Shown here one piece after another: positions 1 through 64,000 of a stretch of 64,000 nt of DNA (position 1 is its first letter; each line of letters begins with the position of its first letter). Location: positions 9,091 through 73,090 of the forward strand of contig JBIOVM010000175.1 of NCBI GenBank assembly GCA_044867785.1. Direction: 5' to 3'. The notes below the pieces were generated by a model. It was given only the letters and a program-made list of their open reading frames with translations, was not told the origin of the DNA and ran no database searches. Source of the DNA: Candidatus Rokuibacteriota bacterium (GTDB lineage Bacteria; Methylomirabilota; Methylomirabilia; Rokubacteriales; DASRDR01). Made by a program: the position numbers and the translations under genes.

Positions 1-270
1 GAAACTCAGAGCAACCGGGAGGAGGATTCATTTCGACTCCCCCACGCCGGCCGCACGAGCGCCAACGGCACTCGGCGCTCGCGGGGCCGGCCGGGCGCGC
101 AATCCCTACTGTTTCCAGAAGTACGGTAGCGTCACCGCTGTCGCGATGGGCTGCCCCTTCTCACCTGCCAGGAAGACCAGGAGCTTCCAGTGATCGGAGG
201 CGCTGGCGTTCTTGGCCTCGTGAATGTGCTTGCCCGGAATGGCGAAGGACTCGCGACGGCCCGATCGCGC

Positions 271-390
271 TGCCTCCTGGATCCGCTGGAATTGCTGGAG
301 CGGCTCCCGCCTCGTCCCGCCGTTGCCGGCGTACCACGGCGTGCTGGCCCCGCGGGCCCGGTAGCGCGCGGCGATCGTGCCGAGCCCTCT
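271..390 (+). pseudogene. IS91-family (Y2) transposase fragment
   Basis: Two frames read LDPLELLERL and PPLPAYHGVLAPRAR*RAAIVPS. This matches the YHGVLAP..RWRAAIVP motif of IS91-like transposases, with a frameshift and a premature TAG. Confidence 0.6.
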
Positions 391-559
391 GACACCACCG
401 ATGCAGGAGCCGGCGCGCGGTCACGAGGCCGGTGTTTCCTTGCCTGGCGCGCCGGCGACGGTGTACCGTGCTGAGGCAGTAGCCGGGTATCGGGGCCGGC
501 GGGGAAGGACACGGCGAAACGTCCGCTAGCACTTCCTGCGGTTCAGCGACCGGGATAGG

Positions 560-1522
560 ATGACGCAGCCCCTGACCCACGAGGATGACCCGGGCCGCCT
601 GGGCGGCTATCGCCCCGGTTCCGGGTTGTGGGTGAAGCTCGTTCGGAACGACCTGCTCCTGCGGCTGCGCTGGCGGGCCGAGGCGCAGGTATCCCGCGTG
701 ACCCTGTGGCTGAGCTGGGGTGCACGGGCGGTGCTCTATCGCGTGCGACCCGAATCCGGGCTCGCCAACCGCCCGCGTCAGTCCTGTTTCCTGTGCACGA
801 CGTGGAGGACCGGCAGCACCTTCCTCGGCGATGCCGTGCTCGCGGCCGTCGACCTGGATCTTTCTCGAGAGCCCTTCTACCTGAGTCATCAGCAGGCATC
901 CCTGGGAGCCGTGCTGCGAGGGCGGAGCCTGCTCCTGTACCTCGACCGCGTCGTAGTGGCCCGGGGGACGAATCAGCACGGAATCTTCGGGACCAAGACG
1001 ATGTGGACACACTTCCAGGAGGTGCTGCGTTGCCTGCGCGCGATCCCGGAGTATCGATCCCTGGGCGAGTTCGAGGTGCTGCGGTCCGTGTTCCCGGAAC
1101 CGGTGTTCCTGTTCCTGACACGGAGAGACAAGTTGCGACAGGCCATCTCGTTCTACCGTGCCCAGACCTCCCAGGTCTGGCACCGAGACGATAGCGGCCG
1201 CCTGTACACCACTCCCGGGCCGGCTCGTGTCGATCCGGAGTACGACTACGTTCGCATCCGGGCGGCCCGTGAAACGATCAGGAAAGAAGAGGAGGGGTGG
1301 AGGGACTTCTTTCACAGGAACGGAATCCAGCCGCTGGAGATGAGCTATGAGGAGACCTGCGAGAACCTCCCGGCCGTCCGCGGTCGGATCCTCGAGCGGC
1401 TCGGCCACCGCGTCCAGGACGAACGGCTGGGGGGTGCCCGCTCGAAATACGTCAAGCTAGCCGACCCCAAGACCGAGGAGTGGGTTGAACGCTTCCGCTC
1501 TGACAGCGGGAAGGCCATGTAG
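560..1522 (+). CDS. Stf0-family sulfotransferase
   Basis: CTTWRTGSTFL (5'-PSB), FGTKTMWTH, LTRRDKLRQAISFYRAQTSQVW (3'-PB), W..FF...GIQPLEMSYEE. Confidence 0.85.
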   Translation: MTQPLTHEDDPGRLGGYRPGSGLWVKLVRNDLLLRLRWRAEAQVSRVTLWLSWGARAVLYRVRPESGLANRPRQSCFLCTTWRTGSTFLGDAVLAAVDLDLSREPFYLSHQQASLGAVLRGRSLLLYLDRVVVARGTNQHGIFGTKTMWTHFQEVLRCLRAIPEYRSLGEFEVLRSVFPEPVFLFLTRRDKLRQAISFYRAQTSQVWHRDDSGRLYTTPGPARVDPEYDYVRIRAARETIRKEEEGWRDFFHRNGIQPLEMSYEETCENLPAVRGRILERLGHRVQDERLGGARSKYVKLADPKTEEWVERFRSDSGKAM

Positions 1523-1892
1523 CCCCCCTTCGGAGCGTGCGGGGGGGGGCCCAGTGAAGCCGGAAAGTACGACGAGATCAGAAACGCGAGCACGGTGAGT
1601 CTTTGTCAACAGGCCAAGAAGGATTCGCCAACTTCCAGAACGAGAGCACCTGCGTGAGCGACCAGTTCCGGTAAGAATTGGGGCAAGGGCAGCGACGGTG
1701 CCGTTGGCCCGCATCGCTCTGTCCGCCGCCGTCCAGTCTGCCCGCCGAACCGGGGAGGTGGTTCTCACCCACGTCTTCCCGAGGCCGCGCCGGGCCGCTC
1801 TGGCCCCTCCCGGTCCGGCCTACCGCGTGCTAGAGTTCGGCGGTTCCGGAATGAGCCGGCCGGGCTGACGGCGAGGCCGCGAAAGGGGGGCA

Positions 1893-2573
1893 TTGAAACA
1901 GGTCTTGGGCCGCCTCCGTTCGATTGCAGCTCGCGTCGCGAGCCGTGCACTGGCGCGACGGGGAAGACCGATGCCGGCTGCCGAACACCACGCCGACCTA
2001 CCATTCATCTTCATCATAGGCTTCAACAAGACCGCCACCACCTCGCTCCACACGTTCTTCGCAAGCAACGGGTTTCCGAGCGTTCACTGGGACCGCGGAA
2101 AGCTTGCGAGGCGCATGGTCGAGAACTGCCTGGATGATCGCCCGATCCTCGACGGCTACGACCAGGAGTTCCGAGTCTTCTCGGACATGCAGGCCCAGTC
2201 CAGCCGCATCCGCATCGAAGCAAACCAGTATTTCCGTGTGCTCGATCGCGACTATCCAGGCGCGTACTTCATCTTGAACACCCGCGATCTCGACAAGTGG
2301 ATCAGCAGCCGCTCTTCCGACTTCGTGACGCCGCACGGGGCGACAAATCTGGAACTGGAGATGCGCAGGCTGGGTAGCACCGACCGACAGGAGGCGGTGC
2401 AGCTCTGGGCACGGGAGCGAAACACATTCGAGGCAGAGGTCCGGCGATACTTTCGGCACAACCCGAAGTTCTTGGAAATCGACATCACCGATCCTGACCT
2501 GCCGCACCGTATTTCTCGACTCATTGGCAGGACGATGGACGCGGAACATTGGAAGCATATTCGGACGAATTGA
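1893..2573 (+). CDS. Sulfotransferase family protein (start may be ATG 1971)
   Basis: IFIIGFNKTATTSL PAPS-binding loop; YFILNTRDLDKWISSR 3'-PB motif. Confidence 0.8.
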   Translation: MKQVLGRLRSIAARVASRALARRGRPMPAAEHHADLPFIFIIGFNKTATTSLHTFFASNGFPSVHWDRGKLARRMVENCLDDRPILDGYDQEFRVFSDMQAQSSRIRIEANQYFRVLDRDYPGAYFILNTRDLDKWISSRSSDFVTPHGATNLELEMRRLGSTDRQEAVQLWARERNTFEAEVRRYFRHNPKFLEIDITDPDLPHRISRLIGRTMDAEHWKHIRTN

Positions 2574-2946
2574 GTGTGGGGCGCCATCGCCCCGTGTCAC
2601 CGCTCTGGGATTGTCGAAACCGCGGATCGGCGTGATCTGCTGCCCGTCAACCGCACAGGCATGCGACAATACGCCCGTTCTCTCGGCCACGTACGATTCC
2701 ATCGCCCGGGTGCTGACCCTTCTCGCCGCCGGGGTGGATGTTCGCGTAGCGTCGGGCCACGTCTGCGACATCACCTCGCCGGGTACGGCCGACTTGCTAG
2801 ATGAGGTATTCGCCGCGAAGAGCGCGGCGGCGCATCGACTCCACACCGCCCATCGTGCTCGGCTGCGGGCGCACCTTGATCATGATCGCGCGGCCGTCGC
2901 GGCGGTAGCGGACCGTCACGCCGCCGCCGTGGTACGACCGGAGTGA
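2524..2946 (+). CDS. Hypothetical protein or C-terminal gene remnant (start uncertain)
   Basis: Its TGA overlaps the GTG start of the next gene (GTGA at 2943-2946). No recognisable motif. Confidence 0.3.
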   Translation: MAGRWTRNIGSIFGRIECGAPSPRVTALGLSKPRIGVICCPSTAQACDNTPVLSATYDSIARVLTLLAAGVDVRVASGHVCDITSPGTADLLDEVFAAKSAAAHRLHTAHRARLRAHLDHDRAAVAAVADRHAAAVVRPE

Positions 2947-5900
2947 CTGTCGAGCGCCCTGTCGGAGCGGAAGGTCCCTGTTCGGACATCCTGTCCCTTC
3001 TGCGTAGACGGGCCGCTGCCCACCCGGAGCGGACAGCGATCGAAGCTGAGGACGGCGAGGTGCTGACCTATGCCGCGCTCCTGGCGCGGACCGAGGGGCT
3101 TGCCGCTGCTCTGCGCTCGCGCGACGAAGTCAGGCAGGGGGGCAGTCGGATCGGGATCGTCCTGCCCAATGGCCTAGCGATGTCGCAGGCTCTGCTGGCC
3201 GTCAGCTGTGTCGGAGTCGCCCTCCCCTACAATCCAGCCTATACCGAGCCGGAATTCGAGGCCTACTTCCGAGACATGGCCCTCGACGCCCTACTGACGC
3301 GCCCCTCCTTCGTACCCACGGCCGTGCGGGTGGCGGCGCGACTTGGCGTGCCGGTGCTCGACCTCGATGTGGTGGGACAGGAAACACGGGACGCGAATGA
3401 TCTCTCAGCCCCCGCACCCGATGCCATCACGATGGTGCTCTTGACCTCCGGATCGACTGGAAGGGCGAAACGAGTGCCGCTGAGCCACGGCAATGTCTGC
3501 ACTTCCGCCCGCCATGTCAGCCGTTCGATGGGCCTCGGCCCCGACGATCGCTGCCTCAGCATGTGGGAGCTCTACCATATCGGTGGACTGGTCGATCTGC
3601 TGCTCGCTCCGCTCGATGCAGGCAGCACCGTCATCGCGACCGCCGGCTTCGACGCACCCCGGTTCTTCGACCTTCTCGACCGCGCCCGCCCGACCTGGTT
3701 CCAGGGAGTGCCGGCGACGCTCGGCGAGATCGCGCTCCATGCGCGCCGCGCCGGCATTGACCCGCGCGGATCGAGCTTGCGGCTGCTCCGGTCGGTTGCC
3801 GCCGCGTTGCCGCCGGCGTTGATGTCGGAGCTCGAGACCCTATTCGGCGTGCCCGTCCTTCAAACCTTCGGCATGACCGAGGCTGGCCCACTGATCACCT
3901 CTACAGCGCTTCCTCCGGCCGAACGGGCGGCAGGGTCGGTCGGCCGGTCGTGTGGCACGGAAGTGAAGATCTTCGCACCGGACTGGACGACAATCATCGA
4001 CGGGACGGAAGGCGAGGTCGCAGTCCGGGGCCCGAACGTGTTCGCCGGATACGAAGGCGATTCGGCCGCGAACGCCGAAGCCTTCCGCGACGGCTGGTTC
4101 CGCACCGGGGACCTCGGACGCCTCGATGCGGCCGGAAACCTCTACCTGACTGGCCGCATCAAGGAACTGATCAACCGCGGTGGCGAGAAGGTGAGCCTCC
4201 GGGAGGTCGATGATGCTCTCCTCTGCCATCCCGCGATCCGCGAGGCGGCGGCCTTTCCCCTTGCGCACAGGACCCTCGGTGAAGACGTCGCTGCCGCCGT
4301 TGTGTTGCAGCCCGGCGCCGCTGCAACGCCGGCCGAATTGCGAGTGTTTGTCGCCGGGCGACTCGCCGGGTTCAAGGTTCCGCGCACCATCATCTTTCTT
4401 GACGTACTGCCCCGCAATGCCGTCGGCAAGATCGATCGCCGCGCCATCGCGCAGGAAGCGGGAGGTCTGCCGGCGACGCAATCGGCGGACCTTACCAGGC
4501 TTTCCGGATCCGAAGCGCAGATCGCCGCAATCTGGGTGCGCGAGCTAGACCTGCGGGCGATTGGGCTGGACGACGAGTTCGCCACCCTCGGCGGCAATTC
4601 CCTCTCCGCGCTCCGCGTGCTCCTCGCCATCGAGAAAGAGCTTGGCAAAGCCCTACCGGACGACGCCATAGCCAACAACACGACGGTACGGTCGCTTGCG
4701 CGCGCTCTGTCGAGTCGGGATGCCGGCGACGTCGCGAGGTCCGCGGACGCGGCTGGAACGCTCTCCCAGTCCGAGCGGCAACAGATTCTCGCCATTGCCG
4801 GCACCGGCGCCATCCCGGCGCTCGCGCCAGGCTCCACCCTGAAGGTCGTCAACCGCGGCGGAACGCGGCGGCCGCTGATCTGGTTCTTCAATTCCCCGAG
4901 CCGTGAGATGAAGGTCATGTCCCAATGCCTACCGCCGGACCAGCCGCTCTACGGCGGCTTCTCGGGCGCAGGGATGTTTGACTGGAACGACAGCAGGCGG
5001 ATGTCCGGCATCGCGGAGCTGTACGCTGCCGAACTCCTCGACCGGTTCCCACACGGCAGCTTCGCGATCGGCGGGAACTGCCAAGGGGGCCGGGTCGGCT
5101 GGATGGCCGCCAAGCTCTTACAAGAGGCAGGACGCGAAGTGGATGCGCTCTGTTTCCTCGAGTTCTCGGATCCCGAGCTTACGCAGTTCGACGGGCGCCT
5201 CTTGATGATGTTCGGTAAGCAGAGCGTAAGTCGCCACTACCGCCCTATCCGATGGGGCCGGCCAGGTTGGGATACCTCCTTCAGCCACCGGCCGGTCGTG
5301 TCCTGGATCGACGGGGTGCATGGCGGCTTTTGGCGCGACGAAACGGTCCCGGGACTGGTCGACGTGCTCCTCAGGTTCCTGGACGGCAGGCCGGTCCGGC
5401 GAAACACGCTGGACTCGACCCTGGGCCGCGCCTTGATGTTCATCCACAGGAGTCCCCATCTGTTTCGCCTCTACTGCGCCTGCCATGAGATCAAGACGAG
5501 GCTCCGGTCCGGGAACCGGTTCGGGCTCCGACGTGCGCGGCCTATCGTGCACCGGGCAGACCAACGGCTCTCGCAGCATCCAGCCGAGGCTCGAATCAGC
5601 GTCGGCGGTAGGAGGCGACAAACGTGGACGAACCGCTTGCGAGGCCTCCGTGCAGCGTTTGCGAAGCCATCCCGGCGCCGAGTGGCCCGCGACGATTTCC
5701 CCTATGAGCTTTCGGTCGCCGCGATCTTCAGGGACGAGGCCCGGTTCCTGAGCGAATGGCTTCATTTCCACGACGGCGTTGGCGTCGATCACTTCTTTCT
5801 CTACGACGACGACAGCTCCGACGATTTCCTGGCAATTCTCGGCCCCTGGATCTCAGCCGGCAAGGTCACCCTGATCGACGGCAGGGGAAAGGACCAGGTG

Positions 5901-6536
5901 TCGGCCTACGATGACTGCATCCGCCGCTTCGCCGACAAGTCTCGCTGGATCGCCTTCATCGACCTCGACGAATTCCTCTTCTCGCCGAAGTCGCGCGACC
6001 TGAAGCACGTCCTGCGTAACTACCGGGATCTGCCGGCGATCTTCGTGTATTGGGTGCTCTACGGATCGTCCGGGCATGTCTCACGCCCCGATGGCTACGT
6101 GATCGATTCCTACACGCGCTGTCTGGACCTCGAGGCCGCCGGCGCCGAGCGGTTCGATCACGGCCGGGACGAGAACTATGTGACGGGATGGGCGCGCGAC
6201 GGGAAGTCGATCGTGAATCCGCGCAGCGTCGTCAAGATGGGTGCGCATGTCCCACGGGTCCTGAGATCGGGCGAGGTGGTCGACGAAAACCGCAGGCCGG
6301 CCCTGCGCCGTGGCGGCGCCAGTCCGATCACCTGCGACTGGCTGCGGATCAATCACTATTGGTCGAAGTCGATCGAGGACCTGAGCGAGAAGGTGGAGAA
6401 GGGCGACATATTCGATCGTGCCCGCCCACCGCGCAGGCTCGAGACGTGGCTCAGGCGTGAGGCGTGCTTGAACGTAACCCGCGACGAATCGATCCGGCTG
6501 ATCTGGGCGGAGATCAGGAAGGAACGGGGTCTTTAA
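2943..6536 (+). CDS. Fusion: AMP-binding (acyl-CoA ligase-like) + acyl carrier + thioesterase-like (Cys nucleophile) + GT92/GT2-like glycosyltransferase
   Basis: A-domain motifs LTSGSTGRAK, FGMTEAG, FRTGDLG, GRIKELINRGGEK, LPRNAVGKID; ACP LGGNSL; TE GGNCQGG and GVHGG; C-terminal AIFRDEARFLSEWLHFH..VDHFFLYD..WIAFIDLDEFL..INHYWSKS. Confidence 0.85.
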   Translation: MTVERPVGAEGPCSDILSLLRRRAAAHPERTAIEAEDGEVLTYAALLARTEGLAAALRSRDEVRQGGSRIGIVLPNGLAMSQALLAVSCVGVALPYNPAYTEPEFEAYFRDMALDALLTRPSFVPTAVRVAARLGVPVLDLDVVGQETRDANDLSAPAPDAITMVLLTSGSTGRAKRVPLSHGNVCTSARHVSRSMGLGPDDRCLSMWELYHIGGLVDLLLAPLDAGSTVIATAGFDAPRFFDLLDRARPTWFQGVPATLGEIALHARRAGIDPRGSSLRLLRSVAAALPPALMSELETLFGVPVLQTFGMTEAGPLITSTALPPAERAAGSVGRSCGTEVKIFAPDWTTIIDGTEGEVAVRGPNVFAGYEGDSAANAEAFRDGWFRTGDLGRLDAAGNLYLTGRIKELINRGGEKVSLREVDDALLCHPAIREAAAFPLAHRTLGEDVAAAVVLQPGAAATPAELRVFVAGRLAGFKVPRTIIFLDVLPRNAVGKIDRRAIAQEAGGLPATQSADLTRLSGSEAQIAAIWVRELDLRAIGLDDEFATLGGNSLSALRVLLAIEKELGKALPDDAIANNTTVRSLARALSSRDAGDVARSADAAGTLSQSERQQILAIAGTGAIPALAPGSTLKVVNRGGTRRPLIWFFNSPSREMKVMSQCLPPDQPLYGGFSGAGMFDWNDSRRMSGIAELYAAELLDRFPHGSFAIGGNCQGGRVGWMAAKLLQEAGREVDALCFLEFSDPELTQFDGRLLMMFGKQSVSRHYRPIRWGRPGWDTSFSHRPVVSWIDGVHGGFWRDETVPGLVDVLLRFLDGRPVRRNTLDSTLGRALMFIHRSPHLFRLYCACHEIKTRLRSGNRFGLRRARPIVHRADQRLSQHPAEARISVGGRRRQTWTNRLRGLRAAFAKPSRRRVARDDFPYELSVAAIFRDEARFLSEWLHFHDGVGVDHFFLYDDDSSDDFLAILGPWISAGKVTLIDGRGKDQVSAYDDCIRRFADKSRWIAFIDLDEFLFSPKSRDLKHVLRNYRDLPAIFVYWVLYGSSGHVSRPDGYVIDSYTRCLDLEAAGAERFDHGRDENYVTGWARDGKSIVNPRSVVKMGAHVPRVLRSGEVVDENRRPALRRGGASPITCDWLRINHYWSKSIEDLSEKVEKGDIFDRARPPRRLETWLRREACLNVTRDESIRLIWAEIRKERGL

Positions 6537-6793
6537 CTAGGCCGCGCGGCTGGCCGAGATTCGAGTGTGACGTTCTGTGGTCATCCAGGACGACATCGGG
6601 AAGATACCGGAGGAGAATCACGTGTGCTTGCTTCCGGTGCCCAGCTTCGTGCCGATGTGGGGGCGCAGATAGCGGCCACCAGGGACGTCCCGCTGCGATA
6701 GGGTCCCCGCGATGACGAGCGGCACCGTGCCGTGGGCGGCGATCCGGCCGTGGAGAAGCGCGGCCGGCGACTCTTTGCTCATTCCGTGGCCTG

Positions 6794-7639
6794 CTAGCGC
6801 GTGATTCCCCAGCGGCGCCGGAGGCCCTGCGCGATCCGACGGGGGACCAGGTAGACGATGGCCGAGCGGACCAGTCCAAGGTAGCAGTGGACGTCGTACG
6901 GCGAGAAGTAGCGTAACTGGACCACGATCCGGTCACGCTCCGCGGCACGGCGATGCACGCGGACGACCGAGGGCCCGGACTCGGACCTGCTGACCAGCAC
7001 CTTGGGGACATTGGCGCACGGGAACTTCTCCGCGACCCGGCGAAAGAGATCGTAGTCCTGGGCCAGGTCCACGCTCTCGTCGTAATAGCCGACGGCCCGC
7101 AGCACACTTGTCCGCATCATGCAGGTCGGATGGCTGAAGGCCGTCCGGTAGCGCATCCGGCGTCGAATGGCGCCCCAGTGCTCCGGATAGTGGGTGTGGA
7201 ACAGCGTGCGTCCGTTCGCGTCGACGTGACGCGTGAAGCCCCCGACCAGCGCTACCTCGGGATGGGCCTCCAGGTACGCCAGCTGGGTGGACAGCCGGTC
7301 TCCGAGATCCAGGTCGCCCGCATCCTGGCGAGCCACGTAGGTGTACGGTCGGGAAAGGACATAGCGTAGACCGACGTTCAGCGCGGCGGTCACGCCGCGG
7401 TTGACGGGCTGGCGGAGTAGCACGACCGGATGGACGTAACGCGCTGGATCGATGAGGGTCGGAGGGATGCTGCCGTCATCGACCACCACGATGTCGAGGT
7501 CGGAACCCTGGGCATCGACCGAGTCGAGCGTACGGGCCAGATCCTCGACGGCGTTGTAGACAGGGATCAGCACGGCCAGGTTGGGGACGCGTCGACAGGG
7601 ATCGCTTCGGAGGCGGCCCTGACCGATCGCAAGTGGCAC
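6794..7639 (-). CDS. Glycosyltransferase family 2
   Basis: VLIPVYN, VVVDDGS, ARQDAGD, HPT, AQDYDLF. GTG start inferred 7 nt from a TATACT box; the longer track ORF is the antisense shadow of the GT4 gene. Confidence 0.9.
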   Translation of the reverse strand: MPLAIGQGRLRSDPCRRVPNLAVLIPVYNAVEDLARTLDSVDAQGSDLDIVVVDDGSIPPTLIDPARYVHPVVLLRQPVNRGVTAALNVGLRYVLSRPYTYVARQDAGDLDLGDRLSTQLAYLEAHPEVALVGGFTRHVDANGRTLFHTHYPEHWGAIRRRMRYRTAFSHPTCMMRTSVLRAVGYYDESVDLAQDYDLFRRVAEKFPCANVPKVLVSRSESGPSVVRVHRRAAERDRIVVQLRYFSPYDVHCYLGLVRSAIVYLVPRRIAQGLRRRWGITR

Positions 7640-7645
7640 GGATGC

Positions 7646-7654
7646 TAGTATAAC
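7646..7654. promoter_or_regulatory. Overlapping bidirectional -10 elements (TAGTAT/TATAAC on +, TATACT on -)
   Basis: The only AT-rich patch in the 24-nt gap between divergent starts GTG 7639 (-) and ATG 7664 (+). Confidence 0.6.
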
Positions 7655-7663
7655 CAGCGCGCC

Positions 7664-8938
7664 ATGACATCCTATCGCGTCGTCGTCGGGGCCACCTCTG
7701 GTCTCGTGAGCGGCGTCGACGTCTTCGCCGGCCATCTGGTGCGGGGGTTGCTGAGGCTGGGAATGTCCGCGCACATCCTGACGACCTTCCCCCCTCACAG
7801 GACAACGACTCATCCCATGGCGTTCCCCCGGGACCTGCCGGTGGCCAGGCTTCCGGTAAACCTGCGGGCCAGCTGGCCGGCGCGCTGGCAAGCGATGATG
7901 AGCTACCTCGAGGCGCAGGCTCCGTGCGTCTACATCCCCAACTCCGACTGGGGCCACTCCTGCGTCTGTTCCCGGCTCAGTGAAACTGTACGAGTCGTGG
8001 GGATCGTCCATAGCGACGATCCCGTTCACTACGAACACGTGGCCCGCCTGGGAGCGTACTGGAACGCGGTGGTCACCGTGAGCGATGCCATCGCCCTCCG
8101 CGTGACACGGCTCCTGCCGAGCCACGCTGCTCGGATCGCCACGATCCCCTATGGGGTGCCGATTCCCGATCAGCTCAGCGAGCAGCGGTTCACGGACAGC
8201 GGGCGGCTCCGCGTGGTGTACGCCGGGCGACTGGTGCAGGCGCAGAAGCGTGTCCTCGATCTGCCAAGAATCGTCAAGCGGGCGCTGGAGCAGGGTGTCG
8301 ACATGGAACTGCTCGTGGCCGGCGCGGGAGACGACGAGCGCCGGCTGCGAGCGGACTGTGACCTCCTCGTGAATCGCGGCGTGGTGCGGTTTCTCGGCAC
8401 CCGGCCCAACGCCGAGGTGTTGCGTCTGTTCGAGTCCGCTGACGCCATGCTCCTGCCGTCCGAGTTCGAGGGGCTTCCCGTGAGCGTGATCGAGGCCATG
8501 GGCCGAGGATGCGTCCCGGTTGTCTCCGATGTTGCCAGCGGCATTCCGGAACTCATCGAGGACGGCGTCTCTGGCTATCGCGTCAGGCTCGGCGACGTTC
8601 CCGAGTTCGCGCGGCGGCTCGCTATCCTGTACCGCGACCCGCCGGCGCGCCGCGCCATGGGGTTCGCCGCGCACCGGGCGGTGCTTCGTGGCGGCTACCG
8701 CGTCGAGGACATGGTCGGTCGCTACGCGGAATTGTTCGAGCGCGTCGACACGGAGGCGCGCTCGGGCGCCTACCGACGGCGGCCCGGCCCGATCGTGCCG
8801 CGTCCGGGCCTCTACAGCGCCAGGTGGAAGGCGCGGCTGCCTGGCCCTGTGCGGGCGATCGGACGGCTCGGCGAGCGCGCCGTCCGTGCCCTGGCTTCCC
8901 GCGCGCGAGCACTGCGGGACAGGTGGCCGGGCTCCTAG
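7664..8938 (+). CDS. Glycosyltransferase family 4
   Basis: YAGRLVQAQKR; PSEFEGLPVSVIEAMGRG (EX7E); ELIEDGVSG. Confidence 0.92.
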   Translation: MTSYRVVVGATSGLVSGVDVFAGHLVRGLLRLGMSAHILTTFPPHRTTTHPMAFPRDLPVARLPVNLRASWPARWQAMMSYLEAQAPCVYIPNSDWGHSCVCSRLSETVRVVGIVHSDDPVHYEHVARLGAYWNAVVTVSDAIALRVTRLLPSHAARIATIPYGVPIPDQLSEQRFTDSGRLRVVYAGRLVQAQKRVLDLPRIVKRALEQGVDMELLVAGAGDDERRLRADCDLLVNRGVVRFLGTRPNAEVLRLFESADAMLLPSEFEGLPVSVIEAMGRGCVPVVSDVASGIPELIEDGVSGYRVRLGDVPEFARRLAILYRDPPARRAMGFAAHRAVLRGGYRVEDMVGRYAELFERVDTEARSGAYRRRPGPIVPRPGLYSARWKARLPGPVRAIGRLGERAVRALASRARALRDRWPGS

Positions 8939-11253
8939 TCGACGCCTCGCACGGCCGAGCGTCCGTCAGCCAGGAGCGAGCGATAGTCCGGCGGCAACAG
9001 GGCGGTGGTCATTTCGGGGGCCAGTCTCACTGACCCGCGGGGACGGGTGCGCAGGAGATAGCACACCGCGTGAGCCCACAGAGGCGGTGGAAGGATCGCC
9101 TGCAGCGCCCAGAGCTCCGGGGAGGGCAGTTGCTCGCTCTGCGCGTGGTCGTGAGCGCTCGTCAAGGTGCCGGCGACCACGACCGGGCGCCACCGCTGCC
9201 TGCGCCCGGGCCGGCGCCGAGCAGGGGATCCAAGGCTCGTTGTGGGTGCCAGAACGTAAGCCAGGAACGAGCGCCCGCCAGGAACCCGCGAAAGGGCGTC
9301 CCGTAGCCAGCCGAGCAAGGGCCGAAGGGCCGACGCCCGCAACAAGCCCACGAGCGCCGCCGTCCCGCTGCCGCCGATCAACGGGACCTCCTGAATCTGA
9401 TCTCGCGACCAGTCTGGAATGGGCGGGGCCGTGACCGATGCGGCCCGGGTCGTGGCCTCTCGAGCCAGGGTATCGAGGACGACTTCCCAGCGCGCGGACT
9501 CGGCGGGGTAGCTGAACCCGCGAATCGCCGCCGCGACCAGCACGGGAACCCCGGCGACCTGCACGAAGCCCGTTCCCTGGAGCACCAGCTGGCAAAGCGC
9601 CCGGTCGATGGCGCCGGGCTCCAGCCGAGAGCCGGCGCGGATGAAGGACACGCATTCCTCGGTGGTCGTAGAAACGGCAGTGGCCGCCGTTTTCCAGGCG
9701 TTCGTCTGCGATCGCAGACGTGTTGTCCCGGAGACGCGCGAGCCTCTCCGCCCTTGCGACAGGATCGTCACGGCGACCGGCTGATCCGCGACCGTGGCGA
9801 GCGTTCGCCGCAGCTTGCCGCGCTCACCGCGCCTGGCGAGAACGAACAGCTCGACTCCATTGCGCTCCGGCTGCCGTCGATCCAGCTGCGGGCGAGAGTC
9901 GGGCCGCCTGGAGCTGTGTCTGACCGCTCGGGCCATGAGGGCCCGGTAGTGAGCCTCCATCTGCTCCGCCACCTGCCGGTGATCGAAGCGCTTCTCCGCC
10001 CGGACCCGCGCTGCGGAGCCCAGCCGCCTTCGCAACGGGGCATCCCCGGCCAGGCGGACGATGGCAGCGGCGAGTGCCAGCGGATCGCCCGGGGGGATGA
10101 TGATGCCGCTCTCGCCATCGACGACGTACTCCGGCATGCCTCCGGCATTCGTCCCGATCACCGGGATGCCGGACGCCATGGCTTCGACGCAGGTGAAAGG
10201 CGCGTTGTCGTAGTACGAGGGCACGACCGCGATGTCGGACTCCTGGTAGACCGTGGCCACGCCACCGAGCGGCACGGGGCCCTCGAACCGCACGCGGTCG
10301 TCGAACGAACGGTCGGTCCGGTCGGCGAGCAGGAGCGAATCGCGGCCCACGATCCGGAACTCCACCGCGGGATTCCGGGCCAGCACCAGGGGAATGGCCT
10401 CCAGAAGGACATCCGCGCCCTTCCGCTGATCCAGGCGGCCGACGAAGCACACTCGGACCCGGTCGTCTCGCCGAGAGCCAGGCCTGAAAACGGACAGATC
10501 GACCGGAGAGGGAACGATCTCCACTTCACGGGCCAGGCCGAAGAACGTCACCGCGCGGTCCGCGAGATCCTGGCTGGCCGTGGTGAGACCGTCCGCGCGA
10601 CCCATGAGCATGCCTTCCAGCACGGCCACCGAATCGGTGTCCAGAGCCGGCCACGGCTGAAAGCGCATGGCGGCGAGCATGGACAACGGGGTGTACAGCC
10701 GCACGGTCTTGGGGCCGTGCCAGCGTAGCGCCGGCCAAAGGCCATCGGCCGCGTAGTCGGCGAGATCGATCACGTCGAAGGGCCCGTGCGCTTGCTCGAC
10801 TTCCTGCAGCTGCCGGGAGGCCGCCAGGCTCCAGAAGAATACCGCCGGACCCACGGTGAGCTGCCCCGCCAAGGCGAGCGCTTCGAACGATCGGCGTTCG
10901 CTCCTTGGACGGGGTGCAATCCGGATGACGTCGGCACGGCCATCGAGCTCCCGCCGGGCGGAGGGCGTTCCGAGCGCGATGATGGTCACCCGGTGCCCTG
11001 CCTCCACGAGCCCGCAAGCGAGACGGTAGGTGTACGTCGCCATGCCTCCGTAGGCGGAATCCGGCGGGTACTCGCGGCAGATCAGGGCAACGCTGAGCTT
11101 GCCCGGCGCGGGCCGGGTCGCCGGCTCGGGCGGAAGCTGCAGCACCAGGCCTTCGAGCCGCTGCAGGACTGCCGCCGGATCAGGTACGACTCCACCATCG
11201 CGGACTGCTTGCACGCAGCGATCGAAGTAGGCGCGGAACATCCTCAGAGCCAT
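8935..11253 (-). CDS. Glycosyltransferase family 4 with long C-terminal extension
   Basis: ICREYPP..YGGMATY, FVGRLDQRKG, PSYYDNAPFTCVEAMASG; about 330 extra C-terminal residues. Confidence 0.85.
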   Translation of the reverse strand: MALRMFRAYFDRCVQAVRDGGVVPDPAAVLQRLEGLVLQLPPEPATRPAPGKLSVALICREYPPDSAYGGMATYTYRLACGLVEAGHRVTIIALGTPSARRELDGRADVIRIAPRPRSERRSFEALALAGQLTVGPAVFFWSLAASRQLQEVEQAHGPFDVIDLADYAADGLWPALRWHGPKTVRLYTPLSMLAAMRFQPWPALDTDSVAVLEGMLMGRADGLTTASQDLADRAVTFFGLAREVEIVPSPVDLSVFRPGSRRDDRVRVCFVGRLDQRKGADVLLEAIPLVLARNPAVEFRIVGRDSLLLADRTDRSFDDRVRFEGPVPLGGVATVYQESDIAVVPSYYDNAPFTCVEAMASGIPVIGTNAGGMPEYVVDGESGIIIPPGDPLALAAAIVRLAGDAPLRRRLGSAARVRAEKRFDHRQVAEQMEAHYRALMARAVRHSSRRPDSRPQLDRRQPERNGVELFVLARRGERGKLRRTLATVADQPVAVTILSQGRRGSRVSGTTRLRSQTNAWKTAATAVSTTTEECVSFIRAGSRLEPGAIDRALCQLVLQGTGFVQVAGVPVLVAAAIRGFSYPAESARWEVVLDTLAREATTRAASVTAPPIPDWSRDQIQEVPLIGGSGTAALVGLLRASALRPLLGWLRDALSRVPGGRSFLAYVLAPTTSLGSPARRRPGRRQRWRPVVVAGTLTSAHDHAQSEQLPSPELWALQAILPPPLWAHAVCYLLRTRPRGSVRLAPEMTTALLPPDYRSLLADGRSAVRGVD

Positions 11254-11391
11254 GGTAGATCGGCTCGATCACGAGCCAGGCCGTATGCTAACCCCAAACG
11301 ACAAGTGAGTGTTACGGTGGATCAATCGCCTCCGGGCGAGGATGGCGAGCCTGGGCCCATCCCGAGAGCGTCTCCGACTTCCGACCGAACT

Positions 11392-11463
11392 CTAAGCGGC
11401 CTGTCCGGCAAGGAGTGCGATCAGGGACACCAACTCGTACGCGTGGACCGGCTTGGCGAGGTG
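11392..11463 (-). pseudogene. C-terminal stub of a response-regulator receiver domain
   Basis: Reads HLAKPVHAYELVSLIALLAGQAA*, the KP motif and helix 5 of a REC domain; nothing REC-like upstream. Confidence 0.6.
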
Positions 11464-11611
11464 GCGACATCAAGAACAACGCCTGCGTCGGGGACCAGGC
11501 CTGTCAAGGCAACGCGGGTGTTGTTGGGAATGGCGCCTGCGTCGGGGGGGACGCCTGCGCGTCAAACACGGGCGACATCAAGAACAACGCCTGGGTCGGG
11601 GACCAGGCCTG
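11463..11611 (+). repeat. 41-bp near-perfect direct repeat, 108-bp spacing
   Basis: ggcgacatcaagaacaacgcctg(c/g)gtcggggaccaggcctg at 11463 and 11571. Confidence 0.85.
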
Positions 11612-11914
11612 CTTGAGCAACGCGGGCGCCACGATTTCGAACCACGCCTGCGCCGGCGACGGCGGCTGCCACCTAAACACGGGCGCCATCGGGCCCGGCG
11701 CCTGCGTCGGGCTCAACGCCTGCTTCTTCAACGCGGGCGCCAAGATTGGGCCCGGCGCCTGCGCCGGGGAGGCCGCCTGCCACCCAAACACGGGCGACAT
11801 TGGGCCCGGTGCCGCGTCGGAGTCGAAGCCTGTCTGAACAACTCCGGCACCATCGGGCCCGGCCAGTGCATCGGCGACGGGGTGTGCCAGAACAACACGG
11901 CCGACATCCCGTAG
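11463..11914 (+). pseudogene. 5'-truncated, frameshifted Cys/Gly/Asn-rich tandem-repeat protein
   Basis: About 8 units of IGxGACxGxxACxxNxGx (18-19 aa). A 1-nt deletion near 11813 shifts into ..VGVEACLNNSGTIGPGQCIGDGVCQNNTADIP*. Confidence 0.7.
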
Positions 11915-12029
11915 GCGACGCCCGAAGTGCCGGTCTGATCTGACTGGCGACCTCCGCGTTCGGACCGACCAGATGCAGAAGTCGATGGCAGCCCTTCAGC
12001 GTGCGATCCGCCCGCCCGCGCGGCGCTCC

Positions 12030-14390
12030 TCAGACGCGCGGCGGATCCGTGGCGCGATCCCAATTGCGATGCTTGCCGACCGCGCCGATGAACGCCCGGA
12101 CCTCGCGCACGATCGCCCAGTCGGCCCGATCGTCGGTCGGCACGCCGGCGGCGGTCGCGACCTCTCTGCCGGCCCCGACGAGGAGGATCGGCTTGCAGTG
12201 CCGGTACTGGTCCCGGAGGAACTCGCGCGCGTGCCCCAGCGCAGCGAGCGCCGTAGCCGCCTTCGGACCGTCCGGCACCACGACGGCGTCGAAGAGCACG
12301 GACGGCATCGTCTCGAGCGTGCCGTCGGGCTCCACTGTGTCCCCGTCGGCGCTCTGGATGGCGGCGAGCCGGGGCCCGACGAGGCGGACGACCGCCTCCG
12401 CGGCCGTCAGGGCCTTCTGCGTCGTGGCCACCGAGTCGCCGTCCACCCCGGGCGCCACGAGGATCGCGATCCGGCGCCCGCGGATACCGCCGTCACCCGG
12501 CCGAGCGGTCAGGGACAAGGCCGGCGATCGGCTCACGTCGGGCGCCGGCGGCTCGATGACGCGCGGCATGGGCCGCGGGAACGCCAGCCCGAGCGCGTCG
12601 GCGACCGGCTTGGCCAGCTCGTCCGAGACGTTCCGGAGCATGGAGACCGTCCGGTCGCGGATCGCGGGGACCTGGACCTTGGTCAGCTCGAAGCGGAAGG
12701 CCCGGATGATGTGCGCCTTCTCGTACGCGGTCTGGCTGTTCCAGAAAAGGGTGGCCTGCGAGTAGTGGTCGGCGAACTTCTCCGGCTTCCCCCGCACCTT
12801 GTCGGCCTCGATGGGCTCGGGGAAGCTCGTGAACCCGCGCGTCCCCATCTGGAACGGGCAGCCGCCGCCGAGCGAGTTGGGCTCGTAGGCCACGCGGCCC
12901 CGGTGGACGGCCTGGCGATGGAAGCCGTCGCGCTGGTTGTTGTGCGCTTGGGCGACGGGCGCGTTGATGGGGATCTCGTGGAAGTTCGGGCCCCCCAGCC
13001 GGAGGAGCTGGGTGTCGAAGTAGGAGTGGATGCGCCCCGCCAGCAGGGGGTCGTTGGAGAAGTCGATGCCAGGCACCAGGTTCTGAACGCCGAACGCGAC
13101 CTGCTCGGTCTCGGCGAAGAAGTTGTCGGGGTTCCGGTTCAGCACCATGCGGCCCACGGGGGTGACGGGCACCAGCTCCTCCGGCACGATCTTGGTCGCG
13201 TCGAGGACGTCGAAGCCGAACCGGTTGGCCTGCTCCTCGGTGAAGATCTGGAATCCGAGCTCGTACTCGGGGAACACGCCGGCCTCGATCGACTCCCACA
13301 GGTCGCGGCGCGTGAAGTCCGGATCCGCGCCCCCGATCTTCACGGACTCGTCCCAGTCCAGCGAGTGCGTGCCGGCCACCGGGGTCCAGTGGAACTTGAC
13401 GAAGTGGGACGCGCCCCCGGCGTTGACCAGCCGGAACGTGTGGACCCCGAAGCCCTGCATCATGCGGAAGCTGCGGGGAAGCGCGCGGTCCGACATGACC
13501 CACAGCAGCATGTGGGTCGACTCCGGCATCAGGGAGACGAAGTCCCAGAAGGTGTCATGGGCGCTCGCCGCCTGCGGCATCGCGTGGTGCGGCTCGGGCT
13601 TGAGCGCGTGCACCAGGTCCGGGAACTTGATCGCGTCCTGGATGAAGAAGATGGGGATGTTGTTCCCCACGATGTCGAAGTTCCCCTCGTCCGTGTAGAA
13701 CTTCGTGGCGAACCCCCGCACGTCGCGCGGCGTGTCGATGGAGCCGCGCTCGCCCTGGACGGTCGAGAAGCGCACGAAGACGGGGGTCTGCTTGCCTTTC
13801 TCCGACAGGAAGGCGGCGCGCGTGTACTTCGCCTGCGACGCGTAGCACTCGAACACGCCGTGCGCGGCGGAGCCGCGGGCGTGGACGATCCGCTCGGGGA
13901 TGCGCTCGTGGTCGAAGTGGGTGATCTTCTCCCGGAGGATGAAGTCTTCCAGCAGCGCGGGGCCGCGGAGGCCGGCCTTGAGGGAATTCTGGTTGTCGGC
14001 GACCGGCTGGCCGAAGTTCGTCGTGAGCCCGCGGCCGGCGGAGTCGACCCGCACGCGGTCGAGCGGCGCGTTGGTGGGATTGAGGCCGGATTCCGCGGGG
14101 CTACCCGTCTTCGGGGACTCGGTCTGCTCGGTCAGCGTGCTGGCGGTGACCGAGGCGTCGGCGGGCTCGGCGGTCGCGCCGGGCTTCGGCTTCCGGGAGG
14201 CGTCGCCGATCTCGCCGGGCTTGGACCGGTTGAAGGGGAAGGCCGCCGCCAGCGCTTGCGTCTTCTGCATCTTCGCCACGGCGGGGTCGGCGCCGTCGCC
14301 ATTCGGGCCACGGGGCCCTCGGCGCGGGCCGCTGACGGTCGACTTGGCGGCGCCCTTCGCCGAGGACGGGGACTTGCGTGTCTTGGCCAT
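12030..14390 (-). CDS. katE: Large-subunit monofunctional catalase HPII with C-terminal DJ-1-like domain
   Basis: [49 protein letters not shown]; GAGG RBS before ATG 14390. Confidence 0.95.
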
Positions 14391-14482
14391 GGATGTATGC
14401 CTCGCATCAGCGAGCGCGGCAGCGCCGCCCTCGGTTGTGGTTGAGCGGAGTGCGGGCCGCCCGCGGCGAGCCGCTGGAGACT

Positions 14483-14728
14483 TCATACGGCCGGAGCGAG
14501 GACGATCTTCGTGCAGTCGTCCGTCTTGTCGTTCCACATCCGGTAGGCGTCGGGCGCGCGAGAGAGCGGGAGCCGATGGCTCACGACGAACGCCGGGTCG
14601 ATCTCCCGAGCGCGGATGCGCTCGAGCAGCGGACGGAGGTACCGGTGGACGTAGAGCTCGTCCGGCGACCGCTCGACGGTGACCGTGCGCTCGACGTGGA
14701 GGCCGCGGCCTCCGGCCAGCGTCGGCAT
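14483..14728 (-). pseudogene. In-frame chimera of an SRPBCC/cyclase N-terminus and a Zn-dependent (formaldehyde) dehydrogenase C-terminus
   Basis: GLHVERTVTVERSPDELY joined to VHRYLRPLLERI..IDPAFVVSHRLPLSRAPDAYRMWNDKTDDCTKIVL. Confidence 0.7.
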
Positions 14729-14857
14729 GTCCGGGCGGCGCTTCGTCGTGTGCGGCGGCCGCGGCCGGGACCACACCCACAGCGCGCCCACGCGAGGAAG
14801 ACGACGAGGAGCGCTGCGGGCCCGCTGGCCTGACGGGTGACCCGTCCGAGCCCGGGC

Positions 14858-15520
14858 TCATGCGCTGCGGACAGTACCGTCCGACCGGTCGGGTACGGGA
14901 CGGTCGAGGTCCGTTCGGGGGTCATGTCCGGGGTCATCGTCGGTACTCCCTTCCTGAGTCTGGGGATCGGCCCCGCACGAATCGCCGGGGAGCACGCTGT
15001 CCAGCGTGCTGACCACCACGCGGATGTCGGTCGGGGTGGCGAGCTCCCGCTCGCCGGAATCGGACGGGAGCGGGATGTCGAGCGCCTGCGCGATCCGCTC
15101 CAGCAGCGCCACCGTCTTCGTCGATTCCTGCTCCGCCAGCAGGTTGACCTGGAGGTCGAGGTGGGCCCGGCGCTCGCTCTGCCGGGTGAGGTTGTTCTGG
15201 CTGACCAGGACGAAAACCGACAGGAAGATCGCCTCCAGGGAGACGACCAGCGTGAGGAAGCTGAACGGAAACGGATCGATGGGCCGCCAGCCGGGCGCGA
15301 GCCCGGTATTCCAGATCAGCCATCCCGCGAACCACACGACGTGGAGCCCGGCGAACCATCCCGTGCCGGCCGTCCGCGCGATGGCGTCCGACAAGCGCGC
15401 CGCGGCCGTCTGTCGCGCTCGATCCGCGGCCTCGAGCTGGGCGATCGCCTCGACGTTCCGCGCCAGGAGCGGGGAGGCCGGCCCGCGGCCATTCGGCGAT
15501 CCCTCCCGTGGAGTCGGCAT
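14858..15520 (-). CDS. DUF1003 membrane protein
   Basis: IDPFPFSFLTLVVSLEAIFLSVFVLVSQN...AHLDLQVNLLAEQE. Confidence 0.88.
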   Translation of the reverse strand: MPTPREGSPNGRGPASPLLARNVEAIAQLEAADRARQTAAARLSDAIARTAGTGWFAGLHVVWFAGWLIWNTGLAPGWRPIDPFPFSFLTLVVSLEAIFLSVFVLVSQNNLTRQSERRAHLDLQVNLLAEQESTKTVALLERIAQALDIPLPSDSGERELATPTDIRVVVSTLDSVLPGDSCGADPQTQEGSTDDDPGHDPRTDLDRPVPDRSDGTVRSA

Positions 15521-15598
15521 CGGAGAATGCGGCCGGCGCAGGTCGGCTCCAGCCTGCGCCGGCCGGTGTGCTCTACCCAATCCCGCGCCGGTTGCGCC

Positions 15599-16129
15599 TC
15601 AGCGGCTGACGCCGAGCTTCTCGCGCGTCTGATCGTCCAGGCGGCCGCTCTCCGTCAGCTTCTGGTCCTTCTGGAACGCCTTGAGGGCGGCCATGGTCTT
15701 CGGGCCCATGATCCCGTCGACCGGGCCGGGGTCCATGCCCTTGTCCTGGAGCGCCTGCTGGACCGCCTTCACCTGCTCGGAACCGGCCCCGCCGCCTGCG
15801 CTCATGCCGGAGGGCGACCCCTTGGTGCCCGTCGCCGTGCCCGCGCCCGAACCGGCGCCGGAGCTCGGCGTCGAGCTGGTCCCGCCGCTCGGCACACTCG
15901 TGCCGGACTGACCCATGGTCGTGCCGGACTTCGCCTTCCCCGTCGCGCCAGCGCCCGTCCCGGCGGGCGGGGTCGCCGGCTGCGTGGTCGACCCGGGCTG
16001 GGTCGCCGACGAGCCGGGCTGCGAGCTCGGCGCGCTGCTCGAGCCGGACCCGGTCTGCGCGAGCGCCGGCGCGATCATCGCACCGACGATCCCTGTTGCG
16101 GCCGTGAGCGCAATCCATCGTGATGTCAT
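15599..16129 (-). CDS. Exported peptidoglycan-binding domain protein
   Basis: Signal peptide (..APALAQ), S/T/G-rich linker, VQQALQDKGMDPGPVDGIMGPKTMAALKAFQ; AGGAAC RBS. Confidence 0.9.
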   Translation of the reverse strand: MTSRWIALTAATGIVGAMIAPALAQTGSGSSSAPSSQPGSSATQPGSTTQPATPPAGTGAGATGKAKSGTTMGQSGTSVPSGGTSSTPSSGAGSGAGTATGTKGSPSGMSAGGGAGSEQVKAVQQALQDKGMDPGPVDGIMGPKTMAALKAFQKDQKLTESGRLDDQTREKLGVSR

Positions 16130-16149
16130 GTTCCTGTTCCTTTCTGGAG

Positions 16150-16410
16150 CTAGTCGCTCCGGCCTGATCTGCGGACCTCCCGGTCGAATCTCGGGAGGAT
16201 CGCCTTGACGAACGTGTTCTGGATGAGCTCGACGATGGCCTGGACGGTGCTGGTGTTCGGATTGTCGAGCCGCCCGGAGATGTCGACCTCGGTGCCCACT
16301 TCCTTCCGGGGGACGCACTTCGTCACCTTCCCGACGCCGGGAACCACCTGCTCGGAGAGCTTCCGCATGGCGCTCTTGTCGCAGTCCTGCGCGGGGTCGG
16401 AGGAAGCCGG
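16150..16410 (-). pseudogene. C-terminal remnant of a DUF748-like protein
   Basis: VPRKEVGTEVDISGRLDNPNTSTVQAIVELIQNTFVKAILPRF resembles DUF748 protein C-termini; no N-terminal part. Confidence 0.55.
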
Positions 16411-16768
16411 TATAGCGAAGCCAACGACGGTCACCAGGACGGGTGCGTGACGCCATACGAGTCCAGCCTTGCTGCAAGCAAGCTGCCCGCGATGACTTCG
16501 CAGGCGTGGGTTGGCTGAATCGCGAGTTCGAGGTCTCTCGCGCCGACAGAAGGACGAAGCGCCGTCACATTGGCGCGCGGCTAGCGCTCGCTGAATCCTC
16601 GCCCCGTAACACGGGCCTCGCACCGAGAGCCGGCAATTCGGACCCTCGGCCGGCGGCCGCGGGAGACTCGGCGACGGCAAGGCGGCGCTCGTGGATCCCC
16701 CCACCGTCTCGTCCGAGCCGCCGACGTGGAGTCATCGGCGTACCCCCGGTGGCTCCGGACCTCGGCCG

Positions 16769-16830
16769 GTGGCCAAGCGTGACGGCGACGAGTGGACGCT
16801 CGCCGTGGACATCGGCGGCACGGGGGTTAC
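16769..16830 (+). pseudogene. N-terminal stub of a ROK-family sugar kinase
   Basis: EWTLAVDIGGTGV phosphate-1 motif, after which similarity ends. Confidence 0.5.
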
Positions 16831-17240
16831 TAGCTCGGGTGCTCGGCGCCGCCGACCTCGCGCCGACGCGGCCCCCAGACCACGACATCGAGCCGCCGCG
16901 CGTACGCCGTCATCGTGGTTGCGCCGGCAACGCGATCCCGGCGGCGGTGGAGATCGTGTTCCGGAGAATCTTCGCGTCGACGGGTTGGAGCGACCACGGC
17001 GCATGGTGGATCTCGGTTCGATAGGACGCAGGCCCTCCAGGCGAAAGGGCGTGATCGAGACCCGTGCCGTCCCCGTGTGGCACTCGAGCGTGAGCCCGCC
17101 GGGAATGAGCGGGCGCAGATGCTCGGGATCGACCGGCCAGTGGGCAAAGAGCCGATCGCGCCACCGCTGCGCCATGACCCACGGCTGGGACGGCAGCGGC
17201 CAAGGTCGGTGCACGTGGACCTCCGAGATCTTTCGGGCGC
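16830..17240 (-). pseudogene. YqjF/DUF2071 family pseudogene (internal deletion, frameshifts)
   Basis: Three frames: HRPWPLPSQPWVMAQRWRDRLFAHWPVDP..VSITPF; EIHHAPWSLQP; YARRLDVVVWGP. Confidence 0.75.
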
Positions 17241-17629
17241 CGCCCGTGCGGTCGGATGGCCGCTCACGGGACATCAAGTCAGGGTTTCCCCGGAATAGGA
17301 GCCTGGTGCAAGAAGTACCGCGGCGAGCCGAAGCCGGAGGCGGCGCGCCGGGTGGGCGATGCGCCGCCGCTTCCGAGGTGCCGGCTGTCACGAACCCGAT
17401 CCACTTCCGGGGTCTCGTGCCGCGTTGTCACCGTGTCGTCGCGATGTCAGCGTGACGCCGCCGGACGCCGTCGGAAGCGGCGGGCAGTGTGATGCGTGTG
17501 TTCAGGCGACGACGCTCGTCGGAGGGAGGTGCGGGCGGCGCCTCACACCCGCAGCCTCGCCCACGATCGAACGGTGGCGCTCGGCCGCGACGCGACCAGG
17601 AAGGTAGGCGTGCCAGGGCCTCTGGCTAG

Positions 17630-17644
17630 TGGCACGGCTCTTGC
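17630..17644 (+). promoter_or_regulatory. sigma54 -24/-12 promoter
   Basis: TGGCACGGCTCTTGC, an exact TGGCAC-N5-TTGC match, about 250 nt upstream of the ferritin-like gene. Confidence 0.65.
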
Positions 17645-17892
17645 CTGATCCCCGGGTGCAGGTTCCAGGCGAGCATGCGTATGCGGTTGTCCAGCAGGCT
17701 CTGCATCAACGCCCGTCTCAGCATGACGCCAGGGAGCGGTAGGTCCCACCCGATGTTCGACGGCTGGCGCGTGAGCCCCCGGCCAGCCGGTTTCCTCCCC
17801 CTCGCCGGCGGCGCGCGACTGCGTCGCCATGCCGGGAAGGTTGAGTGCGACGTCGGCACTTTCGAATACTCCGATCGACGAAGGAGAGGTCC

Positions 17893-18486
17893 ATGAAGGA
17901 CGAGGAAGTCCGCGAGTTGCTGTACCAGGCCCTCGAGACCGAGCTGGGGGGCGTGCAGGTCTACCAGACCGCCCTCCGCTGCGCCGTGAACGAGGATCTC
18001 AAGAAGGAATGGGAGGAGTACCTCGAGCAGACGGAGAACCACGTGCGCGTCGTGGAGAACGTGTTCTCGCGGCTCGAGCTGGACCCAGCGGTGGAGACTC
18101 CCGGGCGAATGATCGTCCGCCACCTCGGCGAGTCCCTGGTGAAGGCGATGGAGATGGCCCTCGAGGGCGGCAAGCCCGAGGCGGCCCAGGTGGTGGCGGC
18201 GGAATGCATCGTGCTCGCCGAGACCAAGGACCACCTGAACTGGGAGCTGATCGGCGAGCTCGCCAAGAAGGCGAAGGGCGAGAAGGGCGCGGCGCTGAAG
18301 GAGGCGCACAAGGAGGTCGAGGAGGAGGAGGACGAGCACCTCTACCACACGACCGGCTGGACCCGGGAGCTGTGGATCGAGGCTCTGGGGATGCCGGCCG
18401 TCCTGCCGCCGCCCGAGGAGGAGAAGGAAGTGAAGACGGCCATCGGGGCCGCCCGCGCCAAGCGCGCGCGCAAAGACATGCTGTAG
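17893..18486 (+). CDS. Ferritin-like / DUF892-type stress protein
   Basis: ELLYQALETELGGVQVY, EQTENH, ETKDHLNW, EEEEDEHLYH (ExxH di-iron-type motifs); AAGGAGAGG RBS. Confidence 0.88.
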   Translation: MKDEEVRELLYQALETELGGVQVYQTALRCAVNEDLKKEWEEYLEQTENHVRVVENVFSRLELDPAVETPGRMIVRHLGESLVKAMEMALEGGKPEAAQVVAAECIVLAETKDHLNWELIGELAKKAKGEKGAALKEAHKEVEEEEDEHLYHTTGWTRELWIEALGMPAVLPPPEEEKEVKTAIGAARAKRARKDML

Positions 18487-18495
18487 GCGCCGGCC

Positions 18496-18699
18496 ATGGC
18501 CCAGAAGCGCACGACGCACAGGAGCGGGGCCGGGACGAAGCTCTACGCCAAGCGGTCGAAGACGGGGCAGTTCACCGACATCCAGACCTACAAGCGCGCC
18601 CATGGCAGCGACGTCAAGCGGCGCGCCAAGACCGAGGGCGGCCCACGGGCGTCCAGGACGCGCCGGGGCGCCGCCGGGACCGCCGCTCGAGAGGAGTGA
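18496..18699 (+). CDS. Small basic hypothetical protein
   Basis: Starts 9 nt after the ferritin-like stop; gene-like codon usage; KLYAKRSKTGQFTDIQTYKRAHGSDVKR. Confidence 0.65.
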   Translation: MAQKRTTHRSGAGTKLYAKRSKTGQFTDIQTYKRAHGSDVKRRAKTEGGPRASRTRRGAAGTAAREE

Positions 18700-18707
18700 T
18701 CGGACCC

Positions 18708-19110
18708 ATGCGGACGGTCCGTCCCTTGCTCATCGGCCTGTTGCTTGCCCCCGGGGTGTTGATCGGAACCTGGATCGGCACGGGCAGCGGGCAAGGGACG
18801 GCCCCACCGCGGCCGCCGGGCGATGCGGTGACAGCAGGCTCAGACGCCGCAGGCGGCCCCGAGCACTCGGCCGGAGCAGCAGCAGACGCCGCACATGCAG
18901 GACTTGCGGGTCGAGCGGTTCGTCGACGAGGCGCCCCGCGGGCCGATCAAGACCTTCACCCCGTGCGGGATCAAGGACAGCCCGCCGTACCTCCACGACG
19001 GACGGCTGCTCACGCTCGAGAACACCGTGGAGTTCTTCAACCTGATTCTGGGCCTCGCGCAGAGCAACCAGGAGAAGGCCGATCTCGTCGCCTTCATGCG
19101 CCAGCTCTAG
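18708..19110 (+). pseudogene. Internally deleted cytochrome c peroxidase-like gene
   Basis: Signal-peptide-like N-terminus out of frame with C-terminus GPIKTFT..GIKDSPPYLHDGRLLTLENTVEFFN..EKADLVAFMRQL; no CxxCH retained. Confidence 0.7.
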
Positions 19111-19154
19111 CCATGGGCGGCGTGCTCGCCGTCACAGCGGGAGGGTGAGGGGCG

Positions 19155-20240
19155 ATGCTGTCGTTCGGCTTCGCGCGGCTGCCCCTCACGTGGTGGGCGC
19201 TCCTCACGCGGACCGTCAAGGAGTTCGTGGCGGACAACGGGCTCGGCCTGGCCGCGCAGCTGGCCTACTACTTCTTCTTCGCCCTCTTTCCCGCGGTGCT
19301 GGTGGGGGTCGCCTTCGCGAGCTTCTTCCCGCTCGAACACTTCGTGGACCGCATCGTCGGCACGCTCGGTGGCATCGTCCCCGGCGACGTCATCGGGATC
19401 CTCCAGGATCAGGTGCGGAAGATCTCGGAAGGCAACAACGGCGGGATCCTGACCTTCGGACTCCTCGCCGCCCTCTGGAGCAGCTCGGCCGCCCTCGTGG
19501 GGCTGATCGACGCGCTGAACCGCGCGTACGACATCGAGGAAGGCCGCCCCTGGTGGAAGGTGCGCCTGCTGGCGATCGGCCTGACGCTCGCGCTGGCGGT
19601 CTTGATTCTCGTCGCGTTCGCCCTGGTCCTCGTCGGTCCGACGGCCGCCGAGTACATCGCCCGGGTGACCGGCCTTGGCCCGGTCTTCGCCTGGACCTGG
19701 AAGATCCTCCAGTGGCCGGTGGTGCTGGCGCTCGTGGCAACGGGAGCGGGCTTCCTCTACTACTTCGCCCCCGACGCCGAGCAGGAGTGGGTCTGGGTGA
19801 CGCCGGGCGCCGTGCTCGCGGCGGCCATCTGGCTGGCCGCGTCACTCGGGTTCAAGTACTACGTGGCGAACTTCGCGACCTACACCGAGACCTACGGCGC
19901 CCTCGGCGGCGTGATGATCCTGCTCCTCTGGTTCTACCTCTCCGGCGTGGTGATGCTGGCGGGGGCCGAGCTCAATGCCGAGATCGAGCACGCGTCGCCG
20001 TACGGGAAGGCGGCCGGCGAGAAGGTGCCGGGCGCGAAGCGGGCAATCGGCGCGCTCGCCTACCGGCGGTACCTAACCCGGCCCCCATCGCCCCCCCGTC
20101 CGGCGCCCGCCGCGCTCCCGTCCCCGACGCCGGATCCCGCTCCGGGGACGCTCCGACGCGCCGTCGCGGCGATCGTCGCCGGGGTCATCGTCTTCCGGGG
20201 CAGTTCGAGGCCATCCGGCACGTCATCGACACGCACGTGA
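19155..20240 (+). CDS. YihY/virulence factor BrkB family membrane protein
   Basis: LAAQLAYYFFFALFP, ALNRAYD, YGALGGVMILLLWFYLS..GAELNA. Confidence 0.92.
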   Translation: MLSFGFARLPLTWWALLTRTVKEFVADNGLGLAAQLAYYFFFALFPAVLVGVAFASFFPLEHFVDRIVGTLGGIVPGDVIGILQDQVRKISEGNNGGILTFGLLAALWSSSAALVGLIDALNRAYDIEEGRPWWKVRLLAIGLTLALAVLILVAFALVLVGPTAAEYIARVTGLGPVFAWTWKILQWPVVLALVATGAGFLYYFAPDAEQEWVWVTPGAVLAAAIWLAASLGFKYYVANFATYTETYGALGGVMILLLWFYLSGVVMLAGAELNAEIEHASPYGKAAGEKVPGAKRAIGALAYRRYLTRPPSPPRPAPAALPSPTPDPAPGTLRRAVAAIVAGVIVFRGSSRPSGTSSTRT

Positions 20241-20357
20241 CGGGCACCGTGTGCCTGATCCGCAAGGCCGAGCCATGCGGGCACGGGGCCCGGGACGCAT
20301 CCTGATCCCCGGGTCGATCGCGCGGTCCATGCCGGCACCTATCAGGCCGTCTACAGC
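20198..20357 (+). pseudogene. Internal fragment of an SDR oxidoreductase
   Basis: Across frames: FEAIRHVIDTHVTGTVCLI, MRARGPGRILIPGSIA, GTYQAVY (truncated at the catalytic Tyr). Confidence 0.65.
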
Positions 20358-20365
20358 CCGATCCG

Positions 20366-20461
20366 GCCGGTTACGACATCTTTCTGACGAAACCTGTGGA
20401 TGCGGTGGAGCTGAGTACCATCGTGAGCCGCTCTGGGCGCCGGCCGACGGAAGGCGAATAG
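20366..20461 (+). pseudogene. C-terminal stub of a response-regulator receiver domain
   Basis: AGYDIFLTKPVDAVELSTIVSR..* with no upstream REC sequence. Confidence 0.6.
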
Positions 20462-20618
20462 GCAGACGACAGGGCGTGGGACTGCCTGACGATGCTCGAG
20501 CACCTCGAGGAGGCGAACTCTATCGGAGGCGGTCGAACTCCTCCAGAGAGCGGCCGAGTTGGCGGAGGATCTTGTAGAAGAGCCGAGCAGCGGGGAGGCA
20601 CCCGGGTGCCGGAGCGCA

Positions 20619-21533
20619 TCATCCGCGAAGTTCTAGGGCGGTCCGATGGCGCCGGGGGGCGATCGCGATCCTCTCGCCGGTCGGCAAGGGGCTGCTCGGG
20701 GGAAGCGGGCAGTTCCGGCACAACGCGTACCGATCGCGGAAGCCCGCCTCGAGATCCCTGACGAGACGCACGTGACGCTCGGAGAACCACAGCTCCTCCA
20801 GGGTGTTCCGGTGGATGCTGCCCAACCCGAAGGCCCCGTGCGTGTCCTCGCAGCAGTTGCAGATTTCGCCGTCCCACTGGACGATCATCCGGATCAGAGG
20901 ACGCCGACACGGGGCGTTCGGGAATCTGAGGTCCGGGACGCTCATCCGGGCGTCGGTCGGCACCAGGGCCCGTGGGATGGCCATGCTCGCGCCCCCCTGG
21001 CTCCCTCGCCGGCCGATGGCACTGAAGTCGAGCCGAGGGCAGGTCAGGCGCGCTCGCCAGAATCGCTTCTCGGCTTCGAGCTCCTCGTCCGAGCCGTAGT
21101 CGTAGAGCCCGACGACGACGTGCTCGTAGACCGCGCTCACCTCGCGGCACAAGGGGGCGTTCCGCCGCAAGGCATCGCCGTTGGTGTGGAGCCACGGCAC
21201 GAGCCCGCGTCGTCGCGCCTCGCGAGCCAGGCTCACGTTGCGCGGATCGAGCAACGGCTCGGAGTAGTGATGGAAGCCGACAAGGCCTCGGAACCCGAGC
21301 GTCCGCGCCTGATCCAGGATGTCCAGGATCGTGTCGGTGGGCATCGCGCGGATCACCGGTCCCCCCGAGGGATCGAGGTACTTGCCCGTGCGGTCGTAGG
21401 TGCGTGGGCAGAACCAACAGGACCGGTTGCAGTTGGACTGCGACTCCAGGCAGAGCTGCTCGAAGAGCGGAATCGCGTCGCGCGTCATGGGCGGCGTCCC
21501 GCGGGGCTCGCCGGCACCTCGCGACCCCGCCAT
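20619..21533 (-). CDS. Radical SAM protein with SPASM/Twitch domain
   Basis: CNRSCWFC (CX3CX2C), YSEPLLD, LHTNG, CRRP..MIVQWDGEICNCCED..GSIHRNTLEELW..CRNC; GGAG RBS before 21533. Confidence 0.9.
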   Translation of the reverse strand: MAGSRGAGEPRGTPPMTRDAIPLFEQLCLESQSNCNRSCWFCPRTYDRTGKYLDPSGGPVIRAMPTDTILDILDQARTLGFRGLVGFHHYSEPLLDPRNVSLAREARRRGLVPWLHTNGDALRRNAPLCREVSAVYEHVVVGLYDYGSDEELEAEKRFWRARLTCPRLDFSAIGRRGSQGGASMAIPRALVPTDARMSVPDLRFPNAPCRRPLIRMIVQWDGEICNCCEDTHGAFGLGSIHRNTLEELWFSERHVRLVRDLEAGFRDRYALCRNCPLPPSSPLPTGERIAIAPRRHRTALELRG

Positions 21534-21633
21534 GTCTCCTCGCCGGCCTCGTCCGAGCCGGAGCAGGCCCGCGCGAGCCGCGTCTCGTCCGGACCGGGGG
21601 TGGGCACGGCCAGGACGTCGGCCAACGGGACGG

Positions 21634-22320
21634 TCATTCCGCGCGCCCTCGCCGGCGGTCGAGGTGTCGCTTGACCAGCTGCGTGTAGTCGTCGCGCTTC
21701 TGGCGCTCCCGGCTCATGTTCATGGCGTGCAGCCGCCGCCGGACGAGCACTTCGGCGAGGACGTCGAACACGACGCGCCGCTCGCGCGCGCGGATGAACC
21801 AGTCACGGCAGGCGCCCGTCCTCAGCTCGGGATCGTACGGGCCCACCCGCGTGAAGACTTCGCGGCGGGCCAGCATGGCCGGGCTGCAATATCCGGGCAG
21901 GGGCTCCAACGAAGGTCCCGCGAGCGGGTCGGTCCGGTTGCCGTCCTCATCGGCCCAGAAGTTCTGGATGTACGTCACGTTGGCCTCCGCCTCGGCTCGT
22001 GCACGAAGGCGGTCGACCTGGCGCGCGATCTTTTCCGGGAGCCACACGTCATCGGCGTCGAGGAAGGCGATGAGGTCACCCCCGGCGGCGGCGATTCCCC
22101 GGTTACGGGCCGCCGCGAGGCCGGCATGCGGCTGCTCCACGCACCGTACTCGAGCACCGAACGCGGCGATCACGTCGCGCGTCCCATCGGACGACCCGTC
22201 GTTGACCACGACGACGTCCAGGGGCCGGTACGTCTGTCGGAGCACGCTGTCCAGGGCCTCGGCCAGATAGCGCTGGCCGTTCCAGACCGGCACGATGCAG
22301 CTGACCAGCGGTGCAGTCAT
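21634..22320 (-). CDS. Glycosyltransferase family 2
   Basis: VSCIVPVWNG, VVNDGSSD, ARNRG, FLDADDVW; ATGA overlap with the upstream gene. Confidence 0.92.
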   Translation of the reverse strand: MTAPLVSCIVPVWNGQRYLAEALDSVLRQTYRPLDVVVVNDGSSDGTRDVIAAFGARVRCVEQPHAGLAAARNRGIAAAGGDLIAFLDADDVWLPEKIARQVDRLRARAEAEANVTYIQNFWADEDGNRTDPLAGPSLEPLPGYCSPAMLARREVFTRVGPYDPELRTGACRDWFIRARERRVVFDVLAEVLVRRRLHAMNMSRERQKRDDYTQLVKRHLDRRRGRAE

Positions 22321-23483
22321 CGGGGCCCCGTCGCCGCCGCGGCCTCGGGCGAGGACGGCACCAGCCGTGTGTACAGCGCGTCGAAACTCGCCGTGCACCG
22401 CGCGAGGCCGAAGCGGTCACGCGCGCGCTCGCGAGCGGACCGGCCCATGCGCCGGGTCCGCTCAGGATGCGCGAGAAGATCCAATACCGCCCGCGACAGG
22501 CCTTCGACGTCGTCCTTGGCGGCCAGCCGACCCGTCTCTCCGTCGGCGACGACCTCGGCGAGCCCGGACACCGCGGTCGCCACGACGGGCCGCCCCATCA
22601 GCGCCGCCTCGATGGCCACCAGCGGCAAGCCCTCGCGGCGGGACGGCATCAGCACGAGCGTGGCCCGATTGATCACGGCCGGAACGTCTTTGGGAGCCAC
22701 GGCCCCGACGAAGCGGACTCCCTCGCCGAGACCGAGCTCACACGCCTCGCGCTCGAGACGCGGGCGCTCCCCCCCGTCGCCCGCGACCACCAGGCGGACG
22801 CCGGGCACGCGCCGGCGAACGTTGGCGAGCACCCGAAGGGCCACGTCGAACCCCTTTTCCGGCACGAGACGACCGAGGCAGAGGATGCGAGGAGGCTCGA
22901 AAGTCAGTTCGGCGGGAGCCTCCACGGGCTCCCTGACGGCATTGGGGATGACCGAGCTCCGTCTTCGCACCGAGGGGAACGCCTCGGTCACCTGGGCCAG
23001 GACGGCCGCGGATACGCTCACCACCCACGCCGCCTGATGAAGGACGCGCCGCAGCATCGAGCCCTGGCCGGAAGCCTGGCTCGCCAGCAGCTCGCCGTGA
23101 AGGTGGACGAGCAGCGGCACCGCGCGGGTCGCGGGGGACGACAGCGGCAGGAAGTAGGCACTCGGGCCGACGGGGCTCAGGTGGATCAGGTCGGGAGCCA
23201 TTTGCTCGACGAACGCGGCGACCTCACGCCGCAGTCCGGCGATGGCGCCGGTCGATCGGGACGCCACCGCGGGCCGGAACGGGAACCGATGGACGGGGAT
23301 GCCGCGATGATCGTCGCGGTCGGGGAGGCTGAGCCAGTCGTGCGAGGTCACGACCACGAACTCGTGGCCCTTCGCCCGCAAGGTCGGCAGGAGCTCCGCC
23401 GCCATCGTCTCGTTTCCGCCGATGTAGGGTCGGAAGAGCTCGGACCAGAACAGGACGCGCACGCCGCGAGGGGGGCCCATCAT
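22317..23483 (-). CDS. Glycosyltransferase family 4
   Basis: VLFWSELFRPYIGG, LGRLVPEKG, PSRREGLPLVAIEAA; ATGA overlap. Confidence 0.92.
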   Translation of the reverse strand: MMGPPRGVRVLFWSELFRPYIGGNETMAAELLPTLRAKGHEFVVVTSHDWLSLPDRDDHRGIPVHRFPFRPAVASRSTGAIAGLRREVAAFVEQMAPDLIHLSPVGPSAYFLPLSSPATRAVPLLVHLHGELLASQASGQGSMLRRVLHQAAWVVSVSAAVLAQVTEAFPSVRRRSSVIPNAVREPVEAPAELTFEPPRILCLGRLVPEKGFDVALRVLANVRRRVPGVRLVVAGDGGERPRLEREACELGLGEGVRFVGAVAPKDVPAVINRATLVLMPSRREGLPLVAIEAALMGRPVVATAVSGLAEVVADGETGRLAAKDDVEGLSRAVLDLLAHPERTRRMGRSARERARDRFGLARCTASFDALYTRLVPSSPEAAAATGPR

Positions 23484-24559
23484 GCGGCCACCCGGTCCAG
23501 GATCTCCTGTACGCGCCCGGCGATCTCCGTCAGATCGCGACCGAGATTCAGTCGATACGCGGGGATCCGGTCGACCAGGGTGGCGAGCGCCTCCGCCCCC
23601 GCTCGGCCCGGGCTCGGGACCCACGCGAGGAGGGAGCTCTGGACCAGCATCCGGAAGGCCTCGGCCTTGCCGAGGGGTGATGAGCAGGTCCGCGATGCGG
23701 TGGCGAGGCGAGGCAGCACGATCGCCCGCAACGGGACGCTCCGCAGCAGGCGGATGCCCGGCACCCGGCTCAGCAGGACCAGGGCCTTCGGCTCGGCCGG
23801 CGGGCGCCCCGGGAGGGCGTGCCCGGCGAGGCGGCCGAACCGCTCGAGGTCCTCGGGGGCTATCCGGCTCGAGCCATACACGCTGTGCCCGGTGAAGCCG
23901 CCGCCCGGCGCCTGCTCGACGGCCACGAGATCGTCACCGAGATAGGCGAATCCGGCCTCGACACAGAGGAGCGCACAGGTCGTCTTGCCCACGCCTCCGC
24001 CGCCCGCCACCAGCATGCCCTTCCCCTTGGAGGCGACGAGGGCGGCGTGGACCGCGTGGACGCCGCGGTCCCTGAGCCAGATGGAGAGGAGCGGTGTGAA
24101 AGGCTTCGCCCGCTCGCAGAGCGGCAGGCCGGCGGCGTGCGCGTAGCATGCCACGACGTGCGGGCCGCGACGGTCAAGCCATGCGAGGGCCTCGCCGCGC
24201 TCGAAGGTCAGGTGACGATCCGCCGCGGCCGTCGTCAGCATCCCCCCGTCACAGGGGCGGGCACTGTCCCCGTGGACCCATCCGTGGCCGGCCCGGCGCC
24301 CCGCGCGCGGGCTGGGGATCCCCGTCGCCCCGGCGTCCCAGACGTCGGCGTGAACTGCGGGTGGCTCCTCGCGCTCCGGCTCGGACCGCAGGTGAGAGAA
24401 GACAGCGTCCAGGCTGCGCGCAAGCTCGGCACCGACGACCCGGAGCCGCGTCGGCGCCCCCGCGATGACGTAGTCCTGCACGACCAGCTGAGCCGCCGGT
24501 GCCTCACGCGCCCGCCGGAAGCCATCGGCGAGGTGCCCTTGGGCCTCGGCGGCGTTCAT
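23480..24559 (-). CDS. HPr kinase-like P-loop kinase
   Basis: VHAALV...GMLVAGGGGVGKTT...YLGDDLVAV (HprK-type His, Walker A and DD motif); ATGA overlap with the PqqD gene. Confidence 0.85.
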   Translation of the reverse strand: MNAAEAQGHLADGFRRAREAPAAQLVVQDYVIAGAPTRLRVVGAELARSLDAVFSHLRSEPEREEPPAVHADVWDAGATGIPSPRAGRRAGHGWVHGDSARPCDGGMLTTAAADRHLTFERGEALAWLDRRGPHVVACYAHAAGLPLCERAKPFTPLLSIWLRDRGVHAVHAALVASKGKGMLVAGGGGVGKTTCALLCVEAGFAYLGDDLVAVEQAPGGGFTGHSVYGSSRIAPEDLERFGRLAGHALPGRPPAEPKALVLLSRVPGIRLLRSVPLRAIVLPRLATASRTCSSPLGKAEAFRMLVQSSLLAWVPSPGRAGAEALATLVDRIPAYRLNLGRDLTEIAGRVQEILDRVAA

Positions 24560-24972
24560 TCCGTTGGCTTGAGCGATGGCATGGGCGGGTCGAGCGCCAA
24601 CAGGTCGGCCATGTCCCGATACGCGTGAAGGAGGGGGGCGGTGTACTCGCCGGCCCCGAACCCCGGCACGGTGATGGACGGGCGCGGGTGGGCCTCCGCC
24701 TCGGCGACGAGCAATTCCTCGCGGACCAGTTCGGTCACGAACCGCCCGACGTCTTCCCCCGCGCGATCCCGGGACAACCCGAAGTGCTCGGCCACCTTCG
24801 TGACGATGTCGCCCAGCGACGTCCCGGACTCCAGGAGCTGCCACACGACCGCGGCCGAGCCTTCGGCGCTGTAGTATCGGCCGCTCTGGAGGTGGATCAT
24901 GACGGCTTCCCCGTCGAGTACCGACGCCGCCACGGTCTCGGGACACCGGAACCGCCTGGTGTCATCCAGCAT
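24556..24972 (-). CDS. PqqD-family RiPP recognition element with C-terminal leader-like tail
   Basis: VLDGEAVMIHLQSGRYYS..GSAAVVWQLL...DVGRFVTELVREELL (RRE), then YTAPLLHAYRDMADLLALDP. Confidence 0.9.
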   Translation of the reverse strand: MLDDTRRFRCPETVAASVLDGEAVMIHLQSGRYYSAEGSAAVVWQLLESGTSLGDIVTKVAEHFGLSRDRAGEDVGRFVTELVREELLVAEAEAHPRPSITVPGFGAGEYTAPLLHAYRDMADLLALDPPMPSLKPTE

Positions 24973-26077
24973 GCCCTCGCCTCCTCTTCAACGACGCATA
25001 GTGGTCGAGATAGGCATCCACACATGCCTTCCACGGGAACACGGTGCGGGCTCGGGACCGAGCCTCCTGACCCATCGCGAGCAATCGTGCCGGATCGGAC
25101 AGGAGCCGGACGACGGCCTCGACGAGCTGCGCGGGCTGGTCCGGCTCCACCAGGACCCCAGTCCTCTCGGGCTCCACGACTTCGACCAGCCCGCCGACCC
25201 GCGCCGCGACGACCGGGCGGCCCATGGCGGCGGCTTCGAGAGCCACGAGCCCGAAGGCCTCGGCCCGCGATGGGACCAGGACCAGGGACGCATGATTCAG
25301 GAGCGCGGGGACGCCGGCAGGGGGGACCGGCCCCCTGAACTCCACGCAATCGTCGATCCCGAGTCTCCGCGCCTGCGCGCGTAGCGGGCCAGCCTCGGGG
25401 CCCTCTCCCGCCACGACGAGTCGGGCCGCGGGCACGAGCTGCCGCAGCGCCACCATGGCGGCGACGGCGACGTCGAACCCCTTCACGCGCACGAGGCGTC
25501 CGACACAGAGCAGCGTCGGCGGCTCGATCGGCACGGGCGTGGCCTCGGCCCACTCGATCCCGTGATGGACGACGGACGAGCGGGCCGGCACGATGGGCGC
25601 GATCGCGGCCGTCTCCCGGAGGACGGCGTGTGAGACGCCGACCACCCAGTCGGCCTGCGTCAGCACGCGCCAGAGAAGGGTTCCGGGCGAGGGGCGATGC
25701 CGGATCCACCCGTGGATCGTGACGAGGGTCGGCGCGGGCCACGCCTCGCGGGTGACGAGATGATAGAAGACACTCGGCCCCAGGCTCGACAGGTGGACGA
25801 CGTCGGGCCGAAACGCACGCTTGAATCCGGCGACGGCCTCGCGGATGGCGAAGACCCGCGCGCGATCGGCCCCGGCCAGCGATTCCCAGAACGGGAAGCG
25901 ACAGACCGGCGTCGATCCGTCCTCGACGCGGCACCGATCGTCATCGTTCGGGTCATTCCCCGTCAAGACGCGAACCTCGTGATCGCGCTCCGTCAGGGTG
26001 CGGACGAAGCGCGCGCCCCAGACCTCCGCCCCCCCGATCGCCGGGGCAAAGGCTTCCGACCAGAACAAGACCTTCAT
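24962..26077 (-). CDS. Glycosyltransferase family 4
   Basis: MKVLFWSEAFAPAIGG, VGRLVRVKG, PSRAEAFGLVALEAA; paralog of 22317-23483. Confidence 0.92.
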   Translation of the reverse strand: MKVLFWSEAFAPAIGGAEVWGARFVRTLTERDHEVRVLTGNDPNDDDRCRVEDGSTPVCRFPFWESLAGADRARVFAIREAVAGFKRAFRPDVVHLSSLGPSVFYHLVTREAWPAPTLVTIHGWIRHRPSPGTLLWRVLTQADWVVGVSHAVLRETAAIAPIVPARSSVVHHGIEWAEATPVPIEPPTLLCVGRLVRVKGFDVAVAAMVALRQLVPAARLVVAGEGPEAGPLRAQARRLGIDDCVEFRGPVPPAGVPALLNHASLVLVPSRAEAFGLVALEAAAMGRPVVAARVGGLVEVVEPERTGVLVEPDQPAQLVEAVVRLLSDPARLLAMGQEARSRARTVFPWKACVDAYLDHYASLKRRRGHAG

Positions 26078-26596
26078 GGGGCGGCAGGGAGGCGCGCTGT
26101 GGGATGTCGGCGACGGCCCGGGCGCGGCACCACGGCTCGACCCCTACGGATCCGCCTCGAGCCGCATCCACACGCGCACGGAAGCCCCGGCTATCGGGTG
26201 CAAGACCGGCGTGACATCACTTCAGGACAGGCGACCGATGACACGTCATGCCCCGAGTCCTGGGATCGCAGCAAACCAGCCGATTCGCGACGTCGGCGAG
26301 GGTTCGCCGACGCCACACGAGCTCGGACGACGTTTCCGCGTGGTTTCGGTTCCCGTTCGACCAGAGGCCACGGGGCCCGTAGATCTCCGTGCCGCCCCCT
26401 TACCGATCACACACCGAGAAGGCTCGGTGAAGTAGAGCAGGAAGAAGCGGATCTCTACAAGGCCGGGCCCCCCGTCCCCCGTCGGCCTTGGGCTGCACCC
26501 CGCTCGATGCGGCTGCACGATAGCGCGTCGCCAGCGGGGCCGGCAAGGGTCTCCGGAGTCGCGCAGGGCTCCCACCGCACGCGGCGCGGGTGACCG

Positions 26597-28414
26597 TTAG
26601 GAGCTCGGCCCGCCCGCGATCTTCTTGATCGTCCGCTCGGCGACCGCACGATTCGGGGGATCGGCCGCGACCACGTCCTGAAGGTCACGCACGGCGCCCG
26701 TGCTCGCCGGGGCCATGGCGCCGAGCGCCATCACGGCGGCAGCGCGCACCAGCTCATCCGGGTCCTTCAGGGTGCGCACGAGCGCGGGGACGGCGTCCGG
26801 CGCCGCGTCCCGGGCTCGCATGAGGGCGAGAGCGGCCGCCTGGCGCACGCTGGGGTGCGCGTCGGTGAGCGCGCGGCTCAGCATCCCGCCCGCCGCCGTC
26901 GGCGGGCCGGACGTGGCCAGGAGCCCGACGACGGCGCACTGCCGGATCCGGGCATCGGGATCGTCGAGCGCGTCAACGAGGACCGCCGTACCCTCCGGGA
27001 TCGCAAGCTTGGCGTTCAACAGCGTCACCGCCGCCGTCGTTCGAACGCCGCTGTCCGGATCCTCGAGCGCCCTCGTCAGCGCGGCGACCAGCTCGGGCGG
27101 CCACGGCGGATCGAGCATGGGCACGCTCGCGCCCCAGCGGCGGCGGCGCGGATCCGCGCTCAGGAGCGCCCGCACCGTGTCCGAGGATTCATGGGCCCGT
27201 GCCGCCGGCAGGAGTCTGGCGGCGTCGCGATCCTCGAGGCTCGCCTCCCGCATCGCGCGGACGAGCGTCGTCACGACCGCGTGATTGCCGGGGTCCGTTC
27301 TCAGCACGCCCCACGCGGCGACGAGGCGGGCGAGAGGATCCGGATCGCTCAAGGCTTGGAGCAGCTCGGGCGGGGGGCTCTGGGCCGGCCCGTCCAGCAC
27401 CGTCAGCGCTCCAAGCGCGAAGAGTCGCGTGTCGCGGTCGGGGTTCTTCGTCGCGGCAACCAGCGCCGGTCGCGCGGGCGTGGCCGCCGCGCCGAGGCTC
27501 CCCAGGACCATCGCCGCGGCGCGGCGAACCTCCGGGTCGCGATGCCGCAGGGCGCCGGTCAGCCCGGGCACCACGTCCGTGGACGCCGGCCCGATTTGGA
27601 GGAGGGCCGCCGCGGCGTTCTGTCGAACCGTCGCGTCAGGGTCGCCCGTGAACGCGAGGAGGAGGGCCGGAGCGGCGCTCTTCGCTGCGGGACCCATCAT
27701 CGTGAGGCCCATGCTCCCCGCCCGGCGCAGCGTGACGTCGTTCGCCCTGAACGCCGACACCAGGACGGCCGTGACGGTCTGCGGCTCCTGCCGGGACGTG
27801 GCCATCGCGACCGCGGCCGTGAGCCGAACCTCCGGGTCGGCGTCCTTCAGGGCCGGCGCCAGGACGGACCCGACCGGCCCAGCGCCGCTCCCGGTGACCT
27901 GGGCGAGCACGTTCGCCGCCTTGCGCCGAACCGCGACGGTGGGCGAGGCGAGGTCCCGCCGCCATTCGTCCACGGTGCGGCCTTCGACGATCGCCGCCGA
28001 GAGCTGGGGCGGCAGGCTGGCGGCGACCGCTGGGGCGGACGGAGGCCGTGACCTGCGCGCCGGCGGTGGACTCCCGGCGCCGGGCGATCCCTTCGCGCTG
28101 GGCGCCGGAGCCGGCAGCGCTGACGCGGGTGGGGAAGCGGACGGGGCGGGAGCCGGGAGGGATGGCCCCTCGATCCGCACGACGTCGGCCTTCGGGATGC
28201 GCATGGTTCCGTTGTCGAGGACCATCTCGAGCTCGTCGCCCACCTCGCGCCAGGCCCGCACCTCCACCGTGCCGCCGCTCGTGACGTGGATGATAGCCGC
28301 GGGCGCCTGGGACGCGAGCAGGAGCCCGGTCAACGGGATCACCGTGCGGGCGAGCCTCTGGAGGACCGCGCGGTCGGGACGGGCTCGCCCGCTGGTGGCG
28401 TCGGGGACTCGCAT
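26597..28414 (-). CDS. Exported HEAT-repeat (PBS lyase-like) protein
   Basis: Signal peptide, Pro/Ala linker, roughly 10 repeats of LxDxDxxVRxxAAxAL. Confidence 0.85.
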   Translation of the reverse strand: MRVPDATSGRARPDRAVLQRLARTVIPLTGLLLASQAPAAIIHVTSGGTVEVRAWREVGDELEMVLDNGTMRIPKADVVRIEGPSLPAPAPSASPPASALPAPAPSAKGSPGAGSPPPARRSRPPSAPAVAASLPPQLSAAIVEGRTVDEWRRDLASPTVAVRRKAANVLAQVTGSGAGPVGSVLAPALKDADPEVRLTAAVAMATSRQEPQTVTAVLVSAFRANDVTLRRAGSMGLTMMGPAAKSAAPALLLAFTGDPDATVRQNAAAALLQIGPASTDVVPGLTGALRHRDPEVRRAAAMVLGSLGAAATPARPALVAATKNPDRDTRLFALGALTVLDGPAQSPPPELLQALSDPDPLARLVAAWGVLRTDPGNHAVVTTLVRAMREASLEDRDAARLLPAARAHESSDTVRALLSADPRRRRWGASVPMLDPPWPPELVAALTRALEDPDSGVRTTAAVTLLNAKLAIPEGTAVLVDALDDPDARIRQCAVVGLLATSGPPTAAGGMLSRALTDAHPSVRQAAALALMRARDAAPDAVPALVRTLKDPDELVRAAAVMALGAMAPASTGAVRDLQDVVAADPPNRAVAERTIKKIAGGPSS

Positions 28415-28617
28415 GGCGTTCCTTTCGGAGATGAGCGCGTCTAGCCTCGGCCGGGTCGCGCGAACACTCTCCCACAGGCACCGGCCGGGCTCGGGCGAAA
28501 TTCGGCGCGCAGGCGCCGGAAGCGGGGTCGCCTCCCACCTGGTCGCGGCTTCCCCCGGGACGGGCGGTCGACCGCGGCCGATGGGCCGGCGTCCGGCCGC
28601 GTCTCAGCCGCTCCCGC

Positions 28618-29142
28618 CTACGTCCCGCAGACGATGCGCGCCAGGGAATCGGCCAGCCCGTCGGCGATCTTGTCGAGCGCAGGGCCCGGGAGGTTGCCGA
28701 TCGGGTGGTCGCAGTCGAGGAATGCGTAGTCCGGCGCGCCCCAGCTCGCGGCCATCGCCTGCGCCGTCCTGCGGAACGGCGTGGTGACGATCGCGACGGC
28801 CGGCACGCCCTGCTGCTCCATCAGGATGGCGTCGAGCACACTGCTCGACGAGCACGACCCTCAGTCGCCGACGCCGGAGATCACCAGATCGGCATCGCGC
28901 TTCAGCGCGGCGATCGCCTTGGCGTCGACCTCGTGGCTCGGGGAGCGCTTGACGTCCCGCATGGTCACTCGTGTCCCATGCTTGGCGCCCAGCCGGTCGG
29001 CGATCTTCTCCAGGATGAGCCCGGCGTTCACCTTGCGGTTGTCCACCAGGCCGAGGCGCACCCCGCAGAGGCTCGCCGGACGCGGCGCTAGCCGCAGGGT
29101 CGAGGGCCCCGTGGGCTTGCTCGTCGGATCGAAGAGCTTCAT
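28618..29142 (-). CDS. UGSC-family selenoprotein (Sec at UGA 28861-28863)
   Basis: Track ORFs 28861..29184 and 28618..28839 share a frame and are separated by one TGA in GVGD-U-GSC. A hairpin follows the UGA; ATGA coupling to the upstream gene. Confidence 0.88.
28830..28850 (-). promoter_or_regulatory. Bacterial SECIS-like hairpin
   Basis: CGUCGAGCA-GUG-UGCUCGACG: perfect 9-bp stem starting at nt 11 after UGA, with GU in the loop. Confidence 0.75.
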
Positions 29143-30167
29143 GGGCCACCCCCTCGGATGCGGGTCGTGATGCTGCGCGTCCACTTGTTGCCCCAGCCGG
29201 GAAGGACCGCGGACCAGCTCCCGGCCCCGCCGGCGCAGACGATCAGGAGATCGTCCGGGGACGCGAAGCCGTAGCGCCAGGTCGCGTCGTCATTCGCCGT
29301 GATCTCGCCCGGCAGCCGCGCCGCTCGCTTCAGGTCGCCGACCCGGCGCCGGCAGTTCTCCACGAGGAACGTCTGGACGTCCCGACGGCTCCACCCGTTG
29401 GCGCGCATGACGTCGGCGTGCTCGAAGCCCATCACGACGAGGCTCTGGTTGAAGCCGTAGACATTCGGCGAGCCGAGGTTGTAGAGGGCATCGGCGTAGC
29501 ACAGGAGGATGGCCTCTGGCGTGGCCGCGAGCTGATTGTAGACCTGACAGAGGCTGTTCGACGCGTAGAGCGTGAGCGTGCTCTCGTGGGCCTGGAAGCC
29601 GCGACTGACGTGGAACGGCTCCCACGGCGTGTCCTCGCGCTCGGCGAAGCAGAACGAGTACTTGCCGGGAGTGCCGAGCGTGGCCCGGTCGAGGTATCCC
29701 GGCCGGGTGTTGAGCGCGTTCATCATGATGAGCCGCACCGCACGACCGATGGTCGCGTTCGCGCGATGGCCCTGGCCGAATGCGTTGTGGCCGCTGTTGA
29801 TGTCGAGCTCTCGAGCGATCGGGCCGTTGATGATGAGCACCATCGCCGAGCCGCCGGTGCTGCTGGCGGGACCGTGATAGGCGAACTCCGGCTGGCAGAG
29901 GCTCTTCACCGCCGCGACCACGACCGGCGCGTACTCGGGCCTGCAGCCGGCCATGACGGCGTTGATCGCCAGGCTTTCGGCGGTCACCACGGCGTTGCGC
30001 CCGGGAACCTCGCCGATGACTTCATCGCCCGGCGCCCCGGTGGCCTTCAGCATCTCCGCGAGGGTCGCGTCGCTGGGCGGGACGACGGGAAGCCCATCCG
30101 TCCATCCGGCGGCGTAGTAGGCCTCGATCAGGGCGGCGGGATCGGCGGCGCCGTCCGTCACGTCCAT
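29139..30167 (-). CDS. UGSC-associated uncharacterised protein
   Basis: GWTDGLPVVPP, AINAVMAGCRPEY, NGPI, RANATIGRAVRL, CFAE motifs; I recognise this family as adjacent or fused to UGSC domains. Confidence 0.85.
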   Translation of the reverse strand: MDVTDGAADPAALIEAYYAAGWTDGLPVVPPSDATLAEMLKATGAPGDEVIGEVPGRNAVVTAESLAINAVMAGCRPEYAPVVVAAVKSLCQPEFAYHGPASSTGGSAMVLIINGPIARELDINSGHNAFGQGHRANATIGRAVRLIMMNALNTRPGYLDRATLGTPGKYSFCFAEREDTPWEPFHVSRGFQAHESTLTLYASNSLCQVYNQLAATPEAILLCYADALYNLGSPNVYGFNQSLVVMGFEHADVMRANGWSRRDVQTFLVENCRRRVGDLKRAARLPGEITANDDATWRYGFASPDDLLIVCAGGAGSWSAVLPGWGNKWTRSITTRIRGGGP

Positions 30168-30492
30168 GCCGTCAACCTCGCGGAAGGCGGTCGCGCGACC
30201 GAGTCCTCAGGGGTCGACGGTCCGACCCGTGCGCGGTGACGAGCGCGATCGCCATCGTCTGCGCCATCATCGCCATCGCGAGTCGCTCGCCCGCTCTGGA
30301 AGCCGGGCGCTGCCGCGCCCGACGAGCGCGCGCGAGCGGGCCGGTCGGAGCGGGGCGCGTCACCGGATCGGCGACGGCCCACACGCCCGAGTCCTCCGCC
30401 ACGGCGTCGGTCCCCTCGAGCAAGGGCCGGCGGCGCGCGACTCGGCACACGATCGACAGCGGCGCCTCACGGGTCGGGGCGAGCCCCGCGCG

Positions 30493-30783
30493 TCAGCGGG
30501 CCGAGGCCCGGGGCGCGGCCGGGCGGATCCCGTAGAGGTATCGCACGCCGTCCGCCTCCGTGTGCTCCGCGTGCACGGTGCCGGCGGGGACGATCCACGA
30601 CTCGCCCGGTCCATACGTGACCCGGTCCTGGCCGAGAGCGAGAGTGAAGTGTCCGTCCAGGACGAACAGGCGCGTATCGTGGTCGTGGGCGTGCAGCTGG
30701 CGGTGCGTGTGGGGCTGGATCTCGCCTTCGTGGATCTCGTAGCCTTCCCGTCGAAGATCGGCCTCGAACTCGGCTCGGGTCAT
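30493..30783 (-). CDS. Cupin domain protein
   Basis: HAHDHD..VLDG...PGESWIVPAGTVHAE; AGGAGG RBS. Confidence 0.88.
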   Translation of the reverse strand: MTRAEFEADLRREGYEIHEGEIQPHTHRQLHAHDHDTRLFVLDGHFTLALGQDRVTYGPGESWIVPAGTVHAEHTEADGVRYLYGIRPAAPRASAR

Positions 30784-30792
30784 GGCGTCCTC

Positions 30793-32835
30793 CTAGCGCG
30801 CGGTGTGGGTGTACGCGGCGACCTCCACGCGCGCGTCGTTGTAACACGCGCCGTGGGAGATGTCGGCCTTGTGGGTGGGCGCGAGGGCGCTCACCGTCTG
30901 GCCGTTGTCGCTGGTGCGCATCCACGCGCCCTTGAGCGAGCAGACCACGCCGCGGCAAATGGCGTCGGTCACGCGCAAGGGCAGGTGGACCTCGCCGAGG
31001 TCGTTCCACACCTTGACCAGCGTGCCGTCGGACAGGCCGCGGGCGCGTGCGTCGTCGGGGTGCATCTCGAGCGGCGGGGTGGCGTCGCTGCCCGACTGGC
31101 CGCCGAAGGTCGAGGTCGTGCGCTGGTCCGAGGCCGGCGTGATCAGGACCAGGGGGTAGGGCGACGCCACCGGCCGGTAGCTCGGCAGCCGCGCACGGTA
31201 CTTGCCCTCGAGATAGGGCGAGGCCAGCTCCACCTTGCCCGAGGCGGTCTTCGGCCGGACGTTGCGGAACATGATCGCGTCTTCCCCCGCGATGGTCATC
31301 AAGAGCGCGCGATCCAGGGGCAGCGCGCTCGGGCGCACGCCGCCCAGGCGGGGGTCGGCGGGATCGACGGCGTCGTCCATCAGCTCGTGATCGGAGGCGC
31401 CGAAGCAGGGGTCGTCGAAGCCGAAGCGCGCGGCCAGGCGGCGGAAGATCTCGCTGTTGGGCAACGACTCGCCCACCGGCGGGATCACCGGCGCCGCCCG
31501 CTGCAGCCAGTGCGCGCCGTAGGCGGCGTACAGGTCGTCGTACTCGAAGTGGCTGCAGGCGGGCAGCACGACGTCGGCGTAGGCCAGGCTGTCCGTCATC
31601 ACCACGTCGATGCCCACGGTGAACAGGTCCGGCTGGGCCAGGCCGCGCCGCATCAGGTTCTGGTCGGGGTGCACGACCAGCGGGTTGTGGTTGTAGACGA
31701 ACAGCGCGCGGATCGGCGGCGACAGGGCGGGGTCCAGCAGGTGGCGCCCCACATCGATGATGTTGAGGGTGCGCGTGCCCGCCGGGACGAAGTCGGGTCG
31801 GGCCAGCTTGGCCGGTGTCTTGACGAAGACATGGCCCGCGCCGTTGACCAGGCCGCCGCCGGGCACGCCCCACTTGCCGGCCAGCGCCGGCAGCGCGAAG
31901 ACCGCGCGCACGCCGCTGCCGCCGTTCTGGTTGCGCTCGAGCCCGTTGCCGACCGCGATCGCCGCGGGCGAGATCGTGTGGTACCACTCGGCGAGCTGGA
32001 GGATCCGCGCTTCCGGCACCGCGCACTCTCGGGCCGCCGCGGCCACCGTCCAGCGCCGCGCCTCCGTCATGAAGTCTTCGAAGCCGGCCACGTGCTCGGC
32101 GATGAAGGCGCGGTCGAGACCGCCGCGGCGCTCGAGCTCCGCGGCCAGCGCCCAGGCCAGCACCACGTCGGTGCCCGGGCGCAGCGCGACGTGCAGGTCG
32201 CACTGCTCGGCGATCTTGGTGCGCTTGGGGTCGACCACCACCACCTTGGCCCCGCGCCGCCTGGCCTCGTTGACCACCGGGACCTGGTGCAGGTTCGACC
32301 ACGTCAGGTTGTTGCCCCACGCGATGAACAGCCTGGAATGCACGACCTGCTCCGGGCGGATCCCCGGCGCCGCGCCGTACGTGCCCATCCAGGCCTCGGA
32401 GCGGATGCCGCCGCAGAGCGGGCGCCGGTCGAGCAGGCTCGCGCCGAGCCGGTGAAAGAAGCGCAGGTCCATGGACCCGCCGGCGACGAAGCCGTGCGGG
32501 CCGCCGTAGTTCAGCGGGAGCACGGACTGCGGGCCGTGCTCGGCGATGGCGAGGCTCACGCGGTCGTGGATCCGGTCGAGCGCCTCGGCCCAGGAGATTC
32601 GCTGGAAGCGGCCCTCGCCCTTCGCACCCACGCGCCGCAGGGGCGTGGTGAGTCGCCCCGGCCCGTGCACGAAGTCGGGGTAGTGGTTCTGCACCTTGGC
32701 GCAGATCACCCCCGCCGTGTAGGGATTCGCCTTCGAGCCGCGGATCTTGACGATCTTCGCGGCCTCCACCGTGACGGTGAGGCTGCAGGTGTCGGGGCAA
32801 TCCAGGGGACAGACGCTCGCGCGCTCGACGCTCAT
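30793..32835 (-). CDS. Molybdopterin-dependent oxidoreductase
   Basis: CPLDCPDTC..ICAK Fe-S motif, LRPGTD, ADVVLPA, MHPDDARARGL; AAGGAG RBS. Confidence 0.92.
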   Translation of the reverse strand: MSVERASVCPLDCPDTCSLTVTVEAAKIVKIRGSKANPYTAGVICAKVQNHYPDFVHGPGRLTTPLRRVGAKGEGRFQRISWAEALDRIHDRVSLAIAEHGPQSVLPLNYGGPHGFVAGGSMDLRFFHRLGASLLDRRPLCGGIRSEAWMGTYGAAPGIRPEQVVHSRLFIAWGNNLTWSNLHQVPVVNEARRRGAKVVVVDPKRTKIAEQCDLHVALRPGTDVVLAWALAAELERRGGLDRAFIAEHVAGFEDFMTEARRWTVAAAARECAVPEARILQLAEWYHTISPAAIAVGNGLERNQNGGSGVRAVFALPALAGKWGVPGGGLVNGAGHVFVKTPAKLARPDFVPAGTRTLNIIDVGRHLLDPALSPPIRALFVYNHNPLVVHPDQNLMRRGLAQPDLFTVGIDVVMTDSLAYADVVLPACSHFEYDDLYAAYGAHWLQRAAPVIPPVGESLPNSEIFRRLAARFGFDDPCFGASDHELMDDAVDPADPRLGGVRPSALPLDRALLMTIAGEDAIMFRNVRPKTASGKVELASPYLEGKYRARLPSYRPVASPYPLVLITPASDQRTTSTFGGQSGSDATPPLEMHPDDARARGLSDGTLVKVWNDLGEVHLPLRVTDAICRGVVCSLKGAWMRTSDNGQTVSALAPTHKADISHGACYNDARVEVAAYTHTAR

Positions 32836-33226
32836 GGGCGGGCTCCTTCGGCTCGATCTGGGCCGTCGCCTCACTGTAGGTCGAGGCCCCTATGCGGGAC
32901 AATGGCCAAGCCGGCGCCGCGGCGCTCGGCCATTCGCCGGCGCCGGGTCGGGACAGCTGATCGAGCCCGGGGACGGCGAGGAGGGCCGCGCCCAGGCACG
33001 GGAAGCTCGCCGGGGGACCGGCCCGCCCGGGTAGTCGTCCCGCAAGGCAGCGCGACGCGGCACGCCGGCTCGACAAGCTGTCCACGCCGTCGCCGCACCG
33101 CCGCCGGCCGAAACCATTTGCGCCGCCCGGCGGTTCTCGTAGTGAGCAGCGCACCCGACGTCCCTCGTGCGCCTCTACGTTGAGTCGCGATTCCGAGCCA
33201 CTCCTTCACCATCGGGAGGACTCCCC

Positions 33227-34648
33227 ATGCGCTTCTTGAAAGTGGCCCTGATCGGGCTGGGCCTCGGCGCGACCCTCGCGCTGGCCCCCGACGCACGGGC
33301 TGACCTGAACGCCGTCGCCCAGGCCATGGGGGCGGACCGGCTCGACAGCATCCAGGTGTCCGGCGCGGGCTATGCCTACGCGGTCGGCCAGGCATACCAG
33401 CCGGGCGAGGCCTGGCCCAAGCTGAACCTCCCGCGGTACACGCGCGTCGACGACTACGCCAAGGCGGCCTACAGCTTCGACTACGCCTTGAGCCGGGCCG
33501 AGGTGCGAGGCGGCGGCGCGATCCCTCAAATCGGCGAGGTGCGGCGCACCGGCGGCGTCGCCGGCGACCGGGGGTGGAACGTCGTGTACCCGCAAGGGAC
33601 GGCCGCCCAGGCGGGCGCGGCCGCCTTCCAGCACGACCTCTGGGTGAGCCCCCACGGCGTCGTCAAGGCGGCGCTGGCGGACCAGGCCGTCATGAGCGGC
33701 TCGACGTTCGAGATCGTGCGCGCGGGTCGCTTCCGGGCGCGGGCCCTCGTCAACAGCCAGAACCTGGTCGAGAAGGTCGAGTCCTGGATCGACAACCCGG
33801 TGCTGGGCGACATGGCCGTCGTCACGACCTATGCCGACTATCGCGACCACGGGGGCGTGAAGTTCCCCGCCCGCATCACGCAGGCCATGGGCGGCTATCC
33901 GGTGCTCGAGCTGAACGTGGCCGAGGTCAAGGTCAACGCGGGGAGCGTCGTCGCGCCGCCGTCCATCGCCCCGGCCGTGGTCGAGGTGAAGGTGGACAAG
34001 GCCGCGGAGGGGGTGTGGTTCGTCCACGGGGGCTCGCATCACAGCGTCGCCGTCGAGATGCGCGACCACGTCGTCGTGATCGAGGCGCCGCTGGGGGACG
34101 CCCGGGCCAACGCCGCGCTGGACGCGGTGCGGAAGACCGTTCCCGGCAAGCCCATCCGCTACGTCGTTCCCACGCACCATCACTTCGATCACTCCGGCGG
34201 ATTGCGGGCGGCTGCGGCCGCCGACGCCGTCCTCGTCGTGCCCGAGGGGAGCCGGGCCTTCTACGAGAAGGCCTACGCTGCGCCGCGGACGCTCAACCCC
34301 GACACGCTGGCCAAGGCCGGGAAGCCGGCGAAGTTCGAGACGTACCGGGACAAGCACGTGCTCAGCGACGGGTCCCGGACGATCGAGCTCCACACGCTCC
34401 GGGAGAACGTTCACGCCGAGGGTTTCGTCGTCGGCTACCTGCCGGCGGAGAAGATCCTGATCGTGGCCGACGCGTTCAGCCCGCGGGCCCCGGTGACGCA
34501 GACGCCGGCGAACATCAATCCGGCCACGAAGAACCTGTGGGAGAACATCGAGCGGCTCAAGCTCGACGTCCAGACGGTCCTCCCGATCCACGGCAGGATG
34601 GTGAAGGTCGACGAGCTGAGGCTCGAGGCCGGCGCCGCCCGCCCCTGA
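33227..34648 (+). CDS. Exported MBL-fold metallo-hydrolase
   Basis: Signal peptide, THHHFDHSGG, HAEG, ADAF, PIHG; GGAGG RBS. Confidence 0.9.
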   Translation: MRFLKVALIGLGLGATLALAPDARADLNAVAQAMGADRLDSIQVSGAGYAYAVGQAYQPGEAWPKLNLPRYTRVDDYAKAAYSFDYALSRAEVRGGGAIPQIGEVRRTGGVAGDRGWNVVYPQGTAAQAGAAAFQHDLWVSPHGVVKAALADQAVMSGSTFEIVRAGRFRARALVNSQNLVEKVESWIDNPVLGDMAVVTTYADYRDHGGVKFPARITQAMGGYPVLELNVAEVKVNAGSVVAPPSIAPAVVEVKVDKAAEGVWFVHGGSHHSVAVEMRDHVVVIEAPLGDARANAALDAVRKTVPGKPIRYVVPTHHHFDHSGGLRAAAAADAVLVVPEGSRAFYEKAYAAPRTLNPDTLAKAGKPAKFETYRDKHVLSDGSRTIELHTLRENVHAEGFVVGYLPAEKILIVADAFSPRAPVTQTPANINPATKNLWENIERLKLDVQTVLPIHGRMVKVDELRLEAGAARP

Positions 34649-34668
34649 TCCGGCCGGGCTCGAGGGAC

Positions 34669-34704
34669 GGGAGGGCGGGACCCACGACCCGCCCTTCCAT
34701 TTTC
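34669..34704 (+). terminator. Probable intrinsic terminator
   Basis: ggagggcggg-acccacga-cccgcccttcc hairpin followed by atttt, just after the MBL stop. Confidence 0.5.
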
Positions 34705-34784
34705 GGAGGGCCCTCCCAGCGGTCGAGCAGGGGACCGTGAGGCCGCCGGCCGATCACCCCGACCGATAGTCGATCGAGCCCAGC

Positions 34785-35501
34785 CTACGAGGGGTTCGAC
34801 GCGACGCCTTGCCCGGGCCGACGAGGATCCGCCGTTCGACGTTCGCCGGAAAGCCGGGCGATGAGCTCCAGGGGATCGTCCCAGTTCTCCTGGAAATAGG
34901 GCGAGTCGCGCTGGTCGCCGGGCCCATAGATGTGATTCCAGCGAGGGCTGACGCGGCCGCGGAAATACCGGACCTCCAGGTGCAGATGGCAGCCGGTCGC
35001 GCGACCGGTGGCGCCCACCCGGCCCAGCGCGTCACCGCGGGCGACGCGCTCGCCCGGCTCCGGGGGCGATTGAAGATGGAGATAGAGCGAGTAGAAGACG
35101 CGCCCCGTGATCCAGGTGGGATGCTCGACGATGGCCATGTAACCCAAGCTGCGGAAGTCCGGATCCGAGCGTGATCGGATGCGGTCGACGATGCGGCCTT
35201 CCTCCAGCGCTCGGATCGGCGTCCCGCACGGCGCCACGATGTCGACGCCGGCGTGGGTCCGATTGCCGCGGGACGGGTAGGTCCCGTGTCGGTACTCACC
35301 CGGTCGACCACCGGGCACGATCTCGATCGCCGCCCGGTCGGTCCGCATTCCGTCCGGCCTCGAAGGCTGCGATCCGCCGCCCGCGTCACCGGGCCCGAGC
35401 GCCGAGAGGTGCAGCGCCGCCAGCGCGGCGATGGTCGTGAACGCCGATCGCCACTCTCGCCGTCCTCGAGCCGAAGTCCCACCCATCTCCGGGATGCTCA
35501 T
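34785..35501 (-). CDS. M23 family metallopeptidase
   Basis: HAGVD (HxxxD), SLYLHL, GATGRATGCHLHLEV (HxH). Confidence 0.88.
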   Translation of the reverse strand: MSIPEMGGTSARGRREWRSAFTTIAALAALHLSALGPGDAGGGSQPSRPDGMRTDRAAIEIVPGGRPGEYRHGTYPSRGNRTHAGVDIVAPCGTPIRALEEGRIVDRIRSRSDPDFRSLGYMAIVEHPTWITGRVFYSLYLHLQSPPEPGERVARGDALGRVGATGRATGCHLHLEVRYFRGRVSPRWNHIYGPGDQRDSPYFQENWDDPLELIARLSGERRTADPRRPGQGVASNPS

Positions 35502-35630
35502 CGAGCCGTCATTCTCCTTGTCAGAGCCGCCATTTCTCTCGTTGTGACCGAGCTCCTAGGAATGGCCAACCTGGCGTCCCGATGACACGGTGACCGGCCA
35601 CTCCCGATTCGAGCGCTGAGCCACCCCGCC

Positions 35631-35891
35631 CTAGGCGAGGGGCCGGGATCGTCCCACGATGGCGCGATAGATCGCAAGGAGCACGATCGCTCCGATCACC
35701 GCCATCACGAAGCCAGCGGGCTCCCCCTCGGCGTACCAGCCCGCCAGGCGCCCCAGGAAGCCCCCAATCAGAGCGCCCACGACGCCGATGACGATGGTCC
35801 CGATCATGCCGGCCGGATCACGCCCTGGCATCAGGAACCGAGCCACGACTCCGACGACGAGGCCAAACAGGATCCACGCGAGTATCCACAT
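35631..35891 (-). CDS. GlsB/YeaQ/YmgE family stress membrane protein
   Basis: MWILAWILFGLVVGVVARFLMPGRDP..GVVGALIGG..AVIGAIVLL; GGAGG RBS. Confidence 0.93.
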   Translation of the reverse strand: MWILAWILFGLVVGVVARFLMPGRDPAGMIGTIVIGVVGALIGGFLGRLAGWYAEGEPAGFVMAVIGAIVLLAIYRAIVGRSRPLA

Positions 35892-35930
35892 GGGTTTCCG
35901 CCTCCCTCCAATGAACCTAGGCTTACGCGG

Positions 35931-35946
35931 AGCAAGGGTGGTGCCA
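35931..35946 (-). promoter_or_regulatory. sigma54 promoter for the GlsB-like gene
   Basis: TGGCACCACCCTTGCT on the minus strand, 40 nt upstream of the ATG. Confidence 0.7.
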
Positions 35947-36258
35947 CCGAGGGTTCCGTCGGCGGACGCTTGGCCGGATTGAGCCTGACAGCGATCGCCA
36001 CGGTGCCCGGAGACACGGACGGCACGAGCGCTCACGTTCGCGGCCTTACGTTCGTCGTCCGCCACCAGCACGGGGCGGCGCCGAAAAAGGGGATCCCACC
36101 GGTCGAATCGGCCGGTCCGCCGGGCGCCGTGCGGCCCTCGGGCACCCTCGACGTCACGACGACGGTCGGCGCGGCACTGACCGGAGCGCAGGTCCTCGAG
36201 GTGCGCCCGGGGAAGTCTGCAATTCCGTTCGCGATTCAAGCGGGACAGCCCCGCCGCG

Positions 36259-36274
36259 TGGCACTGTCGTTGCA
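36259..36274 (+). promoter_or_regulatory. sigma54 promoter for opgH
   Basis: TGGCACTGTCGTTGCA, 17 nt upstream of ATG 36292. Confidence 0.7.
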
Positions 36275-36291
36275 ACCGGCACACTGGCGCC

Positions 36292-38160
36292 ATGAGCGTG
36301 TTGCAGTGCGACGGCCGAGCATCCGAAACCCGACAGGCTGACTCGTCGCGGGTGTCCGGGCGCGCCCCGGCGGCGCCGAATTCGGGCGAGCGCGCGGGGT
36401 GGCTCGCCTTCCTGGTCCTCACGATCACCTTCGGCGGCACGATCCTGTTCGGACGCATCGTCACCGCGCGTGGCGTGACGCTCGTCGACTTGATCGCCGT
36501 CGCCCTGTTCGCACTCCTGTTCGGCCACCTCGCGTGCACCTTCCTGCTCGCGATGGCGGGGTTCGTGCGAGCACGGCGGGGTCGCGTGAGCGATCGGCGG
36601 CACGCGATCCCGTCCACGCGGCCCGACGCGAGATCCCGGACGGCGGTGGTCATCGTGGTTCGACACGAAGAGATCCCGCGCGTCGAGGCGGGCGTTCGCG
36701 TGACATTCGAAACGCTCGCCGAGAGCGGCCCGCTCGACCCTTACACCCTCTTCGTTCTGAGCGACTCCACCGATCCGGACATCGCCCGGGCGGAGGAGCA
36801 CGCCGTCCGCGCGCTGATCCGCCAACTCGGGGCGGTGGGACGCATCGTCTACCGGCGCCGGGCGACGAACGAGGGCCGCAAGAGCGGAAACCTGGCCGAT
36901 TTCTGCGCGCGCTGGGGGGCCCAGTTCGACTACATGGTGGTGCTGGACGCCGACAGTCTCTTGGACGGGCGGACGATCCGCGAGCTGGTCCGGCGGATGG
37001 ACGCCGCGCCGCGCATCGGCATCCTGCAAGTGCCGGCGCGCCCGGTCAACCGGGAATCGCTGTTCGGCCGCATCCAGCAGTTCGCGGCGGAAGTGTACGG
37101 GCCGCTGGTGATCGGAGGGCTCGACTTCTGGCTCGGCAAGGCGGCGCCGTACCGGGGGCACAACGCGATCGTGCGGCTCGTCCCGTTCATGCGCCACTGC
37201 CGGCTGCCTCGCCTCCCCGGCCGGGCGCCGTGGGGGGGCGAGATCCTGAGCCATGACTTCGTGGAGGGCGCCTTGATGCGGCGGGCGGGGTGGGAGGTGC
37301 GCTTGGCCACCGACCTCGGCGGGAGCTACGAGGAGGTCCCCGCGAACGTGATCGCGCATGCCGCGCGCGACCGCCGGTGGTGCCAGGGCAACCTCCAGCA
37401 CTTGCGGCTCGTCGGCCTGCCGGGGCTCACCATGGCGAGCCGACTGACCTTCGTGGTGGGCGCGCTGGCCTACCTGTGCGCGCCGGCCTGGGCGCTGTTG
37501 GTTCTCATCCTCTCGCTGCGAGTCGGGCCCTCCTCGGGGACGACGCTCGAATTCGAGCCCATCCGATCGGATTGGCTTCTCCAGGTCCTGCTCGTGGCGA
37601 CGGTCCTGTCGTTTCTGTTCGTGCCGAAGATCCTCGCGCTCGTGAGCCTCGCCGGCCGGCCCGGACGGATCCGGTCACTGGGAGGGATCCGGGCCGTCGT
37701 GGTCAGCGTCATCGGGGAGAGCGTGTTCACGGTGCTCTTCACGCCCATCCAGCTGATCTTCCACACGCAGTTCGTGCTGGGGATCCTTCTGGGTCGCTCG
37801 GTGGAGTGGACGGCTCAGACACGGCGCGACGCCAAGACCAGCTTGACGGACGCGATCAGGGTGCATGGGAGCCACACCGCACTCGCCGTGCTGGTCGGCG
37901 TGATCGCGTACGCGGCGGATCCGATCCTGTGCCTGTGGCTCGGGCCCGCCATCGCGGGTCTCGGGCTGTCCATTCCGATCTCGATGCTGAGCAGCCATCG
38001 CCGATGGGGCCAGCGCGCGCGACGGCTGGGGTTCTTCCAGATCTCGGAGGAGATCGCGCCGCCTCGGCTGCTGCGCGCCTTGACCGCGAGGGGGGCGGCC
38101 CGCGCGATGATGGGCGAGCCCGACGCGTTCGACCTGTCGGAAGGGCGCCTGACGGCCTGA
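36292..38160 (+). CDS. opgH: Periplasmic glucan biosynthesis glucosyltransferase
   Basis: LSDSTDP, YRRR..NEGRKSGNL, VLDADS, GHNAIVR, ILSHDFVEG, RDRRWCQGNLQH. Confidence 0.93.
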   Translation: MSVLQCDGRASETRQADSSRVSGRAPAAPNSGERAGWLAFLVLTITFGGTILFGRIVTARGVTLVDLIAVALFALLFGHLACTFLLAMAGFVRARRGRVSDRRHAIPSTRPDARSRTAVVIVVRHEEIPRVEAGVRVTFETLAESGPLDPYTLFVLSDSTDPDIARAEEHAVRALIRQLGAVGRIVYRRRATNEGRKSGNLADFCARWGAQFDYMVVLDADSLLDGRTIRELVRRMDAAPRIGILQVPARPVNRESLFGRIQQFAAEVYGPLVIGGLDFWLGKAAPYRGHNAIVRLVPFMRHCRLPRLPGRAPWGGEILSHDFVEGALMRRAGWEVRLATDLGGSYEEVPANVIAHAARDRRWCQGNLQHLRLVGLPGLTMASRLTFVVGALAYLCAPAWALLVLILSLRVGPSSGTTLEFEPIRSDWLLQVLLVATVLSFLFVPKILALVSLAGRPGRIRSLGGIRAVVVSVIGESVFTVLFTPIQLIFHTQFVLGILLGRSVEWTAQTRRDAKTSLTDAIRVHGSHTALAVLVGVIAYAADPILCLWLGPAIAGLGLSIPISMLSSHRRWGQRARRLGFFQISEEIAPPRLLRALTARGAARAMMGEPDAFDLSEGRLTA

Positions 38161-38201
38161 GACGTCCCGCGCGGACGGCGCGCTCCCGGAGAGGCCGAGC
38201 G

Positions 38202-39095
38202 ATGGGCAGCCGGGCCAGGTCCGCCGGGAAAGTCCGGATCGGCGTCTCGGGCTGGCGCTACGCGCCCTGGCGAGGAGTGTGGTACCCGGCGGGCCTGCCG
38301 CAACGCCGCGAGCTGGAGTTCTGCGGACGGCACTTTCCGACCGTGGAGCTCAACGGCAGCTTCTATTCCCTCCAGCGCCCGGAGTCCTACGACGCCTGGT
38401 ACCGCGACACGCCGCCCGGCTTTCTGTTCGCCGTGAAGGGATCGCGATACATCACGCACTTTCTCAGACTCCATGCCGTCGAGACGCCGCTCGCCAATTT
38501 CCTGGCGTCGGGGCTCCTGAACCTGCGCGACAAGCTGGGACCGTGTCTCTGGCAATTCCCGGCCACGTTCGCCTACGACCGGGGCCGGCTGGACGGGTTC
38601 TTCCGGCTCCTCCCGCGGAGCACGCGGGAGGCGTTGGCGCTGGCGCGGAAGCGCGATGGGCGAATGATCGGCCGCTCGAGACTTGCCATCGACAGGGAGC
38701 GCCCCTTGCGCCACGCCGTGGAGGTCCGGCACCCGAGCTTCGTCGACGACGACTTCCGTTCGCTGGCGATGCGGCACGGCATCGCGGTCGTCGTCGCCGA
38801 CACGGCGGGCAAGTGGCCCATGATGTTCGAGCCGACGTCGGACATGGTGTACGTGCGGCTGCACGGCGACGCCGAGCTGTACACCAGCGGGTATTCGGAT
38901 GCGGCGCTGGACGTCTGGGCGGACCGCATCCGGCGCTGGGCCCGGTCGGGGTGCGACGTCTACGTGTACTTCGACAACGACGCCAAGGTGAGAGCGCCCT
39001 TCGACGCGCTGAGCCTCATGTCCAGGCTCCGCGTCGACTGGCTGCCGAGCTCGCCCCGCCGGGACCGGCCCGGGCGGGCGCCCGGCGCGCGGTGA
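38202..39095 (+). CDS. DUF72 family protein
   Basis: RIGVSGWRY..W, VELNGSFY, FAVKGSRYITH, YVRLHG, YFDNDAK. Confidence 0.93.
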   Translation: MGSRARSAGKVRIGVSGWRYAPWRGVWYPAGLPQRRELEFCGRHFPTVELNGSFYSLQRPESYDAWYRDTPPGFLFAVKGSRYITHFLRLHAVETPLANFLASGLLNLRDKLGPCLWQFPATFAYDRGRLDGFFRLLPRSTREALALARKRDGRMIGRSRLAIDRERPLRHAVEVRHPSFVDDDFRSLAMRHGIAVVVADTAGKWPMMFEPTSDMVYVRLHGDAELYTSGYSDAALDVWADRIRRWARSGCDVYVYFDNDAKVRAPFDALSLMSRLRVDWLPSSPRRDRPGRAPGAR

Positions 39096-39114
39096 CCGCG
39101 AGCCGACGCGACGG

Positions 39115-39120
39115 TAAGCT
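39115..39120 (+). promoter_or_regulatory. -10 box of a probable leaderless transcript
   Basis: TAAGCT 6 nt before ATG 39127; no RBS present. Confidence 0.5.
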
Positions 39121-39126
39121 CGTGGC

Positions 39127-40854
39127 ATGGACCGCCTGGCGATCGCCCGACAGTTGCGCGAGATCGGACTTCTCCTCGAGCTCCAGGGGGGGAACCCGTT
39201 CAAGGCGCGGGCGTACGAGCGCGGGTCGCGGGCGCTGGAAACGCTCGCGGCCGACCTCGGAACGCTGGTGGATCAGGACCGGCTCACCGAGATTCCGGGA
39301 ATCGGGCGGGCGCTGGCCGGAACGATCCGCGAGCTTCACCGGACCGGCCGGAGCGAGCAGCTCGAGCGGCTGCGAGCCGCGCTCCCGCCCGGCGCGCTCG
39401 AGCTCCACCAGGTGCCGGGTCTCACGGTCCCACGCATCGCCGCGCTCCACCAGGCGCTCGGGATCGCCTCGCTCCGGGATCTGCGGGCGGCGCTGGAAGC
39501 CGGTCGCGTGCGGGCCATTCGCGGCTTCGGGGCGAAGACGGAGGCCAAGCTCCTGGCCGGTCTCCGCCGGCTGGAGGCGCAGGGCGAGCGGTTCCTGCTC
39601 CATCGCGCGACGGCCGAGGGCGAGCTGCTCGTGGCCCACGTTCGGTCGGCGACGGGCGTGGCCCAGGCGGAGCTCGCCGGGGCGCTTCGCCGGCGCGACG
39701 AGACGATCGACCGGCTGGTCGTCGCCGTGGGAGCTGCCGACGCGGCCCGAGCTCTCGACCACGTGACCCGCTATCCCGCAGCCCTCGCGCCGCTCGCGCG
39801 CGCGGCGAGCGCCGTGACCCTCCGGCTGACGAGCGGCCTTCTCGTCGACGCCGAGGTGGCCGAGCCGCGCGCGTTCCCCGGGCTCCTCCACACGCTCACC
39901 GGCTCGGACGCTCACCGGGCCCGGCTGGGGGAGCGCGCGCGGCAGCGGGGTCTGGTGCTGGAGCGCCGGGGGCTCGCCGACGCGAAGAGCGGGCGGCGGC
40001 GACCGATCGAGACCGAGGCGGACCTCTACCGCCACCTTGGGCTTCCGTATCTGCCGCCCGAGGCTCGCGACGAGGCGGTGGACCTCGACGAGGCGGCCGA
40101 TCGCTGCGGCGGCGCGGGACTCGTTCAGGAATCGGACATCCAGGGGATGGTGCATTGCCACACGGTCTACTCGGACGGCGCGGATACGGTCGAGGTCATG
40201 GCCCGGGCGGCGCAGGCCATGGGCATGCGGTATCTGACCGTCACGGACCACTCGCCGACCGCCTCGTACGCGGGCGGCTTGTCGCTGGACCGGCTCCGGC
40301 GCCAGTGGGACGAGATCGCACGCGTGCAGGAGCAGGTGGCCGGCCTCACGATCCTCCGCGGCACGGAGAGCGACATCCTCGCGGACGGACGGCTCGACTA
40401 TCCGGATTCGGTGCTGGAGCAGCTCGACGTCATCATCGCGAGCATCCACAACCGCCACCGCATGGACGAGGCGCTGATGACGCGACGGCTCGTCCAGGCG
40501 ATGCGCCACCCCTGCTTCAAGATCTGGGGCCACGCGCTCGGACGCTACGTCCTCCGTCGCCCCCCCATCGCGTGCCGCATGGAAGAGGTGCTCGACGCGG
40601 CCGCGCAGTCACGCGTGGCGATCGAGGTGAACGGGAACCCTCATCGGCTGGACATGGAACCTCGCTGGCAACGCGAGGCCGCGCGCCGGGGCCTTCGGTT
40701 CGTGGTCTCCACCGACGCGCACTCCACCGCCGAGCTCCGGCACCTACGGTACGGGATCGACATGGCGCGCCGGGGGCTTCTGGCGCCGGCGGACGTGCTG
40801 AACACCCTGCCTCCGTCGGCCTTCCGGCAGGCCGTCAAACCGACCGGGGCCTGA
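39127..40854 (+). CDS. polX: PolX-PHP family protein (polymerase site degenerate)
   Basis: NPFKARAY, IPGIG HhH, GALRRRDETI, TGS; PHP motifs HCHT, TDHS, GTESD, SIH, GH, STDAH. Confidence 0.92.
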   Translation: MDRLAIARQLREIGLLLELQGGNPFKARAYERGSRALETLAADLGTLVDQDRLTEIPGIGRALAGTIRELHRTGRSEQLERLRAALPPGALELHQVPGLTVPRIAALHQALGIASLRDLRAALEAGRVRAIRGFGAKTEAKLLAGLRRLEAQGERFLLHRATAEGELLVAHVRSATGVAQAELAGALRRRDETIDRLVVAVGAADAARALDHVTRYPAALAPLARAASAVTLRLTSGLLVDAEVAEPRAFPGLLHTLTGSDAHRARLGERARQRGLVLERRGLADAKSGRRRPIETEADLYRHLGLPYLPPEARDEAVDLDEAADRCGGAGLVQESDIQGMVHCHTVYSDGADTVEVMARAAQAMGMRYLTVTDHSPTASYAGGLSLDRLRRQWDEIARVQEQVAGLTILRGTESDILADGRLDYPDSVLEQLDVIIASIHNRHRMDEALMTRRLVQAMRHPCFKIWGHALGRYVLRRPPIACRMEEVLDAAAQSRVAIEVNGNPHRLDMEPRWQREAARRGLRFVVSTDAHSTAELRHLRYGIDMARRGLLAPADVLNTLPPSAFRQAVKPTGA

Positions 40855-42022
40855 CCTCGACGGCTCCGGGAGGCTCCGTGACGCCGAAGGCCATCGCCAG
40901 GGCCCAGGCGAGGAACCCGGGCGTGACGATGGCGACCCGCCAGCTTCCGGTCAGCCCGTAGAGGAGGAGCGGCAGGGCTACGGCGCCGACGAGCCACGCC
41001 GGGCGTCGGACCAGGCGCCCGCCGAGCCCCAGCAGCAGGAGCGGCGCCACCAGGAAGACGTACGACGCGTAGAAGCCGTAGTACGACCGGCGCGGCAGGA
41101 GATGGTCGATCCCCGGGAAGAGGAGCACGGCGTCGAAGATCGCGGCGATCGAGGCGATGAGGAACACGACCGACGCCGCGGTCCAGAGCCCGCGCCGTCG
41201 GCCTCGGGAATGCTGCGCGTGCCAGAAGGCGGCACACGCCGTGAGCGCGTGGGTCGCCGACGGGTACCAGATCACGGGATTGCCCCGCCATTCCCAGTCA
41301 GGAAGGCGGGGCACGACGAGCACGGACACCAGGGAGTGCAGGACTAAGGCGGCGAGGAGCGCCGCCCCCAGGGCCGGCAGCCGATCGGGGCGGGGGAAGA
41401 CGGCCCGCAGGCGCGTTTCGCGGCCGCGATACCGCTCACCGACCGCCGCGAAGAGGATGAACAGGCTCCCGAGGAGCTCCGAGCCTTCCTCGAGCCGCCC
41501 GCTGCGCCACCAGTCCCAGCCCGCGAGCTTCCCGTGCTCGGCGGCTTCCTGGATCGCGATGCTTCCGTAGCAGATGTAGCCGGCCGCCACCAGCAGGACG
41601 GCCCGCCATCGGCCGAACCGGCGCGCGAGGGCCAGGAGCGACCAGCCGAGCAGCGCCAGCGAGACGATCCCGATGGCGAGGAGCGGGGTCCAGCCCCAGT
41701 GCGCACTGAGGCGCTCGTGTATGGAGGCGACCTCGTCGATGGAGAGGCCGAGCGAGGGGAGTCCGAGCAGCGTCCACGCTCGGCGCTCCTCGGGGGGCGC
41801 CTCGCCCGCGACCTCGAGCAGGAGCATCGAGCCGAGGAAGAGCAGAGCGCCCGACCACCAGACGCCGAGGTTGTTCTCGCTGGCCAGGTCGAGCCACGGT
41901 CGGACATGGGCGAGGACCGCGTGGGCCCGAGGCCAGAGGGGCTCGAGCCACGAGTACCAGGTCGACCCGGTGGCATGGACGAAGACGGCGCTTCCGAGGC
42001 AGCCCCACAGCCACCAGGGCAT
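40835..42022 (-). CDS. Polytopic membrane protein, unknown function
   Basis: Roughly 10 hydrophobic segments; ENNLGVWWS, SIDEVASIHE and LEEGSE motifs. Confidence 0.75.
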   Translation of the reverse strand: MPWWLWGCLGSAVFVHATGSTWYSWLEPLWPRAHAVLAHVRPWLDLASENNLGVWWSGALLFLGSMLLLEVAGEAPPEERRAWTLLGLPSLGLSIDEVASIHERLSAHWGWTPLLAIGIVSLALLGWSLLALARRFGRWRAVLLVAAGYICYGSIAIQEAAEHGKLAGWDWWRSGRLEEGSELLGSLFILFAAVGERYRGRETRLRAVFPRPDRLPALGAALLAALVLHSLVSVLVVPRLPDWEWRGNPVIWYPSATHALTACAAFWHAQHSRGRRRGLWTAASVVFLIASIAAIFDAVLLFPGIDHLLPRRSYYGFYASYVFLVAPLLLLGLGGRLVRRPAWLVGAVALPLLLYGLTGSWRVAIVTPGFLAWALAMAFGVTEPPGAVEVRPRSV

Positions 42023-42192
42023 GATCGTCGCCGCCCGCGGCGCCCCCGGCGCCGTCGATCCGCTCACGGTGTCGCAAAATACGCTCGACCGAAACGCCGC
42101 GTCAAGAATGCCCGGCGCGGCCGAGCGTGCCTGCGCGCGCGACGGCGTTTCGGTCGACGCGTCGCTCTGGTAGGCTACCTCCCGGAATCGCG

Positions 42193-43119
42193 ATGAGGAC
42201 CACATTCGCGGGCTGGCCGGCGTGCGACGGTCCGTCGGCCGCCCGCGCGTCCCTCGGCATCCTCGGCGCGCCGCACGCCACCCCCTACCGCCGCGGCGAG
42301 CCGAGCCACTCGGCGGCCGCCCCGCAAGCCCTGCGGGAGGCTCTCACCGGGTACGCGCGAAGCCGGGAGCAGTACGATTTCGACATCGGCGCCTTGCTGC
42401 CGACGGACGTCGAAGACTGCGGCGACGTGGCCGGGGACCCCGCGGATCCGGAGGGCAATCGAGACCGCATCACGGCGGCGGTCCGCACGCTCCTCGACAA
42501 CGGCGTGGCACCGGTGATCCTCGGCGGGGACGACTCCGTGCCGATTCCCGTGTTCCGCGCGTTCGAGGGCCGCGGCCCGCTCACGGTCGTGCAGGTCGAC
42601 GCCCATCTCGACTGGCGGGACGAAGTGCACGGCGAGCGGCACGGCTGGAGCAGCCCGATGCGCCGGGCGTCGGAGATGCCGTGGATCCGGCACATGATCC
42701 AAGTCGGGCTCCGGGGCGTCGGGAGCGCGCGAGCATCGGACGTGGCGGACGCCCAGGGCTGGGGCGTCGAGATCGTGACCGCCGAAGAGGTGCATCGAGC
42801 GGGCGTCGCGCGGGCGATCGGCCTCGTGCCCGAGGGGATCCCGTGCCTGGTGACCGTGGACTGCGACGGGCTGGATCCCTCGATCATGCCGGCGGTGATG
42901 GCAGCGGCTCCGGGTGGGCTCGCGTACTGGCACGTCGTGGAATTGATCCGGGGGTTGGGACGTCGGGCGCCCATCGCCGGCTTCGACCTCGTGGAGCTCG
43001 TCCCCGAGCGCGACGTCCACCGGCTGGCGGCGCGCACCGCCGCCCGCATCGTGTGCAACGCGATCGCCGCGATGGCCTCGCGCCGCCCGGCGCCGCGGGA
43101 CGCCGCCGGCCCCCGATGA
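42193..43119 (+). CDS. Arginase/agmatinase-family ureohydrolase
   Basis: LGGDDS, VDAHLD, QVGLRG, TVDCDGLDP, DLVEL. Confidence 0.92.
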   Translation: MRTTFAGWPACDGPSAARASLGILGAPHATPYRRGEPSHSAAAPQALREALTGYARSREQYDFDIGALLPTDVEDCGDVAGDPADPEGNRDRITAAVRTLLDNGVAPVILGGDDSVPIPVFRAFEGRGPLTVVQVDAHLDWRDEVHGERHGWSSPMRRASEMPWIRHMIQVGLRGVGSARASDVADAQGWGVEIVTAEEVHRAGVARAIGLVPEGIPCLVTVDCDGLDPSIMPAVMAAAPGGLAYWHVVELIRGLGRRAPIAGFDLVELVPERDVHRLAARTAARIVCNAIAAMASRRPAPRDAAGPR

Positions 43120-43928
43120 CGCCAGCCGCGAGCTTGCGCATCGGCTTGGCCGCGGCGCGGAACGCGTCGACTGTCGAGGAGCGTCTCGAGATCGTCGAGC
43201 GCTTCCTGGCGGACGCCGGCGCGCGGGGAGTGGCGATCGTCTGCTTTCCCGAGACCTACGTGCCGGGATTGCGGGGGCAGGACTTCCCCGTTCCGCCGCC
43301 CGATCAACCGCGGCAGGAGGCGGCGCTCGAGGCGATCCGGGCGGCCGCCGAGCGGCATCGCGTGGCCGTCCTCATGGGGATGGAGTGGGAGTCCACCCTC
43401 GGGCTGCACAACGTCGCGTTCGTGATCTCGCGCGACGGCGTCATCCTAGGCTACCAGGCGAAGAACCAGCTTCCGCCGGAGGAGGAGCCGTTCTACGTGC
43501 CCGACGGGCGTCGACGGCTGTTCGAGGTCGACGGCGTGCCTTTCGGCATCACGATCTGCCACGAGGGGTGGCGCTACCCGGAGGCCGTCCGGTGGTCGGC
43601 CGCCCGCGGCGCCCGCCTGGTCTTCCATCCGCAGCTCACGGGCAGCGATCGCGCGGGGATGATCCTCGAGCGCTGGGGCGACCCGCGCTCCCCCTACTAC
43701 GAGAAGGCGATGGTCGCCCGGAGCATCGAGAACACGATCTACTTCGCCAGCGTGAACTGCGCGATGCGCTACCAGGACTCCGCGACGAGCCTCGTCGGGC
43801 CGGACGGGGAGTGCCTGGCGCACGTTCCGTACGGGTGCGAGCAGCTGCTCGTGCACGACGTCGACCTCGCGCGGGCCACCGGGCTCTCAGCTCGCCGCTA
43901 CAACCCCGCCTTCTATCCGCCGGCGTAG
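43116..43928 (+). CDS. Carbon-nitrogen hydrolase (nitrilase superfamily)
   Basis: CFPE, QAK, ICHE catalytic triad; ATGA overlap with the ureohydrolase. Confidence 0.92.
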   Translation: MTPAASLRIGLAAARNASTVEERLEIVERFLADAGARGVAIVCFPETYVPGLRGQDFPVPPPDQPRQEAALEAIRAAAERHRVAVLMGMEWESTLGLHNVAFVISRDGVILGYQAKNQLPPEEEPFYVPDGRRRLFEVDGVPFGITICHEGWRYPEAVRWSAARGARLVFHPQLTGSDRAGMILERWGDPRSPYYEKAMVARSIENTIYFASVNCAMRYQDSATSLVGPDGECLAHVPYGCEQLLVHDVDLARATGLSARRYNPAFYPPA

Positions 43929-44125
43929 GCCGTCGAGGTCGACTGCCGGTGGCGCGGTGCGCGACCGGCCATGTGCTCCGCAACCCGGCACGGTACTATG
44001 CGGGAGACGCTCGAGAGCTTCTGGCATTGCGGCGGTCGACGGCCGCCGGGACTCCGGCGCGGTGGTGCGCCGGGCAAGCCCCCCTACGCGCGGTCCGGCG
44101 CGAAGCCGGCGGAGGACACGTGACC

Positions 44126-45013
44126 ATGGAGCGGAAGCAGGCTTCGGACTACCCGCAGGAGCTCCTGGACCTCTTTCACGAGTACCAGCACGGGTACATC
44201 ACGCGCCGCGACTTCTTCGACCGCGCGGCGCGGTTCGCCGTCGGCGGCCTGACGGTGACGGCGATCTGGGAAAGCCTCAGACCGAACTATGCATGGGCCC
44301 AGCAGGTGCCCAAGGACGACCCGCGGATCACCGCGGAGTACGAGACGGTCCCGTCACCGGCCGGTAACGGCTCGATCAAGGGGTACTTCGTCCGCCCGTC
44401 CCGCGCCGCGGGGAAGCGGCCGACGGTGCTGGTCATCCACGAGAACCGCGGGCTCAACCCCTACATCGAGGACGTGGCTCGCCGCCTGGCGGTGCTCGAC
44501 TTCGTGGCCTACGCGCCGGACGGCCTCACGTCGGTCGGGGGCTACCCGGGCGACGACGAGAAGGCCGCCGTGGCGTTCCGGAGCGTGGACCAGGGGAAGA
44601 TGGCCGAGGACTTCATCGCCGCGGGCAAGTGGCTGAAAGCGCGCCCGGAGTCGAGCGGCAAGCTCGGGGCCGTCGGGTTCTGCTTCGGCGGCGGGATGGT
44701 CAATCAGCTCGCCGTGCGACTGCCGGAGCTCGACGCGGGCGTCCCGTTCTACGGCCGGCAAGCGAGCGCCGACCTGGTGCCGCAGATCAAGGCGTCGCTC
44801 CTCCTCCAGTACGCCGGCAACGACCAGAACATCAACGCCGGGATCGCGGCCTACGAGGCGGCGCTGAAGGCGAACGGCAAGACGTACACCCAGTACGTCT
44901 ACGAGGGGACGCAGCACGGCTTCCACAACGACACCACTCCGCGCTACGACGAGAACGCCGCGAAGCTCGCGTGGCAGCGGACGGTCGACTTCTTCAACCG
45001 GTCGCTTCGGTAG
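44126..45013 (+). CDS. Dienelactone hydrolase family (YghX-like)
   Basis: ITRRDFF, HENRGLNP, GFCFGG, HGFHNDTTPRY; GGAGG RBS. Confidence 0.93.
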   Translation: MERKQASDYPQELLDLFHEYQHGYITRRDFFDRAARFAVGGLTVTAIWESLRPNYAWAQQVPKDDPRITAEYETVPSPAGNGSIKGYFVRPSRAAGKRPTVLVIHENRGLNPYIEDVARRLAVLDFVAYAPDGLTSVGGYPGDDEKAAVAFRSVDQGKMAEDFIAAGKWLKARPESSGKLGAVGFCFGGGMVNQLAVRLPELDAGVPFYGRQASADLVPQIKASLLLQYAGNDQNINAGIAAYEAALKANGKTYTQYVYEGTQHGFHNDTTPRYDENAAKLAWQRTVDFFNRSLR

Positions 45014-45145
45014 ACTGCGCGCCAGGGGGTTGCGGGCCGCCGCCGTCCGGCCCGCGCCCCCCGCCCCGGCCGATGAGCCCGGGCGCCCCCGTCGAGATGC
45101 GCGGGTCGCTGTCTTCCCGCCCGGAAAGAGCGTACCGTCGTCTCG

Positions 45146-45424
45146 ATGGCTCTCGACGACGAGCGCTGCTGCTTTTGCCGGCGTGCGGTGCAAGTCGGGG
45201 AATGGGCCGAGCGCCCGGGCTGGCTGGCGATCGAGTGCCCCGTCTGTGGCCCCTATCGGGTCGAGCGTCAGTTCTGGCTCACCGCGCACTTCAAGAAGGC
45301 GCGTGAGCCGGTCCTCTACCGGCGCCTGGCCGCGTGGCTCGCGGAGTCGCCGGGGCGGATCCCGCCGCCCGAGATCCCGTTCGAGGGATGGCAGGCGGTG
45401 GCGAGCTCGCGCGACGAGGCCTGA
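45146..45424 (+). CDS. Small hypothetical Zn-ribbon protein
   Basis: CCFC...CPVCG; fills the gap before the convergent sigma gene. Confidence 0.55.
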   Translation: MALDDERCCFCRRAVQVGEWAERPGWLAIECPVCGPYRVERQFWLTAHFKKAREPVLYRRLAAWLAESPGRIPPPEIPFEGWQAVASSRDEA

Positions 45425-45430
45425 CCGAGC

Positions 45431-46684
45431 TCAGTCCCGCAGCTCGCGCAGCCGCCGCTCGAGGAATCGCCGCTCCGGCTCCTGCCGCGTGAGGCCGAGG
45501 GCTCGCTCGAAGGACGCCCGGGCGTCGGCCGTTCGCCCCAGCCGCCGGCACAGCTCGGCTCGCGCGGAATGGGCGAGGTGGTATCCCGCCAGGTCTCCGC
45601 GGGCGAGGATCTCGTCGATCAGCGCGAGCCCCGCCAGCGGTCCGTCCCGCATCGCCACCGCTGCCGCGCGGTTCAGCTCGACGACGGGGGACGGCTCGGG
45701 CTCGAGCAGCGCGTCGTAGAGGGCGACGATCTGGCCCCAGTCGGTGGCCGCCGCCGTCGGCGCCCCGGCGTGCACCGCCGCGATGGCCGCCTGGAGCGTG
45801 TAGGGGCCGATGCGGCTCGAAGCCAGCGCCCGCTGGACCAGCGCCGAGCCCTCGGCGATCTGCTCGCGGTTCCAGAGCGTGCGATCCTGCTCGTCCAGCA
45901 GCACCAGCTCGCCGTCGGGTGAGGCACGGGCCGGGCGCCGCGACTCGTGGAGCAGCATCAGGGCCAGGAGCCCCATCACCTCCGGATCCGGCAGGAGCTC
46001 CAGGAGCAGCCGGCCCAGACGGAGCGCCTCGCCGGAGAGGTCGTGCCGGGTCAGCGAGGCGCCCGACGACGCGAAGTACCCCTCGTTGAACACCAGGTAG
46101 ATGACCTGGAGCACGATGTCGAGTCGCTCGGGCAGCTCGGCCCGCGACGGCACCTGGTAGGGAATGCGGGCGTCGCGGATCTTCGCCTTGGCGCGCACGA
46201 TGCGCTGGGCGACCGTCGGGGGCGCGGCGAGAAAGGCCCGGGCGATCTCCTCGGTCGTGAGGCCGCAGACCTCGCGGAGCGTCAGCGCCGCCTGGGCGTC
46301 GGGGGCGAGCGCCGGGTGGCAGCAGGTGAAGATCAGCCGCAGTCGGTCGTCCTCGACGCTCTCGGCGTCCGATCCGCCGGGCTCGTCCGGCTCGGCGTCG
46401 AGCCGCTCGGCGAGCTCGGCCAGCGAGCGGTCGAAACGGGCGCGCCGGCGCAGGACGTCGATGGCCTTGAATCGGCCGGCCGACACGAGCCACGCGCGGG
46501 GGTTGGCGGGCACGCCGTCCCGGGGCCATCGCTCCACCGCGGCCGCGAAGGCCTCGTGGAGCGCCTCCTCGGCGAGGTCGAAATCGCCGAGGAGGCGGAT
46601 CAGGGTCGCGAGGACGCGGCGCGAGTCGGCCCGATAGACGGCCTCGACCTGGGCGCGCGTCCGCTCGACCGTGTCGTCCGTCAC
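45431..46684 (-). CDS. ECF sigma factor with C-terminal TPR-like extension (YciI-associated type)
   Basis: DLAEEA, DDRLRLIFTCCHPAL, QRIVRAK, YLVFNEGY, LQAAIAAVH; GTGA overlap with YciI. Confidence 0.93.
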   Translation of the reverse strand: MTDDTVERTRAQVEAVYRADSRRVLATLIRLLGDFDLAEEALHEAFAAAVERWPRDGVPANPRAWLVSAGRFKAIDVLRRRARFDRSLAELAERLDAEPDEPGGSDAESVEDDRLRLIFTCCHPALAPDAQAALTLREVCGLTTEEIARAFLAAPPTVAQRIVRAKAKIRDARIPYQVPSRAELPERLDIVLQVIYLVFNEGYFASSGASLTRHDLSGEALRLGRLLLELLPDPEVMGLLALMLLHESRRPARASPDGELVLLDEQDRTLWNREQIAEGSALVQRALASSRIGPYTLQAAIAAVHAGAPTAAATDWGQIVALYDALLEPEPSPVVELNRAAAVAMRDGPLAGLALIDEILARGDLAGYHLAHSARAELCRRLGRTADARASFERALGLTRQEPERRFLERRLRELRD

Positions 46685-47058
46685 CGGCGACGCCTCTCCT
46701 CGGCGAGCGCGGCGAGCTCGCGGACCGGCCGCACCTCGATGCATCCGAGGCGCAGCGGCGGGATCTTGGACGCCACCTGGATGGCGTCCTCGCGATCCCG
46801 GGCCTCGATGAGCATGAAGCCGCCCAGTTGCTCCTTCGTCTCGGCGAACGGGCCATCGGTCGCGGCCACGCGGCCGGCGCGACGCCGGATGGTGGTCGCG
46901 GTCTCTACCGGCTGGAGCCCGTCCGAGACGATGTAGTGGCCGCTCTTCCGCAGCACCTCGCGGTAGGCGAGGACGTCATCGACGAGGGCGTCGTATTCCG
47001 CGGGGGGCAGGGCTTCCAGCTGCCGCTCGTCGTAATAGACCAGGCACAGGAACTTCAT
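46681..47058 (-). CDS. YciI (DGPF) family protein
   Basis: TDGPFAETKEQLGGF..IEVRP; GGAGG RBS. Confidence 0.93.
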   Translation of the reverse strand: MKFLCLVYYDERQLEALPPAEYDALVDDVLAYREVLRKSGHYIVSDGLQPVETATTIRRRAGRVAATDGPFAETKEQLGGFMLIEARDREDAIQVASKIPPLRLGCIEVRPVRELAALAEERRRR

Positions 47059-47109
47059 GCGTCCCTCCGCGCGGCCGGAGCATCGGCCACCGTGACTGGG
47101 GCCATTCAC

Positions 47110-47134
47110 GTCGACGCGCGCCCATCCATTCGAC
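47110..47134 (-). promoter_or_regulatory. Putative ECF promoter GTCGA-N16-CGAC
   Basis: GTCGAAT..CGACGT upstream of the yciI-sigma operon; motif shared with two other sites. Confidence 0.6.
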
Positions 47135-47261
47135 CACGGAGCGGGGGACCGGCGGCTCGGACGCCGGTGGCGGATCGGTCGCGCGGCTTGATGATCGCGC
47201 CGGCGACCGGTACCGTGGGAATGAGACCCCGGATTTCCCTCGACGTGAAAAGGAGTCTGAC

Positions 47262-47657
47262 ATGGACCATACCGTCGTGCACTTCGAGATTCCGGCCGAC
47301 GACCCCGAGCGGGCGGCGAAGTTCTACCGCGAGCTCTTCGGGTGGGGCATCCAGAAGATGGTGATGGACGGGGGCCCCGAGTACTGGGGGGTCACCACCG
47401 TGCCCACGGACGCTCAGGGACGGCCGGCCCGCCCGGGCGCGAACGGGGGCCTCATGCGCCGCCAGCACCCCGGCCACGTGCCCGTGAACTACATCGCGGT
47501 CGAGAGCGTGGACGAGTCCGTGAAGAAAGCCAAGCGCCTGGGCGCCGGGGACGTCATGCCGAAGACGCCGGTGAAGGGAATGGGCTGGTTTGCCTGGCTG
47601 AAAGACACCGAGGGCAACGTGTTCGGCCTCTGGCAAACCGACGAGAAGGCGGCCTGA
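47262..47657 (+). CDS. VOC/glyoxalase family protein
   Basis: VVHFEIPADD..RAAKFY..LFGW, DTEGNVFGLW; AAGGAG RBS. Confidence 0.92.
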   Translation: MDHTVVHFEIPADDPERAAKFYRELFGWGIQKMVMDGGPEYWGVTTVPTDAQGRPARPGANGGLMRRQHPGHVPVNYIAVESVDESVKKAKRLGAGDVMPKTPVKGMGWFAWLKDTEGNVFGLWQTDEKAA

Positions 47658-47795
47658 CGGCGAGGAGCGGGGCCGCCCGTCCACGTTCGCGCGGGGGGGC
47701 GGCTCCCTTCCCTTCGGTCGCGCCGCCCGCCCGCCCGCCCCGGCTATCGGCGCGCTCGTGCCGACCGGTCGCAGCCGGGTCGGGCGCCGCGGCGG

Positions 47796-48155
47796 TCACG
47801 CGTCGACGAGGATCTTGAAGCCGCCGTAGGCCATGCGCTTCACGTCGAAGGGCATCGACTTCGGATCCATCATGCGGGCGAGGCGGGGGTCCTTCATCAC
47901 CTTCGCATTGACCCGGTCGCGGTGCGCGCGCGATTTGTACACGATCCAGGAGAACACCACGGTATCGCCCGGCTTCGCCTTGGCGACTCGCGGAAATGGC
48001 GCTCCGAACTTCACCTTGAGGTCGTCGCCGACGCACTCCCGGTACTCCAGGGCGCCGTGCTCGCGCCAGACCCGACCGGCCTTCCGGGCGATCTGTAGGT
48101 AGGCGGCCACGTTCTTCCTCGGCACCGGGATGAGAAAGCCGTCGATGTACCGCAT
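47796..48155 (-). CDS. DUF1428 family protein
   Basis: YIDGF..PVP, HGALEYRECVGDD, VVFSWI, MPFDVKRMAYGGF. Confidence 0.93.
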   Translation of the reverse strand: MRYIDGFLIPVPRKNVAAYLQIARKAGRVWREHGALEYRECVGDDLKVKFGAPFPRVAKAKPGDTVVFSWIVYKSRAHRDRVNAKVMKDPRLARMMDPKSMPFDVKRMAYGGFKILVDA

Positions 48156-48228
48156 GGGTCCTCCGTTCGTCAAGCGATGTCGGGGCGGCCCGGGGCCGCG
48201 GCGCTGCCCGCGAGGCGGCGCCCCGCGG

Positions 48229-48585
48229 TCAGGATACCGTCAGCTCCCTGATCGGCCGAACCTCGATGCTGCCCAGGCGCAGGGGCGGGATCCTCGAGGC
48301 GACCTGGATCGCCTCGTCCAGATCGCGGGCGTCGATCAGATAGAAGCCACCCAGCTGCTCCTTCGTCTCGGCGAAGGGGCCGTCGGTGGTCGAGAGCTTG
48401 CCGGGCCGGCTCCGGAGCGTGGTGGCCGTTCGGACCGGCTGGAGCGCCTCCGCCGCGAGATAGTGACCGCTCTTCCGGATCTCGTCACCGAAGGCCAGAC
48501 ATTCGTCCGTGAGCGCGACCGACTCGCTCTTCGGGAGCGCGTCGAGCGTGCGCTCGTCGAAGTAGACCAGGCACAGGTACTTCAT
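48229..48585 (-). CDS. YciI (DGPF) family protein, second paralog
   Basis: TDGPFAETKEQLGGFY..IEVRP; GAGGAGG RBS. Confidence 0.93.
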   Translation of the reverse strand: MKYLCLVYFDERTLDALPKSESVALTDECLAFGDEIRKSGHYLAAEALQPVRTATTLRSRPGKLSTTDGPFAETKEQLGGFYLIDARDLDEAIQVASRIPPLRLGSIEVRPIRELTVS

Positions 48586-48627
48586 CGCGTCCTCCTCGCG
48601 GACAACCCCTCGGGTGGGCACGGGATG

Positions 48628-48653
48628 GTCGTTCGGCGAGACTTCGATTCGAC
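48628..48653 (-). promoter_or_regulatory. Putative ECF promoter GTCGA-N17-CGAC
   Basis: GTCGAAT..CGACCA upstream of the second yciI. Confidence 0.6.
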
Positions 48654-48766
48654 GGACCCCCGGAGCGCGCCGCGATCCGCGACGGAGTGTGTCATTTTGT
48701 CGCGGCCGGCACGGACGCCGTGGACGCGGCCACGCCGGGCCGCCCGGCGGGCGAGCGCCGCGGCAT

Positions 48767-48792
48767 GTCGAGCGCGGCCCGGTCGGATCGAC
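48767..48792 (+). promoter_or_regulatory. Putative ECF promoter GTCGA-N17-CGAC
   Basis: TGTCGAGC..CGACTA upstream of the BNR-repeat gene. Confidence 0.6.
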
Positions 48793-48865
48793 TATACAGT
48801 GAGAAGGGTCGGCGCCCGACGCCGCCCGGCCGAGGATCATCGAGCACGCCAGGAAGGAGCGCGGG

Positions 48866-50053
48866 ATGAGCGAAGTGCGAGTTCTGGTCGGCACACGGAA
48901 AGGGGCGTTCACGCTGACGGCGGATGCCCAGCGCACGCATTGGGAGGTCAGCGGTCCGCACTTCGCCGGGTGGGAGATCTACCATCTCAAGGGATCCCCC
49001 GCCGACCCGAACCGGCTGTACGCCTCGCAGTCCAGCGGCTGGTTCGGGCAGATCATCCAGCGCTCCGACGACGGCGGCAAGACCTGGCACCAGCCGGGGA
49101 CTCCGCCCGGCGAGCCCACCACCACGCCTGACGGGATGCCGAAGGGCGAGAGCAACAAGTTCGTCTACGACACGTCCGCCGAGACCGGCAAGCCTCTCAC
49201 GACCCACCAGTGGTACGACGGCACGCCGCATCCGTGGGAGTTCAAGCGCGTCTGGCATCTGGAGCCGTCCCTGACCGATCCGGACACCGTCTACGCGGGC
49301 GTCGAGGACGCCGCCTTGTTCCGCTCGACCGACGGCGGCCGGACCTGGCGCGAGCTGGCGGGGCTGCGCGGCCACGGCTCCGGCTCGTCCTGGCAGCCGG
49401 GGGCCGGCGGCATGTGCCTCCACACGATCCTCCTGGATCCGCGCCACCGCGACCGCATCATCGTCGCGATCTCGGCGGCCGGGGCCTTCCGCAGCGACGA
49501 CGCCGGCCAGACGTGGCGCCCCATCAACCGGGGCCTCCATTCGCTCTACATTCCCAACGCGACAGCCGAGGTCGGCCACTGCGTGCACCGGCTCGCGATG
49601 CACCCCGCGCGGCCGGGCCTGCTCTTCATGCAGAAGCACTGGGACGTGATGCGGAGCGACGACGGCGGGGAATCGTGGCGGGAGGTCAGTGGCAACCTGC
49701 CGAGCGACTTCGGGTTCCCGATCGACGTCCACGCGCACGACCCGGAGACCGTCTACGTCGTCCCGATCAAGAGCGACTCGGAGCACTATCCGCCCGACGG
49801 AAAGCTTCGCGTGTATCGGAGCCGGTCGGGGGGCGACGAGTGGGAGGCGCTCACGCGGGGCCTGCCGCAGCGGCACTGCTACGTCAACGTGCTGCGGGAC
49901 GCGATGGCCGTCGACTCGCTCGATCCGTGCGGCGTGTACTTCGGCACCACCGGCGGCCAGGTCTACGTGTCCGCCGACGGCGGGGACAATTGGGCGCCGA
50001 TCGTCCGGGACCTTCCGTCCGTCGTGTCGGTGGAGGTCCAGACTCTGCCATGA
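48866..50053 (+). CDS. BNR/Asp-box beta-propeller protein (cytoplasmic)
   Basis: Six SxDGGxxW-type Asp boxes; LVGTRKG start; no signal peptide. Confidence 0.92.
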
Positions 50054-50346
50054 TCCGGGTCGTTCTGCCCGCCCACCTGCGTACGCTCGCGCGGGTCGAC
50101 GGGGAGGTGGCGGTCCACGTCCAGGAGCCGGTGACGCTGGGCGCGGTCCTGGACGCCGTCGAGGCGAGGTACCCGATGCTGCGGGGGACGATCCGCGACC
50201 ACGTCACGCGGGAGCGACGGGCGTTCGTGCGCTACTTTGCCTGCGAGCAGGATCTTTCCCACGAATCGCCCGATACCCTGCTGCCCGGCCAGGTCGCGAG
50301 CGGGACGGAGCCCTTCCTGGTGGTGGGCGCCATGGCCGGCGGCTAG
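50050..50346 (+). CDS. MoaD/ThiS-family ubiquitin-like protein
   Basis: [17 protein letters not shown]-terminal AMAGG; ATGA overlap. Confidence 0.9.
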
Positions 50347-50388
50347 CGGCGCGCCGGCACGCCGCGTCGCCGCGGGGAGATTCCGCCC

Positions 50389-50781
50389 ATGACCTATGCC
50401 TTGTGGATCGTGCAGGTCCTGCTCGCGCTGCTCTTTCTGTTCGGCGGCGGCCTCAAGCTCGTGATGCCGGTCGAGGAGATGATCAGGCAGATGCCGGTGT
50501 CCCTGCCGGGCGGGTTCCTCCGGTTCATCGGCGTGGCCGAGTTGCTCGGCGGCCTGGGGCTCATCTTGCCCGCGCTCTTGCGCATCCGACCGGGCCTGAC
50601 CCCGCTGGCCGCCGCCGGGCTCGTCATCATCATGGCCGGCGCGACCGCCGTCACGCTTCTCGGCGGGGACGTCCTCACGGCCCTGATGCCCTTCGCGGTG
50701 GGCCTCCTGGCGGCCTTCGTCGCCTACGGCCGCTGGCGGCTGGCCCCGATCCACCCCGCCTCTTCCCATGCAGTCCGCTAG
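50389..50781 (+). CDS. DoxX family membrane protein
   Basis: LWIVQVLLALLFLFGGGLKL, FIGVAELLGGLGLILP, LAAAGL. Confidence 0.92.
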   Translation: MTYALWIVQVLLALLFLFGGGLKLVMPVEEMIRQMPVSLPGGFLRFIGVAELLGGLGLILPALLRIRPGLTPLAAAGLVIIMAGATAVTLLGGDVLTALMPFAVGLLAAFVAYGRWRLAPIHPASSHAVR

Positions 50782-51119
50782 GCTCGGCACGACGCGCCCG
50801 TCATCGTGACGCCGGCGCGACACCGTGGCGCCGGTGTACGCCTCGTCGATACCCCCGCCGAGCCGACCGGCGGCCGCCGCAACGGGCGTCGCCGGATCTC
50901 GGGCGACGTCTGAGTCGCCCGGGCGCGGGCTCGCGCACGTTCGAGGCCGTTCGAGATACGTTCGAGGCCGCTCGAGACGATGTAGACCCCTCGCCTCGGC
51001 GGCCCGGGAGCGGGCGCCCGTCGAGCGGCGCCGTCTCGCAGGTCCCCGCGTCGCCGGTCGGCGTCGCGGCTTCTCGGCAACGTTTCGTCGGCCCGAAGGT
51101 TGCACGAGGAGGAAACCGC

Positions 51120-51617
51120 ATGTCCCAGGGAGCGTCCGCCGCGGTGGTGGCCAAAGCGGTCGTCGAGCGCGACACCGCCCCGACCGCCCCGGAGGTCCGC
51201 TTCCTCTTCCCGCCGATCATGCCCCTGGTTCTGTCTCTCCTGGAGGAGCTCCGGGCGCCCTCGGATGCGGTCGAGTGCGCCTTCCTGGCCTCCGGCGACC
51301 AGTACGCCATCCGGCTTCCATCGTCGCGAACGAGGAGCGAGGCGCTCCTGCTGCCCCGCCGGGCGCTCGAGCGCGCGCTGACCGACCTGGGCGCCCGCCG
51401 CCAGGTGCGCAATCTCTTGCGGGCCTGGATCGAGGCCCCCGCGCCCAAACGCGCGGCGGGCGAAGGCGCTCTTCAGGCGTCGTACTTCTCCGCGCTGGAG
51501 GTCCGATCGCTTCTGGGACCCCGCTGCGGCCGCTGTGAGGGGCCCTTGCTGGCGGAAGACGCCATCGTGGTCTCGGAGGCGTCCCGCCGGCACCTGGCAT
51601 GTCCGCCCGCGTGGTAA
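51120..51617 (+). CDS. Hypothetical protein with C-terminal CxxC..HxxC motif
   Basis: GAGGAGG RBS; CGRC...HLAC; GG-N10-GC site CGGCCCGAAGGTTGCA at 51089-51104. Confidence 0.65.
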   Translation: MSQGASAAVVAKAVVERDTAPTAPEVRFLFPPIMPLVLSLLEELRAPSDAVECAFLASGDQYAIRLPSSRTRSEALLLPRRALERALTDLGARRQVRNLLRAWIEAPAPKRAAGEGALQASYFSALEVRSLLGPRCGRCEGPLLAEDAIVVSEASRRHLACPPAW

Positions 51618-51702
51618 GCGCGGCCCGATCGCGTGCTGCCCGCCGACCCGTTTCCCGAGCGGCCGTGATTCATCCGAGACCACGAGCTGAGAGGAGAGGC
51701 CC

Positions 51703-52008
51703 ATGAAATCCCAGATCGGTACGGACGCACTGCTCGAGGCGATCGAACGGCGACTCGGCGAGATCTCGGAGCGCCAGCACGCGCTGGCCACGGAGAAAAC
51801 CTACCTCATGGAGCAGATCACGCCTCTGCGGCTCGGCGTGGCGTCGCCCGACGTCGCCGTGCTCCAGCTCCGGTCGAGGGGGATCACGCTCCGAGGGCTG
51901 GCGCCCGCGCCGGCCGGGACCCGCCGCCCGCGCCCGGTCGTCCTGCGAGCCGTCGTCTCCCGGCCACTGCGGCCGTCGCTCCCGTCGCCGAAGTCCGAGA
52001 CCGCGTAG
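51703..52008 (+). CDS. Hypothetical coiled-coil protein
   Basis: GAGGAGAGG RBS, gene-like codon usage. Confidence 0.65.
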   Translation: MKSQIGTDALLEAIERRLGEISERQHALATEKTYLMEQITPLRLGVASPDVAVLQLRSRGITLRGLAPAPAGTRRPRPVVLRAVVSRPLRPSLPSPKSETA

Positions 52009-52041
52009 CGCGCCGAGGCCGCGGTCCGGCCGCCCCTCCGG

Positions 52042-54240
52042 TCACTGCGCGAAGCGCCGCACGACGTTGTCGACGATGCGGGAGATGTTGTTCCGGTAGC
52101 CGTTGTGAGAGAGGCTCCCGCAGAAGGTGATCGAGCCGACCGAGAAGACCGCGCCGCCGTTCGGCGTCTCGAAGTAGACCATGTCGGCGCGGATCAACGC
52201 GTCGGGCGGCTCGCCGGGCCACGTCGCCACGTGCGTGAGCCAGTCCTCGGGGACCAGCACGAACCGGGTGAGGTCGTGCTTCTCCGACGAGGCCAGCACT
52301 ACGGCGTGAGGCGGCGTCCCCAGCCGGAGGTCCGCCCGGTCCAGCTCGAACCCCGCCGCGCCGCCGCCCGAGAGCCCGAAGTCGCCCAAGATCGCGTCGG
52401 GCACACCGTCGAAGATCCAGGAGACCCGCGCGTCCGTCGACGCCGGCAGGCGGCGATAGTACGAGCCCTCGAAGGGCCCCTGTGACGTGAAGCCCACGCC
52501 GCAGAGCTTCTGCGGGGGGCGCCCGTTTCGGCGCCAGAGGCCGCCGTACTGCCCGTCCAGGCTCATGTAGTACTCGCCGGGATCGGCGGCCCACGCGCGG
52601 ATCCCGCCCTCGGCGCGTCGGACCTCCAGGGCCCCGGGCACGGCCGGGTGCGCCGCGACCCGCCAGTAGAACCCGTTCCCGCCGAGGTACATCAGGCGGC
52701 CGCCGCGCTCGAGGTAGGCGGCCAGGGCGTCCATGGTCTCCCGGCTCTGATACTCGGGGTGCGTCGGCGTGAGGACGACCTTGTAGGAGGCCAGCAGCTG
52801 GACGCCCTCGGCGTGGAGGTCCTCGTCGGTCACGACGTCGTACCGGTGACCCATCTGCTCGAGCCAGTCGAGGAGGTAGAGATCCGCCGGCAGGTGGCGG
52901 ACTCCCGAGCCGCGCGGGTCGACGTAGGCGAGGAAGCCCGAGCGAAGATTCAGGATGGGCCTGAGGCGCGAGGAGTGGGCGATGCCGCTCCCATCGTGGT
53001 GGTAGTTGTAGGTAGACAGCCCGTACTCCTGGTGCTCGTCGGGCGTCCAGGGGCGCGCGTGCCAGGCCGCCACCCGCGCCCGGTACTCGTCGTCCGTCAC
53101 GCCGCGCGCGATGTTCGCGTACACGATGTACGTGAAGGTCGGCATGAGCACGCACACGTCGGCGGTGGCCTGTCCGCGGCGAGGGCGGACGAAGAACGGG
53201 ATCATGTCCTCCGCGTCGCCCGCTCGCACGCGCACGGCGTAGACGCCGCTCCGCAGCCCCTCGGGGACCGTGTACGTGAAGTCGGTGGCCCACGCGCAGT
53301 CGTAGAGGTCGTCGTCGTGGAAGTGGATCGCGCCGTAGTGCCCGGGAGCGTGGCGCCAGCACATCTCCTCGCCCGTCCACCCGGAGCCCATCATGGCGCG
53401 GGTCGGGAGGTTGACGAGCTGCCCGTGGAGACCGTTCGGGCCCACGTCTACCGCCCGCGTGCTGGACGTCTCGCGGCTGAAGTCCCAGGTCGCCACCACG
53501 TGGCGGCGGGAGCTCCCATCCGGCGCGGCGGCGATCGCGCTCTCGGCCAGCGCGGCGTCGTAGAGCGCGGGCCGCTCGATCTTGCCGTTGTAGTGGCCGA
53601 CCACCGGCTCGCCGCCCATCGCGGCCACCAGCAGAGGCCCGCCGGTGTCGAGCGCCGGCGGGAAGGCGACGGACGTGGAGGCGCGGCCGCCGTCCTCCAC
53701 CCGGACCCGCGGCGCCAGCGGCGCCTGCCCCGCCGCGAGCGTCCGCGTCGCCGCGTCGTACGTCGCCCACACGCGATACCACGTCCGCGCGAGCAGGGGC
53801 TTGCCGACGTGCGCGATCGCCACTCGCCCCTTGCCGTCCCCGACCAGCGCTCCCGCGCCCCGCTCGTCGAGGAACAGGGCGAACCCGGCGCCGGTGCGGG
53901 GATCGTGCCGCGCCACGACGCCCTGCCGGCCCTCGCCGGGCAAGGTCGGCCAGATCGTGGCGACCACGGTGAAGCTGTCGAGGCGTCGGAGCGCCGGCGC
54001 GTCCGGCACCCGGAGGTAGGAGCCCAGCGGCACCGGCTGGATCCGGGAGGGATAGCTTGCGGCGAACGGCGCGGCGACCGGCTCCTCCTTGATTCCCGGC
54101 CCGGCCGGGTTGGGATCGCCGGAGATCAGGCGGACCAGGCGCGCCTGATAGGGGGCGTCGGAGGCGCTGGACACCTTGAAGGCGATCGTCTCGCCCGGGG
54201 CGACGGAGAAGCGATCCGCGTAGCCGGTGATCGGAAGCAT
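52042..54240 (-). CDS. N,N-dimethylformamidase large-subunit family protein
   Basis: AIHFHDDD, PTFTYIVYAN, GLSTYNYH.DGSG, HPEY, LMYLGGNGFYW, GFELD, GAVFSVGSI; GAGGAG RBS. Confidence 0.93.
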   Translation of the reverse strand: MLPITGYADRFSVAPGETIAFKVSSASDAPYQARLVRLISGDPNPAGPGIKEEPVAAPFAASYPSRIQPVPLGSYLRVPDAPALRRLDSFTVVATIWPTLPGEGRQGVVARHDPRTGAGFALFLDERGAGALVGDGKGRVAIAHVGKPLLARTWYRVWATYDAATRTLAAGQAPLAPRVRVEDGGRASTSVAFPPALDTGGPLLVAAMGGEPVVGHYNGKIERPALYDAALAESAIAAAPDGSSRRHVVATWDFSRETSSTRAVDVGPNGLHGQLVNLPTRAMMGSGWTGEEMCWRHAPGHYGAIHFHDDDLYDCAWATDFTYTVPEGLRSGVYAVRVRAGDAEDMIPFFVRPRRGQATADVCVLMPTFTYIVYANIARGVTDDEYRARVAAWHARPWTPDEHQEYGLSTYNYHHDGSGIAHSSRLRPILNLRSGFLAYVDPRGSGVRHLPADLYLLDWLEQMGHRYDVVTDEDLHAEGVQLLASYKVVLTPTHPEYQSRETMDALAAYLERGGRLMYLGGNGFYWRVAAHPAVPGALEVRRAEGGIRAWAADPGEYYMSLDGQYGGLWRRNGRPPQKLCGVGFTSQGPFEGSYYRRLPASTDARVSWIFDGVPDAILGDFGLSGGGAAGFELDRADLRLGTPPHAVVLASSEKHDLTRFVLVPEDWLTHVATWPGEPPDALIRADMVYFETPNGGAVFSVGSITFCGSLSHNGYRNNISRIVDNVVRRFAQ

Positions 54241-54536
54241 CGATCTCCTCGGTCCGGAATGAGGGCACGACAAGCGGCCGCCCGTATCGTCGGCGTGTTT
54301 CGGAGTCTAGCGCGCCCCCCGTGGGACCAGCAAGCGGCGGGGTCCGTCGGCACGGCGTTGCGCCGGTGCCGGCGGATCGGCGCGCCCCGCTCTTGACCGG
54401 TCGCGAAGGGCTGGCTAGTAATGCTCCTCGTGGTCATCCCCCGGCTCATCGTGAGGCCGCGCCGAGGCCGCGACTACGCGTGCCGGTCCGCGCCCCCACG
54501 CGGCCCGGTCACCAACCGAGCGCCGCGAGGGTCGCG

Positions 54537-54664
54537 ATGAAGGTGGGGGTGCTCTACGAGCGTACGGCCTCTTGCCGGTCGACCCCGCGACCCTCCCCGA
54601 GGCGAACCGGCGGCGGCTGGAGGTCTACCGGCGCATGCGGGAGATCATCGACCGCACCCGTTGA
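54537..54664 (+). pseudogene. Probable deletion remnant (N-terminal stub joined out of frame to a C-terminal stub)
   Basis: GAGG-ATG MKVGVLYE, then in another frame YGLLPVDPATLPEANRRRLEVYRRMREIIDRTR* with strong GC3 bias; family not identified. Confidence 0.35.
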
Positions 54665-54685
54665 GCGTGCGTCCGGCGACCGCCG

Positions 54686-55555
54686 CTAGAACCCGTAGAG
54701 GCGCGCGGGATTGTCGACGAGGATCTTCCGGCGGGTCCGCGCATCGGGCGCCCACACCGGCAGTTGATCGAGCAAGCGGGCGTCGTCGATCGGGAGCGGC
54801 GGGTTCACGTCGGTCGGTGCGCGCCCGGGCCGGGTCACGGCGTCCGGATGCGGCCAGTCCGTGCCCCAGACGATGCGCTCCGGATTCGACTCGATGAGCG
54901 CTCGGGCGAGCGGCACGACGTCCGGGTAGTCGGGCGCCAGCGTGGACGCCCGATAGGCGCCGGAGATCTTGACGTAGGCCTTCCCGGACCGGACGAGCGC
55001 CAGGAGGTCGGCGAATCCAGGCTGCTCCGGCCCCAGCGCGGCTCGGGCGCCGCCGAAGTGGTCGAACACGACGGGCACCGGCGACGCGGCGACGAGGTCC
55101 TTGAGCGCGGCGACCATGGCTAGGGTCGTGTAGACCTGGACGTGCCAGCCGCGATCCCGCACGCGCGCGATGGCGGCGTGGAGGTGGCGCCCGCCGACGG
55201 CCGGATCGTCGGTCCCCACCGTCGCCAGGTTCAGCCGGATGCCACGCACGCCGGCCCGGCCCATGGCGTCGAGGTCACCCTCGGACGTCTTGGCGTCGAT
55301 GACCGCCACCCCGCGGGCGTCGGCCCCGCGCGCCTTCATGCCGTAGAGCGTGGCCGAGTTGTCGGTCCCGTAGACGCTCGGCGTGACGATGACGACGCGC
55401 TGGATGCCGAGCGCCCGATGGAGCGCCGCCATCGCTTCCGGCAGCGCCACCTCCGGCGTGTAGACCCGTCCCGGGAAGAACGGGAACGCCGCGGGATCGC
55501 CATGGATGTGCGTGTGGCAATCGCACGCACCGGCGGGCACCTCGAAGGTCACCAC
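54686..55555 (-). CDS. Amidohydrolase_2 family (LigI-like lactonase)
   Basis: CDCHTH, PSVYGTDN, GVRGIRLN, VFDHFG, YVKISG, WGTDWPH, NPARLYGF. Confidence 0.92.
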   Translation of the reverse strand: MVTFEVPAGACDCHTHIHGDPAAFPFFPGRVYTPEVALPEAMAALHRALGIQRVVIVTPSVYGTDNSATLYGMKARGADARGVAVIDAKTSEGDLDAMGRAGVRGIRLNLATVGTDDPAVGGRHLHAAIARVRDRGWHVQVYTTLAMVAALKDLVAASPVPVVFDHFGGARAALGPEQPGFADLLALVRSGKAYVKISGAYRASTLAPDYPDVVPLARALIESNPERIVWGTDWPHPDAVTRPGRAPTDVNPPLPIDDARLLDQLPVWAPDARTRRKILVDNPARLYGF

Positions 55556-55657
55556 GGCCGTTCGCCGCGCATGGACCGAGCATACCAGCGGGGGCGACGG
55601 CCGGGAGGCCCGTCAGCCGGGCGGCGCCGGGCGGGACTCAGGGGCGGGCGGAGCGCG

Positions 55658-56764
55658 TCAGCGGGCCGCGTCGTGCGGCACCCGCCGTTCCGTGGGCGGC
55701 AGGACGAGATAGCTCAGAAGCCACGCCATCCCGCCCGTGATCACGATGGCGCCCGTCCAGAGGTGCACGGACCAGGCGAGGCGCGCCCACACGAGGACCA
55801 CCGCGAAGTACAGGAGATACTGCACGGCCGGCACGGCGAACGCCACCGTCCGGAACGCGAGCGGCCGCTCGGGCGACGGGCCGAGCCAGGCGACGAGGCC
55901 GTCGGCGATCAAGCCCGCCAGGACCGAGGCGCCGATCAGTGGTCCCGGACCGGTGTCGAGGTACTTGTCGTGAATGATCGCCATCAGCGCGACGTTCAGG
56001 GACAAGAGGAGCGTGAAGCTGCCCGGGGGCAAAGAGCGCTGCCGGAGCACGTACAGCACCGGGCCCATCAGCACCACGGGCTGGACCAAGAACCCGGCGA
56101 GCCCGACCGACTGGTAGAGGAACGCCCGGTCCGAGGTGCCTACCGCCGCGGCGTGCGCCACCCAGGTCGTTCCGTACGGGCTCGCGTACTCGGTGAAGAA
56201 CGTGAGGAGAGACACGAACAGCGTCAGGGACACGGCCATCGGCATCCGTCCGAGCCACGTCGCGGCCGTCGTCGAGTCACGGTGGAGGCCTGCTCGAAGC
56301 GGTCCCGTCACCATGAGCGCGCCGCCGTAGGCGAGGGCGAGGTGGCTCGGGCTGATCAGCCCCTCGACGCCGTCCTCGATGCCGAAGGCGATGTGCCAGA
56401 GCATGTCGACCAGGCCGCCGACGAAGAACACGAAGGCACCGATCAGCGAGAGGCGATAGCCGGGCGGCAAGGCGGCCGACCGCGGGGCACCCCGTCGCCG
56501 ATGCCGGTAGAACTCCAGGACGAGGACGGCCGTGCCGGCCGCATAGCCGGAATAGAGGACCGCGTGCCAGGGCGTGAAGAAGGTCTCGAGCGACGGCACG
56601 TGGATGTGAGCCCATCCGTCGAGGTACAGGCCCCCGATGAGCCAGGCGCCGAGGGCGACCATGAGCCAGTCGAAGCCGGCCCCGCCGCGCGCCGCGAGGG
56701 CGCGGCCCGGCGTCCCGGGCGCGCCGACGGCGTGCCTCGGCTCGACGGTCGCGGGGTTAGCCAT
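55658..56764 (-). CDS. Polytopic membrane protein, unknown function
   Basis: Roughly 10 TM segments; GLYLDGWAH, FFTPWH, DMLWH, ISPSH conserved-looking His motifs. Confidence 0.82.
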   Translation of the reverse strand: MANPATVEPRHAVGAPGTPGRALAARGGAGFDWLMVALGAWLIGGLYLDGWAHIHVPSLETFFTPWHAVLYSGYAAGTAVLVLEFYRHRRRGAPRSAALPPGYRLSLIGAFVFFVGGLVDMLWHIAFGIEDGVEGLISPSHLALAYGGALMVTGPLRAGLHRDSTTAATWLGRMPMAVSLTLFVSLLTFFTEYASPYGTTWVAHAAAVGTSDRAFLYQSVGLAGFLVQPVVLMGPVLYVLRQRSLPPGSFTLLLSLNVALMAIIHDKYLDTGPGPLIGASVLAGLIADGLVAWLGPSPERPLAFRTVAFAVPAVQYLLYFAVVLVWARLAWSVHLWTGAIVITGGMAWLLSYLVLPPTERRVPHDAAR

Positions 56765-57713
56765 CGGCGACGGCGTGGCTGACGCTGCCGCGCGCCCGGT
56801 CCGCGTCCGCCCACTGGTGCAGCGCCGCCCAGGCGCTCGCGAAAGCCCGCTGGTCCTGGGCCTCCAGCGGGCGGAGGCGGCGGCGGCGCACCCGGTCGTG
56901 CGCGCCCGTGGCGAACGTGAGGAGGTCTACCGGCACCTTGAGGCACTGCCCGACGATGCCCCAGACCAGCGCGGGGTCCCGCTGCGTCCACGCGTTCCGG
57001 GCCAGGGCGCTGCACGCGTTCCGGCGCGAGCGGAGTCGGAGGCGGAGCCCGGCGTTGTTGGTGCGGTGCCCGAGTAGCGGCTCCTCCAGCGCGGCGAATC
57101 GGCTGTGACGGTACGTGCGCAGGAGCAAGTCGAAGTCCTGCCCGCGCTGGCGTCCGGCATCGTACCGGTGGCGCCGGAACCACGTGATGCGGCCCATCCA
57201 CGTCGGATGATACAGGAGGAAGCCCCGGCGCGGATGGCGACAGATCGCCTCGTGACGCGTCTCCACCGGCTCCTTGCCCGTCGAGCGGCCGCCGTCCACG
57301 AAGTGGATCATTCCGCTGCCGAGCAGATCCACGTCTCGGTGCGCGTCGAGGTAGCAAGCCTGGCGCGCCAGCCGGTCCGGGAACGCGAAGTCGTCGCCGT
57401 CGATCCTCGCGAAGTACGCGCCGCGCGCGGAGTCGACGAGCTGGTTGAGCCGGACGGCGAGGCCGCGCGACGTGGCGTGGTGGGTGATCCGCACGCGCGC
57501 GTCGCGCACGCCCTCCAGCAGCTCGGCGGTGCGGTCGGTCGACCCGTCGTTCGCGACCAAGAGCTCCCAGCTCGACAAGGTCTGGAAGAGGATCGACCGG
57601 ACGGCCGCCAGGACCGTCGCTTCCGCGTTCCGCACCACCAGCCCGACGCTCACCCGGGGGAGCGGAGGCTCCGCGCCGTCCGGGACACCGGCAACCCGGT
57701 CAGTCGGCGCCAC
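56757..57713 (-). CDS. Glycosyltransferase family 2
   Basis: NDGSTD, ARIDGDD, HPT, GQDFDL. Confidence 0.9.
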   Translation of the reverse strand: MAPTDRVAGVPDGAEPPLPRVSVGLVVRNAEATVLAAVRSILFQTLSSWELLVANDGSTDRTAELLEGVRDARVRITHHATSRGLAVRLNQLVDSARGAYFARIDGDDFAFPDRLARQACYLDAHRDVDLLGSGMIHFVDGGRSTGKEPVETRHEAICRHPRRGFLLYHPTWMGRITWFRRHRYDAGRQRGQDFDLLLRTYRHSRFAALEEPLLGHRTNNAGLRLRLRSRRNACSALARNAWTQRDPALVWGIVGQCLKVPVDLLTFATGAHDRVRRRRLRPLEAQDQRAFASAWAALHQWADADRARGSVSHAVADG

Positions 57714-58728
57714 GCTCGACGGGGGCCCCGGCGCTTCTGTACCAGAGGGCCAGGGAGCGGCACTGCTCCGGGAACCGCCGCACGTACTCCTCGATCAGGG
57801 GGGTGAGCGCCGCGCGGCAGCTCGCCACGTCGTCGTCGGGCCCCGGCGCCGGGGGCGGCAGGGCCGGATGAATCGTGATCACGCGCCGCGGTCCCTCGAG
57901 GTGCATGAGGACCGGATGCGTGACGGCTCCGGTCAATCGACGTAGCGCAAGCCACCCGGCGCGCACGACGAGCGGGCCGCCGGGGAGCGGGATCTGGAAC
58001 GACTCCGTGCCCACTCGTCCGTCGGCCGTGATGTAGACGATCTCGCCGGCCCGGAGCAGCTCGACGGCGCGGCGGAGCGCGCTCGCCTCGCCCTGCCGGC
58101 TCGGCCCGTAGAGCGGAATCGTTTCGCCGCCACCCGAGGTCAGGGGCAGGGTCGCGCGATGCCGCCGGCCGGAGATGGCGGCGTTCACTCGATACCCGAG
58201 GATCTGCAGCGCGCGCGGGGTGCCCACCGGGCCCAGATGGAACCCCAGCAGGATCAACCCGCGCCCGGGCGCGCGCTGGCGCAGATGGTCGAGGCCCACC
58301 GCGATGAGCGTGGCTCTCAGCTGGTCCGCGGTCCGGATGCCGACATACGCGTCCTGGGCGATGAACCGGCCATGGTGAGCGAGGAGCGAGATGGCGAGGC
58401 GACGGGGAGTGCGGCACCCGGGCTGGGCCGCCGCCCAGTCGAGCGCCTGACGGAAGCGCGCCGGTCTGAGCACCGCCTGGGCGACGCCGAGGGCCGCCAT
58501 GATGTCCTCGCCCCACGGCCAGGGAAGCCAGCCGAGTCCCCGGTTCACCCAGCGGACGATCGCCCGGTCGGGATCGCGGCGTGCGAAGACCGGATGCACC
58601 GGGGCGCGCCCGACGCGATCTTCGGCGAGCGAGGGACGCACGGCAGGAACGTCGGTCACGATCCTCTCCCGGCGCCCCGGCGGCGCCCCGGTCGGCGCCG
58701 CCGGCCGCGCCCGCTCGGTCTCGGCCAC
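57700..58728 (-). CDS. LpxL/HtrB-like lysophospholipid acyltransferase
   Basis: GLILLGFHLGP, YITADG, EEYVRRFPEQ; TATACT at 58733-58738 just upstream of the GTG. Confidence 0.72.
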   Translation of the reverse strand: MAETERARPAAPTGAPPGRRERIVTDVPAVRPSLAEDRVGRAPVHPVFARRDPDRAIVRWVNRGLGWLPWPWGEDIMAALGVAQAVLRPARFRQALDWAAAQPGCRTPRRLAISLLAHHGRFIAQDAYVGIRTADQLRATLIAVGLDHLRQRAPGRGLILLGFHLGPVGTPRALQILGYRVNAAISGRRHRATLPLTSGGGETIPLYGPSRQGEASALRRAVELLRAGEIVYITADGRVGTESFQIPLPGGPLVVRAGWLALRRLTGAVTHPVLMHLEGPRRVITIHPALPPPAPGPDDDVASCRAALTPLIEEYVRRFPEQCRSLALWYRSAGAPVERGAD

Positions 58729-58772
58729 CGCAAGTATAGTGGGCCGGGAGCGACGAGCAACTGCCGGCGCCC

Positions 58773-59993
58773 CTACCGTTCCGATCCGATCGGACCCGGC
58801 CAGCTTGCGCGCAGAAGCTCAAGCAGCTGCGCGCTCGGGCGCCCGCGGTCGAAGTGAGCGCGCGCGAACGCGTAGCCCTCCCGGATCAGCGTGCGGCGGA
58901 GCCCGGCGTCTCCCATCACCCGCTCGACTCCGTCCGCCAGCGCCTCGCCCGACCCCGGCTCGACCAGGAGCGCCTCGCGCCCATCCCGCAGCGTCGCGGC
59001 GATCGTGCCGATGCCTCCCGCGACGACGGGAAGGCCCTGGGATGCCGCCTCGATGAGGACGCGCGGGAAGCCCTCCCCGAGGGACGCGCTCACGAAGATA
59101 TCCGCGCTCCGATATCGAGAGAGCAGCGCGGGCACGTCCGCGATGTACCCGAGGAACTCGATGCGCTCCGCCAGGTCGTGACGCAGCACCGCCGCCCGCA
59201 CCGTCGCCTCGTAGGACCGGTCGCCCCCGCCGACGAGCTGGAGGCGGACCTGGCGTCCGCGCTCCGTGAGGATCCGTAGCGCCTCCACGAGGAGGAGCAC
59301 CGCCTTTCTCGGGATGATCGAGCCCACGTGAAGGAGGGACACGACGCCGCCCCGGCACGTGTCGTCGCGCTCGTACACGTCGGTGGCGCGCATGTCGAGG
59401 CGGGGGATGGCCTCGACCACGCGAGGATGGAGGTGAGCCAACCGCCGCTGAAGGCCTCGACCGTCCACCAGGGTGAATCGCGCGTGTCGCACGGCCGTGC
59501 GCTCGGCCCATCCGGCCATCCGCCGGTACAGGCGGAGCCGCCATCCGGCAAGAGGCGCCGTCCGCGAGGCGAAGGAGGCGAAGGGGGCGATCTCCTCCCA
59601 GTCGCTCACGAAGTACAGCGAGTAGGGGCGTCGCGACAGTCGGCACAGCAGGTGGGCGAGGACGCCGGGAAAGGAGGGCATCCAGATGTGGACGAACGCG
59701 GCGCCTCGGATCAGGCGGAGCCTCGGCAGCCAGGCGGCGGGCGCGAGCACCGCGCGGAGGCGGCCGCGGCCATCGACTCGCCGGGCGCGGCCTTGGACGA
59801 TGCGCACGTTCCGCGCTTCGCACGCATAGAGCCGGGGCTTCTGGCCGGCGCGCGCGTCGTCGGGGTGCCCGGCTTCGCCGAAGTAGACCACCTGCTCGAG
59901 CCGAGGGGCGAGCTCGTCGACGAGCTCGCCGGTCCGGGAGCCGACTCGGAGGCGGCCCCGATGCTCCGTGACCCCGGGTCCGATGATGAGCAT
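58773..59993 (-). CDS. Glycosyltransferase family 4 (start uncertain)
   Basis: VGSIIPRK, SASLGEGFPRVLIEAA. Confidence 0.85.
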   Translation of the reverse strand: MLIIGPGVTEHRGRLRVGSRTGELVDELAPRLEQVVYFGEAGHPDDARAGQKPRLYACEARNVRIVQGRARRVDGRGRLRAVLAPAAWLPRLRLIRGAAFVHIWMPSFPGVLAHLLCRLSRRPYSLYFVSDWEEIAPFASFASRTAPLAGWRLRLYRRMAGWAERTAVRHARFTLVDGRGLQRRLAHLHPRVVEAIPRLDMRATDVYERDDTCRGGVVSLLHVGSIIPRKAVLLLVEALRILTERGRQVRLQLVGGGDRSYEATVRAAVLRHDLAERIEFLGYIADVPALLSRYRSADIFVSASLGEGFPRVLIEAASQGLPVVAGGIGTIAATLRDGREALLVEPGSGEALADGVERVMGDAGLRRTLIREGYAFARAHFDRGRPSAQLLELLRASWPGPIGSER

Positions 59994-60256
59994 CGTGCCG
60001 CGCGGCCGCCCCCCCGTCGGAGCGCCATCGAGGCCAGTCGAAGGAAGCGTCACGATCGGCTCACCGATCGTGCCGCGGCAAGCGGGACCCGGCGCCCGTG
60101 GGCCGGCCCTCGTCCCTCGGGGACCGCCGCGGACGGGCGGGACGCTCGGTGACAAGGATGCGGACACATTCCCGGAACGATCCACAACGGCGCGCGCCGC
60201 GTCAAGAAGGGCCGCCGGCCGCGCCGCGGTCCGCCAGGACCCCGAGGAGGAAAACT

Positions 60257-60272
60257 TGGCGTCGAGAGTGCA
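60257..60272 (+). promoter_or_regulatory. Possible sigma54 promoter
   Basis: TGGCGTCGAGAGTGCA (GG-N10-GC), 60 nt before ATG 60332. Confidence 0.45.
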
Positions 60273-60331
60273 CTTTGGCATCCTCGAAGGGTGAGGGGCA
60301 TCATCGACGCGAAAGGGTGGGCGAGGTAGGA

Positions 60332-60778
60332 ATGGCGTCGCGCGGGAGCCGGGCAGGCCACGGGCGGCGGTCGGGTCGCCGGCAGGCCCGTCTCCGGGTG
60401 GGGCCCGTGGCCAGCGATCTCGTGATCGTGAGCCGGGCCCTGGCGGACCTGGCTGATTTCCTCCATGGCCGCCAGGAGGCCTCTGGCCGTGGCCGGGTGA
60501 TCCTGGACCGGCGAGTGGGTGACCGCCGCGTCGAGACCCTTTCGGTGGATCGGGACCGCCGACGGAGCGACCGGCGTCACCAAGCGTCGGCCGGCGAGGC
60601 CCTGATGCGTGTCCTGGGTTTCAGCGTCGTTCCGAGCGGAGTCCGGTCGGACGGCGCGGCCCGGCGGCCCGCCGAGAGACGCGCTCGGTCCGTCGGTGGC
60701 GCGGCCGCTCCCGCGCGTCGCGCCGCTTCCTCGCGTCGCGCCGCCTCGTCGCGTCGGCCGCGGCGCCGCACCCGCTGA
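60332..60778 (+). CDS. Hypothetical Arg-rich protein with DRR repeats
   Basis: GAGGT RBS; LVIVSR..VILDRRVGDRR..DRDRRRSDRR. Confidence 0.6.
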   Translation: MASRGSRAGHGRRSGRRQARLRVGPVASDLVIVSRALADLADFLHGRQEASGRGRVILDRRVGDRRVETLSVDRDRRRSDRRHQASAGEALMRVLGFSVVPSGVRSDGAARRPAERRARSVGGAAAPARRAASSRRAASSRRPRRRTR

Positions 60779-60813
60779 CCTCGACGACTCCCTAGTCCCT
60801 ACGCGCAGGCGAG

Positions 60814-62298
60814 TCAGGAGCGGCGCGGGTCGCCGCTCGACGACGGGAGTCCCGTCGCCTCCAGGTCGGCGAACGTGTCCTTGTCGAGCGGCCACTTGGG
60901 CCGGTGAATGCGCGTGAAGGGCACGTTCGAGAAGACGTCGGGCGGCGCGACGTAGAGGATCTCCGCCGCGATCTTCTCGAACTCCGCCCGGAAGTGGTTC
61001 GTGGACTTGACGACCAGCAGCTTCGTCGCCGTCGGCTCGAGCCCGAGCCCGCGGAACACGTCGGGGCTGCGCACCTGGTTGCGGCGGCTGGCGACGATGA
61101 CGTCGAGCCCGCCGGCCGTCAATCGGGCAGCGGGGCCCAGAGAGTTGCCGACTCCCGCGTACCGCTGGTAAAGGTCGTCGGTCACGGCGGCCACCGTCAC
61201 GTCGAGATCGAGCGGGTCTCCCGACAGGAGCCCGGCCTTGCCGCCGATTCGCATGCGGAGCCGCGCGCCCGGTCCGGCCGCGCGGGCGAACGACACGGCC
61301 ATCGGATCCCAGATCGTCGCGAAGGCGCAGTCCGCCACGCCGAGGGCGACCAGCTGCCGGAGCACGACGGTGCTGTCGCCGGGGAAGCCGCCGCCGGGGT
61401 TGTCCGCGACGTCGGCGGCCACCACCGGGCGGCCCGGGATGCGCGCCGCGCGCTGGACGGCTTCGGCGACGGTCAGCATCGGGGGATGGGTGCGCCCTCG
61501 GAGGGCGATCCACCGGAGCCCCAGTTCTTGCGCGAGCGCGGCGCCCTGAGCGGGCCGATCGTCGGTGATCACGAGCATCTTGGTGCCGTTTCCGGGCACG
61601 TCGCCGTACGGGAAGCCGTGCACCGGGGAGATCGACAGGACACCCTCGCGGCCCTCCCGGGCCTTCACGTCGTCGACGAAGCCCTTCATCGGCTGGAGCG
61701 TCGTGAAGTAGCTGCCGATCATCCGGCAGTCCCAGAGCGCCATGTGCGGGCGCGTCCGGCGCTCGGCCGCGTCGACCACGAGCCGGAAGAGGTCCGCCGC
61801 GCGCTCGGCGAAGTCGGTATGGGGGAACTCCTTGTAGAGCACGAGGACGGTGGCCTGCTCGACCATGAGTGGCGTCACGTGGCAATGAGGGTCGAGCTCG
61901 GCCCCCACCGGCACCGCCGGCCCCACGATCTCGCGTACGCGCGCCAGGATGTCACCCTCGCAGTCGTCGTAGCCGTCGGCGACCATTGCCCCGTGGAGGT
62001 TCAGGAGCACCAAGTCGACGGGCATCGCGCGCCGGAGGTCCGCCAGGATCTCGTCGCGGAAGCCTTCCCAGACGCGGCGGACGGTCGGCCCGGCCGGCGG
62101 CGCCGCGGCGCCGAGGCTACCCACCACGCTGACGCCGCGCTCGGCCGCGAGGCGGCGCCAGACGAGGAAGGGCTGCGTGAAGCTGGTCGGCCGCTCCTCG
62201 GGCGGGGCGCCCCGGAAGATCGTGTAGTCCTCCAGCCCGGTCGGCATGGGAGCGAAGGTGTTCGACTCGGTGGCGACGCCGGCGGTGAAGAGCTTCAT
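60814..62298 (-). CDS. M81 family metallopeptidase (MlrC-like)
   Basis: ESNTF, LHGAM, DCEGD, LDPHCH, EFPHTD, DNPGGG, VKSTNHFRA. Confidence 0.93.
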   Translation of the reverse strand: MKLFTAGVATESNTFAPMPTGLEDYTIFRGAPPEERPTSFTQPFLVWRRLAAERGVSVVGSLGAAAPPAGPTVRRVWEGFRDEILADLRRAMPVDLVLLNLHGAMVADGYDDCEGDILARVREIVGPAVPVGAELDPHCHVTPLMVEQATVLVLYKEFPHTDFAERAADLFRLVVDAAERRTRPHMALWDCRMIGSYFTTLQPMKGFVDDVKAREGREGVLSISPVHGFPYGDVPGNGTKMLVITDDRPAQGAALAQELGLRWIALRGRTHPPMLTVAEAVQRAARIPGRPVVAADVADNPGGGFPGDSTVVLRQLVALGVADCAFATIWDPMAVSFARAAGPGARLRMRIGGKAGLLSGDPLDLDVTVAAVTDDLYQRYAGVGNSLGPAARLTAGGLDVIVASRRNQVRSPDVFRGLGLEPTATKLLVVKSTNHFRAEFEKIAAEILYVAPPDVFSNVPFTRIHRPKWPLDKDTFADLEATGLPSSSGDPRRS

Positions 62299-62537
62299 CG
62301 ATGGCCCTCCCGGCGGCGATTCTTCGCGGGGCGCCCGCTGGGGTCAAGGGGGCGCCCGTCCGGCGCCCGCCGGGCAGGGCCGCGCGCCAGCGTCGCGGTC
62401 CGACGGCGGAGCCCGCGGGGCCCTTGACGGGGCCGCCGTCCGGGTCGAGAGTGACCGAGCACCCGCTCCGGACTCGGAGCGGCGGCCGCGCGGCCAGCGG
62501 GCGCCCGCGAGCGCCCGACACGAAAGGGAGGGCCACC

Positions 62538-64000
62538 ATGAAGAGGTTCCGGACCGCCTGGATAGCTGGGCTCGTCGCGCTCGCCGGGGCGTTCCTCGCG
62601 CTGGATCCGCCGGCCTCCGGGCAGGGCGACAAGACCGTCCGCGCCGTGCTGCACGCCGAGGTCAAGCACCTGGATCCGCACTGGACGACGGCGAACATCA
62701 CCCAGCAGCACAGCTACATGATCTACGAGACGCTCTTCTCGCTCGACTCGAAGGGCACCCCGCGGCCCCAGATGGTCGACACCGTCCGGGTGAGCCCGGA
62801 CAAGCTCACCTACACGTTCGTCCTCCGGAACGGCCTCAAGTGGCACGACGGCCAGCCGGTCCGGGCCGCCGACGCCGTCGCGTCGCTCAAGCGCTGGGCC
62901 GTCAAGGACGCGGCCGGCCAGAAGCTGATGGCGAAGACGGCCTCGCTCGAGGCCGCGGACGACAAGACGCTGGTCCTCAAGCTCAAGGAGCCCTACGGCC
63001 TCGTCCTCCGCGCGCTCGCCAAGGAGTACAGCTACGTGCCGTTCATCATTCCCGAGCGCCACGCCGTCCAGCCGGCGGACAAGGCGTTCGAGGGGGAGAA
63101 GATCGGCTCGGGGCCCTTCGTCTTCGCGGAGAAGGAGTGGGTGCCCGGCGCCAAGACGGTCTACCTGCGGAACAAGGACTACGTGCCGCGCGCGGAGGCG
63201 CCCGATTACTACGCCGGCGCGCGCCGCGCCACGGTCGACCGGGTGGAGTGGATCGTGATCCCGGATCCGTCGACGGCGGTCGCCGCCCTCCAGAAGGGCG
63301 AAATCGACTTCATCCAGTACCCGCACATCGATCAGCAGCCGCTCCTGCGCAAGGATGCGAACGTCACGATCAAGAAGGTGGACGTGCAGCAGATGCAGAT
63401 CCACCCGAACCACCTGGTCCCGCCCTTCGACAACCCGAAGGCCCGCCAGGCGCTCGCCTACATGGTCGACCAGCGGGACTACCTCCAGGCCATCGCCGGG
63501 GATCAGGAGAACTGGACGGTCTGCTGGGCGTTCCTCGGCTGCGGCCAGTGGCTGGACACCGCGGCAGGCGCCGAGCCCTTCCAGAAGCAGGACCTGGCCA
63601 AGGCCCGGCAGCTGCTGCAGGAGGCGGGGTACAAGGGGGAGAAGATCGTCGTGATGGCGCCGAGCGACATCGCGACCATCAACGCGGCCTCGCTCACGAC
63701 GGCGGCGCTCCTGCGCAAGATCGGCGTGAACGTCGATCTCCAGGTGATGGACTGGGGGACGCTGACGTCGCGCCGGCCGGTGAAGGACGCGCCCAGCAAG
63801 AACCCGGCCGGCTGGCACATCTTCCACACCACGTCGAACGGCGTGGCGCTGGCCGACCCGTGGGGGCACTCGAACATCTCCACCCTCTGCGAGCGCGCCT
63901 GGTTCGGCTGGCCGTGCTCGCCGCGCGCCTCGAAGGCGCTCGACGACCTGGGCAATGCGGCGCCCGGCTCGGCCGAGTTCAAGAAGCTCCTGCTCGAGTA
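62538..64000 (+). CDS. ABC transporter substrate-binding protein, family 5 (runs off the window; absent from the ORF track)
   Basis: GGGAGG RBS; MKRFRTAWIAGLVALAG signal; LDPHWTT, IYETLF, LRNGLKWHDG, IGSGPF, PFDNPKARQA. Confidence 0.92.
   Translation, partial: MKRFRTAWIAGLVALAGAFLALDPPASGQGDKTVRAVLHAEVKHLDPHWTTANITQQHSYMIYETLFSLDSKGTPRPQMVDTVRVSPDKLTYTFVLRNGLKWHDGQPVRAADAVASLKRWAVKDAAGQKLMAKTASLEAADDKTLVLKLKEPYGLVLRALAKEYSYVPFIIPERHAVQPADKAFEGEKIGSGPFVFAEKEWVPGAKTVYLRNKDYVPRAEAPDYYAGARRATVDRVEWIVIPDPSTAVAALQKGEIDFIQYPHIDQQPLLRKDANVTIKKVDVQQMQIHPNHLVPPFDNPKARQALAYMVDQRDYLQAIAGDQENWTVCWAFLGCGQWLDTAAGAEPFQKQDLAKARQLLQEAGYKGEKIVVMAPSDIATINAASLTTAALLRKIGVNVDLQVMDWGTLTSRRPVKDAPSKNPAGWHIFHTTSNGVALADPWGHSNISTLCERAWFGWPCSPRASKALDDLGNAAPGSAEFKKLLLE

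What the first reader, a model, noticed from the sequence alone, without database searches (positions are those of the whole stretch)
560..6536. Adenylation-ACP-thioesterase-GT92 fusion next to two sulfotransferases
Seen: one 1197-aa ORF joins an acyl-CoA-ligase-type A domain, a carrier domain (GGNS, Ser codon 4599-4601), an alpha/beta hydrolase and a GT-A fold GT92-like domain. It lies downstream of an Stf0-like and a second sulfotransferase. Known: Stf0 plus an acyl-AMP ligase contributes to mycobacterial sulfolipid synthesis. Inference: a one-polypeptide machine that activates a small acid and attaches it to a sugar during synthesis of a sulfated, acylated glycan or glycolipid. I do not know this architecture from characterised proteins.
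Basis: partly seen in the sequence, partly recalled or inferred. Interest (0 to 1): 0.75.

Follow-up and report, generated by a model that had tools for sequence, protein, structure and literature searches.

The report
Recently fused acyl-loading and sugar enzyme
In one soil bacterium two neighbouring genes, an acid-activating enzyme and a sugar-transferring enzyme, have recently merged into one protein; the merger is local, but it points to an unstudied, mobile gene set found in several bacterial groups whose product is unknown.

Summary
The 1197-aa A-carrier-thioesterase-GT92 frame is real: independent assemblies carry it without an indel. It is a recent read-through, not an established architecture. 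Only one 90% cluster is fused; the next seven relatives stop at 852-860 aa, the twelve closest GT92s stand alone, and locus L009 holds both genes in one frame, split by one stop. Both halves remain under purifying selection after fusion (dN/dS 0.38, p 3e-4); the linker does not. Behind it lies an uncharacterised cassette: an oxalate-CoA-ligase-like A domain that has lost the oxalate-binding residues, a cysteine thioesterase, and a CodA/AtzC-like amidohydrolase beside 15 of 17 such A domains and 0 of 16 oxalate-type ones, with GT92, sulfotransferases or P450 as variable partners. Here the amidohydrolase is a deleted remnant. Best reading: it loads a small polar acid and transfers it through Cys713 to a sugar acceptor; substrate and acceptor are inferred. 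It is not the mycobacterial sulfolipid pathway.

The parts
560..1522 (+). Stf0-family sulfotransferase; local neighbour, not part of the conserved cassette in the loci examined
   Evidence: PF09037 E 6e-37; NF047724 85.9 vs cut-off 400; PDB 1TEX E 3e-21; no match in related loci
1893..2573 (+). Sulfotransfer_4-family sulfotransferase; cassette member (start codon uncertain)
   Evidence: PF17784; remnants in the same position in L004 and L005; 57% homologue beside the cassette in L156; dN/dS 0.19 vs L002, p 0.02
2600..2946 (+). Remnant (C-terminal third) of a CodA/AtzC-like amidohydrolase gene; about 250 N-terminal codons deleted, a further 13-codon deletion, last metal ligand lost
   Evidence: 61% to residues 252-379 of the 380-aa L004 protein; DNA alignments; 9 non-synonymous to 1 synonymous change vs L002; no intact copy found in G000
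2943..6536 (+). Fused ORF, 1197 aa: A - carrier - Cys thioesterase - linker - GT92
3000..4430 (+). Adenylation domain, oxalate-CoA-ligase/FadD7-like, with G214, A286, P316 in place of AtAAE3 His216, Ser289, His319; catalytic K496 kept
4518..4709 (+). Carrier domain, Ser553 at 4599-4601 (Ser in 64 of 64 aligned rows)
4860..5387 (+). Type I thioesterase-like domain with Cys713 (5079-5081), Glu740 (5160-5162), His793 (5319-5321); triad assigned by alignment, not by structure
   Evidence: Cys 64 of 64, Glu/Asp 63 of 64, His 62 of 64; best PDB match AB3403
5517..5609 (+). Linker: former intergenic spacer read in frame
   Evidence: nearest split relatives stop 2 residues after N858; 4 non-synonymous to 1 synonymous change; 53% of shuffled 30-codon spacers are stop-free
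5610..6536 (+). GT92-like (GT-A) domain; former separate gene starting at codon 890 or 894; DxD motif D1007-L-D1009-E at 5961-5972
   Evidence: no deviation at any column conserved in at least 90% of 65 relatives
6794..11253 (.). Adjacent GT2 (minus), GT4 (7664-8938, plus) and GT4 (8935-11253, minus) genes; neighbours, link to the cassette not shown
   Evidence: collinear in near-identical L007 and L008

Best explanation
Origin (shown): an ancestral two-gene arrangement, A-T-TE(Cys) followed by GT92, lost its stop codon; the short spacer was read in frame and the GT start decayed, giving one protein in a single species-level lineage that took up the cassette as a lower-GC island. Mechanism (inferred): the A domain adenylates a small polar carboxylic acid other than oxalate and loads it on the phosphopantetheine of Ser553; the thioesterase takes it on Cys713 and, rather than hydrolysing it, passes it to a hydroxyl or amine of a sugar acceptor that the GT92 builds or extends; the sulfotransferases add sulfate from PAPS. 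In intact cassettes the amidohydrolase probably makes or trims the acid; here the acid must come from elsewhere or the substrate has shifted. The fusion only ties together two steps of an existing pathway. Odds: recent read-through 0.93; fused protein still functional 0.7; sugar acylation as the chemistry, given function, 0.6.
For: Fused in 1 of 120 listed relatives; next seven (75-84%) end at 852-860 aa. Twelve closest full-length GT92s (72-81%) are 306-312 aa. Among 120 listed longer GT92 proteins only P0002 carries an A domain. L009: TE, TGA, 15 nt, in-frame ATG of GT92. Fused rows nest inside split rows, sister P0003, SH-aLRT 99 (quick tree). dN/dS window vs L002: 0.38 whole (29 syn, 31 non-syn; p 3e-4), 0.33 A-T-TE (p 6e-4), GT92 0.39 (p 0.08) and 0.22 vs L008 (p 0.02). 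Partnership older than the fusion: 12 exact longest-contig-length matches between 119 A-T-hydrolase and 119 GT92 clusters against about 0.5 by chance (indirect); L156 holds A-T-TE, amidohydrolase, sulfotransferase and GT92 at 36-57% identity; an independent A-T-TE-GT4 fusion, P0086. Host has three PPTase-family and one full APS-kinase match. No transmembrane segment, basic amphipathic ends on all enzymes (88th-100th percentile within own protein; weak).
Against: No substrate, acceptor or product is known and no structure could be predicted. The most constant partner, the amidohydrolase, is broken here and no intact copy was found in G000. dN/dS 0.38 is higher than 0.16-0.26 between more distant split relatives, though the very close split pair L003/L004 gives 0.48. 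GT92 was seen in only 3 of the related split loci (L004, L009, L156); six others have a P450 and no GT92 match. The window deviates at 4 columns conserved in at least 85% of relatives, including GGNS for GGDS. Of 120 relatives with the same pocket type, 24 have a serine hydrolase instead of the Cys domain, so cysteine is not essential to the pathway.
Confidence: 0.45

Rival explanations
1. Decaying cassette: the island lost its amidohydrolase, the A-T-TE is idle or nearly so, and the read-through is a symptom of relaxed selection; at most the GT92 still works.
For: Amidohydrolase deleted in both fused loci; it sits beside 15 of 17 A domains of this pocket type; related copies L004-L006 are also interrupted by insertion sequences; an IS1595 transposase lies just upstream of the window; a stop-free spacer is a coin toss.
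Against: Non-synonymous changes are depleted in the A-T-TE part after the fusion and the deletion, which both compared loci share (p 6e-4), whereas the remnant and the linker evolve freely; all catalytic residues are kept; no stop or indel listed in five cluster members or two bridging contigs.
Confidence: 0.25
2. Small-molecule pathway: the A-T-TE releases a small acyl product (amide, lactone or lactam, as the Cys thioesterases SulM and ObiF1 do) that P450, sulfotransferase and GT92 then tailor; no surface glycan is involved.
For: Cys nucleophile plus sulfotransferase recalls sulfazecin synthesis (PMC11298585, passages); P450 beside the cassette in L133, L137, L138, L139, L141, L157; 2OG/TauD oxygenases in L136 and L004; an A-T-sulfotransferase fusion next to a C-T-Cys-TE gene in L145. 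No flippase or polymerase among the neighbours scanned.
Against: SulM's Gln-Cys-Asn motif is absent (Asn-Cys-Gln here) and the acid aligns with the after-beta6 position of AB3403, not SulM's; no condensation domain; other neighbours are GT2, GT4, GT10 and FkbM genes typical of glycan loci.
Confidence: 0.22
3. Sulfolipid-like long-chain acylation of sulfated trehalose, as in mycobacteria.
For: Stf0-family gene upstream; one GT92 relative is fused to an Stf0 domain (P0403).
Against: Stf0 equivalog cut-off missed by far; A domain is of the oxalate-CoA-ligase/FadD7 type; no PKS in the cassette; the Stf0-like gene is absent from related loci.
Confidence: 0.05
4. Assembly artefact joining two genes.
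For: All close relatives are split.
Against: Same junction in L002 (98% DNA identity, so another strain), in cluster members from four sources and in bridging contigs of two other studies.
Confidence: 0.02

Closest known systems
Oxalate-CoA ligase AAE3/Pcs60 (PDB 5IE0, 6QJZ, 8AFF) and FadD7 family NF004511
   Same: Best structural-sequence relatives of the A domain (E 2e-81; 343 bits, cut-off 650); core motifs and catalytic Lys kept.
   Different: Ser289 and His319, the residues reported as specific to oxalyl-CoA synthetases (PMC8905533, passages), are Ala and Pro; His216 is Gly; fused to a carrier and thioesterase instead of using CoA.
NRPS thioesterases with a Cys nucleophile: AB3403 (uncharacterised), SulM, ObiF1
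   Same: G-x-C-x-G nucleophile elbow, His after the last strand; AB3403 is the top PDB match; sulfotransferase partner as with SulM/SulN.
   Different: No condensation domain, no amino-acid-type A domain, no Gln-Cys-Asn motif; neighbours are glycosyltransferases and an amidohydrolase.
GT92 / plant galactan synthase GALS1 (PDB 8D3T)
   Same: PF01697 above cut-off; DxD region aligns (E 1e-9 over 96 residues).
   Different: Bacterial, no membrane anchor; donor and acceptor unknown; no bacterial GT92 characterisation surfaced among the 15 listed papers (listing only).
Cytosine deaminase CodA, AtzC and family PRK06886
   Same: Partner amidohydrolase keeps the His-x-His, His, Asp metal ligands and the bridging His; Asp-Asn pair and a basic residue as in AtzC Asp303-Asn304 and Lys65 (PMC4577212, passages).
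   Different: CodA Glu217 is Gln in 42 of 42 rows and Gln156 is not kept; 132 bits against cut-off 340 for PRK06886; broken in this genome.
Mycobacterial sulfolipid-1 pathway (Stf0, FadD23, Pks2, PapA1/2; gene list recalled)
   Same: One Stf0-family sulfotransferase and an acyl-adenylating enzyme nearby.
   Different: Every other component differs or was not found in the cassette.
Carrier-dependent glycan acylation systems such as DltA/DltC and AlmE/AlmF/AlmG (recalled, not tested)
   Same: Logic: adenylate a small acid, load a carrier, transfer to a cell-envelope glycan.
   Different: Those use amino-acid A domains, free carriers and unrelated transferases; here one chain with a thioesterase-fold transferase candidate.

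Membership tests
Conserved four-domain A-T-TE-GT92 protein family | Fusion present in divergent relatives | tested here: not met
   1 of 120 listed relatives in each of two searches, 97-98% identical; nested in split forms
Oxalate-CoA ligase (AAE3) | Ser289 and His319 oxalate-binding residues | tested here: not met
   A286 and P316 in 64 of 64 rows
Oxalate-CoA ligase (AAE3) | ANL core and catalytic Lys500 | tested here: met
   K496, TSG loop, D390, R405 in 64 of 64 rows
Mycobacterial sulfolipid-1 pathway | Trehalose 2-sulfotransferase equivalog | tested here: not met
   NF047724 85.9 bits vs 400; PF09037 family membership is met
Mycobacterial sulfolipid-1 pathway | Long-chain fatty acyl-AMP ligase plus PKS in the locus | tested here: not met
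   No FAAL model among the 25 best of 108 NCBIfam hits shown; no PKS among the genes scanned around the ORF
Mycobacterial sulfolipid-1 pathway | PapA acyltransferases | tested here: inconclusive
   PF16911 not found in G000 but the control rang nowhere
SulM/ObiF1 ring-forming Cys thioesterases | Cys nucleophile | tested here: met
   C713 in 64 of 64 rows
SulM/ObiF1 ring-forming Cys thioesterases | Gln-Cys-Asn motif (SulM) and multimodular NRPS with condensation domains | tested here: not met
   Asn-Cys-Gln; no C domain
SulM/ObiF1 ring-forming Cys thioesterases | Triad acid relocated after strand beta7 | tested here: inconclusive
   E740 aligns with the after-beta6 Asp of AB3403; no structure could be predicted
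GT92 | PF01697 above cut-off and DxD motif | tested here: met
   79.5 vs 23 bits; D1007, D1009, E1010 conserved
GT92 | Galactosyl transfer from UDP-Gal | not testable with these tools
   needs an assay
Cytosine deaminase CodA (partner gene in related loci) | Metal ligands His, His, His, Asp | tested here: met
   H27, H29, D304 invariant and H198 nearly invariant in 42 rows
Cytosine deaminase CodA (partner gene in related loci) | Catalytic Glu217 and Gln156 | tested here: not met
   Q201 invariant at the Glu217 position; no Gln in the consensus at Gln156

The most novel reading that the evidence does not exclude
The cassette is an undescribed route for decorating bacterial glycans (or making a glycosylated, sulfated metabolite) with an unusual nitrogen-bearing acyl group: a CodA-like enzyme with a rewired active site makes a small amide- or ureide-type acid (for example oxamate or oxalurate; a guess from the pocket and from hydantoin-racemase neighbours in L035 and L136), an oxalate-ligase-derived A domain loads it, and a cysteine thioesterase acts as the sugar acyltransferase. 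The window's fusion is then a working single-chain form caught just after it arose, and one that has done without the amidohydrolase.
Probability: 0.2. Interest if true: 0.8.

Novelty: new variant of a known kind. Interest (0 to 1): 0.5.

Why it matters
The fusion itself is a minor evolutionary event, though a well-documented one: the split ancestor, the lost stop, the dead start and selection after fusion can all be read. Its value is as a pointer. It ties a bacterial GT92 subfamily to a stand-alone A-T-TE family with a distinct, invariant substrate pocket and a dedicated amidohydrolase, seen in Alphaproteobacteria and Verrucomicrobiota and not found in the literature searches run. One soluble protein would allow substrate, Cys-thioesterase chemistry and GT92 activity to be tested together, and a cultured strain (Gemmobacter aquarius plasmid, L108) carries the intact amidohydrolase-A-T-TE pair.

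Tried and rejected
Out-of-frame GTG at 5624 as the old GT start: rejected; split relatives begin in frame. AGGAGG may be a ribosome site or simply the former first two codons; internal initiation at ACG would be 0.1-1% of AUG by E. coli data (10.1101/063800, passages). ORF 2524-2946 as a gene of its own: it is a remnant. The careful tree did not finish and the GT92 tree was not built. No RNA holder listed. Promoter and terminator scans: nothing above shuffles. PapA search uninformative. Reverse test with the amidohydrolase profile: 0 of 251 genomes of the host's phylum (no positive control in that call); 3 of 301 genomes of the phylum of G042 (two beside an A-T-TE, one at a contig end); 5 of 401 of the class of G041, all about 32% identical, without an A-T neighbour in 1.5-kb flanks, the one scanned belonging to PRK06886. 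Thioesterase query in 40 relatives of the host: best E 4e-23 at 30% identity inside long NRPS-like frames, no orthologue. Atlas feature searches gave only generic deaminase and thioesterase clusters. Literature searches for the combination: 0 papers, 1 unrelated by its listing; subscription journals are largely outside this library. No complex prediction was sent. Earlier-findings look-ups returned nothing on this system and one unrelated note.
Full report
Observation. The frame 2943-6536 is open for 1197 codons and carries AMP-binding, AMP-binding_C, PP-binding, a weak Thioesterase match and Glyco_transf_92. The window lies in G000 (5.58 Mb, 71.6% GC); the region is 60-67% GC, has an IS1595 transposase just before the window and no close counterpart in 40 relatives, which fits a recently acquired island.

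Real, not an artefact. L002 has the entire fused frame at 97% protein and 98% DNA identity. The cluster has five members from four sources, one being this genome, all with the linker. The stretch is held by 20 listed soil and rhizosphere runs of 15 studies, one marked as a possible source. Of four runs laid, contigs of X3 and X8 bridge the linker with no indel listed inside the ORF; X4 and X6 do not cover it; 55 substitution rows were not displayed.

Recent, not conserved. Of 120 listed relatives of the whole protein only P0002 carries GT92; the next seven (75-84%) end at 852-860 aa. The twelve closest full-length GT92 proteins (72-81%) are 306-312 aa. Among 120 listed longer GT92 proteins, of 131 found, only P0002 has an A domain (that search is weak evidence by the tool's own note). 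L009 shows the split state: thioesterase, TGA, 15 bases, ATG of GT92 in the same frame. In a quick IQ-TREE of 27 rows the three fused rows form one branch (SH-aLRT 99) inside split rows, next to P0003, which stops two residues after the window's N858. Split GT92s begin at positions matching codon 890 (now AGG) or 894 (now ACG). The linker has 4 non-synonymous changes to 1 synonymous, and 53% of shuffles of it are stop-free. So the linker is a read-through spacer; the exact mutations are not fixed.

Still under selection. Window and L002 share the fusion, so their differences postdate it: 29 synonymous and 31 non-synonymous changes, dN/dS 0.38, Fisher p 3e-4; A-T-TE alone 0.33 (p 6e-4); GT92 0.39 (p 0.08), and 0.22 against L008 (p 0.02). 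More distant split pairs give 0.16-0.26 and the very close split pair L003/L004 0.48, so 0.38 is compatible with ordinary selection at short distance but also with some relaxation. All catalytic residues are kept; GT92 has no deviation at columns conserved in 90% of 65 relatives; the A-T-TE deviates at 4 columns.

The cassette behind it. Between the second sulfotransferase and the ORF lies the C-terminal third of an amidohydrolase gene, evolving without constraint; no intact copy was found in G000. I sorted 34 related loci, picked by A-domain likeness, by 13 pocket residues (L135 dropped as a duplicate of L036, L010 not counted because truncated). Seventeen share the window's G-V-D-Q-V type: 15 have the amidohydrolase next door, one lacks upstream DNA, one (L145) lacks it. 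Sixteen rows (15 places) are of the oxalate type, 14 keeping all three oxalate residues: none has it, though 9 have only 1.5-kb flanks. The 17 are kin in about seven groups, so this is not 17 independent cases. Order and strand vary. Variable partners: GT92 (L004, L009, L156; and 12 exact contig-length matches between 119 and 119 clusters against about 0.5 expected, an indirect sign), sulfotransferases (L004, L005, L011, L036, L136, L156), P450 (L133, L137-L139, L141, L157), 2OG/TauD oxygenases, hydantoin-racemase family, GT10, FkbM. L156 holds A-T-TE, amidohydrolase, sulfotransferase and GT92 at 36-57% identity to ours. Named carriers include Gemmobacter aquarius and Prosthecobacter. The family is rare: by pocket type 1 of 401 genomes of the family of G041 and 8 of 301 of the order of G042. 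The Stf0-like gene matched none of these loci. GT92 relatives fuse readily: 15 of 120 listed longer ones carry a sulfotransferase domain, 9 of the best 12 after P0002, and P0086 is an A-T-TE-GT4 fusion.

Chemistry. The A domain is closest to oxalate-CoA ligases, but Ser289 and His319, described as specific to them (PMC8905533, passages), are Ala286 and Pro316 in 64 of 64 rows, His216 is Gly in 63, and Gln254 and Trp208 are invariant. Inference: a small polar acid that is not oxalate. The thioesterase has Cys713 (64 of 64), Glu/Asp740 and His793; its best PDB match is AB3403, an uncharacterised Cys thioesterase. Cysteine nucleophiles serve ring formation in SulM and ObiF1 (PMC11298585, passages); that cysteine favours transfer over hydrolysis is recalled knowledge. 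Of the 120 proteins, 93 have the Cys motif, 24 a Ser hydrolase, 3 neither. The amidohydrolase keeps the metal ligands but has Gln for CodA Glu217 and Asn for Asp314 in 42 of 42 rows, residues whose roles are given in PMC4577212 and PMC12828455 (passages): not a cytosine deaminase. The host has PPTase and APS-kinase genes. No enzyme has a transmembrane segment; their ends are basic and amphipathic, a weak hint of membrane association.

Reading. Shown: real fusion, recent origin, selection after fusion, cassette membership, altered pocket, broken partner. Inferred: load a small acid, pass it via Cys713 to a sugar acceptor handled by GT92, sulfate it (0.45). Rivals: decaying cassette (0.25), small-molecule pathway (0.22), sulfolipid-like (0.05), artefact (0.02). 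No structure model could be made.

Novelty. The four-domain protein was found only in this lineage. Searches for the combination gave no relevant paper (one search listed no bacterial GT92 study), within a library that lacks most subscription journals; supplements were not read. Each part belongs to a known kind and the overall logic resembles carrier-dependent acylation, so I file it as a new variant of a known kind.

Noticed in passing
L145:4373-10461 (G609:C27): A-T-sulfotransferase fusion of the same pocket type followed by a C-T-Cys-thioesterase gene, without the amidohydrolase; P0085 is a similar A-T-C-T-TE form.
   Followed up: partly
P0089, P0095, P0110, P0115, P0116, P0120; L133, L136: A sister group of about 910-940 aa has the same A pocket but a different C-terminal alpha/beta hydrolase with Ser (GTSxGG) and no Pfam match.
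   Followed up: partly
L136:7449-14462: Two divergent copies of the amidohydrolase flank the A-T-hydrolase, with two 2OG oxygenases, sulfotransferases and a hydantoin-racemase-family gene.
   Followed up: no
L148, L149, L151, L152: About 480-aa amidohydrolases (L148 is PRK06886) with an N-terminal domain resembling the end of carbamoyl-phosphate synthase large subunit, in alphaproteobacterial-class genomes.
   Followed up: no
L037, L110-L118, L142-L147: Oxalate-type A domains fused to or beside carrier and NRPS modules, keeping His216, Ser289, His319: candidate oxalyl starter modules.
   Followed up: partly
window 11415-11837 +: Small Cys/Gly-rich repeat protein (DUF7640, PF24646).
   Followed up: no
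window 12030-14861 -: Large catalase-like ORF (by eye from the translation; not scanned).
   Followed up: no
L001:3479-5482 - (upstream of the window): Long ORF with no Pfam or NCBIfam match at the thresholds used; also an IS1595 transposase at L001:8024-8992.
   Followed up: partly
P0416-P0459: A family of about 1666-aa GT92-GT2-methyltransferase multidomain proteins, several named from Dyella.
   Followed up: no

Follow-up and report, generated by a model that had tools for sequence, protein, structure and literature searches.

A lasso-type recognition element and an HprK-like kinase in a glycosyltransferase operon of a Candidatus Rokuibacteriota bacterium, and their possible reuse in glycoconjugate assembly

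Introduction

RiPP recognition elements (RREs) are regarded as readers of leader peptides for peptide natural products. What would such an element be doing in an operon with three glycosyltransferases, a kinase and a radical SAM enzyme? The question is raised by a compact operon carried by a soil bacterium of the Candidatus Rokuibacteriota, which we analysed within a window of 64,000 nt, i.e. the whole stretch of DNA considered here. The initial annotation offered two answers, a new RiPP-like class or RiPP machinery co-opted for surface-glycan assembly, and co-option fits our data better. We would put at about even chances that the operon represents a pared-down version of a widespread glycoconjugate-assembly module reusing tailoring parts of lasso peptide pathways.

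Results

Operon layout

All six operon genes were found at 20619-26077 on the minus strand, and they read from 26077 to 20619 in the order GT4, PqqD, HprK-like kinase, GT4, GT2 and radical SAM (Table 1). The co-oriented set listed by the initial annotation is present in full. Overlapping stop and start codons chain the genes, with an 11-nt overlap at the GT4a/PqqD junction and ATGA overlaps at the PqqD/kinase, kinase/GT4b and GT4b/GT2 junctions. The description of a six-gene chain holds for the genes and the overlaps, but the gap between GT2 and the radical SAM gene contains a 50-codon ORF, a gene relic, which overlaps the GT2 stop and the radical SAM start at 21488 through ATGA on either side and makes seven ORFs of the chain when counted. 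GT4a scores 131.5 bits with Glycos_transf_1 and 72.6 bits with Glyco_transf_4 of Pfam. Both GT4s also pass the Pfam model GT4-conflict (69.2 and 66.8 bits), and the generic GT4 models score higher.

The intergenic region upstream of GT4a is presumed to be the promoter region; it gave no match to Rfam and none to a sigma-70-like promoter or terminator. Among the 18 window ORFs scanned (12-33 kb) we observed no lasso C cyclase (Asn_synthase-like), B2 protease (Transglut_core3) or transporter, as the first reading had it, and no priming transferase, polymerase, ligase, flippase, ABC exporter or other exporter or accessory gene near the operon. The operon is not a lasso peptide cluster. The six proteins matched 0 families of the PADLOC anti-phage defence models.

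Table 1. Features of the operon and its upstream region, in window coordinates
Feature	Position	Strand	Basis
GT4a, first gene of the operon, family 4 glycosyltransferase, 371 aa	24962..26077	-	Pfam
PqqD/RRE protein, 138 aa	24556..24972	-	Pfam PqqD, fold matches
HprK-like / ScmC-family P-loop kinase (predicted), 359 aa, two domains	23480..24559	-	Motifs, Hpr_kinase_C below cut-off
GT4b, family 4 glycosyltransferase, 388 aa	22317..23483	-	Glycos_transf_1 136.6 bits; ATGA overlap at each end
GT2, family 2 glycosyltransferase, 228 aa	21634..22320	-	Glycos_transf_2 111.2 bits
50-codon ORF, relic of an NTP_transf_5 (PsmN-like) N-terminus	21485..21637	-	Alignment to sister-locus proteins
BtrN-like radical SAM enzyme, Twitch/SPASM-type C-terminal Fe-S region, 289 aa	20619..21488	-	SPASM, BtrN homology
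Intergenic region, ~520 nt, between the HEAT-repeat gene and GT4a	26078..26596	.	Position

The PqqD protein and its tail

The PqqD protein matches PF05402 with 57 bits (cut-off 23.4), its RRE domain covering roughly residues 12-88, and in fold it comes closest to leader-bound lasso B1 proteins, the top match being TbiB1 with leader (E 1e-6, TM on target 0.90). By Pfam score and fold it is a discrete, B1-like RRE as in lasso clusters. It falls short of the curated lasso PqqD models (48.4 vs 80 and 41.5 vs 70 bits) and has no match to the ScmD-type and HPr-rel-A PqqD models.

Its C-terminal tail carries Y110-x-x-P113-x-L115 followed by a DM..LL.LDP motif. In an alignment of 24 sequences read by eye, the aromatic-x-x-P-x-L pattern is found in 23, and over the same 24 sequences P113 and L115 are at least 90% conserved and D128 and P129 invariant. 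The [YF]xxPxL tail is a conserved, leader-like segment built into the RRE. The AF2 model (pLDDT 86.5 on average and 92 for residues 111-120, where positions 116-118 form a strand) suggests through its pLDDT and secondary structure that the tail docks in cis on the RRE. We found YxxPxL in this operon system solely as an RRE tail and not on a free peptide. No Ser/Thr is conserved family-wide in the tail among the 24 sequences, and one relative (L031) has zero Ser/Thr past the LDPP motif, so the tail is disfavoured as a Ser/Thr phospho-acceptor.

The kinase and its predicted complex with PqqD

The kinase reaches 27.9 bits with Hpr_kinase_C (cut-off 33.3) over ~50 residues and 29.7 bits with TIGR00679 (cut-off 240), and we read it as a probable relative of HPr kinase/phosphorylase, not a member. 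Since it scores below every curated cut-off, its activity is predicted from motifs alone: the P-loop G186-x2-G189-x-G191-K192 and D210 are invariant and D209 nearly so, P-loop and GDD motif both being conserved. Sequence matches in the PDB are limited to the P-loop region of HprK. The full-length AF2 model (pLDDT 90) resembles PEP carboxykinase, a small-molecule kinase, and the substrate may therefore be something other than a peptide. The precomputed domain PF27840 (Pfam 38.1), named ScmC in the Atlas, lies on the representative of the kinase's cluster and on 10 of 19 other matches. This kinase family is not rare: at E <= 1e-30 its profile collects 3,163 clusters (50% identity).

HprK-like proteins adjoining radical SAM/SPASM enzymes are likewise found in the SynChlorMet cassette (ScmC; ScmE/ScmF) and the HprK-related A/B systems, and curated NCBIfam/TIGRFAM models (ScmC, HprK_rel_A, HprK_rel_B) already define these related HprK-like/PqqD/radical SAM cassettes. 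A PqqD-like protein is presumably part of them, and to our knowledge they were defined by comparative genomics, with no known chemistry. The operon proteins miss the respective cut-offs (ScmC 28.2 vs 125, ScmE 18.5 vs 400, HprK_rel_A 31.3 vs 200, HprK_rel_B 30.4 vs 200 bits), and unlike in these systems the radical SAM enzyme here is BtrN-like and glycosyltransferase arrays dominate.

Interaction among the proteins, which the initial annotation called for, is supported by modelling between PqqD and kinase. Their complex model scores 0.65 against 0.06 for the best of three controls; 58 out of 80 solved complexes attain 0.65, and so do 2 out of 110 mismatched pairs. The runs share at least 39% of contacts with partner pLDDT of at least 77. 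The predicted interface joins kinase residues 297-330 with PqqD residues 12-35 and tail residues 118, 120 and 121; in this model PqqD sits against the C-terminal helices of its partner.

The radical SAM enzyme

The radical SAM enzyme passes SPASM (40.5 bits, cut-off 21.5) and scores 26.2 bits with Radical_SAM (cut-off 29.5). An alternative start at 21533 in the ORF listing would give 304 aa; the N-termini of homologs fit 21488. Its only relatives in the PDB are BtrN (profile E 4.8e-18; single-sequence E 3.8e-15 in two stretches) and DesII (E 0.007). BtrN, the butirosin 2-deoxy-scyllo-inosamine dehydrogenase (4m7s, 4m7t), is the sole significant solved relative; it is of similar size (269-270 vs 289 aa) and near-identical in the radical SAM motif region, where CxxxCxxC at residues 20-27 (C20, C24, C27) aligns with the BtrN motif. 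Residues 184-261 align with BtrN 179-256, placing C194, C212, C257 and C260 of the C-terminal Fe-S region opposite BtrN cysteines, so that the enzyme has both the radical SAM motif and the four-Cys auxiliary-cluster region of a BtrN-like protein; which BtrN cysteines act as auxiliary-cluster ligands is our assumption. Unlike in BtrN, C210 and C213 flank the aligned C212. BtrN oxidises 2-deoxy-scyllo-inosamine and has a Cys4-ligated auxiliary cluster (PMC10337720). BtrN belongs to an aminoglycoside pathway and the window enzyme to a glycosyltransferase operon. Since the only solved relatives act on sugars, the enzyme is probably of sugar type, and the peptide-type option considered earlier is not borne out.

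Sister loci across phyla

The gene neighbourhood is conserved in relatives, as the initial annotation expected. In kinase-anchored loci (n=17) PqqD is present in 15, GT2/GT4 in all 17, NTP_transf_5 in 10 and radical SAM in 2. Radical-SAM-anchored loci (n=19), whose radical SAM homologs are 53-68% identical across many phyla, include PqqD and/or kinase in 13 and a GT2/GT4 homolog in 18. At least 7 phyla are represented, and the taxa of the radical-SAM loci include Gemmatimonadota, Binatia, 'delta proteobacteria', Methylomirabilis, Chloroflexota, Thermodesulfovibrionia, Cryomorphaceae, Desulfocapsaceae and others. The remaining 6 of 19 have neither PqqD nor kinase in the DNA examined, which spans 20.8 kb in one of them (L060). 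The recurrence of the gene set across many genomes and phyla puts it beyond chance.

The full module of the sister loci consists of RRE (PqqD), kinase, NTP_transf_5, GT4/GT2 arrays and a BtrN-like radical SAM enzyme, often with NAD epimerase, AsnB-type amidotransferases and HD-domain proteins. The same genome has a paralogous locus (GT2-GT4-epimerase-GT4-PqqD-kinase-NTP_transf_5) with a 43% identical kinase. In-frame fusions in metagenome proteins join the kinase to GT2 (2), GT4 (1) or a methyltransferase (1).

Some sister loci contain genes of polysaccharide type, namely one Wzx-type gene, in another locus one Wzt, heparinase II/III and deacetylases. These fit a plain polysaccharide pathway and count against our preferred explanation. 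The likeness to surface-polysaccharide loci (Wzx/Wzy or ABC-transporter) extends to the many GT4/GT2 genes, epimerase, UDP-glucose dehydrogenase and AsnB-type amidotransferases. Unlike such loci, neither the window nor the 81 accessory ORFs of sister loci showed a priming phosphoglycosyltransferase (Bac_transf, Glycos_transf_4), polymerase or ligase; the two Bac_transf genes of the genome lie on other contigs (C72, C147). We know of no polysaccharide pathway with the RRE-kinase-nucleotidyltransferase trio.

These genes bear on a regulatory alternative, in which the kinase, like HprK/P with HPr, phosphorylates or binds the small PqqD-like protein and the complex toggles the glycosyltransferases, the product being an ordinary polysaccharide. 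HprK/P holds HPr with its C-terminal helices too, as the predicted kinase-PqqD complex does. Besides the polysaccharide-type genes, the tail conservation across phyla, far exceeding that of usual RiPP cores, is expected of a protein-protein docking motif, and as many as 7 paralogous loci share a genome, their GT sets all differing. We still judge a regulatory switch quite unlikely: NTP_transf_5, which has a biosynthetic role alongside the kinase in pseudomycoidin, accompanies the pair in 10 of 17 loci, the GT-kinase fusions suggest a common substrate, and the 81 accessory ORFs yielded no priming transferase, polymerase or ligase.

A nucleotidyltransferase relic in the window copy

The first ~38 residues of the 50-codon ORF align to the N-termini of 11 NTP_transf_5 proteins of sister loci, and tblastn places it within NTP_transf_5 genes of two loci (L033, L049). 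The GT2-radical SAM gap of L035 has no counterpart. In one contig of a ~95% identical strain 236 other letters replace 21497-21585, which is a weak observation. The alignments identify the ORF as the N-terminal relic of an NTP_transf_5 gene, and the window copy has lost its nucleotidyltransferase. As a precursor peptide the ORF was rejected because it aligns with NTP_transf_5 N-termini; being the only small ORF of the operon, it leaves standing the earlier statement that no separate precursor is encoded there.

The proposed link to phospho-glyco tailoring is strengthened, as most sister loci carry NTP_transf_5, which we take to be the family of PsmN. In pseudomycoidin PsmN is required for hexose addition to the phosphoserine made by an HprK-type kinase, the two enzymes giving phospho-hexose on the C-terminal Ser (PMC6993621).

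The window copy may be partly disabled, because the nucleotidyltransferase is lost and the PqqD tail is shorter than in relatives. A stronger version takes it as a decaying, non-functional remnant of the module. The cut-down NTP_transf_5 gene, a PqqD tail without the distal W motif that 21 of 23 other aligned relatives have (read by eye), the empty neighbourhood and the lack of a close ortholog in 40 relatives (top match 40% identical) would agree with decay. We hold it very improbable that the copy is such a remnant: none of the six main ORFs is broken, their GC3 (0.85-0.88) is like that of other window genes, the stop/start overlaps are kept, copies 97-100% identical occur in other metagenome contigs, and the stretch is present in soil and rhizosphere runs of 13 studies. 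Parts of the operon are also matched at 95-99% identity by contigs from two RNA libraries, among them a 1,559-nt contig running from PqqD across the kinase into the start of GT4b; these contigs may stem from carried-over DNA.

The lasso cluster of the genome and the search for a precursor

The genome-wide search for lasso genes, proposed as a check, revealed a canonical cluster on another contig (C180), yet with its own RRE, kinase, B2 protease and C cyclase; having its own RRE and kinase, it does not explain those of the operon. Its B1 protein has 99 aa and no tail. A comparison of 1,088 intergenic small ORFs from 35 loci, which can overlook highly divergent precursors, gave no shared family beyond frame shadows and low-complexity noise.

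A true RiPP pathway would need a free precursor with a YxxPxL leader, encoded elsewhere or divergent, that is bound by the RRE, phosphorylated and heavily glycosylated into a secreted phospho-glycopeptide. The lasso-B1-like RRE agrees with this, as do a kinase homologous to that of the lasso cluster (29% identity over 213 residues), the lasso-D-like ABC exporters (ABC_membrane + ABC_tran) within sister loci L053 and L062, the YxxPxL-bearing peptides encoded at the lasso locus, and the precedent of a kinase with an NTP transferase acting on a lasso peptide (PMC6993621). However, those peptides adjoin their own RRE and kinase, the loci have no small-ORF family in common, the only small ORF of the operon is the relic, a leader provided in trans would face competition from the RRE's own YxxPxL, and the radical SAM enzyme looks like a sugar-type one. 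We regard a true RiPP pathway as unlikely.

The paeninodin and pseudomycoidin lasso clusters are among the closest known systems. They share with the module a B1-like RRE, a homologous P-loop kinase and the YxxPxL motif, and pseudomycoidin presumably shares NTP_transf_5 with most sister loci, its chemistry being Ser phosphorylation followed by hexose addition (PMC6993621). They differ in that the window is without a precursor gene, a B2 protease, a cyclase and an exporter, that the YxxPxL is fused to the RRE instead of lying on the precursor, and that the module additionally has as many as a dozen GT4/GT2 genes together with a sugar-type radical SAM enzyme.

Discussion

If the operon is a trimmed glycoconjugate-assembly module, its proteins could act as follows. 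The [YF]xxPxL segment of the tail would sit in cis on the RRE, and the RRE-tail unit, as the complex model suggests, would bind the kinase at its C-terminal helices. If it acts like the lasso kinases, the kinase would then phosphorylate a hydroxyl of an acceptor held by the RRE-tail unit; candidates for this acceptor are the tail of the RRE and a peptide or protein provided in trans. The nucleotidyltransferase, where present, would start a sugar on the phosphate as PsmN does, the GT4 and GT2 enzymes would lengthen the chain as their families imply, and the radical SAM enzyme would oxidise a sugar hydroxyl as its homolog BtrN does. Because its own gene is cut to 50 codons, the window copy would use another NTP_transf_5 of the genome (e.g. 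that of the paralogous locus), or its product would skip this step.

We speculate further that PqqD is an RRE with a built-in leader, its YxxPxL tail occupying the leader groove in cis, that it docks on the kinase, and that PqqD itself or a partner held by it primes a phosphate-linked glycan extended by GT4 and GT2; the idea is a long shot. It would amount to a protein-primed phosphoglycan synthesis, loosely glycogenin-like, that evolved from lasso-peptide tailoring enzymes.

Our literature searches found no paper on this RRE-kinase-glycosyltransferase arrangement. The full module places a lasso-type RRE, its partner kinase and a PsmN-type nucleotidyltransferase outside the lasso context and inside large glycosyltransferase operons of many phyla. 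Should the product of the module be a peptide or protein bearing a phosphate-linked glycan, its synthesis would be a new bacterial route to glycoconjugates without a polyprenyl-phosphate primer, and a large family of 'hypothetical' kinases would gain a function. Leader fusion is a trick for making RiPP enzymes constitutively active, and the RRE fused to a leader-like tail would be a counterpart of it in nature.

Gene organization of the operon

The operon consists of six co-oriented genes, the first five of which are chained by stop and start codon overlaps, as the initial annotation had described. Genes were called from third-position G+C and Pfam in a window of ~71% G+C, and of the four junctions from GT4a to GT2 the first is an 11-nt overlap and the other three are ATGA overlaps. 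The part of the description that did not stand is the gap ahead of the radical SAM gene: it is filled by a 50-codon ORF that overlaps the GT2 stop at one end and the radical SAM start at the other, each time as ATGA. A HEAT-repeat gene lies ~520 nt upstream of the operon and a convergent BrkB-family gene downstream. No cyclase, protease, exporter or priming transferase was found among 18 ORFs scanned in the 12-33 kb region of the window, in agreement with the earlier remark that protease and cyclase are missing here. Rfam gave zero matches in window 19000-33500, and zero sigma-70 or intrinsic-terminator matches were found in window 20000-27000. RNA-library contigs span much of the operon; such contigs cannot give strand, ends or level and may reflect DNA carry-over, and hence were not counted as proof of expression.

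Features of the operon, its surroundings and related loci (window positions unless a locus is named)
Feature	Position	Strand	Length	Remark
Operon	26077 down to 20619	minus		six genes
GT4a		minus	371 aa	first gene
PqqD-domain protein		minus	138 aa	second gene
HprK-like P-loop protein		minus	359 aa	third gene
GT4b		minus	388 aa	fourth gene
GT2		minus	228 aa	fifth gene
Radical SAM protein	start at 21488	minus	289 aa	last gene; C-terminal SPASM-type region
Small ORF	21485-21637		50 codons	between GT2 and radical SAM genes
Segment replaced in RNA-library contig	21497-21585		89 bases	inside the small ORF
HEAT-repeat gene	26597-28414	minus		upstream neighbour
UGSC-family gene	28618-29139	minus		read as two ORFs
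In-frame TGA of UGSC-family gene	28861-28863
HEAT-repeat homolog	L037 (locus of one relative), 13548-14718			61-63% identical
Lasso cluster	L009 (contig C180 of the same genome, G000), 8400-15700	minus
PqqD-HlyD fusion	L010 (contig C69 of the same genome), 7876-9963	minus	696 aa

Two observations concern the upstream genes. The HEAT-repeat protein matches the HEAT-ARM models of PADLOC (70.4 bits) and has a homolog beside a PqqD-kinase-4xGT2 locus of one relative; a common neighbourhood was ruled out, the HEAT-repeat gene being the sole flanking gene that the two loci share. The six operon proteins gave no match to the PADLOC defence models. The UGSC-family gene is split by an in-frame TGA, with Pfam PF24696 matching both halves; G-S-C codons come immediately after the TGA, a few bases further on there is a perfect 9-bp hairpin, and the genome encodes SelA (501 bits). 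Judged from these sequence features, the gene most likely encodes a selenoprotein.

A conserved module in distant lineages

Our data indicate that PqqD, the kinase and the GT4 and GT2 genes travel together, and the conserved synteny looked for after the initial annotation was borne out in two sets of sister loci. Among 17 kinase-anchored loci, a tail-bearing PqqD protein is encoded in 15, GT2/GT4 enzymes in all 17, an NTP_transf_5 protein in 10 and a radical SAM enzyme in two. Since kinase alignments are too variable, the wide search was anchored on the radical SAM enzyme with one genome per species, and it gave 19 close homologs (53-68% identity) and one distant match. The homologs come from Gemmatimonadota, Binatia, 'delta proteobacteria', Rokubacteria, Methylomirabilis, Chloroflexota, Thermodesulfovibrionia, Cryomorphaceae, Desulfocapsaceae and others. 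PqqD and the kinase are both encoded in 10 of these 19 loci, PqqD only in one, the kinase only in two, GT genes only in five (several on short contigs) and none of these genes in one. The radical SAM and NTP_transf_5 genes are both present in 7/19 loci, and therefore are not alternatives to each other.

The kinase family is large and its distribution in the phylum patchy. Its profile retrieved 42,989, 12,218 and 3,163 clusters at 50% identity with E <= 1e-3, 1e-10 and 1e-30, respectively. Within the phylum, 15 of 151 genomes (8 of 101 high-quality ones) have a match at E <= 1e-20. In a scan for its spread among relatives, 16 of 41 genomes encode a homolog, with up to seven matches per genome, and no relative encodes a close ortholog, the best being 40% identical. 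A metagenome scan with the kinase found only three short contigs (97-100% identity), which gave no orthologous gene context. In five genomes of genus g50 (G042, G046, G047, G097 and G149), a kinase-family match covering the C-terminal two thirds of the profile has exactly one in-frame TGA each; because the TGA recurs in five genomes, recoding or a shared pseudogene is suggested rather than sequencing error.

The PqqD tail and the kinase

The PqqD protein of the module has a conserved C-terminal tail and is predicted to bind the kinase. The 24 aligned PqqD proteins are ~138-157 aa long, compared with 99 aa for the lasso B1 protein of the same genome. The RRE domain is followed by a variable linker and a tail of the form aromatic-x-x-P-x-L-x-x-[YF]-x-D-[ML]-x-x-L-L-x-L-D-P, usually followed by W. 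Conservation is at least 90% at P113 and L115 and complete at D128 and P129, and the tail is almost identical between phyla. Lasso leaders carry YxxPxL, and this motif is also present in the genome's own lasso ORFs. In the AF2 model (mean pLDDT 86.5), the value is 92 over residues 111-120, where positions 116-118 form a short strand; the final 18 residues are modelled with uncertainty. Crystal structures of leader-bound lasso B1 proteins give the best fold matches (5v1v, E 1e-6, TM on target 0.90; also 6jx3), and the simplest reading of the model would be that the tail fills the leader groove in cis.

The kinase-PqqD complex model scores 0.65 versus 0.06 for the best of three controls, a mark reached by 58/80 solved complexes and 2/110 mismatched pairs; at least 39% of contacts are shared between its runs, with a partner pLDDT of 77 or more. 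This model supports a predicted binding of PqqD by the kinase; a lack of interaction among the proteins was one of the outcomes that the initial annotation would have taken as refutation. The modelled interface places kinase residues 297-330 (two C-terminal helices) against the RRE sheet 12-35 and tail residues 118, 120 and 121, with no P-loop contact reported in it. Matches of the kinase to PDB sequences are confined to the HprK P-loop region, and the fold modelled for the whole protein (pLDDT 90) is similar to that of two-domain PEP carboxykinases (E 2e-10, TM on query 0.53-0.59). In metagenomes the kinase occurs in in-frame fusions with GT2, GT4 and methyltransferase domains (P0028, P0105, P0150 and P0116).

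A lost nucleotidyltransferase and a sugar-type radical SAM enzyme

The 50-codon ORF was considered as a RiPP precursor, given its ATGA coupling at both ends and its GC3 of 0.88, and rejected. Over its first ~38 residues it aligns to the N-terminal ends of 11 NTP_transf_5 proteins of sister loci, tblastn maps it inside the NTP_transf_5 genes of two of them (L033 and L049), and no counterpart was found in the matching gap of L035, the most similar syntenic locus (GT4-PqqD-kinase-GT2-radical SAM). These alignments indicate that the operon descends from a form ending in GT2-NTP_transf_5, the latter gene having since been lost. A single RNA-library contig, from a strain that is ~95% identical, carries 236 other letters in place of 89 bases of the ORF, a weak hint that this region seems to vary between strains.

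A blastp-short comparison of 1,088 intergenic small ORFs from 35 loci found no conserved free precursor, only PqqD frame shadows, Arg-rich noise and tRNA-linked ORFs. With the operon's sole small ORF being an NTP_transf_5 relic, the earlier view that there is no free-standing precursor holds.

The radical SAM enzyme points to sugar tailoring rather than peptide cross-linking, as judged by its sequence relatives. A three-sequence profile matched only BtrN (E 4.8e-18) among all PDB sequences. The single protein matched DesII (E 0.007) and BtrN (E 3.8e-15), the latter in two stretches that take in the radical SAM motif and the C-terminal Fe-S region. Both of these solved relatives act on sugars or cyclitols, and Cys 194, 212, 257 and 260 are aligned opposite Cys of BtrN. 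Of the peptide and sugar activities named in the initial annotation, peptide modification was thus not borne out, BtrN and DesII being the only PDB matches.

Relationship to the lasso cluster and other known systems

The genome encodes three PqqD/HprK-like pairs, in the window and on contigs C148 and C180. The C148 locus has the order GT2, GT4, epimerase, GT4, PqqD, kinase and NTP_transf_5, with a kinase 43% identical to that of the window. C180 carries a canonical lasso cluster: a methyltransferase, B1 (99 aa, without tail), B2, a cyclase, an HprK-like kinase and four tandem small ORFs with Y-x-x-P-x-L-T. A lasso cluster elsewhere in the genome had been proposed as an explanation that could undo the initial reading. 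It does exist; however, it owns an RRE and a kinase, and therefore does not explain the window pair. The window proteins are only distantly related to their lasso counterparts (28% identity over 39 residues for the RRE and 29% over 213 for the kinase). B2, a cyclase and a free precursor were looked for and not found in the window, so the operon is not a lasso cluster.

The four precursor-like ORFs of the lasso cluster are 49-70 aa long. The same locus has two ORFs of 162-169 aa in which an N-terminus with the leader-like motif of those four is joined to a Peptidase_S74 (endosialidase chaperone) domain. These two are possible lasso precursors whose C-terminal domain would be self-cleaving; the HprK-like kinase and an alternative-oxidase-like gene follow. 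Elsewhere in the genome, L010 encodes an HlyD-type membrane-fusion protein with a PqqD domain (25.1 bits) as its N-terminal part, where an RRE appears to be attached to an export component.

Curated scores place the operon outside both the SynChlorMet cassette and the HprK-related A and B systems, and the kinase's cluster carries the newer Pfam family PF27840, named ScmC. Our search of open-access papers and bioRxiv returned lasso-peptide papers alone, with nothing on the HPr kinase/PqqD/nucleotidyltransferase/glycosyltransferase arrangement, and for SynChlorMet only unrelated uses of 'SCMC'.

Proposed chemistry

Pseudomycoidin is the sole experimentally known chemistry for the trio of RRE, HprK-type kinase and NTP transferase. 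In the account of that system (PMC6993621), the kinase phosphorylates the Ser at the C-terminus, and addition of one or two hexoses to the phosphorylated peptide requires the NTP transferase. By analogy, the RRE-tail unit would dock on the kinase, as modelled, the kinase would phosphorylate an acceptor, the nucleotidyltransferase would start a sugar on that phosphate, the GT4/GT2 enzymes would extend the chain, and the epimerase and BtrN-like enzyme would tailor its sugars.

The sister loci bear on this scheme in both directions. A priming phosphoglycosyltransferase gave zero matches in 81 accessory ORFs scanned there, and the two Bac_transf genes of the genome are on contigs other than the window's; the lack of such an enzyme fits initiation independent of polyprenyl phosphate. 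The accessory genes encode AsnB-type amidotransferases, NAD epimerases, UDP-glucose dehydrogenase, polysaccharide deacetylases, sulfotransferases, PMT_2 membrane glycosyltransferases, HD/DUF6817 proteins (some fused to SMP-30-like domains), ATP-grasp enzymes and phosphopantetheinyl transferases, as well as two ABC exporters, one Wzt and one Wzx-type protein. However, some of these loci resemble ordinary polysaccharide loci. Against the scheme, moreover, the 24 aligned tails have no conserved Ser or Thr, and the PEP carboxykinase-like kinase could act on a small molecule. The window copy has neither a nucleotidyltransferase nor the end of the tail; it may be impaired, or it may draw on one of the genome's four further NTP_transf_5 genes.

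The initial interpretation is thus partly supported: lasso tailoring parts are reused in a conserved module, but the radical SAM enzyme is of the sugar type. The module is real, conserved and uncharacterised, and it employs these parts in a glycosyltransferase setting, where its chemistry, by analogy to pseudomycoidin, would be that proposed here.

Follow-up and report, generated by a model that had tools for sequence, protein, structure and literature searches.

RREs are defined by the binding of a leader that is carried by a separate precursor. The stretch of DNA studied here (64,000 nucleotides of contig JBIOVM010000175.1 from a Candidatus Rokuibacteriota bacterium, in the following called the window) encodes a PqqD/RRE protein with a leader-like tail of its own, which raises the question of whether this tail occupies the cleft of the RRE that precedes it, and to what end. 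A first-pass annotation proposed that the tail, attached by a Pro/Gly linker, folds back into its own RRE and acts either as a fused precursor, i.e., as a substrate of the coupled kinase and glycosyltransferases with Ser, Thr and Asp as acceptors, or as a built-in activator or inhibitor that makes a separate peptide dispensable.

The flagged stretch (24556-24660, minus strand) comprises residues 105-138 and the stop codon of the open reading frame 24556-24972. This stop codon overlaps the ATG of the kinase gene, the two reading frames sharing 4 nt, and the operon runs in the order GT4, RRE-tail protein, kinase, GT4, GT2, and radical SAM/SPASM protein (Table 1). One study supplied three metatranscriptome runs whose contigs cover it evenly at an identity of at least 90%, with DNA carry-over being possible. 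The radical SAM/SPASM protein could be a client of the RRE or a sugar-modifying enzyme; such a gene also lies beside the related cassettes L029, L068, and L070, and other radical SAM genes occur in L087 and L088. Upstream of the operon, a HEAT-repeat protein is encoded (26597-28414, minus strand) that is absent from the other loci examined. A UGSC-family protein (28618-29142, minus strand) is probably a selenoprotein with UGA readthrough: an in-frame TGA is located just before G-S-C, and PF24696 matches both halves.

Table 1. Features of the RRE-tail gene and its operon in the window.
Feature	Position	Strand	Basis or remark
RRE-tail protein, whole ORF, 138 aa	24556..24972	minus	Pfam PqqD; AF2 mean pLDDT 86.6
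RRE domain, residues 8-88, lasso B1-like	24709..24951	minus	Structural matches TbiB1, TfuB1; conservation
Linker, residues 89-109, unconserved	24646..24708	minus	Mean top-residue frequency 0.24; length variable
Putative leader-mimic segment Y110-x-x-P113-x-L115-x-x-Y118	24619..24645	minus	pLDDT, new strand, Y110/D74 covariation
Most conserved motif D-M-x-D-L-L-x-L-D-P-P, residues 119-130	24583..24618	minus	Homologue alignment
Asp128 codon, invariant residue	24589-24591	minus	
Variable C-terminal end (residues 131-138) and stop, overlaps kinase start	24556..24582	minus	
GAGGAGG, Shine-Dalgarno-like	24980..24986	minus	Sequence reading; 7 nt before RRE-tail ATG
HprK/PEPCK-fold kinase, 359 aa; His171, P-loop G186-T193, D209-D210 intact	23480..24559	minus	Alignment, fold
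GT4 glycosyltransferase, upstream; 11-nt overlap with RRE start	24962..26077	minus	
GT4 glycosyltransferase, 4-nt overlap with kinase	22317..23483	minus	
GT2 glycosyltransferase, core cassette member	21634..22320	minus	
Radical SAM/SPASM protein, accessory	20619..21488	minus	Same family in 4/62 loci

Pfam PqqD (PF05402) matches residues 22-88 of the RRE-tail protein (E 2e-15, 57.1 bits against a curated cut-off of 23.4), which together with its wHTH RRE fold places the protein in the RRE/PqqD family. Its best NCBIfam matches are lasso PqqD models, with scores below cut-off. The linker described in the first-pass annotation is present, but it is only modestly enriched in Pro and Gly and not conserved; its length is mostly 19-31 aa across homologues. 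The tail itself had been read correctly and is real beyond chance: a [YF]xxPxL motif is expected about 0.005 times per 50-aa stretch (host genome, six frames), and the tail is conserved in homologues.

Of 149 candidates in a protein search, 76 were hits; the tail motif is present in 75 of these hits, and 52 of them were aligned with the window protein. A profile search of 1.84 billion representatives found 403 proteins at E ≤ 1e-30, 150 of these among those listed. In 260 single-unit homologues, the pattern YxxPxLxxYxDMxDLLxLDP proved to be conserved, with Tyr110 in 92% (Phe in 6%), Pro113 in 98%, Leu115 in 93%, Met121 in 97%, Asp128 in 100% and Pro129 in 99%; Asp128 is almost never replaced by Glu. 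The mean frequency of the top residue amounts to 0.86 for residues 119-130, the most conserved part of the protein, compared with 0.52 for the RRE and 0.24 for the linker. Since the tail was part of the query, some of this conservation reflects selection by the search, and a search with the kinase alone was therefore run as a control. Among 201 genomes from the phylum of the host, it detected 22 family kinases (E ≤ 1e-40), all of which are located in clusters with a tail-type RRE; among these RREs, one is split over two frames and two lack YxxP while keeping the distal motif. Three homologous units without YxxP retain the distal motif. A distal DP[I]H motif was kept after loss of YxxP in L084 and in L119, the latter being a tandem RRE pair.

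The tails fall into two subtypes, DPPxP and DP[IV]H. In the kinase tree, the second (8 of 45 loci) is confined to one side of a branch with strong support; as this agreement consists of a single split, it indicates co-inheritance only. In the host genome, the tail profile matched just the two fused copies and no free one, and the tail alone as query retrieved no PDB chain. A search with the RRE alone for longer proteins yielded a single, already known one, and the ESM Atlas search returned PqqD clusters without names only.

AlphaFold2 predicts residues 111-120 with a pLDDT of 91 and places an extra strand at residues 116-118, while residues 91-100 reach a pLDDT of 67. In the PbaB1-PbaA crystal structure, leader residues -9 to -7 pair with an RRE strand, as described in PMC13381572; counted from the aromatic residue, these correspond exactly to tail residues 116-118. 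The best structural matches of the model are lasso B1-leader complexes, namely TbiB1 (5v1u; VIA Z 12.1, rmsd 1.5, 84 residues aligned) and, in the same numbering, TfuB1 (6jx3; Z 11.8, rmsd 1.6, 85 aligned). VIA also aligned model residues 1-122 to residues 135-1020 of NisB chain 4wd9 (Z 7.2 and 5.9). The high-numbered residues of 4wd9 are, we assume, possibly those of bound NisA leader, and this match was excluded from the evidence.

The leader pocket is intact, as D74, F78, L82, and L87 correspond to D70, F74, M78, and L83 of LppB in a profile alignment. Asp74 is present in 247 of 254 Tyr tails and absent in 37 of 38 Phe tails (other residues and gaps excluded). A tree test of this covariation was not significant, with only 3-4 independent pairs in 129 of 292 rows, so that it may reflect few switches. 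Tandem RREs reveal the same arrangement unit by unit: 17 proteins with two or three RREs contain 42 units, 39 of which are followed by an aromatic leader position of their own, and in six three-RRE proteins unit 1 combines Asp with Tyr and unit 2 a non-Asp residue with Phe. The DP motif occurs once, and only once, per protein in all 17. Judged from sequence and model, the tail is very probably a leader-like YxxPxL segment folded into its own RRE cleft in cis. The fold-back envisaged in the first-pass annotation is supported by the intact pocket, the tandem units and the strand which the full-protein prediction adds at the leader-pairing position.

Gene neighbourhoods were read in 43 GTDB loci, in 18 regions from relatives, on a plasmid of Crinalium epipsammum, and at the paralogous cluster that the host genome carries. 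The 62 loci with a tail-profile hit contain the kinase in 57, GT2 in 56, a PF14907 transferase in 53, GT4 in 33, an MsbA-like ABC protein in 14 and Wzm in 5 cases; B2 and a cyclase-like gene were found once each. In the 37 loci flanked by 5 kb or more on each side (36 distinct ones, since one locus was fetched twice), kinase and GT2 are always present, the PF14907 transferase occurs in 33, and B2 in none. All five loci without kinase end less than 5 kb from the RRE on at least one side. The sole B2 adjoins a second, tail-less RRE; the B2 profile, made of two sequences, still picked up weakly the distant B2s of the sister loci described below. No lasso macrolactam cyclase is encoded in the window, and the one cyclase-like hit among the 62 loci (L069) lies on the opposite strand and stems from a single-sequence profile. 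The family loci contain no recurrent short ORF as a separate precursor, no unassigned ORF family in more than 5 of 63 loci, and seemingly no recurrent protease; an S24/S26 peptidase was absent from the 55 neighbours scanned with Pfam. Because no separate peptide was seen in these loci, the tail appears to stand in for it, as had been suggested.

The window cluster is without a PF14907 transferase, which is present in the paralogous cluster of the same genome (L044:9886-12739, contig C148); some relatives have 2-5 copies of the cassette. Named hosts include Gemmatimonadota, Rokubacteria, Acidobacteriota, Bacteroidota, Chloroflexota, Proteobacteria, and a cyanobacterium. In Crinalium epipsammum, a cultured source, the full cassette (L066) is located on the mobilizable plasmid pCRI9333.04 beside a group II intron. 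The host genome also encodes a lasso-like cluster with cyclase, B2, B1, and kinase (L045, contig C180). There, two YxxPxL leaders (6054-6563 and 6619-7107) are continued, without a change of frame, by a Peptidase_S74 domain (endosialidase chaperone), and four more short precursor-like ORFs lie at 10777-11560.

The kinase scores below the cut-off of Pfam Hpr_kinase_C. Its fold resembles PEPCK (Z 18.4, rmsd 5.2, 303 aligned) and HPrK (Z 15.9, rmsd 2.2, 136 aligned), and the two-domain fold, P-loop, catalytic His and DD motif assign it to the HPr(Ser) kinase/PEPCK group. An assignment to HprK itself was rejected, as TIGR00679 gives 30 bits against a cut-off of 240. Five proteins (P0083, P0089, P0092, P0099, P0141; also L085) join three tandem RREs and the kinase in one chain; their DP motif is internal and confined to the first unit. 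One RRE-kinase fusion gene is followed by GT2, GT2, PF14907 transferase, and Wzm, and in L116 (496-2289) a GT2 is fused to an HprK-like kinase. In a mirror-identity comparison of 45 loci, the RRE correlates with the kinase (rho 0.69), GT2 (0.67), and the transferase (0.49); RRE similarity thus tracks GT2 about as well as the kinase, which is not singled out as partner.

Which known system does this cassette belong to? LPP clusters of Bacillota (Popov et al., Nat Commun 2026, PMC13381572) share an RRE with Tyr-fixing Asp, a YxxP leader, an HprK-like kinase, an uncharacterised NTP transferase, a frequent ABC exporter, the lack of a cyclase and glycosyltransferase-rich surroundings. Their combination of RRE, HprK kinase, and NTP transferase recurs here (kinase 37/37, transferase 33/37 of the well-flanked loci). 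LPP clusters have a separate precursor with conserved Ser3 and an SpI-like peptidase, whereas our family has its leader fused behind the RRE, no conserved Ser, apparently no recurrent peptidase, and a GT2 core; the spacing of the Ser3 phosphosite is taken by Asp128. The bsf (PMC10368454) and psm (PMC6993621) clusters share the B1-type RRE fold, the YxxPxL register, a DD-motif kinase, and the NTP-transferase family. In contrast to these, the family has no macrolactam cyclase, B2, free precursor or Ser acceptor, and a cleavage site formed by Thr or Ile at -2 and a small residue at +1 is missing. Of the hallmarks of lasso clusters in general, the [YW]xxPxL leader is found (Y110/P113/L115) but fused in cis, and cyclase, B2, Thr(-2), and a separate precursor gene are missing. 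With TbiB1 (5v1u/5v1v) and TfuB1 (6jx3) the family shares the pocket and the V24/L26/G31/Y33 patch, yet its leader is supplied in cis, as part of one polypeptide, and the patch has no B2 to recruit. The HPr-rel-A system of NCBIfam (TIGR04352/TIGR04353) likewise combines an HprK-related kinase with a PqqD-like protein, but our kinase reaches 32.6 bits where the cut-off is 200, and TIGR04353 does not match the RRE; other single-unit members also stay below these cut-offs. The module resembles the RRE-kinase-transferase set of LPP and phosphorylated lasso clusters and is a member of neither.

A naturally fused leader-RRE was not described in the main texts searched, a set with few subscription papers. 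It comprises parts of PMC13381572, PMC10368454, PMC6993621, PMC6784204, PMC13622209, and PMC12710340 and of bioRxiv preprints on RRE-Finder, daptides, and TfuB2. Supplements that could list such clusters are Supplementary Data 1-2 of the LPP paper and those of RRE-Finder.

A closer comparison is offered by a sister system, which the kinase-first search revealed in one genus: seven more distant kinases with tail-less RREs and free precursors. Its cassette loci (L100-L105, L114, L121; seven genomes of family f6) contain GT2 or PF14907 and, in the stretches read, no cyclase; a B2 protease is present in all three loci tested by Pfam. One of the genomes carries the fused type too. Ten sister precursors, near-copies of each other, align gap-free with the tail; 5-7 of 21 positions are identical, and the scores are positive also when Y/P/L are set aside. 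Thr(-2) and very short cores are common to all ten, as is a Ser at core position +2 to +5 (seven at +4), and several have an Asp at +2 beside the Ser. In the tail, the Thr(-2) and Ser(+4) positions are occupied by Leu125, found in 90% of the family, and Pro130. The tail thus seems, from its sequence, to have lost the cut and phosphorylation sites of related free peptides. A branch with a support value of 100 lies between the family and the sister kinases; the kinase tree being unrooted, we can only infer that the fused tail arose by capture of a free precursor.

The register of the tail is informative at two further sites. Asp128 lies at Tyr+18, which is the spacing of the LppA phospho-Ser3, and BsfA Ser3 (Tyr+19) falls on Pro129. 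In TfuB1, according to two reports, V24, L26, G31, and Y33 together with leader Phe-6 recruit B2 (bioRxiv 10.1101/2022.04.06.487251; PMC6784204). This surface is kept in our protein (V24, I26, G31, Y33, the latter in 100%) though there is no B2, and M121 is the tail counterpart of Phe-6 in the Tyr-17 register.

In our leading reading, held with intermediate confidence, a self-loaded and uncleaved RRE-leader module docks and activates the kinase, and a phosphate-linked glycan is built on an acceptor other than the tail hydroxyls. With YxxPxL very probably seated in the cleft of its own RRE and residues 116-118 extending the sheet, the RRE would be permanently leader-loaded. V24, I26, G31, and Y33 of the RRE may then form a composite docking surface with M121, L124, and L125 of the tail, which together with the invariant LDP motif could dock the HprK-like kinase and switch it on or position it; the LDP motif, which in lasso systems recruits the B2 protease, would here recruit the kinase instead. 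The tail would be neither cut nor used as Ser/Thr acceptor. The kinase might (poly)phosphorylate another hydroxyl, most likely on a sugar or on a glycan under assembly. The phosphate-linked glycan would be the work of the PF14907 transferase together with GT2/GT4. Overall, a RiPP recognition machinery would have been turned into a constitutive enzyme subunit. Docking and substrate are modelled on three precedents: in bsf the RRE boosts the kinase (PMC10368454), in psm the transferase PsmN is required for hexose on phospho-Ser (PMC6993621), and a kinase-made triphosphate serves FzmU as NTP surrogate (PMC13622209). The presence of kinase and GT2, without B2, in all 37 well-flanked loci, the conserved effector patch, the internal motif of the RRE-kinase fusions, the Leu and Pro at the sister cleavage and acceptor positions, and the tail subtype that tracks one kinase clade argue for this reading. 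Against it count the units that kept the distal motif without YxxP, the non-significant tree test of the Tyr/Asp covariation, and the RRE similarity that tracks GT2 about as well as the kinase. Moreover, no kinase substrate besides the tail was identified, and known HprK-like RiPP kinases phosphorylate peptide Ser in the accounts available (PMC13381572, PMC10368454, PMC6993621). The sequence of the tail itself, with an invariant Asp128 at phospho-acceptor spacing, would fit a substrate role as well.

A substrate role is the core of a more tentative reading, which we regard as possible yet doubtful: the RRE would hold its own leader, the kinase would turn Asp128 into an acyl-(poly)phosphate, and the PF14907 transferase and glycosyltransferases would load a sugar chain onto the protein, an uncleaved primer or carrier. 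It is favoured by the strict conservation of Asp128 in the 260 homologues, its LppA-like distance from the Tyr, the single DP motif per protein, and the lack of any other recurrent ORF as substrate; the published roles of the FzmU triphosphate and of PsmN would also suit it. Asp-Pro may, however, be a mere turn or docking motif, and since several sister precursors have an Asp beside the Ser, Asp128 may be a recognition residue. A further argument against an activated Asp128 is that acyl phosphates are labile. In addition, phosphorylation of a carboxylate by an HprK-fold kinase was not found in the accessible parts of the literature examined, and LppK is reported to refuse even Thr or Tyr (PMC13381572).

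It is improbable that the tail is an autoinhibitory plug, which would block the RRE, and perhaps as pseudosubstrate the kinase site, until a precursor from elsewhere displaces it. D128-P129-P130 do occupy acceptor positions without a Ser, and the host genome does contain free YxxPxL peptides at its separate lasso-like locus. Nevertheless, displacement of a ligand that is tethered and co-varies with its pocket would be difficult, no free peptide recurs in the cassette loci, and those of the host genome come with their own RRE, B2, and kinase, the latter without a match to the family kinases by tblastn.

We give still less credence to the fused precursor of the first-pass annotation, phosphorylated on Ser/Thr and later released as a phospho-glycopeptide, even though the window tail has Ser133 and Thr137 and the enzyme set resembles phospho-glycosylating RiPP clusters. 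Ser/Thr acceptors do not hold as a family rule: no tail column exceeds 31% Ser/Thr, 30 of 259 tails contain neither of the two past Leu115, Ser is missing from 80 (about 4% of rows being mis-anchored by the pattern), and the last residue varies widely. Cleavage is unlikely as well in view of the absence of B2, the apparent lack of any other recurrent protease, the Leu at -2, and the internal motif of the RRE-kinase fusions; this internal position and the single DP motif per multi-RRE protein argue against a released product.

Least probable of all is a tail that serves as folding aid only, beside a vestigial RRE: LppB needs its leader for solubility, being insoluble without it (PMC13381572), and tandem units each retain a strand, but residues 119-130, beyond the cleft-binding part, are conserved most, the effector patch is intact, and an RRE-tail protein lies beside all 22 family kinases.

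The RRE with a fused leader is a real and widespread natural variant of a domain so far defined by binding in trans. As the leader is fused to the RRE, kinase/PF14907/GT clusters of this kind look precursor-less to mining tools. The family offers a one-protein test system for how a leader-loaded RRE activates its partner enzyme and for the role that PF14907 transferases play in the vicinity of polysaccharide genes; no reaction is assigned to LppN or BsfN in the parts of PMC13381572 and PMC10368454 considered. The sister system with free precursors allows a direct evolutionary and biochemical comparison. If the more tentative reading were true, in which a RiPP pathway is condensed into a single chain, with Asp activated as acyl-phosphate and PF14907 and GT2/GT4 enzymes building a glycan on the uncleaved protein, the family would represent a self-recognising carrier or primer for glycan synthesis across many phyla.
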